From Acanthaster planci (lineage: Eukaryota): DNA of 64,000 nt. Positions 1 through 64,000 of the stretch are shown piece by piece. Each line of letters opens with the position of its first letter. The first letter of the stretch is position 1. A program made the position numbers and the translations under genes. Location of the stretch: the NCBI RefSeq assembly GCF_001949145.1, contig NW_019091361.1:3768148-3832147 (forward strand), in the 5' to 3' direction. The notes under the pieces are model-generated. The model had not been told where the DNA came from and searched no databases. It saw only the letters and a program-made list of their open reading frames with translations.

Positions 1-2020
1 ACGGTCACAGAAGGGGGCTATAGTACACCCCCATCCTCGGGATTCACACCCCTCACGTAAAATGATCCAAAAGTTTTAGTTTTGTTAACATTATTTAGAC
101 ATTAAAATTGCCGAATCATTGATATGAATACCTACATGGGATACATTCGGCTGGTTTCAGATTACTGTACACTTGTTTTCAATGAAAATCTTTCCAAAGA
201 GCAGTTGCATAAATCAGAAAGTACATTGTACTCAGAGAAGGGTGTGTCGCTTCATCTTTGAAAAGGATTACCGGCATACTAGAGTTATGGCGATGCCTTA
301 ACCGTGAATGAACATGGAACCCTTGAGAAACGAAGTAAACAAGTATGTAGAGATTTTCTGTTTCGATCCAGTTCCATCAAATGTATAAAGATTGTTTACC
401 ACCGGAAAGAAGCGTTCTTCTTCAGAAGAAGGCACAGCGAGAATGTCGCGCAAAAGGTTTCGGTGACAGATCGGTGCATAGTCGATGTCTTAAATACTGT
501 GCATAGTCGATGTCTTAAATACTTTGTAACAAATGTTTAACTGTGATCTCACTCGTCAGTAGGTTTTCTTTAATATTTTCACATTTTTAAAATGTGATGT
601 TGATTTTTAGTGTTCATTTAGCTTAGTTATTTTATATTATGTCCATATGTCGATATTTAATGTAACGATTCATTCGGTAAAGTTGCTTGAGGGATCTTAG
701 TTATATTTTTTTTTATGTCAACGTGCCATTCAGTTTTTTTTCTAAATACTTCTAAATAAATGTATTTCTAAATAAACTATTTTGAATTGAATGAATTTTT
801 ATAAAGTGAACAACCGTGGCAACATTTTCCCAAGAGTAGGAAAACATACTCTGTAGTCAAGAAGCGTGAACATGCGTGGGCGATGAATGTTACGGGTGCG
901 CATGTGCATATGACATTAAGAGCAAAGCTGCTCGTACAGAACCCACAGCTTCGTTTTCAGCCATTGTGAATTACCTTTGGTAGTGAGTAACAAAATACAC
1001 GAGCCCGAGGCTTTGGAGAATGAAATCCATTCCCACGACATTAAACTGGTTAATGTACTTCCTTGTGTTTTGTGTTTTACTGAATTCATCGGCACAGAAA
1101 CTACAAAGTGGCTATGTGATCGCTGATAAATGTATTTGCGTATTGTGACGCCCGCAGGTGAAGTGTTTACTCCCGGGTGGGATCGGTCTCTTCTATTTCT
1201 AAGGGTTGCGTGTTTTTACCGATGGCGTCAAGCGCTGCGGCTGCACTGTAGGCCATAATACCCATGATCCATTGTCACACATAACGGTGAACTGTTGCGG
1301 TGAATTTCTGGTCTTCAGTGTACGTGTGATATTTGCCCACTTCCAACAAATCAGACGCATCATGATTAACTCCCAGAATTCAACCCCTCATAGGAAACTA
1401 CTCCCTCAAAATATGATTAAAGTTACTTCACCATGGTAGTGGAAAACCATTATATCTGAATGGTGCAATACAATTCATCCCAGTGATACAAGAACTACAG
1501 TTATATAATCCCTATGAGAGTATTATAGCTCACAGTCAGTACCCACAGCTCTAAGTTGTAAACGAGGTAATTAAGTAATTCGCAATAAACATGCTGCGCA
1601 CACCGCGTTGGGCGTCACAGTACTACCCCAAAGTGGTAAATTTAAAGTTGTAAGAGTATCTTTCAAGACATCTATTTTCAGTCCTTTGAACTGTTCGTAA
1701 ACAACGAGATACACTCTTTTAAACTTCATTTTAAAGCACACTTTCAATAGTTATCAACGTGTTGTGCAAGACTCAAATAAGGCGTAAATAGAAGAAAAAT
1801 AAGGGTTATTCAAATTGTTTTGCTAGATTTGAAACTATTTTTTTTTTTCAATCTTTTCATTTGTTTAAAAATTAAAGTTGTTTGGGATAACTTGTTAAAC
1901 TTTCCACCTTCTTGGGGACACGATCATGTCTGTATTTAAAGGCCTGTTTATATTTTACGCGAATGCAAAATCGCAGCCGGATTTGGGCTCTCCGATTTAA
2001 AATCTCTTCTTTATTTTCAG

Positions 2021-2836
2021 AAATCGATACTGAACTTGACCATCACTCAGATGCCCACCACCGCGAACGGCGCAGAAGTGGCCGGGGCGAGGCTTTGGAC
2101 ACATGGGACTGCGACAACGTGACCGTGGTCCCAAACGACATACGCACCTCCTTCCCCTTAAACGAGTTCTACCAGAAGTACATGCATGCCTACGGTATCC
2201 CTATCTTGTCCTCCAATATCTCGCAGGACGTCTCGCTGATGCGCGCCTGCTACGTGGTCCGCTTCCTTCTAGCGGACCGCAAGGACTTGCGTGACGCTAT
2301 GTACGATCGGTACGGCCGGGTGGCCGTCATCGCCAAGACAGAGCGCACGACCCAGATACCGGAACACAGTTACCTGAACAGCAACCTGTGGGACAGTCGT
2401 GCACGAGGGCTGGGCGGCTTCCCACAGGTACCCGTCACCACGAACGCAGAGGAGAACCTTCTGTGCGAGGATATAGCGTCAGATCCTTGGTTTGAAGAGG
2501 ATGTCCTCGTGCACGAGTTCGCTCACGCCATACACCTCATCTCCTTGGATAGAGCCGACCCGTCCTTCGATGCGAGGCTGCAGACCATCTACAATATGGC
2601 CAAGGCGGAAAATCTGTGGCGTGATACATACGCCATCGTGAAAAGGACCGAATATTTCGCAGAAGGGGTACAGGGATTCTTCAACGTCCAGACGTGTAGT
2701 AGCTTCGTCGATGGCGTTCACAACCACGTCTGCACCAGGGAAGCATTGAGAGGCTACGACAGCAGACTATACAACCTTATTACGGAAGTCTTTCCCTGTA
2801 TGAACACAATAGTAGACCGCTGTAATTCAACTCAGA
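2021..2836 (+). CDS. Exon encoding a gluzincin-type Zn metallopeptidase-like domain preceded by a furin-like RERRR site
   Basis: Acceptor ttattttcag|2021, donor 2836|gtgagt. HEFAH at 2512-2526, EYFAE at 2650-2664, Tyr 7 residues before that Glu, RERRR at 2062-2076. Also RARGLGG, AEENLLC and DGVHNHV.TRE.L..YD..LY, which I recognise from an uncharacterised, largely bacterial family. Confidence 0.85.
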
Positions 2837-5800
2837 GTGAGTATGACGTTGAACACTCCAAAAGGCAAACCAGCATCGGATCACTGGTAGCGATCCAGGT
2901 CCGCGTGAAACAAACAGGCGCTATAATAGATTCAACATGTAGGTCAAAAGTTACTAATTGGATTCCTCTTGGTTGTTTCATGTACACAAGACCGTGTCAA
3001 CAACGGCAACAAACAAAAGCACCAGAGTTTTTTATTTTTACCGTGGCTCTGTCTAACATTTTTTCCAAAGGTCTGGCAGCAAATCAAGAGCTCCGCATGA
3101 ATTGTGAGATTGTCACCACTACAACCACCACCGCAGAGGGTCCAACCACCACCCCCACCGACCTTACTACCACGGCCGCTACCACGGTGCTTACCACCAG
3201 TGTTGCCTCCACCACTACACCCCGTACGACCTCGGTCCCCCTTACGACCTCAGCCCCCTTTACGACCTCGGTCCCCCTTACGACCTCAGCTCCCTTTACG
3301 ACCTCGGTCCCCCTTACGACCTCAGCTCCCTTTACGACCTCGGTCCCCCTTACGACCTCAGCTCCCTTTACAACTTTGTTCACAGACACCACCACGGATA
3401 GCGGAGCAACAGAGAATTTTACGGGCAGTGTGAGTGTAACTACTCAACTGAGCTCTACTAGTCACGCAACAACTGCGCCAGATAGTAAGTCTGGTTTCCT
3501 TTTCAATAACGGTCCACGACTTGACCAACAGGCGTATGCATGCCAATCACGCGCACAATACCTGGCGAAGAATCTAAAAAAATGACACAATTAAAATCCT
3601 CCCCGTATCATACTAACACTCGGGTGTGCGATGCATGAAGTCATCCTTCAGTATCAGATCTCATTTTACCATTGCAATTTGAATTATTGATAAATCAATG
3701 TCCGAATGTGGTAATATAAATTCCCTTCGATATTAAAACACTATGCACAAAAGCACAATGCACGAGCGACCAGCAGTCAACCACTGGCTGCTTTGTCTGG
3801 TTCACAAGTTGTTGCGTAAATTAATACCGGGTATAGTGGTTGACTGTATTTCAGTTACGGTCATTGATTGAACTTGACCTAGGTTTAAGCGGTTGAACAG
3901 TTGAGATGAAACCATAAGCAGGAAGTTGGGATGTAGCCAGTACAGGAAGTTGTTAAAGTACAGAGTGCATTATGCAGAATAACAAGACTGGTGAGCATGA
4001 GCTGATAGTGTGTATATCTGTCAGACGTGACATCTATCTCAACCCCGCTATCTTACAGAGTTCTGTGAGGAGGGCACAACTTTCGACATCGATGCTGGCG
4101 TCCTGACCTGGCCTGTGACTGCTGCTGGTACGAGGAGCCAATCCATTGAGGTGTGCGCCCTCGAAACTCAAAAGGGTAAGGGAAGAGTGAGTTCTTCGAC
4201 GCACCTGGAAACGCTTGAGAGGATTGTAAACACGCCCGTGGACTGGTAACTCTTATGATCAAAAAGGTTCATTACTTCTAGGCAGAAAACCTTTTTTAAA
4301 CGTCACTTCGTTTTTCATTGGGACCCATTTTCATCATTTTCCGTGTTTTTCACCTTACTCAAGTGCCCAATTTTCACACTTCTGTCGAATCCCCCTCAGG
4401 TCATCAGTGATACTGTCCGGAAGACTGATGAATCATTTGTATCCATCAGTTCGTTTCTTCAAGTTCGAGAGCCATTTGTCTGAAATGCGGTTCGTTTTTC
4501 ACTCGGATTCAAATTTCCGCACTGAGTCCGACATGACCAACAGCGGTCAAAATGAGCTTCACGAATGTTAGGCATGGCATACACGTACACGTACACGCGC
4601 ATCCATACGAGTGCGTTTCGGTACTAGTTGACTTTTATTGCATTGAACTAATACGTGCAACGACGTCAAATTGCCCGACTAAAAGGCCAAAACAAAAACT
4701 TTCTGTTCTCTTCCATACGGTTTCCTTCTTGCATGACACGTTCTCATTAGAGCTTTCATCCCCTCTAAATCCTCTAAAATCCCCTCTACAAAATGTTGGC
4801 TTCACTTTCAACTTCTGACTCTGTTACTTTTGAGGTACCTAAGATTTAAGACGGGCAAATATTTGGTAGAAAATGGATTTTTTTGCGAGTGCAAGTTAGC
4901 AAAAGGGATTTTGAGTGTTTAAATACTAATTGCTATGGCAATGAGGGGCAAACAACGTTTTCCGAGCTTGATGTTGATCGATTACTTTTGGGGTCCACCT
5001 GTCCGAGTCCAGAGCCATTTTGCTGGCTTCTGGCTGTAGTGAGATTCAGTACGCATGCGCACAAACTAAGTGGGGGGCATGAACATACCTCTCGTGTTAA
5101 CATGAGTAGCACCCCATCCAGGCAGTATAGTGCAAACAAATGTAGTACGCGCGTGTGTTGGTTCACGCGCTGGTTCTTGCATATATTATCCACTTCGGTA
5201 ATTCACCCGGTTCGTCAGTGCCTTCGTCATGCACGCGCACGTACCACTGATTACAAGCTTCCATTGGATGACACTAAAGCTGCGCGTGAACTTCCATGTA
5301 ACGCTGTGTGCAGTGGGCGTGGTTTAAACTGAACTGGCGTCACACAGAACCGGATGGGGAAAATGGACGGCCGAAGTGTTCATGGAAATGCAGCTTATGA
5401 CACAAAATGTTCTCTCCAATTCCTTTGTGTAATTCAGCTGTATGTGGACGTCAATCCCATCACGTCGGGGTTGGGCCATTTCATATCTTTGTTTCCTTTA
5501 AAGAAATAATGATAAAAAAAGATTTTTCATTGAAATCTGTCCAGCGGGTTCACCGATTGCGCTGCGAAACTGCTCCACTGTGGTCGGGTCACTCCTTCAC
5601 CCCGAGTGGGAAGAGCAGTGGGAGATTCAGGACTGCGGGACCTCAAAGGATCGAAATGACATCAGTGTGAAGGATCTTACAAATGTAAGTATGCGCAGAA
5701 AGGGCTTCAGTGGTTATTCTTGCGTTGCTAGTGGTTGTTGTCTGCAAAACTGCACCGTCTCTCGTTATTTCTGTGTTTGCCACTGTTGACAAAATCAAAA

Positions 5801-8800
5801 AGCCTGATTAAGTGCTTAATTAATTAATAGCTTAAGTGCTGGTAACTTAAGCTACACATGTGTAAAAATTTTGACCTGTCACTGAATGTAGACAATTGGT
5901 TGACTACCTAGTTTTACAGTTTTTTGGATTGGATTTAGATCTATTTTAAAAAGTGAGATAAAATATTTCATCAAACTTAAGCAGTCAACAAATTTACTAA
6001 TTACGACGGTGCAAGAAGAATTTATTTTCCTTGGCATTTTAAAAATTATTACATACCGGTAGCAGCCAAAAGGAATTTTATGCGCTTTGCCAAGTACCCT
6101 CAAAGCTGCATGACAAGATACGCATATTACTCAAAGGCTACGCAGGCAGCATGGAAGGCAACGTAATCCAAAGTTTGCTTGAAATAGGCATGAAGATAAG
6201 GGCCCATGTTGAGATTGTGTAGAAGATGAATATAAGTTAAAAATCATAATGTTGAATTTGTGATTTTGTTGTAAATTATACAGCCAAACCTCATCCAAAG
6301 TGTATAACAACTACAAAATTGCTCGCAGTCTGCCTAGCTTATAAACTTGTTATTACTACAAAAGATACAAAAATGGCCGTGTGTACCCGTCCGCCATTAA
6401 GTACAAACGCCACCGAACCAGTTTCGAAGCCCACGCAGCTATGAAGGTTGGAATCAGAAGCGTGACGTATACTGAAGTCAAGTCTTTATTGATAATCACC
6501 TGGCCAAATGCTTGATCTTTCTAAACTTCCAAAAGAAAGAATTCATTTTGTGTCTCAAAAACAAAGTCTTACTTTCTTTGATGCGGAACCGGTATATAAT
6601 AAACTATTTGTTCTAACATTCCTGGCATGTTGTCTTTTGATAACTTGGTAGGTCACAGTCAGCACTGGCAATGCTGTAGAGGTTGCCCAGTTTCTGGCCA
6701 ATCTGACCGGCAACTTTAAAAGAGCGAGAGTAAGGCCTATCCTTGGCGATGTATCCGAAGTTTTTCAGAATATCATCGCAGCAGAATCGGGAGATGCAAA
6801 GGTAAAAAGAATGTGAACAAAAACATTTAGAGGGGAACATTTGATGGGAGCTGAAGTCTGAAGAAAGTGAATATTAGAGAGAAGTAGGTTATCCATAAAA
6901 ATGCCTCTTAGTTTGTTTTAATCCAAACTAAAAGATCAAGGTCCAGAATTTGACATGGACACCGGTACTTGTATGGCAAAACATTCTTCAGGTTACAGAG
7001 GCCATGTCGAAGACGGTTGACGACGTCGTCATCGGCTTGTCATCTGGACAACTCAAGGGGGGAGACGATCCAAAGAGTCGTTCTATCATCGTGGAGTCAT
7101 TCCAGGCGCAGGTTGCGCGGACTCTACGCCAGGCGGGCAATGTCAGCCTGCGGCAGGAGTCGGTGCAGGTGGAGGCGGTCAGCATCAGCCGCTCGGAGGC
7201 CGTGATGAGCGGGCTCAGCTTTGCCTCCGTGCGGCCTGGTGGGACGGGAGGAGCCTCAGCCACCGAAAAGGTTCCACTCAACGAGACTAGGATCCAGACT
7301 TTTCTAGGCCAAAACGGGTCGGCGAATGGAGTGGTATCCGTCCAGCTTCCGGGAAGTGAGCTGGACCAGGCACACGATGGCAAGTCTAACATAAACAGAG
7401 GGAAATCTGTAGTTTACAAAAAGGAAACTGGAGCGTTCTTCCTTTCAAGAGAAGGACTTTCAAAAATTACATAATTAACCGTTGTAGAACAATCTTATTA
7501 TCGCTCGAGGACAGAGGAACGGACACTGACTGAGCTACGTATGGCCTCGTGATAAGAACAAAATTATGCAGAATGTTTGCAATCTACAGGAGCCTCCTTT
7601 TCCTAACAATGGAAAGAGTAAAATAATTGTCTTTAATAATAATAAAACAAGAGTAAAACCATGGAGCTTATTGCAGTTTCAGCCCACCTGAGATCAGGGA
7701 AATGTTTGGAGATCGTAAGGAGGCTTTCAACACACTTACTAGTTGCAGAACTCACCTGAGGATTAAGCCTGTGGCAAACAAACTGTAATATTTTTCTTTC
7801 CATTCTATCAGGTGGAAACTCGGGCCAGCTTCGCGCAAGTTTTATCGTGTACGGGGATGATACCCTGTTCCCCTCGGCCAGGACAGCGGGAACGCAGAAT
7901 GCAGGTCCCACGGTGGGAGGGTTCGTCATTGCTGTGACTCTACAGGACCTGGTCTTGCGAGACCTGGCCAACCCGGCCGTCATTCAGTTCAAGGTCAGCA
8001 CGTCCAACATGATGAACAGAGCAATATGGCTTCATCTCTGTCATTGGATTCAACTTTTCTAACTACCCGACTTGGAAATTGTAAACTCAATAATATCCAT
8101 GTATCGATACTGAACCATCAAGCTGCATAATATCGATCCAAAGATCGAGTATTTTTTATTTATTTCAAACGATAATAGGTAGGCCTGCATAAGCTTCAAG
8201 CGGTTTTGATTCCAGTGGTAGTAGGAAATCGATTGTATCCTCCAGTCAGTTGTGTTGTACGGGCTGATTCGGTTGGCTAAAAGTCTGCCAAATTTCAGCC
8301 AATGGGCTTTTTGCCCATTTTTCTGCCTTGGGGCGCAGCAATCTTGATTACTGATTTCAGAACTCTGTAGTCACATACCGATTGACCTGCGCAAGCCTTA
8401 AAGGTCAGCAATGATTTTTGTATCCATTTCTGTGTTACAGTTAAAAAAATGATAACAACGATTGATGGTTCAATGGCGGAAAGCCATCTTAGTCAACCAA
8501 ACTACAGTGGTACTCCATGTGGTACAGTAGTGTTCCGTGCGTTGGTAAACGGAAAACCATGGACTAAGACGTGTTGGTAAATTGACCAGTATCCGGGTCA
8601 TAGGTGACTTCGTCATACACACGCACGCCCCACTCATTGCAAGCTTCCGTCAGATAAGCACTCAAGTTGCACGTTAACTTCCGGTTCCATGGTTCCAAAT
8701 AGCTCTTTGTGCAGTGGGCGTGGTTTAAGAGAAATGACGTCATACTTACGAACTTCCTTTTGCTCATACATGATTCATAAGCGTGGGGACTGGAAACATG

Positions 8801-11800
8801 ATTATTTCCCTTTGGCAGGTCACAATGTTTTTATATTAAAGCTCAGTTAGTTAATGACGGGACCTTTGGCTCATTTCTCCTCTATTCAGGCCCCTAGTAA
8901 TGGGGATACAAAGACAATGAAGCAAACAAGGTGCGTCTTTTGGGATTTCACCCTTCGGAATGGCACTGGAGACTGGTCAGAGGAGGGATGCGCCCTCAAT
9001 GAAGCGACCAATGACGTCATAGAGTGCCACTGTGACCACTTAACTAACTTTGCCATTTTGATTGTAAGTGTCAAAGGCATTTTTAAAATCGGTTTTAATT
9101 TTTTGAAATTTAGATGATTCCTGATCAGTAAGTTTTTTGTATACATCAGTCCTATTTGCAGATGCATAAATATGGTCGGTGTCGTTTTCAAGAAGTAAAA
9201 CTAACTGAATCAACGCCTCTCGAAAAGAGTGAACCAGTTCGGTATTCCAGCAGCGTATGCCACAGATGAACTGCGTCCAAGGTCATTCGGGCATAACCGA
9301 ACGAACACCGACTTGCACTTTTTCCTTTGTTCTCGCTTGACCTTAATTAATTTCATGAAATACAGAGCTGCACAAGAGGGATTTCGAAAGTTGCATTTGG
9401 TTGGGGGCGCTGCGCAGAATTTCTGGCCTGAACGATTGAATGGCAAGATGTCCGGCCCAGCACACACATCCCCCGGCATACGGGAGTATAATAATGCGGC
9501 TCAGTGGCATACACTGTGAAGGCAATTTGTGTCTTGTTTTGTTCCTTTTGAGAATTCAGCACTGCATTCTAAAATGGCAACAAAAGGCCTGGGAATCGAT
9601 GGCAAAGAAACACGAAATTCAGCAGAATGGGTTTAGTAATTCCCTTAGATAAGAAGCTTAAGAAAAACAATTTATTTCACTCTGAAAAAAATCCCGTATG
9701 GAAAATTACTTGCAGCCGTGGGGACCATAGATTTCCAGTAAAACAAATGGACGGACGCCGTTAAAGAACACGTTAAATAGACACAGTTCACTGGAAAACC
9801 ATAACTTCTTTCTAACCCGAGCATTTTCACAGAAATGGGTGGCATCCTTGGCTGCTTAACTTTTTTACCTCTTATTCTGAAATATTCTTTCGATAGGAAG
9901 AAGTCATCGGTTCTTCGCAAGCGCTGCACGTCAGCAGTCAAATTGGCTGCGCCCTGTGCATCGCATTCCTCGCCATAACTTTGCTTGCTTCTCTGTGCTT
10001 AGATAACAGCAAGGGGTAAGAAGTGTGAGGTTTTTTTTGTTTTGGGGCGGGCGAAGGCTTTTGTTAGATTTCTGCATCGAGTGAAATTTAGAGAATGCAC
10101 TTCTAATGTATATACTGCAAATGTTTATTTACACCTGCTGTCAAGACGTTAAAAAATCTGATGGCGCATACATGACGTATTATTATATTATGATTGTCCA
10201 TAATAAGGAAAAAACAACGATTAAAACATAATTGTCGAACAAGTTTAACCAATATGGAGATTTCGTCAAGAAAACGATAATGATGAACCAGTTTGGTATT
10301 CCAAAAAGTAATGTCATTCGTAATGCGCAAAATTAAAATGTTTTGAAGTCTACCACGAATCAGTAATTCCCTGGATGTATGCTTACACAATAGGGCTGTT
10401 TTAAATTCCTCATGCACGATATCTTGAAAATGGAGATGCCGTTATCTTGTCCAAATTATGATTTTAATAGCCTCGTGCGAAGGTTTCTTTGCCTCTCGGT
10501 TGAGTAAGAGGTTTGATATGCTTCAGGCTTCGTGAGCCTCCTTTTTCAATGAATATTCTCATCACAGGAGCCAGAAAGGAAGCACCTCTCGTCTCTTGTT
10601 CTATCAGCTTTGCGTCTCGCTGCTCGTCCTGTACGTAGTGTTTCTGGCGGGCGTCGATGGTGCAAAGGTATTTTCTAGTTCTTGTGGTATTGATCAGTAT
10701 TTCTGCGCTGCACAGACTGGGTTTTAAATTGGTTATTTAATCCAAAACCCTGGGGGTGAACAGAGGAATACACCCAATCTGGCGTAACCTTCTGCAGGGT
10801 GCTAAACTTTACACCAGAGTTTTTGTGGTGGGACTCCTTCCTGGTGCGGATCCACACTATAGTTTTCTTCAGCTTTACGTTTGACAAAAAATAGATCGGT
10901 TCATACATTGAGTATCTCTATTTGGGTATTGCATGAGAGTATTTGGTTATTCTGTAACGTCATTTTCATGAAAGTGTAAATATCATCTGCAATTTTTTGT
11001 TGTTGCTGTAAATGCCAATGTCTTCAATCAGGACCTTTGGTGGATCCAAGGAGGATGGGTAGAAGGGGGGGGGGTCATGTTATACTTGGTTTTTAAAATA
11101 TAACAAAAGAAAGACTATTTTGTATGACTTTTTCAACATCTCTCCTTCCCTAAGTGTGTAAAAGTTTCCAAATTTAACCTTGCCCAGGAGAAAGGCCAGT
11201 CAAGAGACAAAAAGAAATGCCAATTTGCTTGCTTCCCGAAATCTGGTGGTTTGGGAGCTGAGCTGGCTTTTTTTTTCAGCCTATCCCTATTGGTTAATAT
11301 TTTTCTCAGCATTCGCACTGTTCCCACAAACAGTAAAACATATTGAATAATACTTGTGACTTATATTTGCCGTCAGTAGGATTTGATGTAGTAGCCACCG
11401 TTTCCTTATATCTCTATTTGTGCCCTTAGGGTTCAAACGGGGGTTGTATGTTTGTCGCTGCGTTTCTCCACTATTTGGTTTTGGTCGTGACGGTGATGAT
11501 GGTCATTTATGCGGTGGATCTGTACTTGGCAACGTCTAAGAAGATCCCACGCGACAATGCACCGAAATTCCATACAACTTATGCTGTCTTGGTGGCTTGC
11601 GGTAGGTACCCTTTTCATCTCCAGTTAGATAGAGTGTTTCCTGAACTTAATTAAATAACTGTCTTTGAAAAAACATTGAATTGGGAGTTTTGAATAGTTT
11701 GAATTATTTAGCGCTGAAGTCCCAAGATGAGTTAGACATTTTATGTGTTTGTCTTACCAGGTTTTCCCATGATTGTTATTGCAATCACTGTACCCTCTGC

Positions 11801-14111
11801 AATGGAGTACTATAAGATTAACAGTGATGTCATGAACAGCGGCCCAACATAGTGAGTACACTTAAATAATCCAAAGATGTTATAGTCCAGGTGAAAAAAA
11901 AACAAGAACACGCGACTGAACGAAAAGAGAAGGGAAATGAGGAAGGTGGACGTAACTCTGTACTCCAGCAAGCGAGATTTCTAATGATGCTTTAGCAGTT
12001 TACCTTCGTGACTTCATACATTTCAACTTGTACAAGAATGACATCTGTACAACATCTTCAACAGCATCTTTTCAACTGAAATTATTACAGTGCATAGCTG
12101 TCCCTGTTGGTGTAACTCCATGTTTTGAAAATCTGTCGCAGACTTATATTGTATAGGACATTGCAATCGTATCTTAACTTGAAGGAGACGATGAGTGCTT
12201 AATTAAGGCCTGTTATGCACTGGCTTCAGTCTAAACGGTCGTCCTGTAAAATTTTCCGCAGTTGTTTTCTCAAGCCAGGGCTGGCCATGTACCTGGGCCT
12301 TCTGCTTCCCGTCTGTATCTTCCTGGCCCTCAATGCTACTGTCTTCCTCTTGGTGTGGCGCCGGCTGCCTCGTGCCGATAAGAGGCTTCACTCCGCCCAA
12401 ACCTCTCAGCGCCTTCAGGAAGCTGTGGGAATCTCGCTTCTGACCTTCTTGACTTGGCTGTTCGGCATACTGGCCATTACTTCTGCGGCTATCGCTTACG
12501 ACATCGTGTTCCTTATCGCCTCCACTCTACAGGTAACAAACCACTTCAGTATTTCAAAAATATATTTGGTGCGTGTGAGCTGGGCAGGCGACTTGTAGTC
12601 CTGGTTCCAAGACCTTCGCATTAATCAAACTACAGAGGGTGCTATATTTCTTTATGTTCTTTTCTGACCACGGGCGAAGGTCTTGAACAATACGGGCGAT
12701 TCACAGTAGTGCGCTTCCAAGTGTTTGCAACGCACTGACCAATCACAGTGCGAGAAATCTGTCGACCCTTTCCAAACGCGCACTGGATCGACAGATTTCG
12801 TGCATTGTGATTGGTCAACGCGTTTTTAGGGCGCACTATTGTGAATCGCCCGTATTCGTTCGGCAGTGATTATAGGGTTTTCTTTGTTATCCCACGAGAT
12901 TTTTGGGGAGCCAGTCAACAGCTTCTTCGTTTGAGCCGTATTGTATCATTCATTTTGGTCCATACTGAGTGGACCAATGTGAATTGCGTCCCGACTTTCG
13001 AAATACGAAAATTTCCATGTAAACAAGCCGTGTTAAACCCTGTCAACACTGTGAAAAGGGAAAAGCAAAGGGCGGAGGTGGCGGTGGGTCGTGGTACTGG
13101 ACACCACATCACACCATAGGGTCGCTGTCCATTTTGTATATGTGCACTTAGGCACTTATTTATGTGCACTTATTTCGCGATCTACTGCATTTCAATTTTA
13201 TAATTTTGAAAAGTTCAGACATGTAACCTTATAAATCCCCATTTGGATTTAAATGTATGCTCTTGTGCACATGGTTCTGCAAAACTGCAGGCTCGGTTAA
13301 ACCGTTATAATGGGGGGGGGCGGAGGTTGACCCCCAGACCCCCGATCTGCGCTTGAGAAGTGAACCATATCGCCCTGTTGAGGAGTGGGATTTTTTATCG
13401 TATTCCTATGGTCCGATACGTTTTTATTAAAAAATAGTGAATCGGAAAGCGCTAGATGCCAGCGGCAAAATTTGTGCCAGAAATTGGAGGGATGGGGGAA
13501 AATGGGATTCTGACCCCACATGACACTATATTTGGAGTGACGTTCATGATACAGACTTACATCTGCTAGTGTAAAATGAATCACATTCTTGCAGAATCTT
13601 ACACCAGAATGGCATATCATATTTTTTTTTATTCTCGAGTGAGTTTTGGTTGATGTGAAGTCCGAAAAAAATCTTCAAAATCCGCCTTATTTTTTATCAC
13701 CACGTAAAAGTGGGGTATGATTCAAAAGAGGGTTTGCATAGCTGCCATCTTACAGGTCAGTGCTTTGTCCCACGGGATATGCACAAAGAAAGCTTCCGTG
13801 TGGAGCAAAAGAACTGCCCTGCAAGATGGCTACCACTCAAAGTCTCTGTAGTTCACCCCCGGTCAAAAGTGGAAGTGATATACACCCCCCCCGGATTTAC
13901 CCTCATGCTAGACAAGCAGACTGGCAAGTCACCATTATTTCCTCCATTTCAGGGTTTGTTTGTGTTCATCATGTTCTGCATTCGACGTAAGGAGGTGCGA
14001 GCAGCCATCTCAACTCACCTGAGATGCTCTTGCTTGAAAGGAAGTAATCAGAAGCAAAAGTACGAGCTAGGACAGAAGAATGTTCAACTCGACACTAAAC
14101 TCAGTATGTGA
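2021..14111 (+). CDS. Adhesion GPCR (family B2) with N-terminal zinc metallopeptidase-like domain, mucin stalk, HRM, GAIN/GPS and 7TM; 5' exon(s) not found
   Basis: Phase-consistent exons joined by hand: 2021-2836, 3071-3484, 4059-4175, 5545-5684, 6652-6801, 6992-7379 (GC donor; alternative GT donor after 7355), 7812-7993, 8890-9063, 9897-10015, 10568-10667, 11430-11601, 11761-11851, 12262-12532, 13953-14111 (TGA). Total 3293 nt, about 1,097 aa, no internal stop. Motifs: HEFAH, HRM, GPS, TM3 FLHY, ECL2 YCFL, TM7 STLQGLFVFIMFC. Confidence 0.9.
3071..3484 (+). CDS. Thr/Ser/Pro-rich mucin-like stalk exon of the adhesion GPCR
   Basis: ccaaag|3071 to 3484|gtaagt, phase 1-1; Thr-rich translation with TTSVPLTTSAPF repeats. 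Confidence 0.85.
3226..3369 (+). repeat. Coding minisatellite, 4 x 36 nt (two related 18-nt subunits) encoding TTSVPLTTSAPF
   Basis: acgacctcggtcccccttacgacctcagc(t/c)cccttt repeated four times, nearly identical. Confidence 0.95.
4059..5684 (+). CDS. Hormone-receptor motif (HRM) domain, two exons (4059-4175, 5545-5684)
   Basis: Joined translation FCEEGTTFDIDAGVLTWPVTAAGTRSQSIEVCALETQKAGSPIALRNCSTVVGSLLHPEWEEQWEIQDCG has the C/W/C/RxC/W/C pattern of HRM; canonical AG/GT ends. Confidence 0.8.
5222..5350. repeat. Dispersed intronic repeat, similar to 8608-8752
   Basis: Shared cttcgtcat.cac.cgcacg, aagcttcc and tgtgcagtgggcgtggtttaa in the same order. Confidence 0.6.
8890..9063 (+). CDS. GPS motif exon with canonical HL|T autoproteolysis site and tethered-agonist (Stachel) start TNFAILI
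   Basis: RCVFWDFTLRNGTGDWSEEGCALNEATNDVIECHCDHLTNFAILI; cag|8890 and 9063|gtaagt. Confidence 0.97.
9897..14111 (+). CDS. Seven-transmembrane domain and short C-tail of the adhesion GPCR (6 exons)
   Basis: TM1 SQIGCALCIAFLAITLL, TM2 QLCVSLLVLYVVFLAGVD, TM3 CMFVAAFLHYLVL, TM4 CGFPMIVIAI, TM5 LLPVCIFLALN, TM6 LLTFLTWLFG, TM7 STLQGLFVFIMFCIRRKEVR. Confidence 0.92.
12689..12856. mobile_element. Palindromic MITE-like element abutting or interrupting a second short hairpin element (about 12596-12688)
   Basis: aatacgggcgattcacagtagtgcgc / gcgcactattgtgaatcgcccgtatt termini plus inner tgaccaatcacagtgcgagaaatctgtcga / tcgacagatttcgtgcattgtgattggtca; neighbour has caagaccttcgc / gcgaaggtcttg arms. Confidence 0.75.
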
Positions 14112-14339
14112 AAGACCGCTAACATCGAGCTCCTTGCTCCATAACAGAGGCGAATCCAGTTCTTGGGAGGGGGATGGGAAATTGTAACTAAAAATGGCTA
14201 TCCAAAAGAAAACACTGTTTATTACCCCTTCCCAACAAGAAAGGTAGTAGGACTATTTTTGAAATGCTGACGCACTCAGTCCCGTTTCCCCCAACCGAGA
14301 TGGCTTCAAACATGTCATACCGGTATGTCTCGTGTTCAC

Positions 14340-16805
14340 AGGGCTGCCATCTCAAATCGTGAGTCGTGATATGTGAAATCTCGTGGAGATGATTTCTTTT
14401 AGACGAGACAGCACAGTTTTTGAACTCCAACGATACTTTGTATTTAGAACGGGAGTTAATATTGTTATGTTTTGGGGGTGGGTGGGTGGGTGGTGGTGAC
14501 AGATTTGTTGCTACTTTACTGCTGTGTGGGCCACCTTAGACCTTTGTGTGCGACACTCTTAACTATTCAAAAACACATCAGTGTTTTCAGCAGACTAGCA
14601 CGTTGCATGGTAATATACGGTGAAAATGGAAAATGAACTTTTTAGTAAAGGAATGTACATGGCTGGTCTGAAAGGTGTGTTTAAGACTGGCTCAGTAGAA
14701 TGGATGCAACTAATGCCCAGCCGCAGGCGAGGGAATCGTTTAAGACCGACTAAACACAGATTTATTCCCATTCACTGATATCGTTGTAGTCAGAGAGTCA
14801 AAAGAAGTCAACATACGAAATTTCCAAGGATTTTGTTGAAGAATTTCATTTTCATCTTCCCAAACACCCCGTCCATTTTATGGTCCATTCCTTGTACAAG
14901 TTGTGTAGAAGAATCTTCTTATAAATTATGGACTTGGCGTGCGCGTGGCGCGTTCTGCATTCAGCGGCGCACACAGACTCTTGACCAATAGGAATGGATT
15001 AAAACTGTCTTGTCTCCAGGTGCCAGCTTATTTTAACGCAGCAGCCATTATCAAATCGTAGCGGACATTTAATGTTAATACATGGTCACGTTGCGCGTTG
15101 TTGAATAGGGAAACTGTATAAGGTATTTATGAACAAACCTTATTCACAAGGAAGCTATTTTTTTGATCATGCTTCCTGAATTAGTCTTATTCCATGTACT
15201 CTGCCATGGGGGTGGTTCCAGACTACTTTGAACCCGTGCCCCACCTTCGTTCCGTAACATTTTTAGATATAATAAAACTGAAAATTTAAATCATTCAAAT
15301 GTTTTAAATCATGGAAATGACATTTATCCGTAACTTTTTTTATATCATTGCTTTCATTGTAATTTTAATTTCATAAAGAAAGTTAACACTTTCAATTCAG
15401 TATGGCCGACCTTTGAATAAAGTATATTGCGTGTAAATATCACCCTGACATCCTGCATCTTCACCAGCCCCATGTACTGGTTTGCCAAACTGTATTTATG
15501 CAAGTGAAGACCTTAAAGCTAGATCCACCAATTCCCTTAATGACAATGCAGGAAATTTCACAATAAGGGGGATGGAGTATCATACCTCCAGTAAAGTAAA
15601 ATCCAGGAAATGAATGAGGCTCTGGAAAACTTCGTCACATGGTATGCAGCTGACAAAGATGGGATTCGAACTAGAGACAAATCTCTAAACATGCCAATTC
15701 GATGCTATCATGTTACCGTGTCTGGCCTTATGCTGATGCAAACAAAGGACCACATAAATGGAACCCCATCAACGACATCGATCTCAAATGAGAGAATGCA
15801 ATTTGTACTCAGTTTTGTCAGATATACACAGTTTTGTAATTGTTCTGTAATGGTAAATTTGAAATCATTAAATTAAGAATATTTTTGGATTAGTAAGAGA
15901 AATTACCCAGAAAATGTTATGAACATTACCCCTTATGTTAAGTCTTTATGGTACTCGGTTCCATATTCCATGGTTTCTGATTTTATGCTTTCATGGAATG
16001 TTTTTCTATTTCTCTATAACTGTTTCGTCGGATGGCAAGTCTGCAATAGTTTCTAATACAGGAAGCAAAATACATTTTTGGTGAAGGTTATATATTTTAT
16101 ATTTTAAAGAAACAGCCATAAATAAAATGGGACTTTCATACTGCTCAATATGTCTGTTTTTTTTCATTAAGTCTAGTTTTTGCTCTGTCGTCATTGGCTA
16201 CGTAAGTGCTGCTCCATTGCATTATACTCTGAAGTGATATACTGTACACGAGGAGTAATTTGTACAATAAAATGTGGTAAAGCTATTCGAAAGATTCACT
16301 TTGAGTTTTCTTTCTGCATCAGGGACTGGACTGCGCAGTTTGAATCCAGTCTCTAGTCTTTTAAAATAATAAGACAAAGCATAGCATAAGACTCCAGCCA
16401 TTGCCATGAACTTTTTTCTCCCGGCCTTGATTACAGTTTTTCAGAACCCGTAACAACAAACTCATTTTTTCCAGATCAAATAAATTCCCCAAACCAACAT
16501 TTATGCTTTCTCGATACAGTTCCCTCTAAAATATTGTATAAATGCGGTTCAGAATAGAATAAATTTTTCCAATAGGGCCTATGCTTGAACAGACTTTAAG
16601 AAAAAAGGAATGACTATTTAGGAATCACGTTTGTTTTGGCTTTTCTTTTTCGTTATCACTGGCTGATTTAGCTAAAAAGCTTGTAAACGAAACAGTGGTC
16701 ATCAACGGGTGAGAAGTGTATTCTCATTAAGTTCTTTGTGCTTCTTGTAGAAGTATACTGAAGGAATCAAGTTCAACAATTAAAATCAAATAACTGTAAC
16801 ACAAT
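14340..16805 (+). repeat. Diverged non-coding segmental duplication, copy 1 (collinear with 27122-28668)
   Basis: Shared blocks in the same order: ggctgccatct, gacagatttgttg...caccttaga, atttgtactca, atacaggaagcaaaatac, cagtttttcagaacc, aacgaaacagtggtca, gaatcaagt..aacaat.aaaatcaa. Confidence 0.85.
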
Positions 16806-17147
16806 TATTTTCAAGATGTATCTTTGCGTTGGGGAGATGTTAATTTATACAAGGGGTTTTGCGCTTAACCAACATGAATATTAACGCACATTCTTCTGTT
16901 TTAAATGCATTATCTTTTACCCATTTTGAACTAGCCTGGACAACTAATATGCATGGCAGGTCGACTTTGTGTTGAGTTTTGGCCTTCACTGACAATTCTC
17001 ATCACTGTTATTTGACCAAGTGTGAAGAATAGTGTTTACGTTAGAAAAGGGGGAAAAACAGATTCAAATCCCACCACCTGAATACGAACTTTGGAACAGT
17101 TGTAATTTGATGGCTAAATTTGGTTGTCAAATCATTTTATTTTCAAG

Positions 17148-20100
17148 TTATGGCATCATCCATTCCGAGGGTTATGGCAAGTACATAAGCAATTGGATGA
17201 TAGACGGGGAGCCACCATATAATCTGGTAGAGTTGGACGCCAATCGCTTCGGCAATTGGACAACAAGGTCAGTTGTTACACCATTACCTTGAGGAGAAAC
17301 ATCTTGTTTAGAATCTCTTCCCATGTCCAAATGTCATACATGTAGCTGAGGCTAGAAATATACTCATGAGATTCTCTTTCCAGCGGCTGAAGCCTTTTGC
17401 CGTAGACACAGCCATACTTGAAAGCCGGTTGTGTCCCGCATTGTCGTTCTGGAAACTGCTTTTCATGGGTATTGGGTTGTGCCATTCTACTGAAAGCTGG
17501 TCATTTTCACTTTGCTGTTTGGCCTTGTGTGAACCATTGTGCTGGCACTAACAAAAGAAGCAGGGTGTAATAAAAATGGACGCTTATTGTTAGTGCAATG
17601 TGTTTCTTTTGTTACATGTCCGTGGTGTGGCCTTGCTGTGCGGACGTGCAAACAAAGCTGGGCTACGTGTTGCAGGTTGAATACTTTTTGTGAATCTTTC
17701 ACTAGGTAGTCCCTCTTTGTAGAAAAAAAATTAAGAGGCATATTGGAGTCAGGGTTATCGATGGGAAATAGTCAATAAAACCATTACGGTAACAAAAAGG
17801 CAGTTTATAGAAATAGGGTTAAAGTTTTAAAAGAAATTAGTCATTGTTTCTAGTTTTCTTGAAAGGAACACCCATACTAGGTAGATAACATTAATGTGTG
17901 TCTTTTGATCCTAGCTCAGTAACTCGTTTTGTAAGTATGCCACGCTATGCATGCGCAGTTCCTGCACCCGAGAGCAGATGAGTTACTTGAGGTATAGACT
18001 AGCTCAGGAATTTGTTCAGCAAGAAACAGGTTTCCAGCAATGCATTGTGTACGCCTATGTCTCTTATGACTTGTGGCCTGCTGTAGTTTGTTTGGTGCAT
18101 AAATTTGAAGGCCTCTTATCCATCTGTAACATTAGACCCGCAAGTAAGCATGGAGTATTTATAAAAGTACAGTTGGATGTGTTAGCCCGACAATGTCGGG
18201 TTTTAACACCATGTTATCCTAATTAGTTTTCGGCTTTTTGAAATTGGTTCATCAAATAATGGGGGACACACTGAAATCCAGGAATTGTTGATAGCACAGC
18301 GTCATACGGTATTTCTACATTATACCGTCACGGTTATTGCAACTCCTTGCTTTGTCTGCCCAAATCGAGAACACTTTGTGTTCTTGAAAGGCGCCATTCG
18401 AGAAGTTCTTCATTGGGTAGGTACAGCTGCCTTCTTTTCACCTGCTGTGCCACCACTCCGCCAAGTTGTTTTCACCCCAAAGAGCATCTTTCAGAAATTT
18501 CAAAATGTTTGTTAATTGTAGGGAGTACACGAGCATCAAGACCCGTGAGACATACGGGATGAACAACGCCATCGGCTGGCGCCACGAAGAGCGGTGGGCG
18601 GGCAGAACAACCAAGCGCGTCAGTGGAATATATGACAAGCTAAAATGCCGAGGGGCCGAGTTCGGATTTCGTTCAGGTGGGTTCAACACGGTGGTAACAG
18701 TTTGAAACGTTGTCACTCTTGAAGACAAACCCACTCTGTCTCTAATTCCGACCGACGATTCAAATGTACATGTAGTTTTATCATTTTAGGGGGATGGATG
18801 CTGAACTGCAAAAGTATTTGCAGTCAGTAATATAATCCATAATGACTCAGAACTTCAACCATTCTGCCATTGATTTCCTGCTCAATGATTGACTTCTTGC
18901 AGGCACATGCCAACCATCTTTCATATCTATTTTCACTGTCATCGCTATATTTATGGCCATTCTCAGTCCTTCAAATTGTTCTCAGCTTTCAGATTGTTCA
19001 ATTTTATACCAAATTGGGAAAAATCAATAAAGTAGTGTATATCTGTTTGGTTACTTTAATTTCAGGCTGGGAACAGCCCCAGTGGTTTGCACTGGATGGC
19101 GACGAAGCCGGGTACAAGCCGAGCTTCCGTCGGTCCAACTGGTTCGGACCGATAGGGCGAGAGTACGAGATGGTGATGAAGCGAGCTGGAATCATCGATC
19201 TTAGCCCGTCTGCCAATATACAAGTGACGGGAAAAGATGCCTACAGATACCTGGACAGCCTACTGGCCAACAAACTGCCGGCTGTAAGGACTTTATCCAT
19301 TTCTAGTCTTGATGGTGACCACCAGTGTTGTGGTTGATTACCTCACTCGTGTTTTTTTTTTCATTAGGCACCAGAAAAGGACAGTTCTAAGTGTTTGAAT
19401 TTTTAACATTGGCTTAACAGAACCGTATGATGGAAATATCTTTGTCACAATTTGTACACAGCTGGTGGCTTACATGGAGCTTGGTATTTTGTCACTGCTT
19501 GTGAAGATTTTGCTATTATGTATTTCTGGTAATAAAATCAAAGGTTTCTCAAAAGTTCAGTCACAATAGCTCCTAATTCCTAACATACATAAAGAAAGGA
19601 GGCAGAGGAGATACCGAGCTTTCTTGAAATACAGCAGGGAAACGAATGTTCAGTTTCAGAGGTACGGGGAATTCATGGAGTCGTTTCTAGAAACTAGATA
19701 CCAAGCCTCTGTATTCACATGGGTGGGATTTGAACGTGGGTAGCAAGGTGGAAGTTAAGAAAGTATCACTGCACCAACCTGACACACCCCTACTTGATCA
19801 CAGTAAGGAGTTAGTGCCGACTTGCCTCTCCCACATAAGCCACTGGCTATGTCGGGCATGGGCAAGCAGTACCTCAAACAAGGAGTAATTGGCACCACTG
19901 TCTTTTACCAAGCGTAGGTTGGTCGATGCACCCTTTGCCCCATGCTGTCACCTAAGGGAAAGGTCTACTCCGAGGTAACAGTGAACCGACTGGCAGAGGA
20001 CAAATTCCTCATCATCACACATTCTGGTTCAGAGTTCCATGATCTCAGGTCAGTCTTGTCTGTATGTACATTTATTTGTGGAATATCTCCTTTCTCTGTC

Positions 20101-23100
20101 TCCTACCAGGAAGAAAAGAGGCACAAAGGTTAACAACTTGTTGGAAGAAGAAACCGTTGCTTCAGATTTGAAAACTACAGAAATTTGAAGAAACAGCAAA
20201 ACTTTAATTATTACTGTAAATTTGATTGTTTCATGGATGTCTAAAAGAATGTCCGATATACAACAAATGGAATGAATATGGAGTATCACCGTTATGTACA
20301 CAATGAGGCATCCACGCAATTAAGAAAACACCTTCAGAGTTAACTGTGCTATGAAGGTATATAACAACACTTTCAGACCAAAACTGTGGATGCAAATGGC
20401 TGCTGCTGGAACCAACGGCAGTATTTCGAGATTTGTTTCTAACTTGTCCAAAACCAGGTGGATGGAGGAATTTGCCTGGAAAGGCAACTAAGAAGTCAGC
20501 TTGAAAAACATCACCGACAGCATGGCCTGTCTCGGCATTGCAGGGCCATTGTCTCGCGACGTGCTGGCCCCTATCACTGAAACCGACCAGGCGGGTGATG
20601 CATTTGCCTTCATGGACGTCAAGGATATCACTGTCGGCGATGTGCCTGTCACTGCTGTCCGAATCTCGTACACAGGTAATGCAAACTGACTCGAAGATGC
20701 TGTTGATTATCAGAAGACATAAGCATCATGAATTGGACACGCACAGATTCTGTATTTTTATTGGCTGAGAGCCAGTCACATTACACATGCTATAAAGTTA
20801 TTTCAACACTTATTTCAGTCATTATTCTATCTGTATTGAGGGTATATCAGCTGGAATCAATGTCAGCACTACTTTCCATGGAGGCCCTCAGATTTACGGT
20901 GTGGGTCGAAAACTTACAAGGGAGTTGCAGGCAGCGGCCTGACAGGCCACATCTGGAGAGAGGAAAGAGTGAGAAGCAATTAATCAGAATATTCAAGAAG
21001 AATCTGTGAAGAGGAATATTAATACATGTACTGCTTTATCTCATGATACAGTAAAACTGGCAACCCTCGGTAATCCAGAATAGTCAAAGGTCTCCCCCGC
21101 AGGACTGATTCACAGATTACCTTGGAACAGCACTTTCACTTCACAGATCAACGCAGTTAATCTTTATATGGAAGCTTTGAGGAACTTTGAGTTAAGACAG
21201 GCAGTTATTTATGTTATAAAGGAATAAAACGAGTTGCCATTTAGGGTTATTTTGTCGTTTCCCTTCTGGATCTACTCAATCTATTTGTTTCAACTTCATT
21301 GCTAGCTTCGGTCTCTGGCAGGTAGGCATCTGAACATGCCATGAATTCGAAATTACCACAGAATAAACTCCCCAGTAAAATCAAAGGTCTTTGATTGTAG
21401 TCTGATTTGCCCAGATGCGACCGAGACCTCACTGTGAGTTTGAAAAGGGAAATTTCCAAGGCCTCAAATTTTGATAGCAGTGGATATTTAGCCTTTGCTG
21501 GATACGATATTTTGCTGGACATAATGTGCAGTAAACTGGGTGTTTTTTTTATAATTTTGGTCAAATTCGGGCGGACTGTTCTTCACACTGGTTTCTTGTT
21601 CTTGTGTTCGAATGGCAGGAACATGACCCAAGAACACCGTTTTTGGAACAGGGTCACACACCACCTCCTCGTACCCGTCAGGATTTTACAGGAACACACG
21701 GAAATCCCTTGAGATTTTGATTTTTGAACAGCTGCAAAAAAACATCGAGGTGGCTTACGAAGCCGGACACAATGGGGAGTTTTGCAAAATTATCATTAAT
21801 CATTTTTCATAACACAGAAATTAATGTTCCTTTGTAAATAGGAAAGAATTCAGACCAGTTATCGAAACATAAACTCTCGAAGAACGTACATAAACGCCGC
21901 CATGTTGCATACCACTTACCACCAGCAATAAGCGATTGTATGTTCCTGGCGTTTGAGCACCAACCCACGAACAACAAATCAAGCTGTTCGTGAACATAGA
22001 ACAAGCCGCCCGAACTCACCTAAAAATTCTTCCTGGGACAAATCTTAGTCTGGTTCTGTACCAACGTATTAACAAGGTCGGAATCAGACGATTACAATTT
22101 CAGACACCTTTGAAACAAATTTTCCATAAAGGAGATTTAATAATATTAATGAAATAATGGAGTCAGTCAATTAAAATGTAACAAAAAGAGAGTATTTTTA
22201 GTTTTGAGGGCCTACTCTGCTAAAGTTGCCATCCTAAAGCAAAGTTTCGTGGCAGTGTTCGCGCAGCTGTTAAGTGACTGGTTCCCGTCCGACAGAGGTC
22301 CGAAGATATAGGTAATCAGTGGGCCTTGTCTGGTATCAGTGGTATTGTCATGTTTCGTTAGTTTAGGCGTCAGTGGTGTTAGCCTATAGGCAGGGTCGTC
22401 GCCGCAATCACTGCACGATGCATTTATGAAAAATAATGTGATTTCAAATGCACATTATTTAAGGTAAAGATAAGAAAATGTAAAGAAAATTTAAGGAAAT
22501 TTCAGGAAAAAATCCAATCTAAGGAAATTTAATTTTGAGGAGTGGAAACATTGATAGGCAGCCTAGCAGTAACTGCCTATGTGTGAATAGGATATTCTTA
22601 GGATATTCAGTACAATAGGCCTATGGCCACCAAATTCAGTCCATTCACTAATTAAAGTGCATTCATGCACGGCGCTGAAGCCGATGACTTGAAAACTACC
22701 ATATTGTATTGAAAAGCCTAGGATGGCCGTGCAGTCGCTATAATTCGCAGAGAAGAGCTGCCTTTCCAGTGTATAGAGAGCAGTGGCGCTGTCCACGCCC
22801 CCATGCATGGACCCTCTAGGCTATGGTAACTATATAATCTAGGCCTACAGCATTACTGTCTAAAGGAAAGTGTTTGTCCCTAAGGCGAACTTGGCTGGGA
22901 GTTTTATCACAAGGTGGAGGACACTGCCAAGCTCTACGATGCTCTGCTTGAGGCAGGAAAGCCCTTGGGAGTTGGAGACTTTGGAACATTTGCGATGAAC
23001 ACCATGCGCATTGAGAAGGGATTCCGCGCATGGGGACGAGAGGTAGGCCCAATTACAGAACTGGAAAGACATTATGAGGCAAAGGCTCCAGACAGTTGCC

Positions 23101-25793
23101 ATGAAACGGCCCTGCAGGTCCATCACTGGTCATTCAATCTTTAAAGTCAACAATCTATTTCGAATGAACCTTGGTAAAGCTTTAGTAATTGGCAGCCCCT
23201 TACTGATGACGGGGGTGGAACTTGTTTGGAGAGGGTCGAACTTTTGAAAATGTTTGTATGTGACCTTTCATGCCCCTCCGGAGGGGTGAGGCTAAATTTG
23301 GGGGTTTTATACACACACTTTCGAGGGAAATGACATTCGCCTTTTTCGTTGTTCTCAAGAATATTTAGGGGAGGGAGATTTTCTTTTTCTGGTGCGTAGG
23401 CTGCCGGAGCCCCCCCCCTTCCCCAGCTCGCTTCCGAGTTTTTCTCGTCGGTGGATCTTTTTTGTGTGTGACTGTAATACACCGTAATTTTCAGAACAAT
23501 ACGCTGCTGCTTACGTTGATTCTCACACTGAAAATATCCAGGTTATACGGCAACATTTAAAAAATGAAATTGGTCTCGCCGCGCTGTGCCTGTTGCCGCC
23601 GCCGTGACCAGCTATGTGCCGCTTTGCAGGCTGCAAAGTGGTGTAGCGCTCCAGGCGCCCTGACAAGTCGGTCATGTTTTTGTTGGTTGCCATTTGCACT
23701 GGCTCTTCTCACGTATTGCAAATTGAAGGAAACCAGTCTAGAGAGACTGAATAGCCTCTTAAATTTACCGTAAGTACCATTCACACCTCAAAAATCGTCC
23801 ACATGTGGTGCGTCTGTTTGTTTTTGTCTTTTACGGTTGTGTAATCCACGTTGTTTATTATTTCACTGGTCATTTGGTGACTGTTTAAAAAACCGCTGCA
23901 TGGCCCACCCAGCAAGGACACTAATCAATATTTTACCTCCAACCTCACAAAAGGTGAAATCTAATCAAACTCAAATTATTTTGATTCATAAATGTTGATT
24001 TCTTATACCCGCTACAAAGTTCCGATAAAATTTTATTTGGGCCCGGTTTTCCGAATTTTCTTTCACAAGTGCAAAATGAACTCTTTCGAATGCGCCTCAA
24101 AATATTTTGTTACAAATTTTAATTAGGTGAAGGAGTGGAGGTTATAAGATTTTATCAATTTTATAGAGCTTCTGAAATTTGTGGAGTTTTCTGAGATTTT
24201 TAATAATAATGTTCACGCTACTCGCTCGTCACCCATGCGTCCGCTTGAGGGCGCTGGGGAAAGAGCAAGTTCATACCTGGCCAATTTACGACAAGCCGCC
24301 GTGAATATTCAAAACTGAAATATACAAGTTCGGTTCGCGACAAACATGCCACTTGTTCCAAAGAACATTATGATAGGCATTTGTATAAAAATGTGTTATC
24401 ACAGTGGCAAAAAATTCACTTTTGGGTTTGACGACCCCCCCGTCAGGTCAGGCAACGGGCCTGTTTTGGGGGACATGGCTGATTGCTTCATGATTGCTCC
24501 ATTTCGGAGACACCAACTCAACTGTCACGCATGGATGTGTAGTTAATCTGTATAAAAACTTTCCAGTTTCATTTACAATGTAAAAGTTCATTCAAACTCA
24601 ATGTTTTTCTTGCAGATGTTGATGGACTATAGCCCATTAGAAGCTGGGCTGGGACCATTCATCAAACTCGAAAAGTTCAGTTGGAAAAATACATCCAGCA
24701 AAAGAGGAATGTGCGAGGAGGATTTAAGCCAACTCACATATGGTTAGAATATCTTACCAGTGACCCAATCTAACAAAATGAGGTTTACGATTGGTGTTAA
24801 CAGTTAGAATATCGCATCAGTAGTTCATTCTAACAAAATTATACTTAACATTTAGGAGGACTCCCAACTCCCATGCAGTTAGGATATATCAGTGGCCCGA
24901 TCTAACAAAATGAGGCTTAGGCCTAAGTCACAAAGGCTTGTACCTTATGAGAGGACCCTCCATTACAAACCTATTTTCTACATCATTGGAGTATAACAGC
25001 TGTTATCCAGTCAAACAAAACGCCGAGGTTGGATATATGAGACCAAAAGTCCAAAACCAAATCCACAAGGTATCCGTTGCACGATATAAACCCATCACCA
25101 GAGCGGAAATGACAAGGCTTCGGAGATTCTTCATTCCCCCCCGCGCAAAAAAGTCACCCTTTTTCAGGAGGCCGACTTTGTTGGTAAGGCGGCCGTTCAG
25201 AAGGTGAAAGACGAGGGACTTCTGCGTAAACTGGTTCTGCTTACCGTTCCCAACACTGACAATGTTGACCCTGAAGGCAACGAGACACTCTGGCTGAATG
25301 GCAAGGCGAGGGGAAATGGTGGTCCTGATTGGTTGCTTCTTGTACATTACGGTAGCAATGGTAGCCCCAGTGACTTCGCCTTCATACCTAATCTTGAAGT
25401 CATGATTTAGAAATTTTCATCACAGTACTCATTTCGCATCAGGCAGACTATACATCGTTTATTTTAGTGACATTCACGTATTGTCTGTATTGTGAAAAAC
25501 TTTCAACATCATAAAAAACAGTACACCATTACTCACTTTGTGTTTGTGTGTAAAATAACCTTTTTAAAAAACTTTTTGGTCAAATTTATTGGTAGGTTGT
25601 CGGCAACACCACATCAGGCTGTTACAGCTTCCACCTCGGCCAGAGCATCTGCTTCGCTTACCTGCCCATGGAGCTGACGGCAGTTGGGACAGAGGTTGAA
25701 GCGGAGCTCTTGGGAAAGAAGTACCCCTCGATGATGACTGAGGAGCCCCTGGTGCTCAAAGAGCAAGTCAGAAGCAGGCAGAAATCCAAGTAA
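17148..25793 (+). pseudogene. DMGDH: 5'-truncated unprocessed DMGDH-like pseudogene (equivalents of exons 8-16 only)
   Basis: Exons 17148-17267, 18522-18676, 19066-19283, 19918-20048, 20458-20675, 22885-23042, 24616-24675, 25168-25305, 25596-25793 match the downstream copy in length. In-frame TAA at 20489-20491 (TAC in intact copy). Donor after 24675 reads ttcagt instead of gtcagt; donor after 25305 is GC. No exons 1-7 found upstream. Confidence 0.9.
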
Positions 25794-27121
25794 GAGGTGA
25801 GAGTGTCCAGCCATCGGATCAATGTTTACATAATAGGAATATCAAAGGAACGGTGCTATGGTTTTATCTGAGAATCACTTTTTGTGCATGTTTAAACTCT
25901 TCTTCTATGTATGAAAACCGATTTCTTAGAGTTCGCTGTGACGTAAAGTCAGGAAAACACTTTGGTTTGTACATGAATGGATGTTGAAATTTTGAACCTT
26001 AAATTTACTCTTTCAAAATTTTCTCGGAAAAAGTTGCTCACTGGATTTTTACCACCTGCAGCAATATATTGTCAAAGAAATTGACATTAAAAATCTTCGA
26101 CAGCGAAGTATATAAAATGTAGCGATTTTTGTGCACAGACCAATGCAACATTGAGGTACAGTGCTTGGCATTGCATGCACATCACAGTTCTGCTCATGAA
26201 CATGCAAATTTATGTTAGCACAAAAACCAAAAAGGACCCAAAATACAGATCATCATTGTGGCTATACGTAAAAATTTTGGAATCGGATCAGGCAATGAAT
26301 GTGTGCACATACCCTACAAGCCAGGTTGTCTTCCAAAGGATTAAAAGTGCAAGCTGGTTTCCAATCTTCATTCACACTGTTGACCTTGTGATGAAGGAGT
26401 CACTGTGGGAGCCAGTCCAGAAGTGATGAAAAGACGTACCTCACTTGTTATCACACACAATGTCACTGATTGACAACTGAGATTCGTTTATCTTTGAAGC
26501 AAGGAGATACTGCCCTTTTCAAATAAAGCCAGATGTTTATCCTGCGTTCATCTCTCACTTTGACTTTTATACAATCAAAAGGCCGATAAATGAATTGAAG
26601 TGTTTATAGATAAGATTTGAAGACGTATTTACACTCCAGGCTCCAAATGTATGATATGACTTGAGTAATCTAAGACTGTAAAATCTGTGGAGTGCTAGGG
26701 TGTCACATCTATGTGAGGGCATTATTTTAACTCGTGTTGAGAAGGCCGTTTGTATTATCCTCGACATCAGATTTAAACTTCAGAGGCAGCTCAAGACAAG
26801 GTGTTAGTTTTATCAAAAAACTGAATTATTTATGGAAACTAAAGAGAAACTGTAATTTATGCTTTAAAGGGGGAACAAACTGCCGTTGATATGAGAACAT
26901 TGTGTACTTAATGGTTCTGTCTTACTCGAATCAATATTTCTAGTCAATGACGCTCTGAACTCTGCCACGTGTTTCAGTGTATAATTGTCTCTTCCTTAGA
27001 ACTAACAAGGGCTAATTAAGTAATTGCTGATGTTGACCAACCTATCACACGTCCTTGGAAGTAGATAAACCAGCACGAGTCACCGTACAAGTCAAGTCTA
27101 ACGTAATATGTCTCATATTCA

Positions 27122-28668
27122 AGAGGCTGCCATCTGTAATCATGAATCGTGATTTGTGAACCCTCGTGAAGATGATCTCCTTAAGACAGAGAGCTCATTT
27201 TTTAAATCCAAAGCTGCTCTGTATTTGAACGGATTTTCCTGAGGGGGGGGGGTGTTGACAGATTTGTTGTTGTACTCCACTGCTGCGTGGGTCACCTTAG
27301 ATCTTTGTGCGTGACACCCTATAAGAAAATAATTTCCAGCAAGCCGGCATAAACACTGCATGGTCGTATTGGGCAAAAATGCAAAAGGAACTTTTTAATA
27401 GACCTGATTGGTCATGTTCCCTGAATCCGTCTCATTCCATGAACTCTTCTACACAAAGCATTTAGACTACTTTCTAACCCTTCCCTCACTGTCGTTTTTC
27501 AGTGTTGCTTAATTAAAAATGTTTAGAAATAATGAATTAACAATTTCAAATGTTTCATCAATGAAAATGAAATTTATCTGTAACATTTATTTCATTGCTA
27601 TAAATTTATTCTTTATTTCCCACAATAGAAAAAGTTAACTTCGCTTTCAGTTCAATAGGGCCGATTTGTGAATTCCCGCTTTATGTTGATGTAAGCCAAG
27701 GACCACAGCTTTGACGGTGTATTTATTTCCATATCCACAAGTCTCACACGCCGAACAGTATTTTTAATAAGTATTTGAATAAGTGGTGTGTATATAATTG
27801 GGTAATGAAAGAAAGCCTTGAAAATTTACTGAGGGTAACTATTTGGTGCACAGCAATGAAAATATGAAGAGACAGAATATAATTTGTACTCAATTTTTGT
27901 GCAATCTTTTTCGGTAAATTCGACATGATGAAATTTGGATAATTTTTGGACACTTACATTTAGGGCAATCACCCAAACAATGTTCTGAACATGATCCCGC
28001 ATGTTTTTTTTTTGTACTTCATTGTTTCATGACTTTGGGCATTGGTGGCATATGGTTTTCTATTGCTTTATAATTATTTAATCAGATGACGATCGTGCGA
28101 GGGTTTTGATACAGGAAGCAAAATACCATTATTTGTAAAAGTGGAGTATTACAAAGTTCTGGAGAAGCAGCTAAAAGTAAAGGGGTCTGTCACACGATTC
28201 AATGTGGCAGTCATCTTCATTGGGTGTGATGTAATTTCTACATGTGCTCTGACGGAGAAAGTGGTCTTCCATTTCTTTATATGCGGCACACTAAATATAG
28301 CCTTCTTCTTACGGCTTGACAGTTTTTCAGAACCGTCGCCACAAACTCGTTTGTCCTGAATTACATAAATTCACTTATGCCATCTCGATACTTTACTGTG
28401 CCCTCTCAAACATTGTATGATCGCCTTTAAAATGGAATACATTTAGCAAATTAAGTTTGGAAGGACAAAAAAGAAGGGGAAATCAATGTTTGTTTTGGTT
28501 TTCCCGTTTATTATTCACGGATTGTAGCCACACAGCCGGTGAACGAAACAGTGGTCACTAGGCTGAGAGGTGGGGAAGTCTATTTTCAAATTAGTTCGAA
28601 GTTCCTGACGGGGGTGTTTCTATAAACAGAATCAAGTCTAACAATCAAAATCAACTTAGTGTAACACA
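27122..28668 (+). repeat. Diverged non-coding segmental duplication, copy 2
   Basis: Collinear similarity blocks with 14340-16805; this copy is shorter. Confidence 0.85.
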
Positions 28669-29009
28669 TGTTATAGACAAATCTCACGAGACACCGTTTT
28701 CTGCGGGGAGGACATCGCACTCACGGATGTCTCAACTTCAGCGCGCGCGAGAGAGCACCTTGGCAGGTGGTCTAGATACCCTAATGGTCAGAGAGGAATG
28801 TAACGCGCGTGTACCACCTGCGTGCGAACAGGAAGGCCTGGCTCGCAGTAATATCAGGATTCGTCTATATTGATGAGACTTCAAACAAGTAAGGTTGACA
28901 GCTAATCTAGCAGAATGTTACAGTGTATGCTTTTTGCCATGCTAGATTTGAAGGCAAAATTGTTACCAACTATGCCTGTTAGCTGCATAGTTGGCAGATG
29001 GCGCACCAT

Positions 29010-30755
29010 CTACCACTGGAGGGTAAATCTGCCAGAGGTTTTGCTACCCACACCCTTCACCTTGATCTTTGTTTTGGCCGAGAAAGAGTTGGAAGTCTTC
29101 CTGACGTCGACCAGAGACACGCATACCTTGATGCCACTCTTTTTGCCGCAAGATTCATACTTGTCGTCAGTTACTGACAAATGACAATGAAAGAAAGAAA
29201 TGAGAAAATACCACAGTACATGTATTTTAAAGGAAAACGTAAAATTTCTGTTTCATGTAATCTACCGTTGATGAACAATTCAGCTAATTTCTCCATGTGG
29301 ACCGGACTTATGTTTCCAAATATTGTCCTTGTAATTTTGATGGTGCATGCTGTTGATAAAAACACAGGGGGAAGGGGGCTCAGTGGGACCCCTGCGCGCC
29401 CCACCCCCCGGTGTGCCACTGGTAGGTTTTAAGGCCATGATCTTTATCAAACCGAGAATGGGTGTACCTACCTAAAAATGAAGCACTAGTGACAGTACTT
29501 CCCAGGAACTTCAGAGCCATCTTAATACTGTTGGCACTGTACTCCATCGTAGCGCAGGCTGTAACAGTCAACCGTACAATAAAAAATTAACAATCACCTC
29601 CTAGTTTGCTGAAACACTTACACGAACAGTCGAAAGTACTTGAAATGAGCAAGCTGTGCGTGACGACGGGATTAAAGGTGAGATAACTCGAAGTCGAGGT
29701 TTTAAGAAGTTTATACATGTACGATAACCAGTCTGAGAATGAACTTGACAGCGAAGTGTGAACACCTTGTATTAGGTGGTCGCGTTGATCATCACAAGTA
29801 AATGTGAACCCGTGTTTTTCAGAAGCAAACTGTATGATTATAACTGTATCGATACATCTGATTTTATGAAATAAAGCTGGAGTAACATGATTGTCACTAT
29901 GAGTCCGTCGAGGCTGTCTTGCCTGGCGGATGTCAGTCTTCGTTCCAAGACGTTACTAATAATTAATACTAGCTGTGTACGTGCAGTGAGTTTTGCCAGT
30001 CAACAGAGGGCGCTATGTGACGGCTAATTGTGAAAGCTTATCCACAGACATAAATAACCTTATTAGGTTATTACCTTATTAGGTTATTTATGTCTAATAG
30101 ATTATTGTACGAATACAGACCTCGTCCGTCACATAGCGTCCTCTGTTGACTGGCAAAATATACCGCGCTAAAGCGTTCACGGATAGTAACGTCTTGGAAC
30201 CAAGACTAGGCTGATGTATGCCCGCACATACGCAAGACATTAATTAAATGGTACATTCGGTCCACACGAGACACAGTTCAAGTACATTGCCATTTTGTTT
30301 CTGTAGGAATGCCAATCCAATTGAAATAATTGTTGATTGTACTGAGTAATTTCTTAGCACTAATACAATTCAAAACACGGCTTACCCACCATTGATCTTT
30401 TTGCCAACGACCTTGAATCCGAGGCAACATTTGCACGACCCACTTGAGCAACTGCAACCGTTGGAGTCCAAATAGTTTTTCGTGGCCTCCTTCCAATCTG
30501 GAATAAAATTTAGGGGTCGGGGAATGACAACCACCGGATCATGTCCCAAAATTTAGTGCGCAAAATGAGATTAGAACAGATGAAATGATACGAGATAAGA
30601 CAAGGAAACACACAAAAGGGCACTGGACCTAAATTACCTGAAAGTTTGCAAAACGTACCTTTGTAAGTCGGTGCCTTGTCTCCGTCCTCCCAAGCCTTTG
30701 TCTCCTGTGTGTAAGCCACAAGCAGGACTACGGCGACCACCAAGAACAGCTTCAT
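29010..30755 (-). CDS. Small secreted Cys/Lys-rich protein, DUF4773-like (151 or 158 aa)
   Basis: Minus-strand exons 30755-30659 (or -30638 with an alternative donor), 30497-30390, 29558-29472, 29173-29010 (TAG); all phase-1 GT-AG introns. Protein: MKLFLVVAVVLLVAYTQETKAWEDGDKAPTYK(GTFCKLS)DWKEATKNYLDSNGCSCSSGSCKCCLGFKVVGKKINACATMEYSANSIKMALKFLGSTVTSASFLVTDDKYESCGKKSGIKVCVSLVDVRKTSNSFSAKTKIKVKGVGSKTSGRFTLQW. Clear signal peptide; CxCx4CxCC motif. Family call is from pattern memory. Confidence 0.8.
29935..30207. mobile_element. Palindromic MITE-like element in intron 2 of the small gene
   Basis: agtcttcgttccaagacgttacta / tagtaacgtcttggaaccaagact termini; inner ttttgccagtcaacagagggcgctatgtgacgg / ccgtcacatagcgtcctctgttgactggcaaaa. 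Confidence 0.8.
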
Positions 30756-30844
30756 GTTGATACAACTAGGCCTATACCTACAGATGATGATCTTGGATAT
30801 AAGAACCCGCGCCCAAATACGCTGGGCCCGGTTTGGGGCATCGG

Positions 30845-30906
30845 TCTTATACCGCTGCGACAGCGTGTTGACCAAGGCTCCGAACTTCAAGAGCAGCGCT
30901 GATTGG
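30845..30906 (-). promoter_or_regulatory. Putative TATA (TATAAGA, 30851-30845) and CCAAT (30906-30902) boxes of the small secreted protein gene
   Basis: Correct strand, order and spacing, about 90 and 150 nt upstream of the ATG at 30755. Confidence 0.45.
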
Positions 30907-33900
30907 TTAAACATCATCCCCCTGAACTGTATACCACCTCCAAACATGGAAGCGTCTATTTGCAATACGTAACAGGGGTGGCTTAAGTCGCCGCTTGGCT
31001 AAGGGTGTCATGTAGTTTTGAAAGTAGTCTTTTACTCTAAACGGTTATTTTTGTCCACTTGAAAACTGTAGTCTAAAAAGAATGGATTTCATACAAAAGT
31101 CAGAAAAAGCGTTTTTTAATTTTTTTTATCGGCTGGCTAATCCACAAGCTGCAACAAAAGTCTCCAGTCTCCTAAACTGCACTGAAACCACCTTCCTCGA
31201 TTTTGAGCTTGTTAATTAAATAATGCAGTTTTCCGGCGCCGGCCTTGCAATGTGTGAGTCCGCTTCATGGCAACGTATTGAAGGTAGAGAGTTTTCAAGG
31301 ATACTTGGCGTGCACTAGTCCGCTATGAACACACACGAGCTCATGCACTGATATAAGAAAAGATGAACTAGGAAACGCATGATCCCATAATCGAGACACT
31401 CCAGTTTGGAGGTTACAACTTTGAGAACAGGAAGTGTCAAATATTGAGTTGAAGTGAACACATGAATTTCATTTTCTTGCAAAGTCTTCGCGATACAAAA
31501 AAGTGTATTTGCACATTTTCCCTTAATCAGCCGTCTATTATGATCCGCCCTACATCCTTTTATAACAACCCCTTTATAACATGAGACATTTAAACGACAA
31601 CAGTGAATCTAGGACATAGTTACAACTGTAACAATGGGTTTGTTTCATCACTTTCAATAAAACAAACCGAAGACTAAATGGCCTTTTTAAAAGGTGATTT
31701 TGGACTTTCACGTTATAAAGAAAATGGCCGTATAGATCTCCAAACTTATCAATTTGACTCAAGAGGCAGCAACACCACAATTGATTGACAACACGGCAAC
31801 AGAAACATCAACAATAACTTTTTCCCTCCTCCACAAATATCTCTTTTAACTTAAAAAAACCCAACCCATTCTGCAAAGAATAATCTGTTATCAATTGTGG
31901 ACGTAAAGGTTTTTTAGAGGATTTATTTGAGGGGTTATTTTTTAATTAAACCAAGTATTCTACAAAACTCCGGTCCAACCAACAAAAGTCGAATTAAACA
32001 GCGAGATTCAGTCGAACAATAGCGCTCTCTGATAATATTGCCGTATACTTCGCAGAGGAGTTGATGGTTGGTGCCACAACAGTTAACAGTAAGCAATTTT
32101 TTTATTCGATGACTTGGAAACTGCGTGAGATATTTTTGAGTTATTCTTTACAGTTTCCTTTAGATTGAAAGCCAGCCACAATTTGCCGACCACCCAAAAC
32201 ACTCAAATGACGGAAAAAGTGAGGGATATATATGAAGATTTGAAATGTCCGCTGAAGATATCTTGTGCACCCTCCGATTATAGGCTCTCCAGAGAGTGAC
32301 CATGCTCAGGAGGCGGGGAAAAGGCTTGTTGCGATGTTTGCAATCTGTTTATCGCCTTGTTTGCTGCTCAACTTGAAGTTAATTCTGTGTAACACAGGCT
32401 CACTTTGCTGCAGCTTCACCTTGAACTGTAATCTCTCTGTCCCATCTGGACCGTGTCAGGTGATGATGATGTTGGTAGTGACCTCAAAGGCCGCCCCGCC
32501 TGGACAAAGGACAGGCCAACACGCTTGCTACCTTGACGGTTATCAACGGAAAGCACTTTTATATGCATACCTTGGTGAAACTACCCTGGGGAAAAAATTC
32601 AACGATATTTGATCCACCAGTACTTTGCGATATTCCCGAAGCAGTCCCTGTAAATCAACCATCAGTACCTTACATTTTGGCAATGAGAGTTAGTTTACCT
32701 CAAGTAGACTTTTAATTTCGACGTCACATAAACATGTACATGTATGCATTCCGTGAAGCTGAATGCTTGATATAATCATAATCTGACCTCAAAAATCCAG
32801 TTTTCACCACAATTAACCTTGAATCTGATATACGTGTGTGAATGTAGCTTGAACGTATACCAGTAAATCCACATTAGCGAACCTTGTTTGAAGACCCCAG
32901 TGGGGCAAAGACAAAAATTAAACATAAAATTATGGTTTTGCCGTTGCAAGCCCTAATTTTTTTTTCTAGCAACAATCACTCAAGGAAGGAAACCGTTGTC
33001 TCATGGTGTACGTTCACACAATCAACCTTATCAACTTTGAACTGATGTCCTTATAGAAATAGTGACTTTTCAAGGATGTCCGGTGGTCGCTTTCGACCTT
33101 ATTAATTAGAACGGATATAGCCCAGCAAGGCCTTTTGCCTGGGTCATTAGGACGATTCGGTTTCGCACAGGGAATGGAGATCTGTATGCGATTAGCAACC
33201 CTTTCTTTCAGAAGTCACCGTAAGGTTAATAGATATTGTGCAGGACAAAAAATTCTGTGGCTGTGCGCGGTTTGCTGCTGCTTTGCAAATTCTATCAGCA
33301 AATACACGGCAGAGAAGGAAAAGAATTCGACTAGTTTAAATGGCGGGGATGTTAATGCTGGTTTCATACTTCACGCGAATGCGAAAGCGAAGCGAATTAG
33401 ACGTCGTGAGATTTGTAGCGAAATTCTGTTCCAGTTAAAATGTGTTCAACTTATGCGAATTCGGCGTAGCGCAATTAATTAATATTTGATCCGAAAAAAA
33501 ATTTGCATTCATGTTTCCTTTCGCATGGAGTATGAACCGGCCTTTAGTGAAACGGAATTCTGTCCGTTCTTGAACACGATTTTTCCAGTGTCAGTGATAT
33601 GCTGTTTGCCTATTGTACGAATGCGTTACAGATTTGCGAAATGAAGCCGCCACTAAGTCAAGTATTGTTTGACTTTTTGCTCGACGGAGTACGAGGTAGA
33701 CAGGGAGGTATTGTTAGCGATTACACCACTGAAGCGATCGCTATCATGAAGAATGACCCCCAGTGATTTAGTTTCAGCACTCCCCGCCCCCCTCCCCCAA
33801 GTAGTAAAGTAATGTGATACATGTACTTTTGGACCATCTCTCTGAAATCTCTCTCCAAAGCCACCGTTCTGAAATCTCTATTACCACGCTAAGATTAACT

Positions 33901-36900
33901 CCGGTTCAATGGACACATTTACTCTCGCATTCTCACGCTGGAAAACCTCACTTTTGTTTTTTGTTTTTTGTATTTTCGTTTTTTCCTTTGTTAGTGAAGC
34001 TAATTTCTCTTTTGAAAATTTAGTCCCCTCTGAAGCCATTTATCTTTGCTGCAATTATGTACACAGTGTTGGTCCCTCTACTTTCAAAGCTTGTCACAGA
34101 ATCAGGATCTGCACTAACTTGGGCATTTGTCAACCAAATGAAGCAATTAAAACGGGTCCTGTGGTTTTATAACTTCATATTAAATTTAACATAAGTGATA
34201 CCTACTACTCCCAACACCGTTCCTAATTCTCCGAGCCCTTGTTGTATGTAATTGAATGTTGTAAAAACAAGCCTCTTATTTTCTGGGGGTATAGATGCAC
34301 TATCGTTTGTCTCACTCTTCCACGATTTATTTTTTTTTCACCCAGATCAAGTCGCTGACAAACAGTCAGTCTGGTGTTCGTGCCTTTAATTCGGTTCAAC
34401 TGATGAGATAAAGAGTATTTCATCGAAATTCGAACACACTGACGAATAAAGATAAGTAGGTGAATTCTCCAAAAAGGAAATTCCTTCCTAGGCAGTTATG
34501 TCATTTGATGCATAGGACAGGTGTGGGCGTTGTGCATTTCACGCATTCCTCTTTGCAGAGCTTGGTTCAAAAAATTCCCGTAGAGACAGTCTTTACACTT
34601 GCTGTTATATAAGTTTCAACACATTTTCTATTCATATAGACCAACTGTTCGTATGTATTAAAATAATGTTAATAAGTCATCGCATAAGTTAAACAGAATC
34701 CGCGGCAGAGTAAGGATACAAACAAATATAGACCGCTTTATCTCGTGGTGTAGGCCTAGTACATCCATGGGCGAAAAACCCGGGGGGACAAGTCCCCCAA
34801 TGAATTTGGTACAAGGGGACACAATGTCGAATGTCCCCTCCATGCTTTAAGCAAAACAAAATTCTAAAGGACTTGATGGATCGAGGATTCCCCACTTTAA
34901 GTTTTTATAAAATAATGGAATAACATAATAAACAAGATTTGCACAAAAAGTGTAAATTCATGTCCCCCCCACACTCGAGGAGAGATTTCCGCCCATGAGT
35001 ACATCTACCCTTCCATGACGAGCCATAGAGCATTCTCTTTCCTGAGACTTTTATTAAGTTTTGAGGTATCTTTTGTAACCTAGCTCATGTCTGAAAGGAA
35101 CTGTTTCAGCTGAAAATAACACATGCCACAAATGAAGCCGGAATAACTTCCAACAGACTCCGGTACCTCACAGCCAATTTGTGAGGGCGTTAAACCGATC
35201 TGTTCCTGTACTCTGTACTGGACTTTAGAAACGTAAGTTCGTTAACCCTTTTTATAGGAGGTGTAGACGGAGCTGTCTTTGCTGCATCCACATTTTTAAT
35301 TTATAGGTATTCGTCTCCTTGACGATACCATCGAAGACTGACAAGGCAAGTTCACGGTAAGTCTTGATTTTAACTTGGACTGTGCTCGGACTTGTTCTTT
35401 GCTCAAAGTTTTCTAGCCAATGGGCACTGGACGTACGTACGTCGGTACCAACCTGGGCCGTGTACTGGTGGCCTACGGGCGGTTGTCACTACTATGGTGG
35501 TCTATATCTGCCCCACATCTCGGGATACGTTTCAAAATTTTTGTTAAAATTTGTAATTTGCATGGTAGCAGTCTTGCAGACACTTTGTTTTGTACCACAG
35601 GGAAACCTTCGTAGTACGTATACATACGTATTGCATTGACCTGCAAGATGGCAGCCATGCAAACCTTCTATATCAAATTTGTTTACCAGATGGCTATGAG
35701 GTGGCATGTTGATATTAATTATTTAACAGGGTTGTGCATATCAGATTATTTATCTAATACTTCAGTTTTCTGGCCAATTTCATCAAGCATAATATAACTA
35801 AAAAGGATATAACTGATTTTCACGTTTTATATATGTAACTTATTGTCGGTTTTCATTATCAGTAGTGACCTTTGTGACTGCATTATTTACAAATAATTGT
35901 CAGCATCGTGTCATTATTTATAAATAATATCATTTGATACTGAATTACCAATAATGTTTGGAGCAACTGAATTATTTTTTAAAGTTAGTACTTTTATTGA
36001 AAAATTCCTATTCCTATAAATAAAAGGCCTAAAGACTTTTTGATTTATACTGATCTCTTTTCTTACCTTCCTACTTCTTAATGATTATTAACAAAGAAAC
36101 GATGCAGTTATACAAATTTCATTATAGTTACATTTGATAAGAGTTGGCAAACATTTATTTACATATAATTGTTCAAGACGAAATGTGTCATATGTCAGGG
36201 TATAATCAGTTGGGCAGAAAACTGAATGTTATGATTAATAGTTATGAGAGTAATTTTTACTTATTCATACTTGGCACCTCATAACAATCTAATTAAAACA
36301 TCTGATAACTTTTTTTTTCATTTTTAATGTGAGATACTTGAGAGGATAGAGAGGCGAGAGATTTAAACGGGAGCAGCCTAGTGTCGTAACTTGCCTCTCC
36401 CGTGCCCTCGGCTGCCCGTGTGCGACCTGGACATAATATTAGTAAGAACATCGTTGAACATGACGCTGTGCATAAGCCCGGCCGGCCGGCCGGCCGTGCA
36501 CGAGTAGCACTGGCTACAATCCTGGACAAACCTCGTTTGAACATTGCACCCCCTTGCCCCCTGTCATTTTTTTGGTTACTTTTTTTGCCCCCTGTCATTT
36601 GTTTTTTTACTCGTTGGGTAAGTTGGGCCCAATCTTGGTCCAATAAAACAATGAGCGCAACAATTAATGAACGGGGGAGAGGGGGGGGGGATCTTTTCAC
36701 CGCGCTTCCCACGAGGTGTTCCAACTATTTTGTCCAGGATTAATTGTAGCACTGCATCACAAGCAGTACTGACCTAGTACCTGCACTGAACCATGACTGG
36801 ACATAATTGCTTGGCACAGCACGATGAATAGGAATGAAGAGGCAGATAGATTGCCGAACAGTTGAAAATCCTTCGAAAATTGTTCAAAAACATCAGTTCT

Positions 36901-37041
36901 TGATTCTTGAAGCAGGTAAAATTTGCCTCAGTGACCTAAATAAGTATGATTAAAAGGCATCTGTCAATTTCCTTGTTTGCTAAGACCTTAGTGGCAGTCG
37001 CAATCAGGATGTTTCCCGGCCTTCACCACTTCGTGCATTCC

Positions 37042-37173
37042 CATGTGGGCTTCCAGAGCTACGGCTAGGTCTATTGTCTACAAGAGATTGTCTAGAGCTA
37101 GGTCTTCGCTCCATTGGAAATGCGTGGAGATGCGTAGACAATAGACCTAGCCGTAGCTCTGGAAGCCCACATG
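37042..37173. repeat. Perfect 40-bp inverted repeat with 52-nt spacer (hairpin/MITE-like)
   Basis: catgtgggcttccagagctacggctaggtctattgtctac (37042-37081) is the exact reverse complement of 37134-37173. Confidence 0.92.
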
Positions 37174-37649
37174 CGGCATTTTATCTTGTTCACAGAATCT
37201 AGAATCTGTAAGTAGTACTAGACTTTTTTCTATAGTGTTGCGAACCTCATTTGCAGTGTTGTATTTTAAAAGTGGCTCAAAATATTGTAATTTATCACAT
37301 AAATGTATTTTAAAATATTATTAACACAAACTAGCTTGAATGTGTTTTTTTTCGATGCTGTTATTTTTAGTCTCAGACTGAAAAAGTTTACCTCACTTTC
37401 AATTTAAGATGGCCAATACATTAATAAAGTTTACTGTCCATAATTAACTAATCAGTAAGAAAATGTGAACCAGTGCCAAATTTTTACACATTTGTAGACT
37501 TAACATGTGCGTGACTTTATGTTATGTAGCTGTTGATTTTGGATGATCCTGCTCCAACACTGATTGATCGATCGAGGCTGGCTAGCTTGTCGCATCTTGC
37601 CCATGTAACTTCCAACCTGCTGTAGATTTCTGCTAGACAGATTGCTAGC

Positions 37650-40600
37650 ATGCTGTATCGACGAATCACAGAGGCGTTCCTGAGGTCGCGTCAGCAGCTG
37701 GCCCGTGACTTGGGCCGGGAATGGCTGCCATCTTTAGCTTCGTTCTCCACTGGGAGCAACAGGCATAGTTTTAGGTAGAGTGAGTGGACGTTGATTGTTT
37801 CTTGAGATTAAGGGGGGGTGCTGGTTGAAAGGTCGCTACAGCTTTGCAGCTGTGGGGAAGGTGGGTTAACATATTAAAATAGTTGGTAGGGGAGGCAGAC
37901 ATGTTTCACCATGTTCCCCGTCTATTGATGTCATGGCTCCCGTGAGTGTTGCCTTTGTGTGGGAGTTCATCACAACTGAAGCCACATGTGCGTGAACTCG
38001 TTTTCAGAGCATATTTCTTTGCTCCCTTTTTGGACTACTGTTACACACGCATCCAGATGTGCAACTGACACTAAAGAGAGCTTTAAAAACCTGTTTTTGA
38101 CATGGTTAAAGTTTTTCACAACTTTTTTTTAATTGGAATGGATGAGGTAGAATCCAGTTACGTGTATATTTCATGCACAATTAGAGATGTAAATCATGCT
38201 GGATTTTTCTTCCATAGCAATGGGCAAGCAACGTCCGGAAAGCTCAGCAAAAGGCTGAAGGAGACAGCAGAGGTGGTGGTCATTGGGGGAGGATGTGTCG
38301 GGACCAGCATAGCCTACCACCTGGCCAAGGCCGGCATGAAAGACGTGGTACTCCTGGAGAAGTCTGAGCTGACAGCAGGATCCACGTGGCATGCGGTGAG
38401 TACATGTATTGACTCAATCACCTGAGTGCCTTAGGTTTGCTTGTGGTCCATAGTGATCAAGACCTTTATTGAGTCTGAAAAGTAGGAAGGGGGCGGCTCA
38501 GATTCAGCCTGTGGATATTTGCACTTAAAATACTCACTAAAATGTGCCTACCTTTGGAGTGTATGCTAGAATGAAACTAAACCATTCAAAATCCACAAGG
38601 AGGTTTTGAGGAGGTTGTTGTGTTAAAGAAAGTACGAAAGATCAGCCAGTGTTTATCTCAATAGGGCTTCATGCTACTCCGAAGGATAAACTGTCTCAGG
38701 ATTCAAAAGGCAGAATTTCTCTGTACCTCAAAAATACGCTTTGAAGCACAGTGTCTAGAACTGATTCAAAGTCAGGAAAAGTTTAAGACCTTTGTGAACT
38801 GTAACTATTTTCTTTGATCAGTTGCACTTTTCAGTGATGGACTAGCCTCAACCTACAGGGGTTAGCTCCATCACCAGCTGTGTGAGTGATCACACTAGTT
38901 ATCAATAGCCACATGACTTCGAGTTGAACAAAGGTCCACTATAGTTAGTGTAGGGATCTGGGAATTCCCCATCTAATTTAGCGTGGTTTCTTGTGTGACC
39001 TTTGAACCTTGTGCCCGTCTTCAAGACGTGTTTGGGCCCACGTGGGTGCACAGAATGGACATGTACAGCCCAAGTGCTTTCTGTAAGTCTTACCTGTCGG
39101 CCGGAAGTGGCCTACAATGTGATACTTTTTGGTGGCACTAAAGTCAGGCGGGTTTCCAAGGTTTTGGGGGGAAAGCGGGGAGTGCTGTGTGAGACGACTG
39201 GGTGGATGGACGTTGTGATGGCTCGGCCGGGGATCACGTAGATTAGCACCGGTTTAATTGTCCAAGCAGTTGTGATTATAAAAGAAATCCACTGAGTCCG
39301 CTTGAACACCCAAGTCTTTCGGTGCCTGCTGAACTTTCTTTTTGCCTGCCTGGCCTCCAATTCCCCCTTCAGTGGCGGACGGACCGCCGCCCCCCGAGCG
39401 ATCGGCCAGGGGCCGAACCGCTACAAAAATGGCGTCGTCGGGTGGAGGCTACTGTTTTGGCAGGCATGTGTGTTTCATTTTCAGCCCCTGCTTTGCCTGA
39501 TGCCATGGACAGTTATGGTGGCTTCGTAATGAGGCTACACGATTTTGACCATGGAGGTTCTTCCGCATCATCAGTCCGGACAGTCCCTGATGTCCATGTT
39601 ACGGTTACTTTGGTGATGCATCGGACGGGAAGGAGACACGAGGCTGTAGTTTTTCCGGTCTTTGCCGTTTCCAGTTGGCGGTGATCAAGCCAAGCCAAGT
39701 TCAGGCTGAATATTGGACTGGAACACCCCGGGAAGCCGGAGAGTGCCGCGATGGTCGAGGAACAAGGATTTCCCTTTTGACGGAGGTGTCGTCTACCACT
39801 CACTCAATTTAATTCGAACTACATTTATAAGTATTATGTAGTTATTGTTTAAGCTGTGCACGAGTACTGATTTAGCCTACAACTTTTAAGGAAAACATTC
39901 CGTCTTACTTTTGATTTGTAAGTTTCAAGATAAACTTTGTGACAATGTCATGATTTATTCCTTGTATTTTGGGGAAGATTTGTGAAGTTTTTCAATGTGC
40001 TATCCATGTAGGTGTAAGGCTTTGTTTTAAGCTGTTTGTTGTATTTGCCACATGTTTAATGGCATATGTTGAGCACATTTTTTAGAAGTGCCTGAATGTT
40101 AGAGTTGCACTTAATTTCCCCATTTCTTGTCATGGCGGTTAGCATTTTACACTCCAGTACTGTGCTTGCCTTATCAGCTTATATTTATAGAATAAGGTCC
40201 TTGTGTGAGTAGCCTATGTACATCATGTATTACCAGTGTGTACAGTACATGTATGTTATCATGTATCCCTTATTGACGGCCTTGTTTATTGGGTCATTGT
40301 ACCCTGCATGTGAAGTTTGACTTAACCTTTGTAATCATGGCTGCACTTACAGTGCTTAAAGATGCACTTGCCGTTCGTAATGAAAGGCTTGTGGAAACAT
40401 TGGTCCATGCAGTCAAAGATTTTGCCGTAGAAGCCACAATTTGGAATTTGTCAACTCATTCTGATGTTGATTTTGATAAGGTCATGGCGGACATTTTAGG
40501 CATATTTGCTGATACAAATAATATAATTATTGAGAACATGTGCTCTCTATTTGAGCAAGAAGTTGCACCTACTCTAGCTTTCAGTGAGCCGTGTGATAAT

Positions 40601-43600
40601 CATGAGGTTTTGGAGTGTAACGTTGATCTGTCCAGTAACTCTGTAGAGTTTTTTTTAGAGATGATGATTTTGAGAATGTGTCTTTTGAGGGAGATTGTTC
40701 TGAGGAAGAATTTGAAGATTCTCCTGTGTCTCGTGATATTTCAGAGGAGGGATGTAGTGTTGTATCTCCCTGTCCTCGTTCTGTTGTTGAAGAGGGAAAC
40801 AGTAGTACTGAAGACCCTCATTGTTTCGAGAAAGAGAGTACAGTTATTAAAAATCCTCAGATTGTTGGTACTCTCAATGTGTCTGAATTTGATGGTGTCC
40901 TTTTTCAGAGTGCATCCTGTGAGTTGCAAAATAGTACACCTTCTTGTGAAGACACAAAATGTTTCGCATCTCTAGAGCTTACTGCANNNNNNNNNNNNNN
41001 NNNNNNNNNNNNNNNNNNNNNNNNNNNNNNNNNNNNNNNNNNNNNNNNNNNNNNNNNNNNNNNNNNNNNNNNNNNNNNNNNNNNNNNNNNNNNNNNNNNN
41101 NNNNNNNNNNNNNNNNNNNNNNNNNNNNNNNNNNNNNNNNNNNNNNNNNNNNNNNNNNNNNNNNNNNNNNNNNNNNNNNNNNNNNNNNNNNNNNNNNNNN
41201 NNNNNNNNNNNNNNNNNNNNNNNNNNNNNNNNNNNNNNNNNNNNNNNNNNNNNNNNNNNNNNNNNNNNNNNNNNNNNNNNNNNNNNNNNNNNNNNNNNNN
41301 NNNNNNNGGTGATGACCTCCCTTTGTCAGTGCTGTATAGAGTTGTGATTGAAAACCGAGTTGTGTTGTACTATCACTTTACTTGTTTGAACTTTAACATG
41401 TGTAGCAAATATCCATCTGTTTGAAAATTGTGTGGGTTTGAAGTATTTATCTCCCACAAGTCAATTTTGAACAACTTTTGTTGTTACCACTCGTAATATA
41501 CAGTGTGATGGAGAAATGTTCGCTAGATACTTGCAAGTCCTTGCTGTCACTGTTATTAGGAATGGAAATCACTTGACATTTTCCTCTTTTGACCCTATGT
41601 ATTGTAAGTGACGGGTTTTGGTTTTTGCTGTTGCAGCATTGAGGTGAATTGTATGCCATTGTTTGTGCAGTTGGTAAATTCCAGCTCACTTTCCTCACTT
41701 TTAAATAAGGGGTTGTTTACATTCCCTAGTCTGATGTGAGACTTTGTTTGGCTTGTCACCATCTTTTTATAATGCCAGTTAAGGAAATATCTTATTTCCC
41801 TATTCCATATGTCCATTATTTAACCGTATGTACTATTAATGACAGACGGTTCCTGGAGTGCTTCAGTGCAAAATTATGTTTTATCTGAACAGTTGATGAG
41901 TTCAGCTTGCTTGTTTTTATTGAGCGAGATTTGCAATGTTCTCCTTGTATGAGAGACTGCCATACAGTACCGTTGGTTGCACTTTTTTTGTTGTTAACGG
42001 GATTGTTTGCTAGTTTCTCCATCTCATTGTTTGTCATGTGTATTAAAGCACTTTTCATAACCCTGTATTTACTAGGATTATGGTGTCTTGGTTCAAGAGA
42101 CTGTTAACATATTTACTTTAACTATTATCATTTGTGCAGGAATGTTTGTAATTTGTAATGTCTGGCTCTTCATTCTAACTANNNNNNNNNNNNNNNNNNN
42201 NNNNNNNNNNNNNNNNNNNNNNNNNNNNNNNNNNNNNNNNNNNNNNNNNNNNNNNNNNNNNNNNNNNNNNNNNNNNNNNNNNNNNNNNNNNNNNNNNNNN
42301 NNNNNNNNNNNNNNNNNNNNNNNNNNNNNNNNNNCCCACGCGGGTGCACAGAATGTACATGTACAGTACAGGAATTTTCTGTAAGTCTTGCCTATCGGCC
42401 GGAAGTGGCCTACAATGTGATACTTTTTGGCAGCACTAAAGTCGGGCGGGTTTCCAAGGTTTTTTCGGGAGAGCGGGGTGTGCTGTGCGACACGACTGAG
42501 TGGATGGACGTCGTGATGGCCCGGCCGGGAATTACATAGATTAGCACCGATTTGATTGTCTAGGCAGTTGTGATTATAATGATGGCAAAATAAAAGAAAT
42601 CCAGTCTGCTCCAATTCCCCCTTCAGTGATGGACAGACAGCCGCCCTCCAGCGATCGGCCGGGGGCCGGACCGCTACATTAGTGTTTGGTTTCCATTATT
42701 ACTACATAGTCTCATGGTGCAAGTACATGCGCTCTTTTTTGTTTTAAATCAAATTTGCTTGAAGATTGTGCCTTTGTTTTTCCAATTTGTTTGGACTCTA
42801 CTTGCAGGCTGGATTGACAACTTTCTATCATCCCGTCATCAACATTAAAAAACTTCACTATTACAGCATCAAGTTGTTTGAGCAGCTGGAGGCTGAAACT
42901 GGACAGGTAAAGTGGATTTCTTGAGCCAAGTATTACCCTTAGCCACTGAGCTGTTCTTGAAGCAAATTCAGCAATAAAATGTTTGAGACCCACTGGATCC
43001 AATAAAATGTAGCAAACAGAAATCCCCGTTTTCTGTTCTTAGCTCAGTTTAACAATTCAAAGAAACAAAGAAGCACATTGTCCACAGTTGGATATTGGAT
43101 TGGTTTCGATTGGATTGGGTACTGAAGGCAACCTTTTCTGTGCTAGTAACATGCACTGCGTGCAGTTTTATCGTTACGCTAAACTGGTTGAATTACATGT
43201 ATGCTGACATTTGACAATACTCAGCTATTATACTCAAAACTCAAAAAGAAAGCAGGCAAACCATTTAGTGTGGTTGTGTATGCCACAGCTTCGATGTGGA
43301 TCCACCGGAATACCATCATACGTATATTGGCCAAACCGGTACACGAGGCAGCACCTGCNNNNNNNNNNNNNNNNNNNNNNNNNNNNNNNNNNNNNNNNNN
43401 NNNNNNNNNNNNNNNNNNNNNNNNNNNNNNNNNNNNNNNNNNNNNNNNNNNNNNNNNNNNNNNNNNNNNNNNNNNNNNNNNNNNNNNNNNNNNNNNNNNN
43501 NNNNNNNNNNNNNNNNNNNNNNNNNNNNNNNNNNNNNNNNNNNNNNNNNNNNNNNNNNNNNNNNNNNNNNNNNNNNNNNNNNNNNNNNNNNNNNNNNNNN

Positions 43601-46600
43601 NNNNNNNNNNNNNNNNNNNNNNNNNNNNNNNNNNNNNNNNNNNNNNNNNNNNNNNNNNNNNNNNNNNNNNNNNNNNNNNNNNNNNNNNNNNNNNNNNNNN
43701 NNNNNNNNNNNNNNNNNNNNNNNNNNNNNNNNNNNNNNNNNNNNNNNNNNNNNNNNNNNNNNNNNNNNNNNNNNNNNNNNNNNNNNNNNNNNNNNNNNNN
43801 NNNNNNNNNNNNNNNNNNNNNNNNNNNNNNNNNNNNNNNNNNNNNNNNNNNNNNNNNNNNNNNNNNNNNNNNNNNNNNNNNNNNNNNNNNNNNNNNNNNN
43901 NNNNNNNNNNNNNNNNNNNNNNNNNNNNNNNNNNNNNNNNNNNNNNNNNNNNNNNNNNNNNNNNNNNNNNNNNNNNNNNNNNNNNNNNNNNNNNNNNNNN
44001 NNNNNNNNNNNNNNNNNNNNNNNNNNNNNNNNNNNNNNNNNNNNAGCAGGCGTCGCTGATTGAGAATACGGACCTGCTGTGGGGGGTCCATGCTGATTCG
44101 TTTTGGTATGGCGCATATTGAGGAGTACTGACTGACCGGAAGTTATATTACCATCCCTCAATGTAACATCCGATACCAGCAAAACGGACTGCTGCACCTT
44201 ATCCCGCGAATTGGCCGCGAACGTGGGACTCGAATTTGTTTATCAACTGTATCAATTTCGAGCCCAAGGTATGTAATGACCTGCGTTGGGCCTGCTGTTT
44301 TCTCTTGAGCGATAGGGACCCCCAGTGCATTGCACACGGTTAGAAAATTGTTCAAGCAACCCTGGCATCCGTCTTTTGTGGCAGCCACAAAGAGAAAGTC
44401 GTCCAAATAATGCGTAGCACCGCCTCCCTGTGTCATGAGACGCACACGGGATTCGAGGAACGTGCTGAACTTTTCAAAGAGCGCACATGAAATGGAGCAC
44501 CCCATCGGCAAGCATTTGTCATAATAAAAGTGGTCCTCGAACTGAAAGCCTAATAACTCGTGATCCCTCGGGGAAGCTGGTAAAAGCCGAAATTCGAAAA
44601 GTAGACTTGATATCAGATTTGGCCAAATATGCACCATTCCCCGCCTTCAAGACCACATGTACTGCCACGTCAAAAGATGCGTAATTCACCCTGCACTGCT
44701 CAGGACTGATAAAGTCATTGATAGGGGTGCCATACGGAAATGATAAATGGTGACTTAAGCAATACGAGCCTGGCTCTTTCTTATATTAGGTACGAGGCCG
44801 ATCGGAGAGCATTGTAGATTCTTAAGTGGGCGCGTTGGGAAGGGGCCAGCAATGCGGTCGGCATGAATTTCTTTAGCAAGTTTTTCTCTAACAATCAGGG
44901 GGTTTGATGTTACAGAGCGAAGGGGCTCGGAATCCCTGCTCACCCGAAGCCAACTGAAACCCAAGAAAAGTCCCACTGAAAAACCCTCACTCAGTATCTG
45001 TCCATGTGCAGTGTTATCGAACGACTCTAACCAGTTCAGAAACAAGGGTACATTAATCGGAGTTGGGAGTACGAAAATAGGGATTACTGGCAGCAGCCGG
45101 TCACGCATTCTTTGGGATACTCACGTCTGCGCTTTGTGCAACCCCTGTCACGCCCGCGAGGTTCACATCGCGCTCGTGATGGGGGAATCCCCGTTTCTTC
45201 GGCCCTTTATGACCCCATTACTGGTTACGTGTTTCAATGGCTGCCATCGAATCGGCACACGTGCGAACCGTGGCCCGACCATGTACACTTGGCACAATGA
45301 TGCTGGTACAGCCTAAGTATTTACAACCGCCCGGGCTATTAAAAGCAAAACACACCCGACTACTTCCGCGCGGAATGACAGTTATCTGAGCGGTGTTGCT
45401 GGCTGAGCCAACGGCAGACGCCCCCACCGTTAACCACAACTCCACATCCAACTCAGCCCATGATCGATCGGGTTGCGTGGCCTTCCGAAGACGAAACTGT
45501 TCGTCATACGATCGCCACCCATAGCCCGGAAATTGTACTGCGGCTGTGCGCACGATCTCGGTGTACTTAAGCAGTTCCATGGCCCTATTGGGAAACTTCA
45601 TGAGGTATATAGCCATAAAAGAGTGGAATGCAGAGACCCACTTGTCCCACGAATCTAGCTTGTCCTGGCGGCCGGTGGGGGACAAGCTAGGCCTCAGAAA
45701 CATCCTATCACCCTCAACGACAAGTGCAACCTCGGGGTCTTTATGAGCCTTTGCGATAAGTGACGCTGCGCTATCTGCAAATAGCAGAGACATATCAACG
45801 TACTCGTTTTTCCATATTTGTTGCGTTCCCTAAATGTCAAGTCGATGGTAGCATGGACTTTATTAGTGTCTACGGGATGTGATATTTGGGGTGAACAATT
45901 TATCAAAAGGTGGACGTGAAACAAGGGGTTTGGGCGACAGTCAAACTGTATGGTTGGTTTATTGCTCTCACTTCTCTTCATCAAAGTTCAATGTGGGTTT
46001 GAAGAAGGTGTAACTTAACATAATACAACACACAAAAGGCAAACTTTTAGAGAGGCGAAGTTGTATACGAGTGTAACTGAACTACGGTTTGGCAGGACCA
46101 TTGGAAATGAAGGTCAGACGGAGTGGGTACGGTACGTGAGTGTAGCCTCGATGCTACACTCATCGGGCCGGGCCGTGGTGGGAGCTGTCCCGGACCACCA
46201 CGGTGACCAGCAAGGGCTGGACGGAGCCAGCGCCGGTATGTACCGACTGCACTGCCGCTCAGACCGCAATGTGATGAGCGCAATGATAAAGTCGCCGCAC
46301 TATGCACCATTGGCTCAGCGTAGAGACGGGGAGGACAGGGGCTAGTTAGCAAGACAAGGGTGGCGAGGGATACGGGGGTGTATCGCCCGGCAATCGGTTC
46401 GGACGTAGCGGTGACGGGCCGCTACGACTCTCACTAGCACCCTGGGCTAATTCGTACCACTCTCACATCGGTCCAAGCTAAGCTCGCTGGCCATTCATAT
46501 GGTTACATTTCTTCGCCATAAGAATGGTTACTATCGCACTTCTCTCGGAAAGGGTCCAACCGCCGCACTACGTTAGGTACCACTCTCGCAACTAGGGTTT

Positions 46601-49600
46601 GGTCCGCCGCACCTGACCGACGAACTAGGGAAAATCTGCTATACTTATAGGATTCTCGAGGCTTTAGGAATTAACAAAATATGAGCGTCGCTGAACAGCT
46701 GAACCAATGAAAGTCTTCCATCTCAAAGGGTCACATGACTTCCTGCTAGAGTCGTGTGCAAGAATCCAAGTGTCGTGTGTAAAAAGGTAAAATACAGAAT
46801 AAGAAGTCACGTGTACAAAGTGTAGAGCCGGGTGTGTGAAAGTGCTTACCCGGTCATCTGTGGCGAATGATTGACAGTTACAAAGTCTGAGGTTTCTGGA
46901 CATTAGCATTTCAGGGAACCTTAACCACGCCCAACCACGCAGCCACGTGGAGGGGAATTTCGACATGCCAAAACTGAGCAGAAAAAAACACAAGAAGTGA
47001 AGGAACACGCAATCACGCCAGAGTACAGCATGAATAACTTAATACAAAATTAGCGTCTCTGCTACATGTCCATAATGCATAGCTGAGCTAAATAAGAGAC
47101 CCTGAGAAATGTAAGGACCGAGAACGAGTAAAACTAGGGGGCGCTAGAATTCCAAGATTTTGCGGGTGCGCAACAATATCTTCTCTTTCACTGATTGCGA
47201 AATTAGCCCCCCCCCCAAAAGGATGCAGATTTAAGCGGGGAATAGGAGTAGGGGCAGCCAAAACGCCTTGGAGACACCCCATTGCAACATTTGTAAACCT
47301 TATACCGTTACTGAAACCACCGATGGCACCGGCCAGATTCAATTCCGGGGCCCCGGTCAAATTAGGCGTATGTCCCTCATCTACGGCGCGCGGCATGCAT
47401 GAAACTTGCGTCGGAAAACTCACTCAACCCTTGTGAAGCCTGGCTAGATGTTCGAGGAAGGCCGCCATCCTGCAGTTCCGGTTTTGGCGGCATCGGGCGA
47501 ACGGGCTGGTGACCCATGGGCAGGGTGGTAGCATCCCCTGGCTGACAGACTACTGGCTGTGCCGCCACGCCCAGTGAAGGTGCTGCAGGTACCTCCGCTG
47601 GCGCCGCTGTAGGTACTGATGGTGGCGAGCGACTGGAGTCGTTGACATCTCCCTGTCCACGTTGAGTAACCGTTGCGGCTGTGTGCCGGCGCACAGCTCC
47701 CTGTACAACTGCGGGAGCCCGGGATCCCCGCCGAGCTTTCTTACTGGGCCGAGCGCCGTCCTGTAGACGAGCAGGGGCGGATGTCCGTCGCCGTAGTCGT
47801 GGCATTCTGCGGGCTGCCCCCTGGTAGCGGTCACCTGTCGTGTGGAATCCCAACGCTGTCGTCCGCGTGGGCCTGACAGAGCCGTTCGAGGTTGCAAAAT
47901 TCTGCGATGAGTTACGTTCTCTTTAAGTCCTCCACAGTTGATGGACAATACAAGGCCTCGCTCGGCGTAGAAACTTCACTACGACCGATTTATAATGGTA
48001 AGGTAAAATCCACGTGGTTTGATCGCTCGAATCTGCGACGAAAGTGGCTGGCGAAGCACGAGCGATGCATGCTGCTGATCAGCTCACTCGCGTTGACCTA
48101 ATAAACGCGTGGAGCTGAATGGCCAANCTACGCCCAACCACGCAGCCACGTGGAGGGGAATTTCGACATGCCAAAACTGAGCGTCTCTGCTACATGTCCA
48201 TAATGCATAGCTGAGCTAAATAAGAGACCCTGAGAAATGCAAGGACCGAGAACGAGTAAAACTAGGGGGCGCTAGAATTCCAAGATTTTGCGGGTGCGCA
48301 ACAATATCTTCTCTTTAATTGATTGCGAGATTAGCCCCCCTCCCCCAACAAGGATGCAGATCCCAAGCGGGGAATAGGAGTAGGGGCAGCCAAAACGCCT
48401 TGGAGACACCCCATTGTAACATTTGTTAACCTTATACCGTCACTGAAACCACCGATGGCACCGGCCAGATTCAATACCGGGGCCCCTGTCAAACAGTTGA
48501 TGGACAATACAAAGCCTCGCTCGTAGAAACTTCACTACGACCGATTTATAATGGTAAGGTACAATCCACGTGGTTTGATCGCTCGAAGCTGCGACCAAAG
48601 TGGCTGGCGAAGCATGAGCGACGCCTGCTGCTGATCAGCTCACTCGCATTGACCTAATAAACGCGTGGAGCTGAATGGCCCATGAATTTGGCGGGCTGCT
48701 CATAAGATCATGCTCAATCTCTTGGTTGTAACTTACACTCATTTTTTGAGGAGGAGTCAGGAGCAGGCTGTGAGGTTTGATATAAGTATAAAAGGTCGCA
48801 AGCTTCCACCTTTAAAGAAACGCCATTGCTCCACTGGTACAGACTTTTACAAAACGCCTGTTTAAGATCCAAATAATTGCATTTAAAAAAATTTACTTGT
48901 CAGTTTTTTCAAATTAAAAGCTAAAAACTTGTCAAGACAACAATGGGTTAGTTGGCTACCAGTAAGAACTCTCAACCAGACTTTCTTGGGCAGATTCTCC
49001 ACACATGGACATCAGATTAACATTTCTTTTTACTTTTACCATGAACACGTAGCAAGTGGGCTTCCACAAGCCAGGTACCATACGTCTTATCACTACGTCA
49101 GATCGCATGGATGAAGCCAAGTACCAGATGTCAAGAGCCGGCTGGCACAAAGCGACGCAAGAGCTGATAGGGCCGGAGAGAGTGGCCGAACTCCACCCTC
49201 TACTGAACATGGATGGGGTACGGGTACCTCTTATCTGTCAGACTTTTGTCTGTAAAACTTTAAGCCAAACAAAGGACTTTGTGGACCGAGACCTGGCGTT
49301 GAGAAAGAAAACAATTTTCCAGAGTTTCCTGTGGGAAAGATCACAACAGACTATATCACAAGCAAATTTTAATGTTTCAATTAAAATTGTAAAGGATGCT
49401 TTTCTTCAAGATTTTGCAATAAAGTGTGGAAAAAGTGATTTCAATTCACAGCCCTCAGACTAGCCTGTCAAAAACTTGAACGGAGCATGAAGGAATCTGG
49501 TGGCATTACTACGGGCGAACTATACAAAACTAGGCCCTCAAATTTTGATGTTGCTTGGTACACAAGTATAAACTGGTACTACAACTTACAAAGTGATTTT

Positions 49601-52600
49601 AGTGGTCATTTCTATCTCCTTGCATGTTATTGTCAATATCTTATTGGTGCCTTAAGTTTTGGAGAAGTTTATTCAAAGTATTGAGATTTCCAAAATTTTC
49701 AGTCAAGGCCACGTGATAAAGTTATCACATGGTATGAATTGTTTTCAAAATGGTACCACACAGCTTTAAAAAGAAGTGCAACAATCATGGATGCCAGCTC
49801 AAGGCAATTATTACAAAACTGAAACTTTCAAAGCAGGTTTCCCACTCAAACTTGTAAGGGATTTGAATTACATGTATTATCTTCAAACTCTGTGTACATG
49901 TACATGGATAGGTCTTGGTGTTTCGCAGAAGCCAACTGAATTTGGAGATTGATCAAATATCAAGGTCATTATGGTTAAAAGCAATAGCTTTCCCACCATA
50001 ACTCAAAAAGGTGAATGTACCTGCTTCAAATTTTGCGGCCTTTAGAGGTATATTCAAAGGTGTAGTGCACTACTTCGGTCCCCATTGAAAATAGTGTAAA
50101 ATTGGCATTGTTCAAGGCCCAATAACATGCGTACCAACATCCCTGAGGTTTCTGAAACACATGTTAAATTATTGTACGGTCCATAATCTTTCAATTTTTT
50201 TTCAACTTTCTGTGGGTTAACCGATTACATTATTTTATTTAATCCCACAAATTAAAATTATCCCCCGAAAAGTGATTTTTCCAAATTCTGCTTGCAGCCA
50301 TTTTTCAAGTGAAAACCATCAATTTTCTTGGGCACTCAGGACCATTTTTCAACTGTATTTATTTAGCTATTCTACTCTGAGATGAAAGCCCAAAGACCCA
50401 GGGAATTGATCCTGGAAAAATTTTTCACACTCTCACCATTTTGGGGGCCATACAATCTCCTTTTTCTGGGGGACACTTTTAATGCTAATGAGCTGGCCAG
50501 AAATTCTCACTTGTATTAATTAGTGGACTGCACCCTTTGGATTTGGACCTCGTAAGTAACAGCTAAAGGTCATATGATTGAAAAGAATTGAAATTGTTGT
50601 CTTACTATAACCTTGAAATAATTAAACATTGGAATGTAGGCTGATTTTACTTAATGTCCTCATGAAGCCATTTGATTTTGAACTTCATGGGCAAAAAGTC
50701 GAGGTATTTATTGTGAAATACATATTGTAGAAATAGTTTTCCAATGTTTTTATCACAGATTAAAGTCATTAGTGTAGGCATTGGCTTGATGGGACATTTG
50801 TCTTTGTTTATTTACACCGTTCTTGTTTCTGTAGATATTGGGTGGCTTGTACAATCCAGGAGATGGCCACATTGACCCTTACTCTCTGACCCAAGCTTAC
50901 GCCATTGGAGCTCGTAAATATGGAGCCGAGATCTACATGCCAGCCAGCACACAGAGCCTCAAGCAGCGCAGTGATGGAGGCTGGGATGTAGAAACTGAGC
51001 ATGGCACACTGACTGCCAAGCGTGTTGTAAACGCTGCAGGTCGGTATTTATGTGTTCGGTCAGCGTAGGCCTATACTGTAACCCTTGCTATCTGAAGACA
51101 AGAGAGTATTGCAAGGCATTCTGTGATGGAAGATGTCAGATCATTGTTTCTCAATGTACAGTTGTCCTTGAAACTCTAAGTAAGACAGAAGAGGGAACAT
51201 GGAGGAAGAAAACGAATCAGAGACAGAAGAATTTGCAGATAAAATGTGGAATGCGATCCTTGTATCAACCATGTTGTGTACTAGGAGGAACTCTTAACGT
51301 CGGTACATAAACATCTGACGACAATGTCAACATATTGATGGAATGATTATGATGTGGTTGAGTACATGTATGGGTTTTGTGGCCTTCTCATGAGATGGGT
51401 TTGTGCATGTCATTGTCCAACCCCATGGACAGACGTCTAGTTAATAATGAACATGAAAGCATGGTTCCCTGCTTGCATCCTCCACCAGTTATTGCACAGT
51501 TAAAGCTAGCACACTGATTGCAGAGGCAAGACACAAGGGCAGTGCTCTGAAATACCTTAAGTTGGGATTGCTCTCTGCATGTTCTAGCTCCCAGCTAGCT
51601 TGGAACATTAGTAGTCGTGTTGTCAGGGCTTATCGGGGGCGGTCAGTTATTGCCAAGCACTTGCCGTCACCCTTAATTGCATTAAAGCAACATTTCTTTT
51701 TCCCCCACTTGCTTCTCATTAACCCAGGATTCTGGGCCACAGATGTGGGTCGCATGGCCGGCCTGGAGCTGCCCATAATATCCATCCAACACCAGTACAT
51801 CGTCACCTCCACAATTCCCGAGGTACAGGCCCTCCCGCGAGAGGTGCCAGTCATCCGGGACCTGGAGAACTCCTACTACCTCCGGCAGGAACGGTCAGGT
51901 TTATTGATTGGACCGTATGAGAAAAGCCACAAGATGAAACAGCAGGATGACTGGTTGAGGGATGGTGTGCCCCCGGGTAGGTGTGATGATGCACCTCCCT
52001 CCCGTGGCATCATAAAATAACAAAGTAAAAAGCATGAGCTCGGGTTTTCAAGAATCAGATAGCCGGTTATAATAGATCATGACTTTGCTGAAGACTAAGC
52101 ACTGCCAATCTTGAGCAGCAAGCTGCAAACGTTGGGCAAAACGATGAACACCAAGGTCGGCACAAAGAGTGGCAGTCAACTCTAGGAAGTCCATCAAATT
52201 ATGTGGCTGCATGGATGGCACCCTCCTCTCAGTGGAAATGAGGGTTCCTTTGTTTTAATTCTTTATGGTCATTTAAACAAACCCAAAGGTTCCTCAAATT
52301 GTACAGGCCAGAGGTAGCCCACAGGGCGACGTTTACATGCAACAGGAACACCTCTGAATAATCGTCCGGGAAAATAAAACATGGAATCAGGCAAGAGACT
52401 GAAAAACCCTATTCAGGTGTCGATATGGGTGGGATTGGAATCCCAGTCACTCGAGTTGAAAGGCAGTTTTCTGCCAGCAGTTGAAAGTTGTGGAATTTTT
52501 AAAGCATTGCAGAAACATTCCTGGAATAGTCTTCCCTTCTATAGGAAAGACCTTTGAAGTAGCATCCAGTACCAGTCCCACGACTCTCCATATAAAGTCC

Positions 52601-55600
52601 AAGGAAGACTGCATTCAGATGTCTTAGACGGCTTTGCCAAACTACAGTTCCTAATTTTTTTTGACCAACATAATAGCATTCTTTGCAAAAACTAAAATTC
52701 CTGGAATTCCTTTCCTTTACCGTAGTCCCGAAATATCTTGAAAATTATCGGAAAGAGATGGAACTGACAGGTCCTAGAGAAACCTGGAATCATTTGCAAG
52801 TATAGAAATTTTCCTCAGTGATCCTCAAATTTCAGACCAGCACCGGAAGATATGGGAGTCACGAGGACAAAAATATAGCACAAAGTCTTGAAAGTCAATG
52901 GATTCAAAATTCCAGTGAAGTTATATATTTATCCCAAGGTCTGAGTTGGCAATTTTTTTTCAGTGATAAAATTTGTAACAAGTCATTGCAAAAAATCATC
53001 ACTTTTAAAGCTACTTAAGAGACATCTTTATCATACACATACACGGTAGTACACCAAGGTACAGTGTGATTAGACTATGGTTCTTGGTTTTTAAATCTGT
53101 GTGCAAACCTTGTGACTGACAAAAAGATTATTTCTGCTTTTGTCGTCCATTTCAGGCTTTGGCAAAGAGTTGTTTGAGAGTGATTTGGATCGACTTATGG
53201 AGCATGTGGAAGGGGCCATGCAGCGTGTTCCTGTCCTCCAGACTGCGGACATTCAGAGCATCGTTTGTGGACCCATCACCTACACCCCTGACACTTTGGG
53301 GATGATTGGACCCTACCAGGGACTGAAGAACTTCTGGCTTGCCTGTGGCTCAAGGTAGAGCATTAAATAAGCCTGTTAGTTGCCATGTGGTCATAACAGC
53401 CACACCAACAGAAAGTGCTAAGACTCGGTCACAGAGGAGAGAGTGTGTTATCTTCAACAAAAAATGAAATGAAATGGCATATATCATTTCTTGAAGCTAA
53501 CTTATGGGATCCAATTTGATATATTTCATTCATGGCGTGGTATTTTGTTCACAAGTGGGCTTTCATTTCTTACAAGGGGAAATTGGTCAAAATGCGTGGT
53601 ACTCGGGCGATTGGAACACCTGTTGTACACATTGTGATTGTATGAATATACAATCACAATGTGTACCTAGACAGTCTTTGATGTATGTTTGTGTCGATCT
53701 CAAAGGTAAAAGTATTTCCACATGATTGCGTACATGTAGTATCAAGGACCATTGGGTGATGCTCTTTGCATCTGTTTATGTTGATATCGAATCTAGGCAT
53801 CACTGGCTTTTATCCCCGTAAGATCCACATATCATATGAGTGGTTTTCAACCAATTTACTTGTAAGTGAATGCTTGTTTAATGGCCTCTTTTCATTTTCA
53901 AATGCTTGGTTCTCTTTTGTCCTGTTAGAAGTGGCCTTAAATAGACTTGCTTGGTATTTGGAAGTTTGTGTAGGCAGTAGTCATTCATTGCAATGTGGAA
54001 TTTTGCCCTTGACCGATCTCTACACCCTCTGTCACTTGACTCAATGGTAAAACAGTGATTGCTAAAACAAGTGGGAGGTATCAGGCTCGAATCCCACGTG
54101 AGTATTAGCTTGTGAACTATCAGTGTAGTACTTGGTTGCTTTCTGTGTCTTTTTTTAGTGGTGGCATCATCCATGCTGGTGGCCTAGGCAAGTACATCAG
54201 TGACTGGATGATTGACGGGGAGCCACCGTATGATCTGGTGGAGTTGGATGCCAATCGCTTCGGCAATTGGACAAGCAGGTTAGTCCTTCCTCTATTACTT
54301 GGAAGAGAAACATCTTGTGATTGTTCACGCTGAAAAAGTTGAATGCGAAGGAGCTGTTTGAGAATGTGATTGTTGGCTAGTGGCTGAATTCACTTGTCAC
54401 AGACACAGCGTTACTTTTGTTCTGCTCTATCATTCACTTACGTGCTTCTTATAGAAGTTTTTTTGTATTGTGCGCATTCTAATGAAAGCTAGCTGCTGTC
54501 CCAGTGCTGTGTCTTATTTCCATCTAGGGCCGGAAATAACACTCATGCCCTATGGAAGCCAGTGGATATTGGCTGAATTCATTTACCGTAGACGGAGCCA
54601 CACTTCCAATATGCATCCCACTGAAAGCTGGTCACTTTCTTTTGCTGTTTGCCCTTGTGCCAACCCGTGTGCGGGCCTTGCTATCTTTATGTGGACCCGC
54701 AATGAAAGCATGTCCACATCATGCAGGTTGTATGAACCGTGCAATGTATGGACAAAGGCAGTTCTCCAAAAAAGTGTTTTTTTTCTCTGAAAAGCAGACT
54801 TTAGAGGCAATTGGGCCAGGGTTATCTGTAGCAAATCCAGCCGTGCAAGTGTTCACAGTTCAAAATAAATGAGTATTTTCACCAAGTTCTCTTTACGGAT
54901 TAAGAAGAAAACAATGTCCGCACGAGGTAGGGGGGCTATATAATGTAACTGCGTGTCTTTAACCCCTTTTATCATAAAGTTACGGTAAAATATAATACTA
55001 TACTCAGCAAATGTCCCAACTCTTTGCCCGTTGTGTGGAGTCTGAATTTATCAGTTGTGTTGGTCTTGTTTGCTAACAAACCTTGCTGGCCTATTTTCAT
55101 GCACGTGCACAGCGGGTCCGCGTTGGGCTGTGTTTTCATGTCATGTTATGCGAGGTCGAAGTCTGCTTTCCTTTCTGGTTTAATCACGCATAGGGTGAGG
55201 GGCCCAAATGCAACTTGAAGTTGCGCATACGCAAATTTAAAGTCGCGCGTATGCTAATTGCTTGGGACCAACTTGTGACCAATGAAAAGTGTTACTGTTG
55301 CATGGGACGCCTTAATTACAGGAAACCACAATTAGTTTGTCACTCTATCACAGCCTTCCGAACTGGTTGACCTTCTTCAATTTGCTGACAAATTTTCCTA
55401 CCGCCACCCCAAATGCTCCTTCATGTGTTCTTATTGGGGAGGCATCAATCCTGTTCTTTTTCTGGCTGGCAAATTTTGGCGGACCAGCAACCCAATTCAT
55501 TGTGCATTTGCAGTTTTGGGATAAGACTGATCTCTTTTGTCTTGGAATTTTGTAACCTGACTATAGTATAGCGCCCCCCTTTGCCAAGTGGCTATACATG

Positions 55601-58600
55601 TACTCAAGACTGAATGTTCAACATCAGTGGGAAGACGAAATGTGTTGCACTAGCTGTGTATTTATGTAGGTAATTTCACTCCCGACTAAAATGCTCAACG
55701 TTATAGTGGGAAATTTTGTGATGATAATGTCATTTTAATAACTGAACGGACCTTTTGGTCCCGACATGGTTCGGGTCTGGTGTACCCATGGTTCGGGTCT
55801 GGTGTACCCATGGTTCGGGTCTGGTGTGCCCACGGTTTGGGTCCGGTGTACCCATTTCTTACTGTTCGGTTTGAATGAATAACATATTGCTAGTATGGTC
55901 GGAGTCTGAGTTTAATACTAGTTCTCATAAGTATGCCACACAGTGTACACAATGTATGTACATTTCGGTGCAAAAGGCCTGCACCAGAGTGGTCAGTCAA
56001 ATGGAGTGCCTGTTAAGCTCTATATAAAATAGCCTAGGAATTTGCAAAGTGAAAAGAGGGCTCTTCTGCTAAATACCGTGCATTGTGTGTATGCTTCATG
56101 TGACCTATGCTGCAGTTGCATTTTGCTTAGCAGTATTTCGTGCTCATGCAGTCTCACCACTGTGACACTGGACCCAGGGGATCGGAGACCGTGGAGTATT
56201 CACAGAGAGTTTGGTGTGAGATATCTTTGGTTTTAACATCCTGTTTCCATTAGCTTCATGTGCTTATTGAAATTGGTTCTTCAAAATTAAGCGACACTGA
56301 TATCCAGGAATTATAGATTACAGTATTCATTGCCAGTGTCACAGTTACACTACTAGCTGCTCAACGTCAAGTCGCAGAAGTAAATTCAAAGTATTAAACA
56401 AACACTCTATGTGTTCTTGAAAGATGCCATTTCAGAAGTTGTGCCTTGGGTAGGTATACCTTCTTTTTACCTGCCGTGTCACCACTCCGCCAAGTTGTTC
56501 CCTACCCAGAGAGCATATGTCAGAAATGGGACAATGTCTGTTAATTGCAGGGAGTACACGAGCGCTAAGGCACGTGAGATGTACGGCATGAACAATGCCA
56601 TCACCTGGGCCCGTGAAGAGCGGTGGGCGGGCAGACCGACCAAACGCGTCAGTGGAATATATGACAAGCTGAAATCCCGAGGGGCCGAGTTCGGATTTCA
56701 TTCAGGTGGGTATTGCATGATGGTTGATATAAAAAGCTATAATGGTCTGAGAGAGTAAACCCTCATCACTATCCACAAGTCTGACCCATATTTCAATCAT
56801 AGCTTTCTTCGTAGTTTTTGGTGGATTCTGCCGAAATTTTCCACACTAAAATGAATTTTGAGAAAATGCAATAAAAGTTCTTGCATGAGTGCCCACAAAT
56901 ACTTATTATAAATATTAATTTGTTAATTGTCTTTACCCTGTTGTTCACACAAAAAAATCAATGTTGACTTCTGAAAAAGGGGAGAGTAAACAAATACACA
57001 TATGTGATGTCAACCATCATTTGTATCTCAATTATGCATCTAGTTTTTAATGCCCATCAGCAGGTAAAGTGTCTTATACTTTGAAATTTTTGATTTTGTA
57101 CCCAAGTGCATGAAATTAGAATTGTTTTGAAACTCCGTGAAGTAATATCTCTGTGTCCAAAAAGTGCTTTTTATCCACTTTTGTGAAATCCCGGTAAGTC
57201 TCAAATGTCAAAGTACATATCGAGGTCCATGTGCAAACTCTGTTAGATCCTATATTATGAACAGCATATCAGTATTTAAGTTCGTGAGATACAGATTTTT
57301 TTTATTTACCATGAAATCACTTGTAGCGTGATACCTGATGACGTCATCGTGATGTCAAACTTGCATGCACTCACAAGGCAGATGCAGGAGGCAAATAGGG
57401 GCCATGCGTGGCCCCTCCATGTTTTAAAAAAAGAGAGAAAAGTGATTTGTTTTCTCTTTTCCAGGTTTGTTCCTTCCACGGCGTGAAAAAAGCCTCTAGA
57501 CGTAGCATCTCCCCCAGAAAGGCCCCAAAAAAATGACATGAGAAAACTTGAAAAATGTCTGACACCCCAACTCCCCCCCAAAATAAATTTGGCCCCCAGA
57601 CAAAATTTCGTTTTAAGTCCACCCATGTGCACATCTAGGGATCAGGGGTGATGTTCTTGGTTTCAAGTTAATACATAGCATACAGTCTTGGAGAAAAGCC
57701 ACAGAGAATCATCCAGAAAAAAAAAGGAAAGAGAAACTGAGATAGATCATTACAAACCCAAGAGGTGACCAGCAGTACTCGATCACCTCATTCCCCCGTG
57801 TATATATCTGCTGTGGTTGTTTTATCTTAGGCTGGGAACAGCCCCACTGGTTTGCACTGGATGGCGACGAGGCCGGGTACAAACCCAGTTTTCGTCGGTC
57901 CAACTGGTTTGAGCCGGTTGGGCGAGAGTACGAAATGGTGATGAAGCGAGCCGGGATCATCGACCTCAGCCCGTTTGCCAAGATTGAGGTGACGGGAAAA
58001 GACGCTTACGGATACCTGGACAGCCTGCTGGCCAACAAACTGCCGGCTGTAAGGACTATTATGTAGTTCCCTGCTTGTCTATAGTCCAATACTTCACATT
58101 TTACAAATATGGTTTGAGGGTGGATAGTAGATTTCAGCTCCCCAAGGTATTGGACACTAGGTCCCAATGTAAAATTGACCATTTGTAGATGTTTTTATAT
58201 GTTTTTCACACCAGAGCTGTTTATAGAGAGACGAGAGTTCCGACATGAGTGTCTCAACTGTTGGAACCAATATGGTGGATTTACATCTGTGTACATGGAC
58301 AATTAGCACACAGTAGCTGCGTTTTGTACTGCATACATAATGAACAGCCATTTTGGTTCCAAAGTTTGAAATCTACTGTCTGTATACAGCTGTGCCACAC
58401 ATCTGACAATTTTAGTTGCCATTGAATCATCAGGAGCAAGAAAAGGCAGCACATGAACATGTGCAGCAATCTGTTCATGTGTACAGTGTTCGTATAGCAT
58501 AACTAAGGTGATGCTGGTACATTCCTACTTTGCCCATGTGCACCATTCCACCAAACTGTTTCCGGGGAGCACGGTTTAGCACAGTTACTATTGTTCCAGG

Positions 58601-61600
58601 GAAAAGTCAGTACGTTAGCATACACTACTCAAAAAAAAGTTAAGGACCACTCTTTTCTTAACTTGTAATTTTTTCCAAGTAATGTATGGGGTCTAGTTCT
58701 TTTATTTTTTGTTTGTCTAGATGGTGTTCTCGATTAAATAACTGAATAATAAAAAATGTTTCAAAACATCAAATGCACATTTTCAGCAAAAAGTGTGCAC
58801 AAGATAAAAAGTGGTCCTCAACGTTTTTTGAGTAGTGTATGTTTGACTTGTAAGTTAATACTTACATATGCTCCTGGTAAATAACAGAAATGGTGACTAG
58901 AACCTGATGCTAAATGAACCAGTGAGAGTCCAGCTTTCGATCATGAATATGTATGAGGTATGGTATTTTTCACAAGCCATCACATATAACAATAGTACTT
59001 TACCTTCAGCTGGAGGACAATAAGACAGGAATGTCTGTATTTATGCATGAATATAAACATTTTTCAAGTTCCGATTGCATGGGATTTTGTGACCTTCACC
59101 TGTCGAAGTTTTATTAATTTTTATTTCTGGTAACGAGGGTTCTTCAAAAGTGCCCATCACAGGCTTCACAGTAGCTCACAGAATTAAGAAACCTGGCAAT
59201 GAGCCCGTTTAAGTACAGCAGACACTGTTTGGTTTGGGTAAGATAGTGTTGATAATTACTTCAATTTACCATACTTTGCTCTACACCACCAAATAAGCTA
59301 ATGAAGGCATGTTCGGGGGTAGGGGAAATCCTTTAATGGTATTGCAACATGTGTCACAAAGGTGGAAAGTTAGGAAAGTATTGTTGGCCCACCTCGCACC
59401 CCTCTTCGCGTGAAGCCACTGCGATCATTTACGAAGTACTTGACTGTGGCCACATATGAAACTTGGTTGTTGAATTTGTTGGCAGGATGCAATGCTCTGG
59501 AAATCTTGTCCACATTTGTTGAAACACCTGTGAGCATATTATACACAGATTCACCCTCTCTTCTCCTGTCGGTGAGGGTGCACTTGAACTGTGCCCGCTG
59601 AGAGTATCACAGTGCGGTCGAAGCTGCCTCCTGTCCCGACCGCCCCCCATCATTCTCAGGGGTGCACCTTTTGTTCTGTAATTACGCTACGGAGTGGAAT
59701 AGATAGTGTCACCAGGTCAGTTAGAACCCTCGTGAGGTGGAAGCTTTGTTTCTAATGCAGCCAGGTCAACTAAACGCTGTCAACCAAAGTTAACAACCTG
59801 TAGAGTCACATTTCTCTATTATGGTGTATCCGATTCAAGGGTCCATGGGAAGGGATAAAGGAATTAATTGTTTCCATACCGACTGTCCAATTATTGTCTT
59901 TGAAAGAATCCTCACCTAGCCCCCAGAGAAAGGTCACGTAGTTGTACCATTTTTAAAGCACTGGCATCCTCACCCCCCAAAAAAAATTGAAACCGGCAAC
60001 ATGTTAGGGGACCCCCCGCTTGGATACGCAACCTTTCTTTTACCAAACGTTGGTAATGATTAACCAATGTCCATATTTACATAAAAATTCCCAAGCACAT
60101 ATTTGTAGTGGGTATGGATGATTATCAGTATATGTCTCAGACAAGGAGTGATTCGCCCCTCTGCATATCACCGTACCTAGGTTGGTCAATGCGCCCTGTG
60201 CCATATGCTGTCACCCAAGGGAAAGGTCTACACTGAGGTTACAGTAAGCCGACTGGCAGAGAACAAGTTCCTGGTCATCACAGGTTCTGGCGTAGAGTTC
60301 CATGACCTAAGGTCGGCCTAGAGTATCAAAAATTCCCCTTTCTCCGTCTCGTATTAGGAAGAATGAAAATTCAACATAGGTTTCAAGTTGTAGAAAAAGG
60401 TTACCGTTACTTCACATTTGAAAAATAAAAATTAAATAAACAGCAAATTACCATGAATTTTGTTCGATTGCTTCATGGATGTATAAAAGAATATACTAAA
60501 CAAAAATATTTTGAAATCACGGGAATAAGTTTGAGCGTTACCGGGAGCAATGAAGCATGCAAAGGGCTTGAACACCTTCAGAGTAAACTTTGAAATAAGT
60601 AATAATACTTTTAGTGTAAAATTGTTCAGTGTTATGACCGCTCCTCCAATCTGAAGATGTGTTTGTAACTTTCCAAAACCAGTTGGATGGAAGATTTTGC
60701 TTGGAAAGGCAACTACGAAGTCAGCTTAAACAACTTCACTGACAGCATGGCCTGTCTCTGCCTGGCAGGGCCGTTGTCTCGAGACGTGCTGGCTCTCATC
60801 ACTGACGCCGACCTGACCAATGATGCATTCGCCTTCATGGACGTCAAGGATATCACTGTCGGCGATGTGCCCGTCACTGCTGTCCGAATCTCCTACACAG
60901 GTAATGCAAACCGACTTGAAGTCAGAACACAAGAGCATCATGAGATCATCACGTTTATAACACCTCACCTTTAGATTCTGTATCTTGACTGGCTAAGAGC
61001 TTGTCACATGGCATTCACTTATTTATACTAATTTGCTGTACAAGATCAAATGTACTATTCCAATAGCAGCCAAAGCACTACGGGCATCAGGTGCCAATGC
61101 ATGTTACACAAGTGTACACATTCTATTTATTCCCAGCTGCTAAAAAAAGACACCACAGGGCTGGGTTGAAATTTCTTTGTTCGGGTGGTATGAAGAATTT
61201 CTCGTAAATTGTCAACAAATTTGTTTCAACAATTATTTAAGTTACACTTATCAGTTATCACCTAATTCAAGAAGAATCTATGGGAGGGGATTTCTTTTAA
61301 ACGTACACATTGTTTGCTTTGGTCTTGTGGTGTTGTAAAACTATGGTTTCTGCAGCCTTTCTATTTTTCACATTATATTTTCCTCCAGCTTCACCTCAGG
61401 AATAGACTTATCGATGGACTGCCCTGGGACATAACTTCTGCCGCATTACTCAAAGCAGTCAATATTTGTATAGAAGCTCAGAGGCATTTTGAAGTAAAAT
61501 AGCTGTTTCTGTCATGAAGTAATAAAAAATATTGCCATTAATGGCTGTGTCATTTCTCTTTCAGACCTACTTGTTTTATGTCACTGGTAGTTTGGGTCAT

Positions 61601-63530
61601 CTGGCTGATAGGCATCTGAAACTGGCATAATATTCTCACAGAATTACCCCTCCCCCCCAAAAAAAAAATAAAACATGTCTCTGACATCCAAGGCCTTATT
61701 TTCAAATTATACAAAACAATGTATTTCCAGATATAGTAAACTTTCAAACTTTTGAATTTTGAAATCAGCAACCAATTAATTTGTTTTAAAAAAAAATGAT
61801 TGTTTTCTCCTCAAGGCGAACTTGGCTGGGAGTTTTATCACAAGGCGGAGGACACAGCCAAGCTCTACGATGCTCTGCTTGAGGCAGGAAAGCCCTTGGG
61901 AGTTGGAGACTTTGGATTATACGCGATGAACGCCATGCGCATCGAAAAGGGATTTCGCATGTTGGGACAAGAGGTAATTATGGTGTCAAAGTTGAAGGAC
62001 ATTAAGCAAAGGCTTCAAACGGTAGCAATGGAAGAGTCCTGTTAACTTAAAGACAGTTGCATGCATGTGTCAAGTCCCACAAAAGTCCCTGCTAGACCAT
62101 CGCTAGTCATCTAGTCTCAAGCCAAGTTACAATATTCAAATGATTTGTGACAGAAGCATTCCTTTGTCATTGTTCACCTTGTTTACATACATGTATGACT
62201 GGTCTCCTAGAAGGACTTGTTACTGCACTCATGGAAGGATTTGTAATGGGCTCATATCACCTGTGCTACTGGTTGCATTGCCATTTATACATGTATCTGT
62301 CTTCAAATATAGTTTGTGATTTTGTTGTGAAATCGTAACTGCTTTGACTGAATAGGTTTGATATGTTATGTTATGTTATAATAGGTTTTTTATGTGACTC
62401 TGAAAAAACTGTGATTTATCTTTCATCGTCTCTGAAGCAATGGATCCTTCAGCATAGAAAGAGAAATATGTTAATGTAGAGAGAAAGATTTTTGTTATCT
62501 GCAGGTCCCGCTTGATTGGTGCCATTTGGTGATATCCTGTCCAATAGAGTCAGTAGTTCTGCTGACTTGTCACATTTTAACGACGCAATTTGTTTGCCAA
62601 GTGGGGTCCTTTATTTATTAATTAAAGTTTTATCTGCTCATCCAACATCACATTTAACGCCAATTATATGATGATAACGAGTGAGAAAGACAGTGAAGAA
62701 AGGTTCAGTTTTAGAGGTGGGAGGAAAACCCCGGATAAATGTTTTGGAGAAAACCCACGGACTCATGCAGGGACTGAACACCAAATCCACATGTGGACCA
62801 AGCTGGATTTGAACTGCGGCCCCCAGAGGTGGAAGGCGAGGGAAAAACACTACACAAACTTTATTTCTAACTGTTGAAGTTACATGTACATCACCCGCTG
62901 TTCCATGTTTTGTTTCACAGATGTCAATGGACAATAACCCATTTGAAGCTGGGTTGGATATATTCATCAAACTCAAAAAGGTCAGTCTGAGAAATAGGTC
63001 CTGCAAATGAGGATTCGAGCCAACTCCCACATCATTGAAGTAAGCTAGGCTTAAAATAAGAGAAAGCTTCAGAGTATTGTCACCAGAAAAAAAATGTCTC
63101 CACTTTTTCAGGAGGCCGACTTTGTTGGTAAGGCGGCCGTTCAGAAGATGAAAGACGAGGGACTTCAGCGTAAACTGGTTCTGCTGACGGTGCCCAACAC
63201 TGACAATGTTGACCCTGAAGGCAACGAGACACTCTGGCTTAATGGCAAGGTGAAAGGAAATGTGATTCATGCTTCTGGTAGATTGGGGCAGTTTCTGAAC
63301 ATTACTTACTGGTTTCTGAACATTACTGGTAGGTTGTCGGCAACACCACGTCAGGCTGTTACAGCTACCACCTCGGCCAGAGCATCTGCTATGCTTACCT
63401 GCCCATGGAGCTGACGGCAGTTGGGACAGAGGTTGAAGTAGAGCTCTTGGGAAAGAGGTACCCCTCAACAGTGACCAAGGAGCCGCTGCTGCTCAAGGAG
63501 CAAGCCAGAAGGAGGCAGAAATCCGAATAA
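37650..63530 (+). CDS. DMGDH: Dimethylglycine dehydrogenase-like, mitochondrial precursor, 16 exons, 871 aa
   Basis: Exons 37650-37774, 38218-38395, 42808-42906, 49053-49217, 50835-51039, 51728-51976, 53156-53354, 54159-54278, 56551-56705, 57831-58048, 60181-60311, 60683-60900, 61816-61973, 62921-62980, 63112-63249, 63333-63530 (TAA). Total 2616 nt, all GT-AG and phase-consistent. [12 protein letters not shown] motif, [15 protein letters not shown] (covalent FAD His), [41 protein letters not shown]; Arg-rich N-terminus resembling a transit peptide. Confidence 0.95.
38949..42678 (+). mobile_element. LTR retrotransposon (probably Gypsy-type, non-autonomous or decayed) in DMGDH intron 2
   Basis: 5' LTR 38949-39425 (TGTAG...CTACA). 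3' LTR visible at 42335-42678 with its start lost in an N gap. TSD TTAG at 38945-38948 and 42679-42682. PBS-like TGGCGTCGTCGG at 39430, resembling the complement of a tRNA-Ser 3' end. No RT or integrase motif in the visible interior. Confidence 0.88.
40987..44044. other. Three assembly gaps (about 40987-41307, 42182-42333, 43359-44044)
   Basis: Runs of N within or next to the retroelements; a single N also at 48127. Confidence 0.99.
44045..48680 (-). mobile_element. Decayed tyrosine-recombinase retrotransposon (DIRS order, Ngaro-like) in DMGDH intron 3
   Basis: RT 44158-45108 ([49 protein letters not shown]). Gag-like 45218-45793 ([10 protein letters not shown]) with a frameshifted [14 protein letters not shown] knuckle at 45255-45296. 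Possible YR remnant [13 protein letters not shown] near 44090-44190. Multiple frameshifts; boundaries approximate. Confidence 0.85.
55765..55854. repeat. 22-bp minisatellite, about 4 copies
   Basis: catggttcgggtctggtgtacc tandem units, last copy more diverged. Confidence 0.92.
58623..58837. mobile_element. Tc1/mariner-type MITE with TA target-site duplication
   Basis: TA|cactactcaaaaaaaagttaaggaccact ... agtggtcctcaacgttttttgagtagtg|TA. Confidence 0.85.
62704..62859 (-). mobile_element. tRNA-derived SINE fragment
   Basis: Minus strand has a B-box-like gttcaaatcc followed by gtgggttttctcc...ggggttttcctcccac, a central motif common to many aquatic-animal SINEs. Related decayed fragments at about 19720-19780 and 52340-52465. 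Confidence 0.55.
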
Positions 63531-64000
63531 GAGGTGAGAGTGTTCAGCCATCGGATCAATGCTTGCGTAATACGTATTTTAAAAGAACGGTGCAGTTAAC
63601 TTTTCTAAGAATCATTTTTGTGCACGTTTAAACTCTTCTTCGGTGTATGAACGCTGCAATCTCTTGGGGGTTCAGTGAACTATAAACACTCAAAATTGAC
63701 CAAGCTTTTCCAGACAAGTGAGGGCGCTGTGATGTAAATCCAGGAAGACACTGTTGAGTTTGTACATGTGTGATTTCATGTTCACATTTTGAATCCCAAA
63801 TTAGCTCTATGAAACAATTCTCAGAAAAAGTTGATCACTGGCCTTTTGCAATTATGCATTGTACAACAATACTTGCCAAAGGAAATTGAAATGTTCTGTA
63901 GGGAAGTATAAAAAAATCTATCAATGTTCTGTGCACAAATCAATGCAACATTACGTTTCAGCGTCTTGGATTACATCACAGTTTTGCTCATGAATATCCA

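What the first reader, a model, noticed from the sequence alone, without database searches (positions are those of the whole stretch)
2021..14111. Adhesion GPCR carrying a lethal-factor-like zinc metalloprotease domain at its tip
Seen: one splice-consistent reading frame links a HEFAH/EYFAE metallopeptidase exon to mucin stalk, HRM, GAIN/GPS and 7TM exons. No stop or second signal peptide lies between them. Established: characterised adhesion GPCR N-termini carry adhesive modules (EGF, Ig, LRR, CUB, PTX, lectin, cadherin); I know of none with a catalytic peptidase domain. GPS cleavage at HL|T yields a releasable N-terminal fragment and exposes the Stachel agonist. Inference: this may be a receptor-enzyme that cuts or binds an extracellular or microbial substrate and couples that to signalling, or that sheds a soluble protease when activated. 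Novelty is unverified.
Basis: partly seen in the sequence, partly recalled or inferred. Interest (0 to 1): 0.93.

Follow-up and report, generated by a model that had tools for sequence, protein, structure and literature searches.

The report
Sea-star adhesion GPCR tipped with metalloprotease
A spliced, expressed sea-star gene joins an intact zinc-protease-type domain to an adhesion G-protein-coupled receptor whose inner signalling face has drifted, so it likely works as a cell-surface protease that can be shed rather than as an ordinary adhesive receptor.

Summary
Fourteen exons (2021-14111, +) give one open 1096-aa frame, identical to the end of RefSeq XP_022107754.1 (Acanthaster planci). RNA shows 12 of 13 junctions. 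The peptidase-to-stalk junction was not listed but is supported indirectly. Patiria miniata has the same fusion; no other species with it was found.

The tip domain models confidently (pLDDT 96) as a Pro-Pro endopeptidase / lethal-factor fold, closer to PPEPs (Z 14.1) than to lethal factor (Z 10.9). All five catalytic positions are intact. It belongs to an apparently unnamed bacterial and marine-invertebrate family and is not a toxin gene. Its sister in Asterias has a stalk and a single membrane helix, which suggests exon shuffling onto a sea-star aGPCR.

New here: the peptidase is the best-conserved part (74% identity). The 7TM drifts fast (60%, against 85-91% in paralogue pairs), mainly on the cytoplasmic side, and both species have lost near-invariant TM3 Trp/Glu and TM6 Gly. 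The GPS is kept.

Best reading: a GAIN-anchored, sheddable ectoprotease with weakened or rewired signalling. Activity, substrate and coupling are untested. No description was found in 10 literature searches.

The parts
2021..2094 (+). End of a short pro-region with a basic, furin-like RERR site; the signal-peptide exon lies outside the window
   Evidence: R-x-x-R also in Patiria and Asterias relatives; processing is inferred
2095..2836 (+). Zinc metallopeptidase domain (PPEP/lethal-factor gluzincin fold), main exon, phase 1-1
   Evidence: AF2 pLDDT 96.1; VIA Z 14.1 to PPEP-2 and 10.9 to LF; Foldseek best E 4.6e-6 to PPEP-3
2512..2526 (+). HEFAH motif: H193, E194, H197 (XP_022107754.1 numbering)
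   Evidence: aligns with the PPEP-3 HEXXH
2629..2652 (+). Y232 (equivalent of the oxyanion Tyr) and E239 (third zinc ligand), 7 residues apart as in PPEP-3 Y190/E197
3071..3484 (+). Exon with the last conserved Cys motif of the peptidase (to about 3105), then a Thr-rich mucin stalk with a 36-nt tandem repeat (3225-3371). RefSeq isoform X2 drops 3224-3385 (GT-AG, 54 codons)
4059..5684 (+). Two exons (4059-4175, 5545-5684): HRM-like / GPR128_N-like domain
   Evidence: Pfam GPR128_N E 2.8e-4, below cut-off; RNA joints
6652..9063 (+). Four exons (6652-6801, 6992-7379, 7812-7993, 8890-9063): GAIN domain, GPS HL|T at 9042/9043, Stachel-like TNFAILI
   Evidence: Pfam GPS
9897..14111 (+). Six exons: 7TM domain and short C-tail, with a divergent cytoplasmic face
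   Evidence: Pfam 7tm_2; ADGRG2 best PDB match E 2.4e-40
14112..14600 (+). 3' UTR, at least to 14600 (end of the stretch laid)
   Evidence: X4 contig piece 13950-14600

Best explanation
This is one sea-star gene encoding a peptidase domain on a mucin stalk above a GAIN-7TM module, and it likely works as a tethered zinc ectoprotease that is predicted to self-cleave at HL|T and would be released when the N-terminal fragment is pulled off, while the 7TM likely serves mainly as an anchor with weakened or rewired G-protein signalling. Shown: gene structure, expression, conservation in Patiria, the catalytic residues, the fold model, the intact GPS and the asymmetric drift of the 7TM. Inferred steps: (1) secretion and removal of the pro-region at a basic site; (2) Zn-dependent cleavage of an extracellular, mucus or microbial peptide substrate at the tip of the stalk, whose length can differ by 54 aa between RefSeq isoforms; (3) GPS autoproteolysis leaves the protease non-covalently held, so shear or binding frees it; (4) origin by phase-1 exon shuffling of the peptidase and stalk exons of a single-pass ectoenzyme gene onto a member of the sea-star aGPCR expansion, before Acanthaster and Patiria split.
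For: Catalysis: H193/E194/H197/Y232/E239 match PPEP-3 H153/E154/H157/Y190/E197 (alignment; passages of PMC12828418), and all five are intact in 120 of 140 family domains. Constraint: Acanthaster/Patiria identity is peptidase 189/254 (74%), GAIN 61%, 7TM 154/260 (59%) (Fisher p 2.7e-4). 7TM identity is 152/254 in the fusion pair against 221/242, 205/242 and 205/242 in three Acanthaster/Patiria paralogue pairs. The fusion pair is 97/138 identical on the outer half and 63/131 on the inner half (p 3e-4); the four control pairs show no such drop. Among 94 other aGPCR 7TMs, TM3 W is in 94, TM3 E in 88 and TM6 G in 92; both fusions lack all three. GPS H/T/F, the TM6 W, the ECL2 C and the TM7 G are kept. 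PMC13197933 passages name G6.50/G7.50 and W6.53 as features of tethered-agonist activation; mapping those numbers onto this sequence is my inference from the ADGRG2 alignment. Origin: the fused peptidases are sister to Asterias proteins of peptidase, stalk and one C-terminal hydrophobic segment (SH-aLRT 96, quick tree; sequences). None of the 29 GPCR-part hits other than the fusions has the peptidase; they carry HYR, SRCR, LDLb, NIDO, EGF or lectin domains, and three short ones only GPS/7TM families. The first three introns are phase 1. Analogy: microbial GAIN-like MAIN domains are proposed to release surface enzymes (bioRxiv 10.64898/2026.05.12.724683).
Against: No enzymatic, cleavage or signalling data exist. 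All seven helices, a Stachel-like TNFAILI, the TM6 W and the TM7 G survive in both species, which a pure anchor would not need; fast cytoplasmic change could mean a new coupling partner, not loss. The 7TM test rests on two sequences and on hydropathy-defined helix halves, and only one of the control pairs (P0072/P0073) is a clear orthologue pair. Junction 2836/3071 was not seen directly, and no contig spans the mucin repeat. Contig depth is lower on the peptidase exon than downstream in X1 (5.2 vs 21.5); in X4 it is 38.4 vs 36.8 and 107.1. A shorter GPCR-only transcript is therefore not excluded. The RefSeq A. planci N-terminus is a weak signal peptide by eye. The family has no characterised member that I found, so the substrate is unknown.
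Confidence: 0.5

Rival explanations
1. A true receptor-enzyme: the protease grips or cuts a substrate on a neighbouring cell, matrix or microbe, the pull unmasks the Stachel, and the 7TM signals through a changed G-protein or arrestin interface.
For: Intact GPS, Stachel-like TNFAILI close to the TxFxxLM consensus (PMC13197933), TM6 W and TM7 G kept, seven helices kept, outer half 70% identical between species.
Against: Loss in both species of TM3 W (94 of 94 others), TM3 E (88 of 94) and TM6 G (92 of 94). The two species carry different residues at these sites (M/L, Y/D, F/M), which looks more like relaxed constraint than a new fixed motif. Inner half only 48% identical.
Confidence: 0.28
2. 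The peptidase fold is used as a peptide- or metal-binding recognition module, one more shuffled adhesive tip, with little or no turnover.
For: The closest paralogues swap many non-catalytic N-terminal modules. The fold also matches the N-terminal domains of anthrax LF/EF and Certhrax (Z 8.3-10.3), recalled as non-catalytic. In bacteria the domain is often appended to other enzymes.
Against: All five catalytic positions are intact in both species and in 120 of 140 domains; binding-only copies usually lose the Glu (general knowledge).
Confidence: 0.13
3. Two adjacent genes (a secreted peptidase-mucin and a separate aGPCR) are merged by gene prediction, or the joined transcript is a minor read-through.
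For: Joint 2836/3071 was not listed, no contig spans the mucin repeat, and depth is higher downstream. Reading through the donor at 3484 meets a stop at 3583.
Against: The stalk exon is spliced to the HRM exon in two contig sets and in raw reads of two runs. Bin depths equal the exon share alone, so no contig enters intron 1 or intron 2. The X4 peptidase contig leaves the genome exactly at 2836 with 70 letters still to go. The domain's closing Cys motif straddles that junction and has a 9-16 residue loop in 53 of 67 stored records with the preceding motif. Patiria has the same fusion.
Confidence: 0.06

Closest known systems
Adhesion GPCRs of the ADGRG2/G6/G7 type, and the sea-star expansion of them
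   Same: Mucin stalk, HRM/GPR128_N-like domain, GAIN with HL|T, Stachel, 7tm_2; best PDB match ADGRG2 (E 2.4e-40); 40-43% identity to sea-star paralogues
   Different: A catalytic-type peptidase at the tip in place of HYR/SRCR/LDL/NIDO/EGF/lectin modules; degenerate TM3 and TM6 motifs. PMC6033456 states that aGPCR N-termini are not predicted to be catalytic.
Pro-Pro endopeptidases PPEP-1/2/3 and the anthrax lethal factor catalytic domain (Pfam ATLF)
   Same: Fold (Z 14.1, 13.7, 10.9) and the HEXXH...Y-x6-E constellation
   Different: Only 13-19% identity; below the ATLF cut-off; eight Cys in the domain; animal and membrane-tethered; no toxin architecture; Pro-Pro specificity untested
Unnamed peptidase family of marine invertebrates and bacteria (often with ShK domains; single-pass forms in Asterias and Antedon)
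   Same: Direct homologues at 40-65% identity; Asterias copies are the sister group
   Different: Only the Acanthaster and Patiria copies were found joined to GPS and 7TM
Microbial MAIN-domain surface proteins (bioRxiv 10.64898/2026.05.12.724683)
   Same: Order of parts: signal peptide, enzyme, GAIN-like autoproteolytic domain, anchor; proposed release by shear
   Different: Bacterial or archaeal, anchored to cell wall or S-layer, no 7TM; an analogy, not a tested homology of the whole protein
Oomycete AP-GPCR bigram (PMC6033456)
   Same: An N-terminal protease domain on a GPCR
   Different: Aspartic protease in oomycetes; the passage read gives no GAIN/GPS and treats aGPCRs as a separate, non-catalytic case

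Membership tests
Adhesion GPCR | GAIN/GPS immediately before a secretin-type 7TM | tested here: met
   Pfam GPS 59.2 vs 22.5 bits and 7tm_2 55.5 vs 20.6; 7 hydrophobic segments
Adhesion GPCR | Cleavage-competent H-x|T/S site | tested here: met
   CHCDHL|TNF in both species; sequence only, cleavage not shown
Adhesion GPCR | Tethered agonist TxFxxLM | tested here: inconclusive
   TNFAILI / TNFAVLV; the last position varies among relatives too
Adhesion GPCR | Conserved 7TM activation residues (TM3 W and E, G6.50, W6.53, G7.50) | tested here: not met
   Two of five kept (W6.53, G7.50); TM3 W, TM3 E and G6.50 replaced in both species. These are common features rather than the formal definition, so structural membership stands
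Adhesion GPCR | G-protein coupling | not testable with these tools
   needs cell assays
Adhesion GPCR | Signal peptide / extracellular N-terminus | tested here: inconclusive
   Exon outside the window; Patiria and Asterias N-termini look like signal peptides by eye, RefSeq A. planci less so; no predictor was run
PPEP / lethal-factor gluzincin fold | Shared fold | tested here: met
   pLDDT 96.1 model; Z 14.1 (rmsd 3.2, 171 aligned) to PPEP-2; Z 10.9 (rmsd 4.8, 187 aligned) to LF
PPEP / lethal-factor gluzincin fold | HEXXH, distal Glu zinc ligand and oxyanion Tyr | tested here: met
Pfam ATLF (PF07737) | Score at or above the gathering cut-off of 27.4 bits | tested here: not met
   17.2 bits; Patiria 12.9
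Pro-Pro endopeptidases | Cleavage between two prolines | not testable with these tools
Anthrax lethal factor (toxin) | Multi-domain secreted toxin architecture (recalled) | tested here: not met
   One 250-aa domain aligns to LF 558-772; the rest of the protein is stalk, GAIN and 7TM

The most novel reading that the evidence does not exclude
The first animal adhesion GPCR with a catalytic ectodomain: a zinc protease of a previously unnamed PPEP-like family that engages its own substrate, so that cutting or pulling both releases an active protease and fires a rewired 7TM, making protease delivery and signalling one event.
Probability: 0.25. Interest if true: 0.88.

Novelty: new variant of a known kind. 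Interest (0 to 1): 0.68.

Why it matters
Adhesion GPCR ectodomains are described as adhesive and non-catalytic (PMC6033456). An intact protease there widens what the GAIN module is used for in animals. If the 7TM is becoming an anchor, this is an animal counterpart of the shear-released surface enzymes just proposed for microbial MAIN domains. It would also be a natural case of an aGPCR shifting to N-terminus-only function, with close signalling-type paralogues as controls. It also points to a widespread marine-invertebrate metalloprotease family with the PPEP/lethal-factor fold for which I found no characterisation. Limits: it was found in two sea-star species only, in a clade that shuffles N-terminal domains freely, and both proteins already sit in RefSeq under generic names.

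Tried and rejected
Candidate first exon at 1020/1053-1107 (signal-peptide-like, phase-1 donor): rejected, since there is no RNA depth there and RefSeq has a different N-terminus.

Alternative GT donor at 7356: RNA supports the GC donor at 7380.

No whole genome is held, so synteny and the first exon could not be read.

No RNA holder was listed as on record among indexed runs. X1 and X4 are guessed RNA, though their contigs are spliced.

Junction 2836/3071 remains without a directly listed read, and the X2 internal intron was not among the listed joints either.

Single-sequence fold failed (pLDDT 35). Sequence search of the PDB with the domain found 0 matches at E<=1; profiles gave only E 0.93 to an LF fragment and E 1.1 to PPEP-2/3. 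NCBIfam: no family for the query. ESM Atlas: 29 of 30 hits were unnamed clusters, the three shown being bacterial, and one was a mollusc-rich cluster with ATLF on 17% of members.

Search for further fusions: 2 of 66 hits (760 candidates) and 2 of 34 hits (5414 candidates) carry 7tm_2, the same two genes each time. Among 229 stored proteins only the 4 isoform records of these genes have both parts. The representative search (best 150 of 7038 listed) hides relatives above 50% identity, so other sea-star fusions may exist.

The careful peptidase tree did not finish; both trees are quick trees without bootstrap or a tested root.

Earlier scan findings: none by sequence or by words.

Literature searches gave no description of this architecture; the library lacks most subscription papers, and most hits were seen as listings only. 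No complex prediction was run.
Full report
Observation. The region holds one plus-strand gene of 14 exons in the window. Joined by phase they give 1096 aa with one terminal stop; 12 introns are GT-AG and one is GC-AG. The peptidase exon matched a database protein at 100%, labelled as an Acanthaster planci adhesion GPCR. Isoform X1 (XP_022107754.1, 1125 aa) ends with exactly my model. Isoform X2 lacks 54 aa of the stalk, which corresponds to an in-frame GT-AG interval at 3224-3385. The first 29 aa come from an exon outside the window.

RNA. Four runs were laid on 1-14600. Twelve of 13 junctions appear in contigs of both X1 and X4, and 11 of these also in raw RNA reads (X11 and/or X14, 1-7 reads per run where present). 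One X1 contig runs spliced from 3342, in the stalk exon, to 14454. Junction 2836/3071 is not in the listed rows, and contigs break at the 36-nt stalk repeat. Four indirect lines support it. The X4 peptidase contig leaves the genome at 2836 with 70 letters left. Bin depths equal the exon fraction alone, so no contig runs into intron 1 or 2. The domain's closing Cys motif crosses the junction with a 13-residue loop, within the 9-16 seen in 53 of 67 stored records, isoforms and the query included. Patiria miniata XP_038068676.1 is collinear across it. Against: depth is lower on the peptidase exon than downstream in X1 and lower than the 3' contig in X4, so a shorter transcript is not excluded.

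The tip domain. Pfam gives only a sub-threshold ATLF match (17.2 vs 27.4 bits). With a 50-sequence alignment AlphaFold2 gave pLDDT 96.1 and pTM 0.93. Foldseek ranks PPEP-3, -2 and -1 first (best E 4.6e-6) and lethal factor from rank 40. VIA-align over 48,161 chains gives PPEP-2 Z 14.1, PPEP-3 13.7 and LF 10.9. PPEP-3 uses H153, E154, H157, Y190 and E197 (passages of PMC12828418). The profile alignment places H193, E194, H197, Y232 and E239 on these, and all five are intact in 120 of 140 domains collected, isoform records included. Homologues occur in echinoderms, hemichordates, amphioxus, a tunicate, molluscs, an annelid, a cnidarian and bacteria, often with ShK domains. In the quick tree, a 99-supported group holds all the named animal sequences together with unnamed ones. 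So 'lethal-factor-like' describes a fold; this is an animal member of a broad family, not a toxin gene.

Distribution and origin. Only the Acanthaster and Patiria genes combine the peptidase with GPS and 7tm_2 (2 of 66 hits; 2 of 34; 4 isoform records among 229 stored proteins); the 50%-clustered search cannot show close relatives. The fused peptidases are sister to Asterias proteins made of peptidase, stalk and one C-terminal hydrophobic segment (SH-aLRT 96). The GPCR part belongs with a sea-star expansion (40-43% identity) whose members mostly carry HYR with SRCR, LDLb, NIDO, EGF or lectin modules, and none of those 29 has the peptidase. With three phase-1 introns at the domain borders, exon shuffling is the simplest origin. 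This is an inference from unrooted quick trees and two species; loss in Asterias is not excluded.

The 7TM is drifting. Between Acanthaster and Patiria the peptidase is 74% identical, GAIN 61% and 7TM 59-60%. Three Acanthaster/Patiria paralogue pairs are 85-91% identical in the 7TM, and the fusion clade sits on a long branch. The loss is one-sided: 70% on the outer half against 48% on the inner half (p 3e-4), with no such drop in four control pairs. Of columns conserved in 27 paralogues, both fusions keep 44 of 67 outer and 32 of 86 inner ones. Against 94 other aGPCR 7TMs (those of 252 stored proteins that passed the length and E-value filter), the TM3 Trp (94 of 94), TM3 Glu (88 of 94) and TM6 Gly (92 of 94) are replaced in both species by different residues. 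The GPS His, Thr and Phe, the TM6 Trp, the ECL2 Cys and the TM7 Gly are kept. A 2026 review names W6.53 and G6.50/G7.50 as features of tethered-agonist activation and describes NTF shedding as a 7TM-independent mode (passages of PMC13197933). I assigned these numbers through the ADGRG2 alignment.

Mechanism. Most likely (0.5) the protein is an ectoprotease displayed on a mucin stalk and held through a self-cleaved GAIN domain, releasable by force or binding, with the 7TM acting largely as an anchor or signalling in an altered way. A fully coupled receptor-enzyme remains plausible (0.28) because the Stachel, W6.53 and all helices persist. A binding-only peptidase fold (0.13) and an annotation chimera (0.06) are less likely. 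Catalysis, cleavage, shedding, substrate and coupling are all untested.

Comparison and novelty. Ten literature searches found no description, and the RefSeq accessions occur in no indexed paper. Term look-ups found no 'peptidase' in the held main text of the aGPCR review (first 300,000 characters) or of the choanoflagellate (PMC12716839) and sponge (PMC4302439) GPCR surveys, and nothing relevant in PMC9759900. I read passages only and no supplements. [quoted passage not shown] The protein is structurally an adhesion GPCR and works, I infer, like a MAIN-type releasable enzyme. Verdict: real, a new variant of a known kind, interest 0.68.

Noticed in passing
window 2837-3070 (+): Intron 1 is 234 nt and open in frame (78 codons), so 1891-3582 is one ORF. 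Only 0.5% of 20,000 shuffles are open (a post hoc test). No contig covers the start of the intron.
   Followed up: partly
window 3224-3385 (+): In-frame GT-AG interval inside the stalk exon, removed in RefSeq isoform X2; it would shorten the mucin stalk by 54 aa. Not among the listed RNA joints.
   Followed up: partly
window about 17100-26200 and 38087-64000 (+): Two similar copies of a dimethylglycine-dehydrogenase-like gene (Pfam DAO and GCV_T exons; 72-93% nucleotide matches between copies); the upstream copy seems to lack the 5' exons. The name is my inference from the domain pair.
   Followed up: partly
window 44161-45829 (-): Retroelement remnant with a reverse transcriptase match (RVT_1 E 1.6e-12) and an upstream ORF, inside an intron of the second dehydrogenase-like copy; DIRS-like by recall.
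   Followed up: partly
window about 30650-30760 (-): Short signal-peptide-like ORF start followed by a dibasic-free short segment; possibly the first exon of a small secreted peptide gene; no Pfam match.
   Followed up: no
window 5129-5345, 8664-8697, 12685-12861, 13727-13846: Intronic stretches with very high RNA depth and loose ends, and an inverted repeat at 12685-12861: dispersed repeats, probably MITE-like.
   Followed up: no
P0107 and P0112 (stored proteins): Unnamed aGPCR-like records with two GAIN/GPS modules, P0107 also with two 7TMs; may be merged gene models.
   Followed up: no
P0002, P0003, P0004, P0102, P0230, P0232 (amphioxus-labelled or unnamed): The same peptidase family, often in tandem copies, with Ig, ShK and in some cases ZP domains: the domain is shuffled into other surface proteins too.
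   Followed up: no
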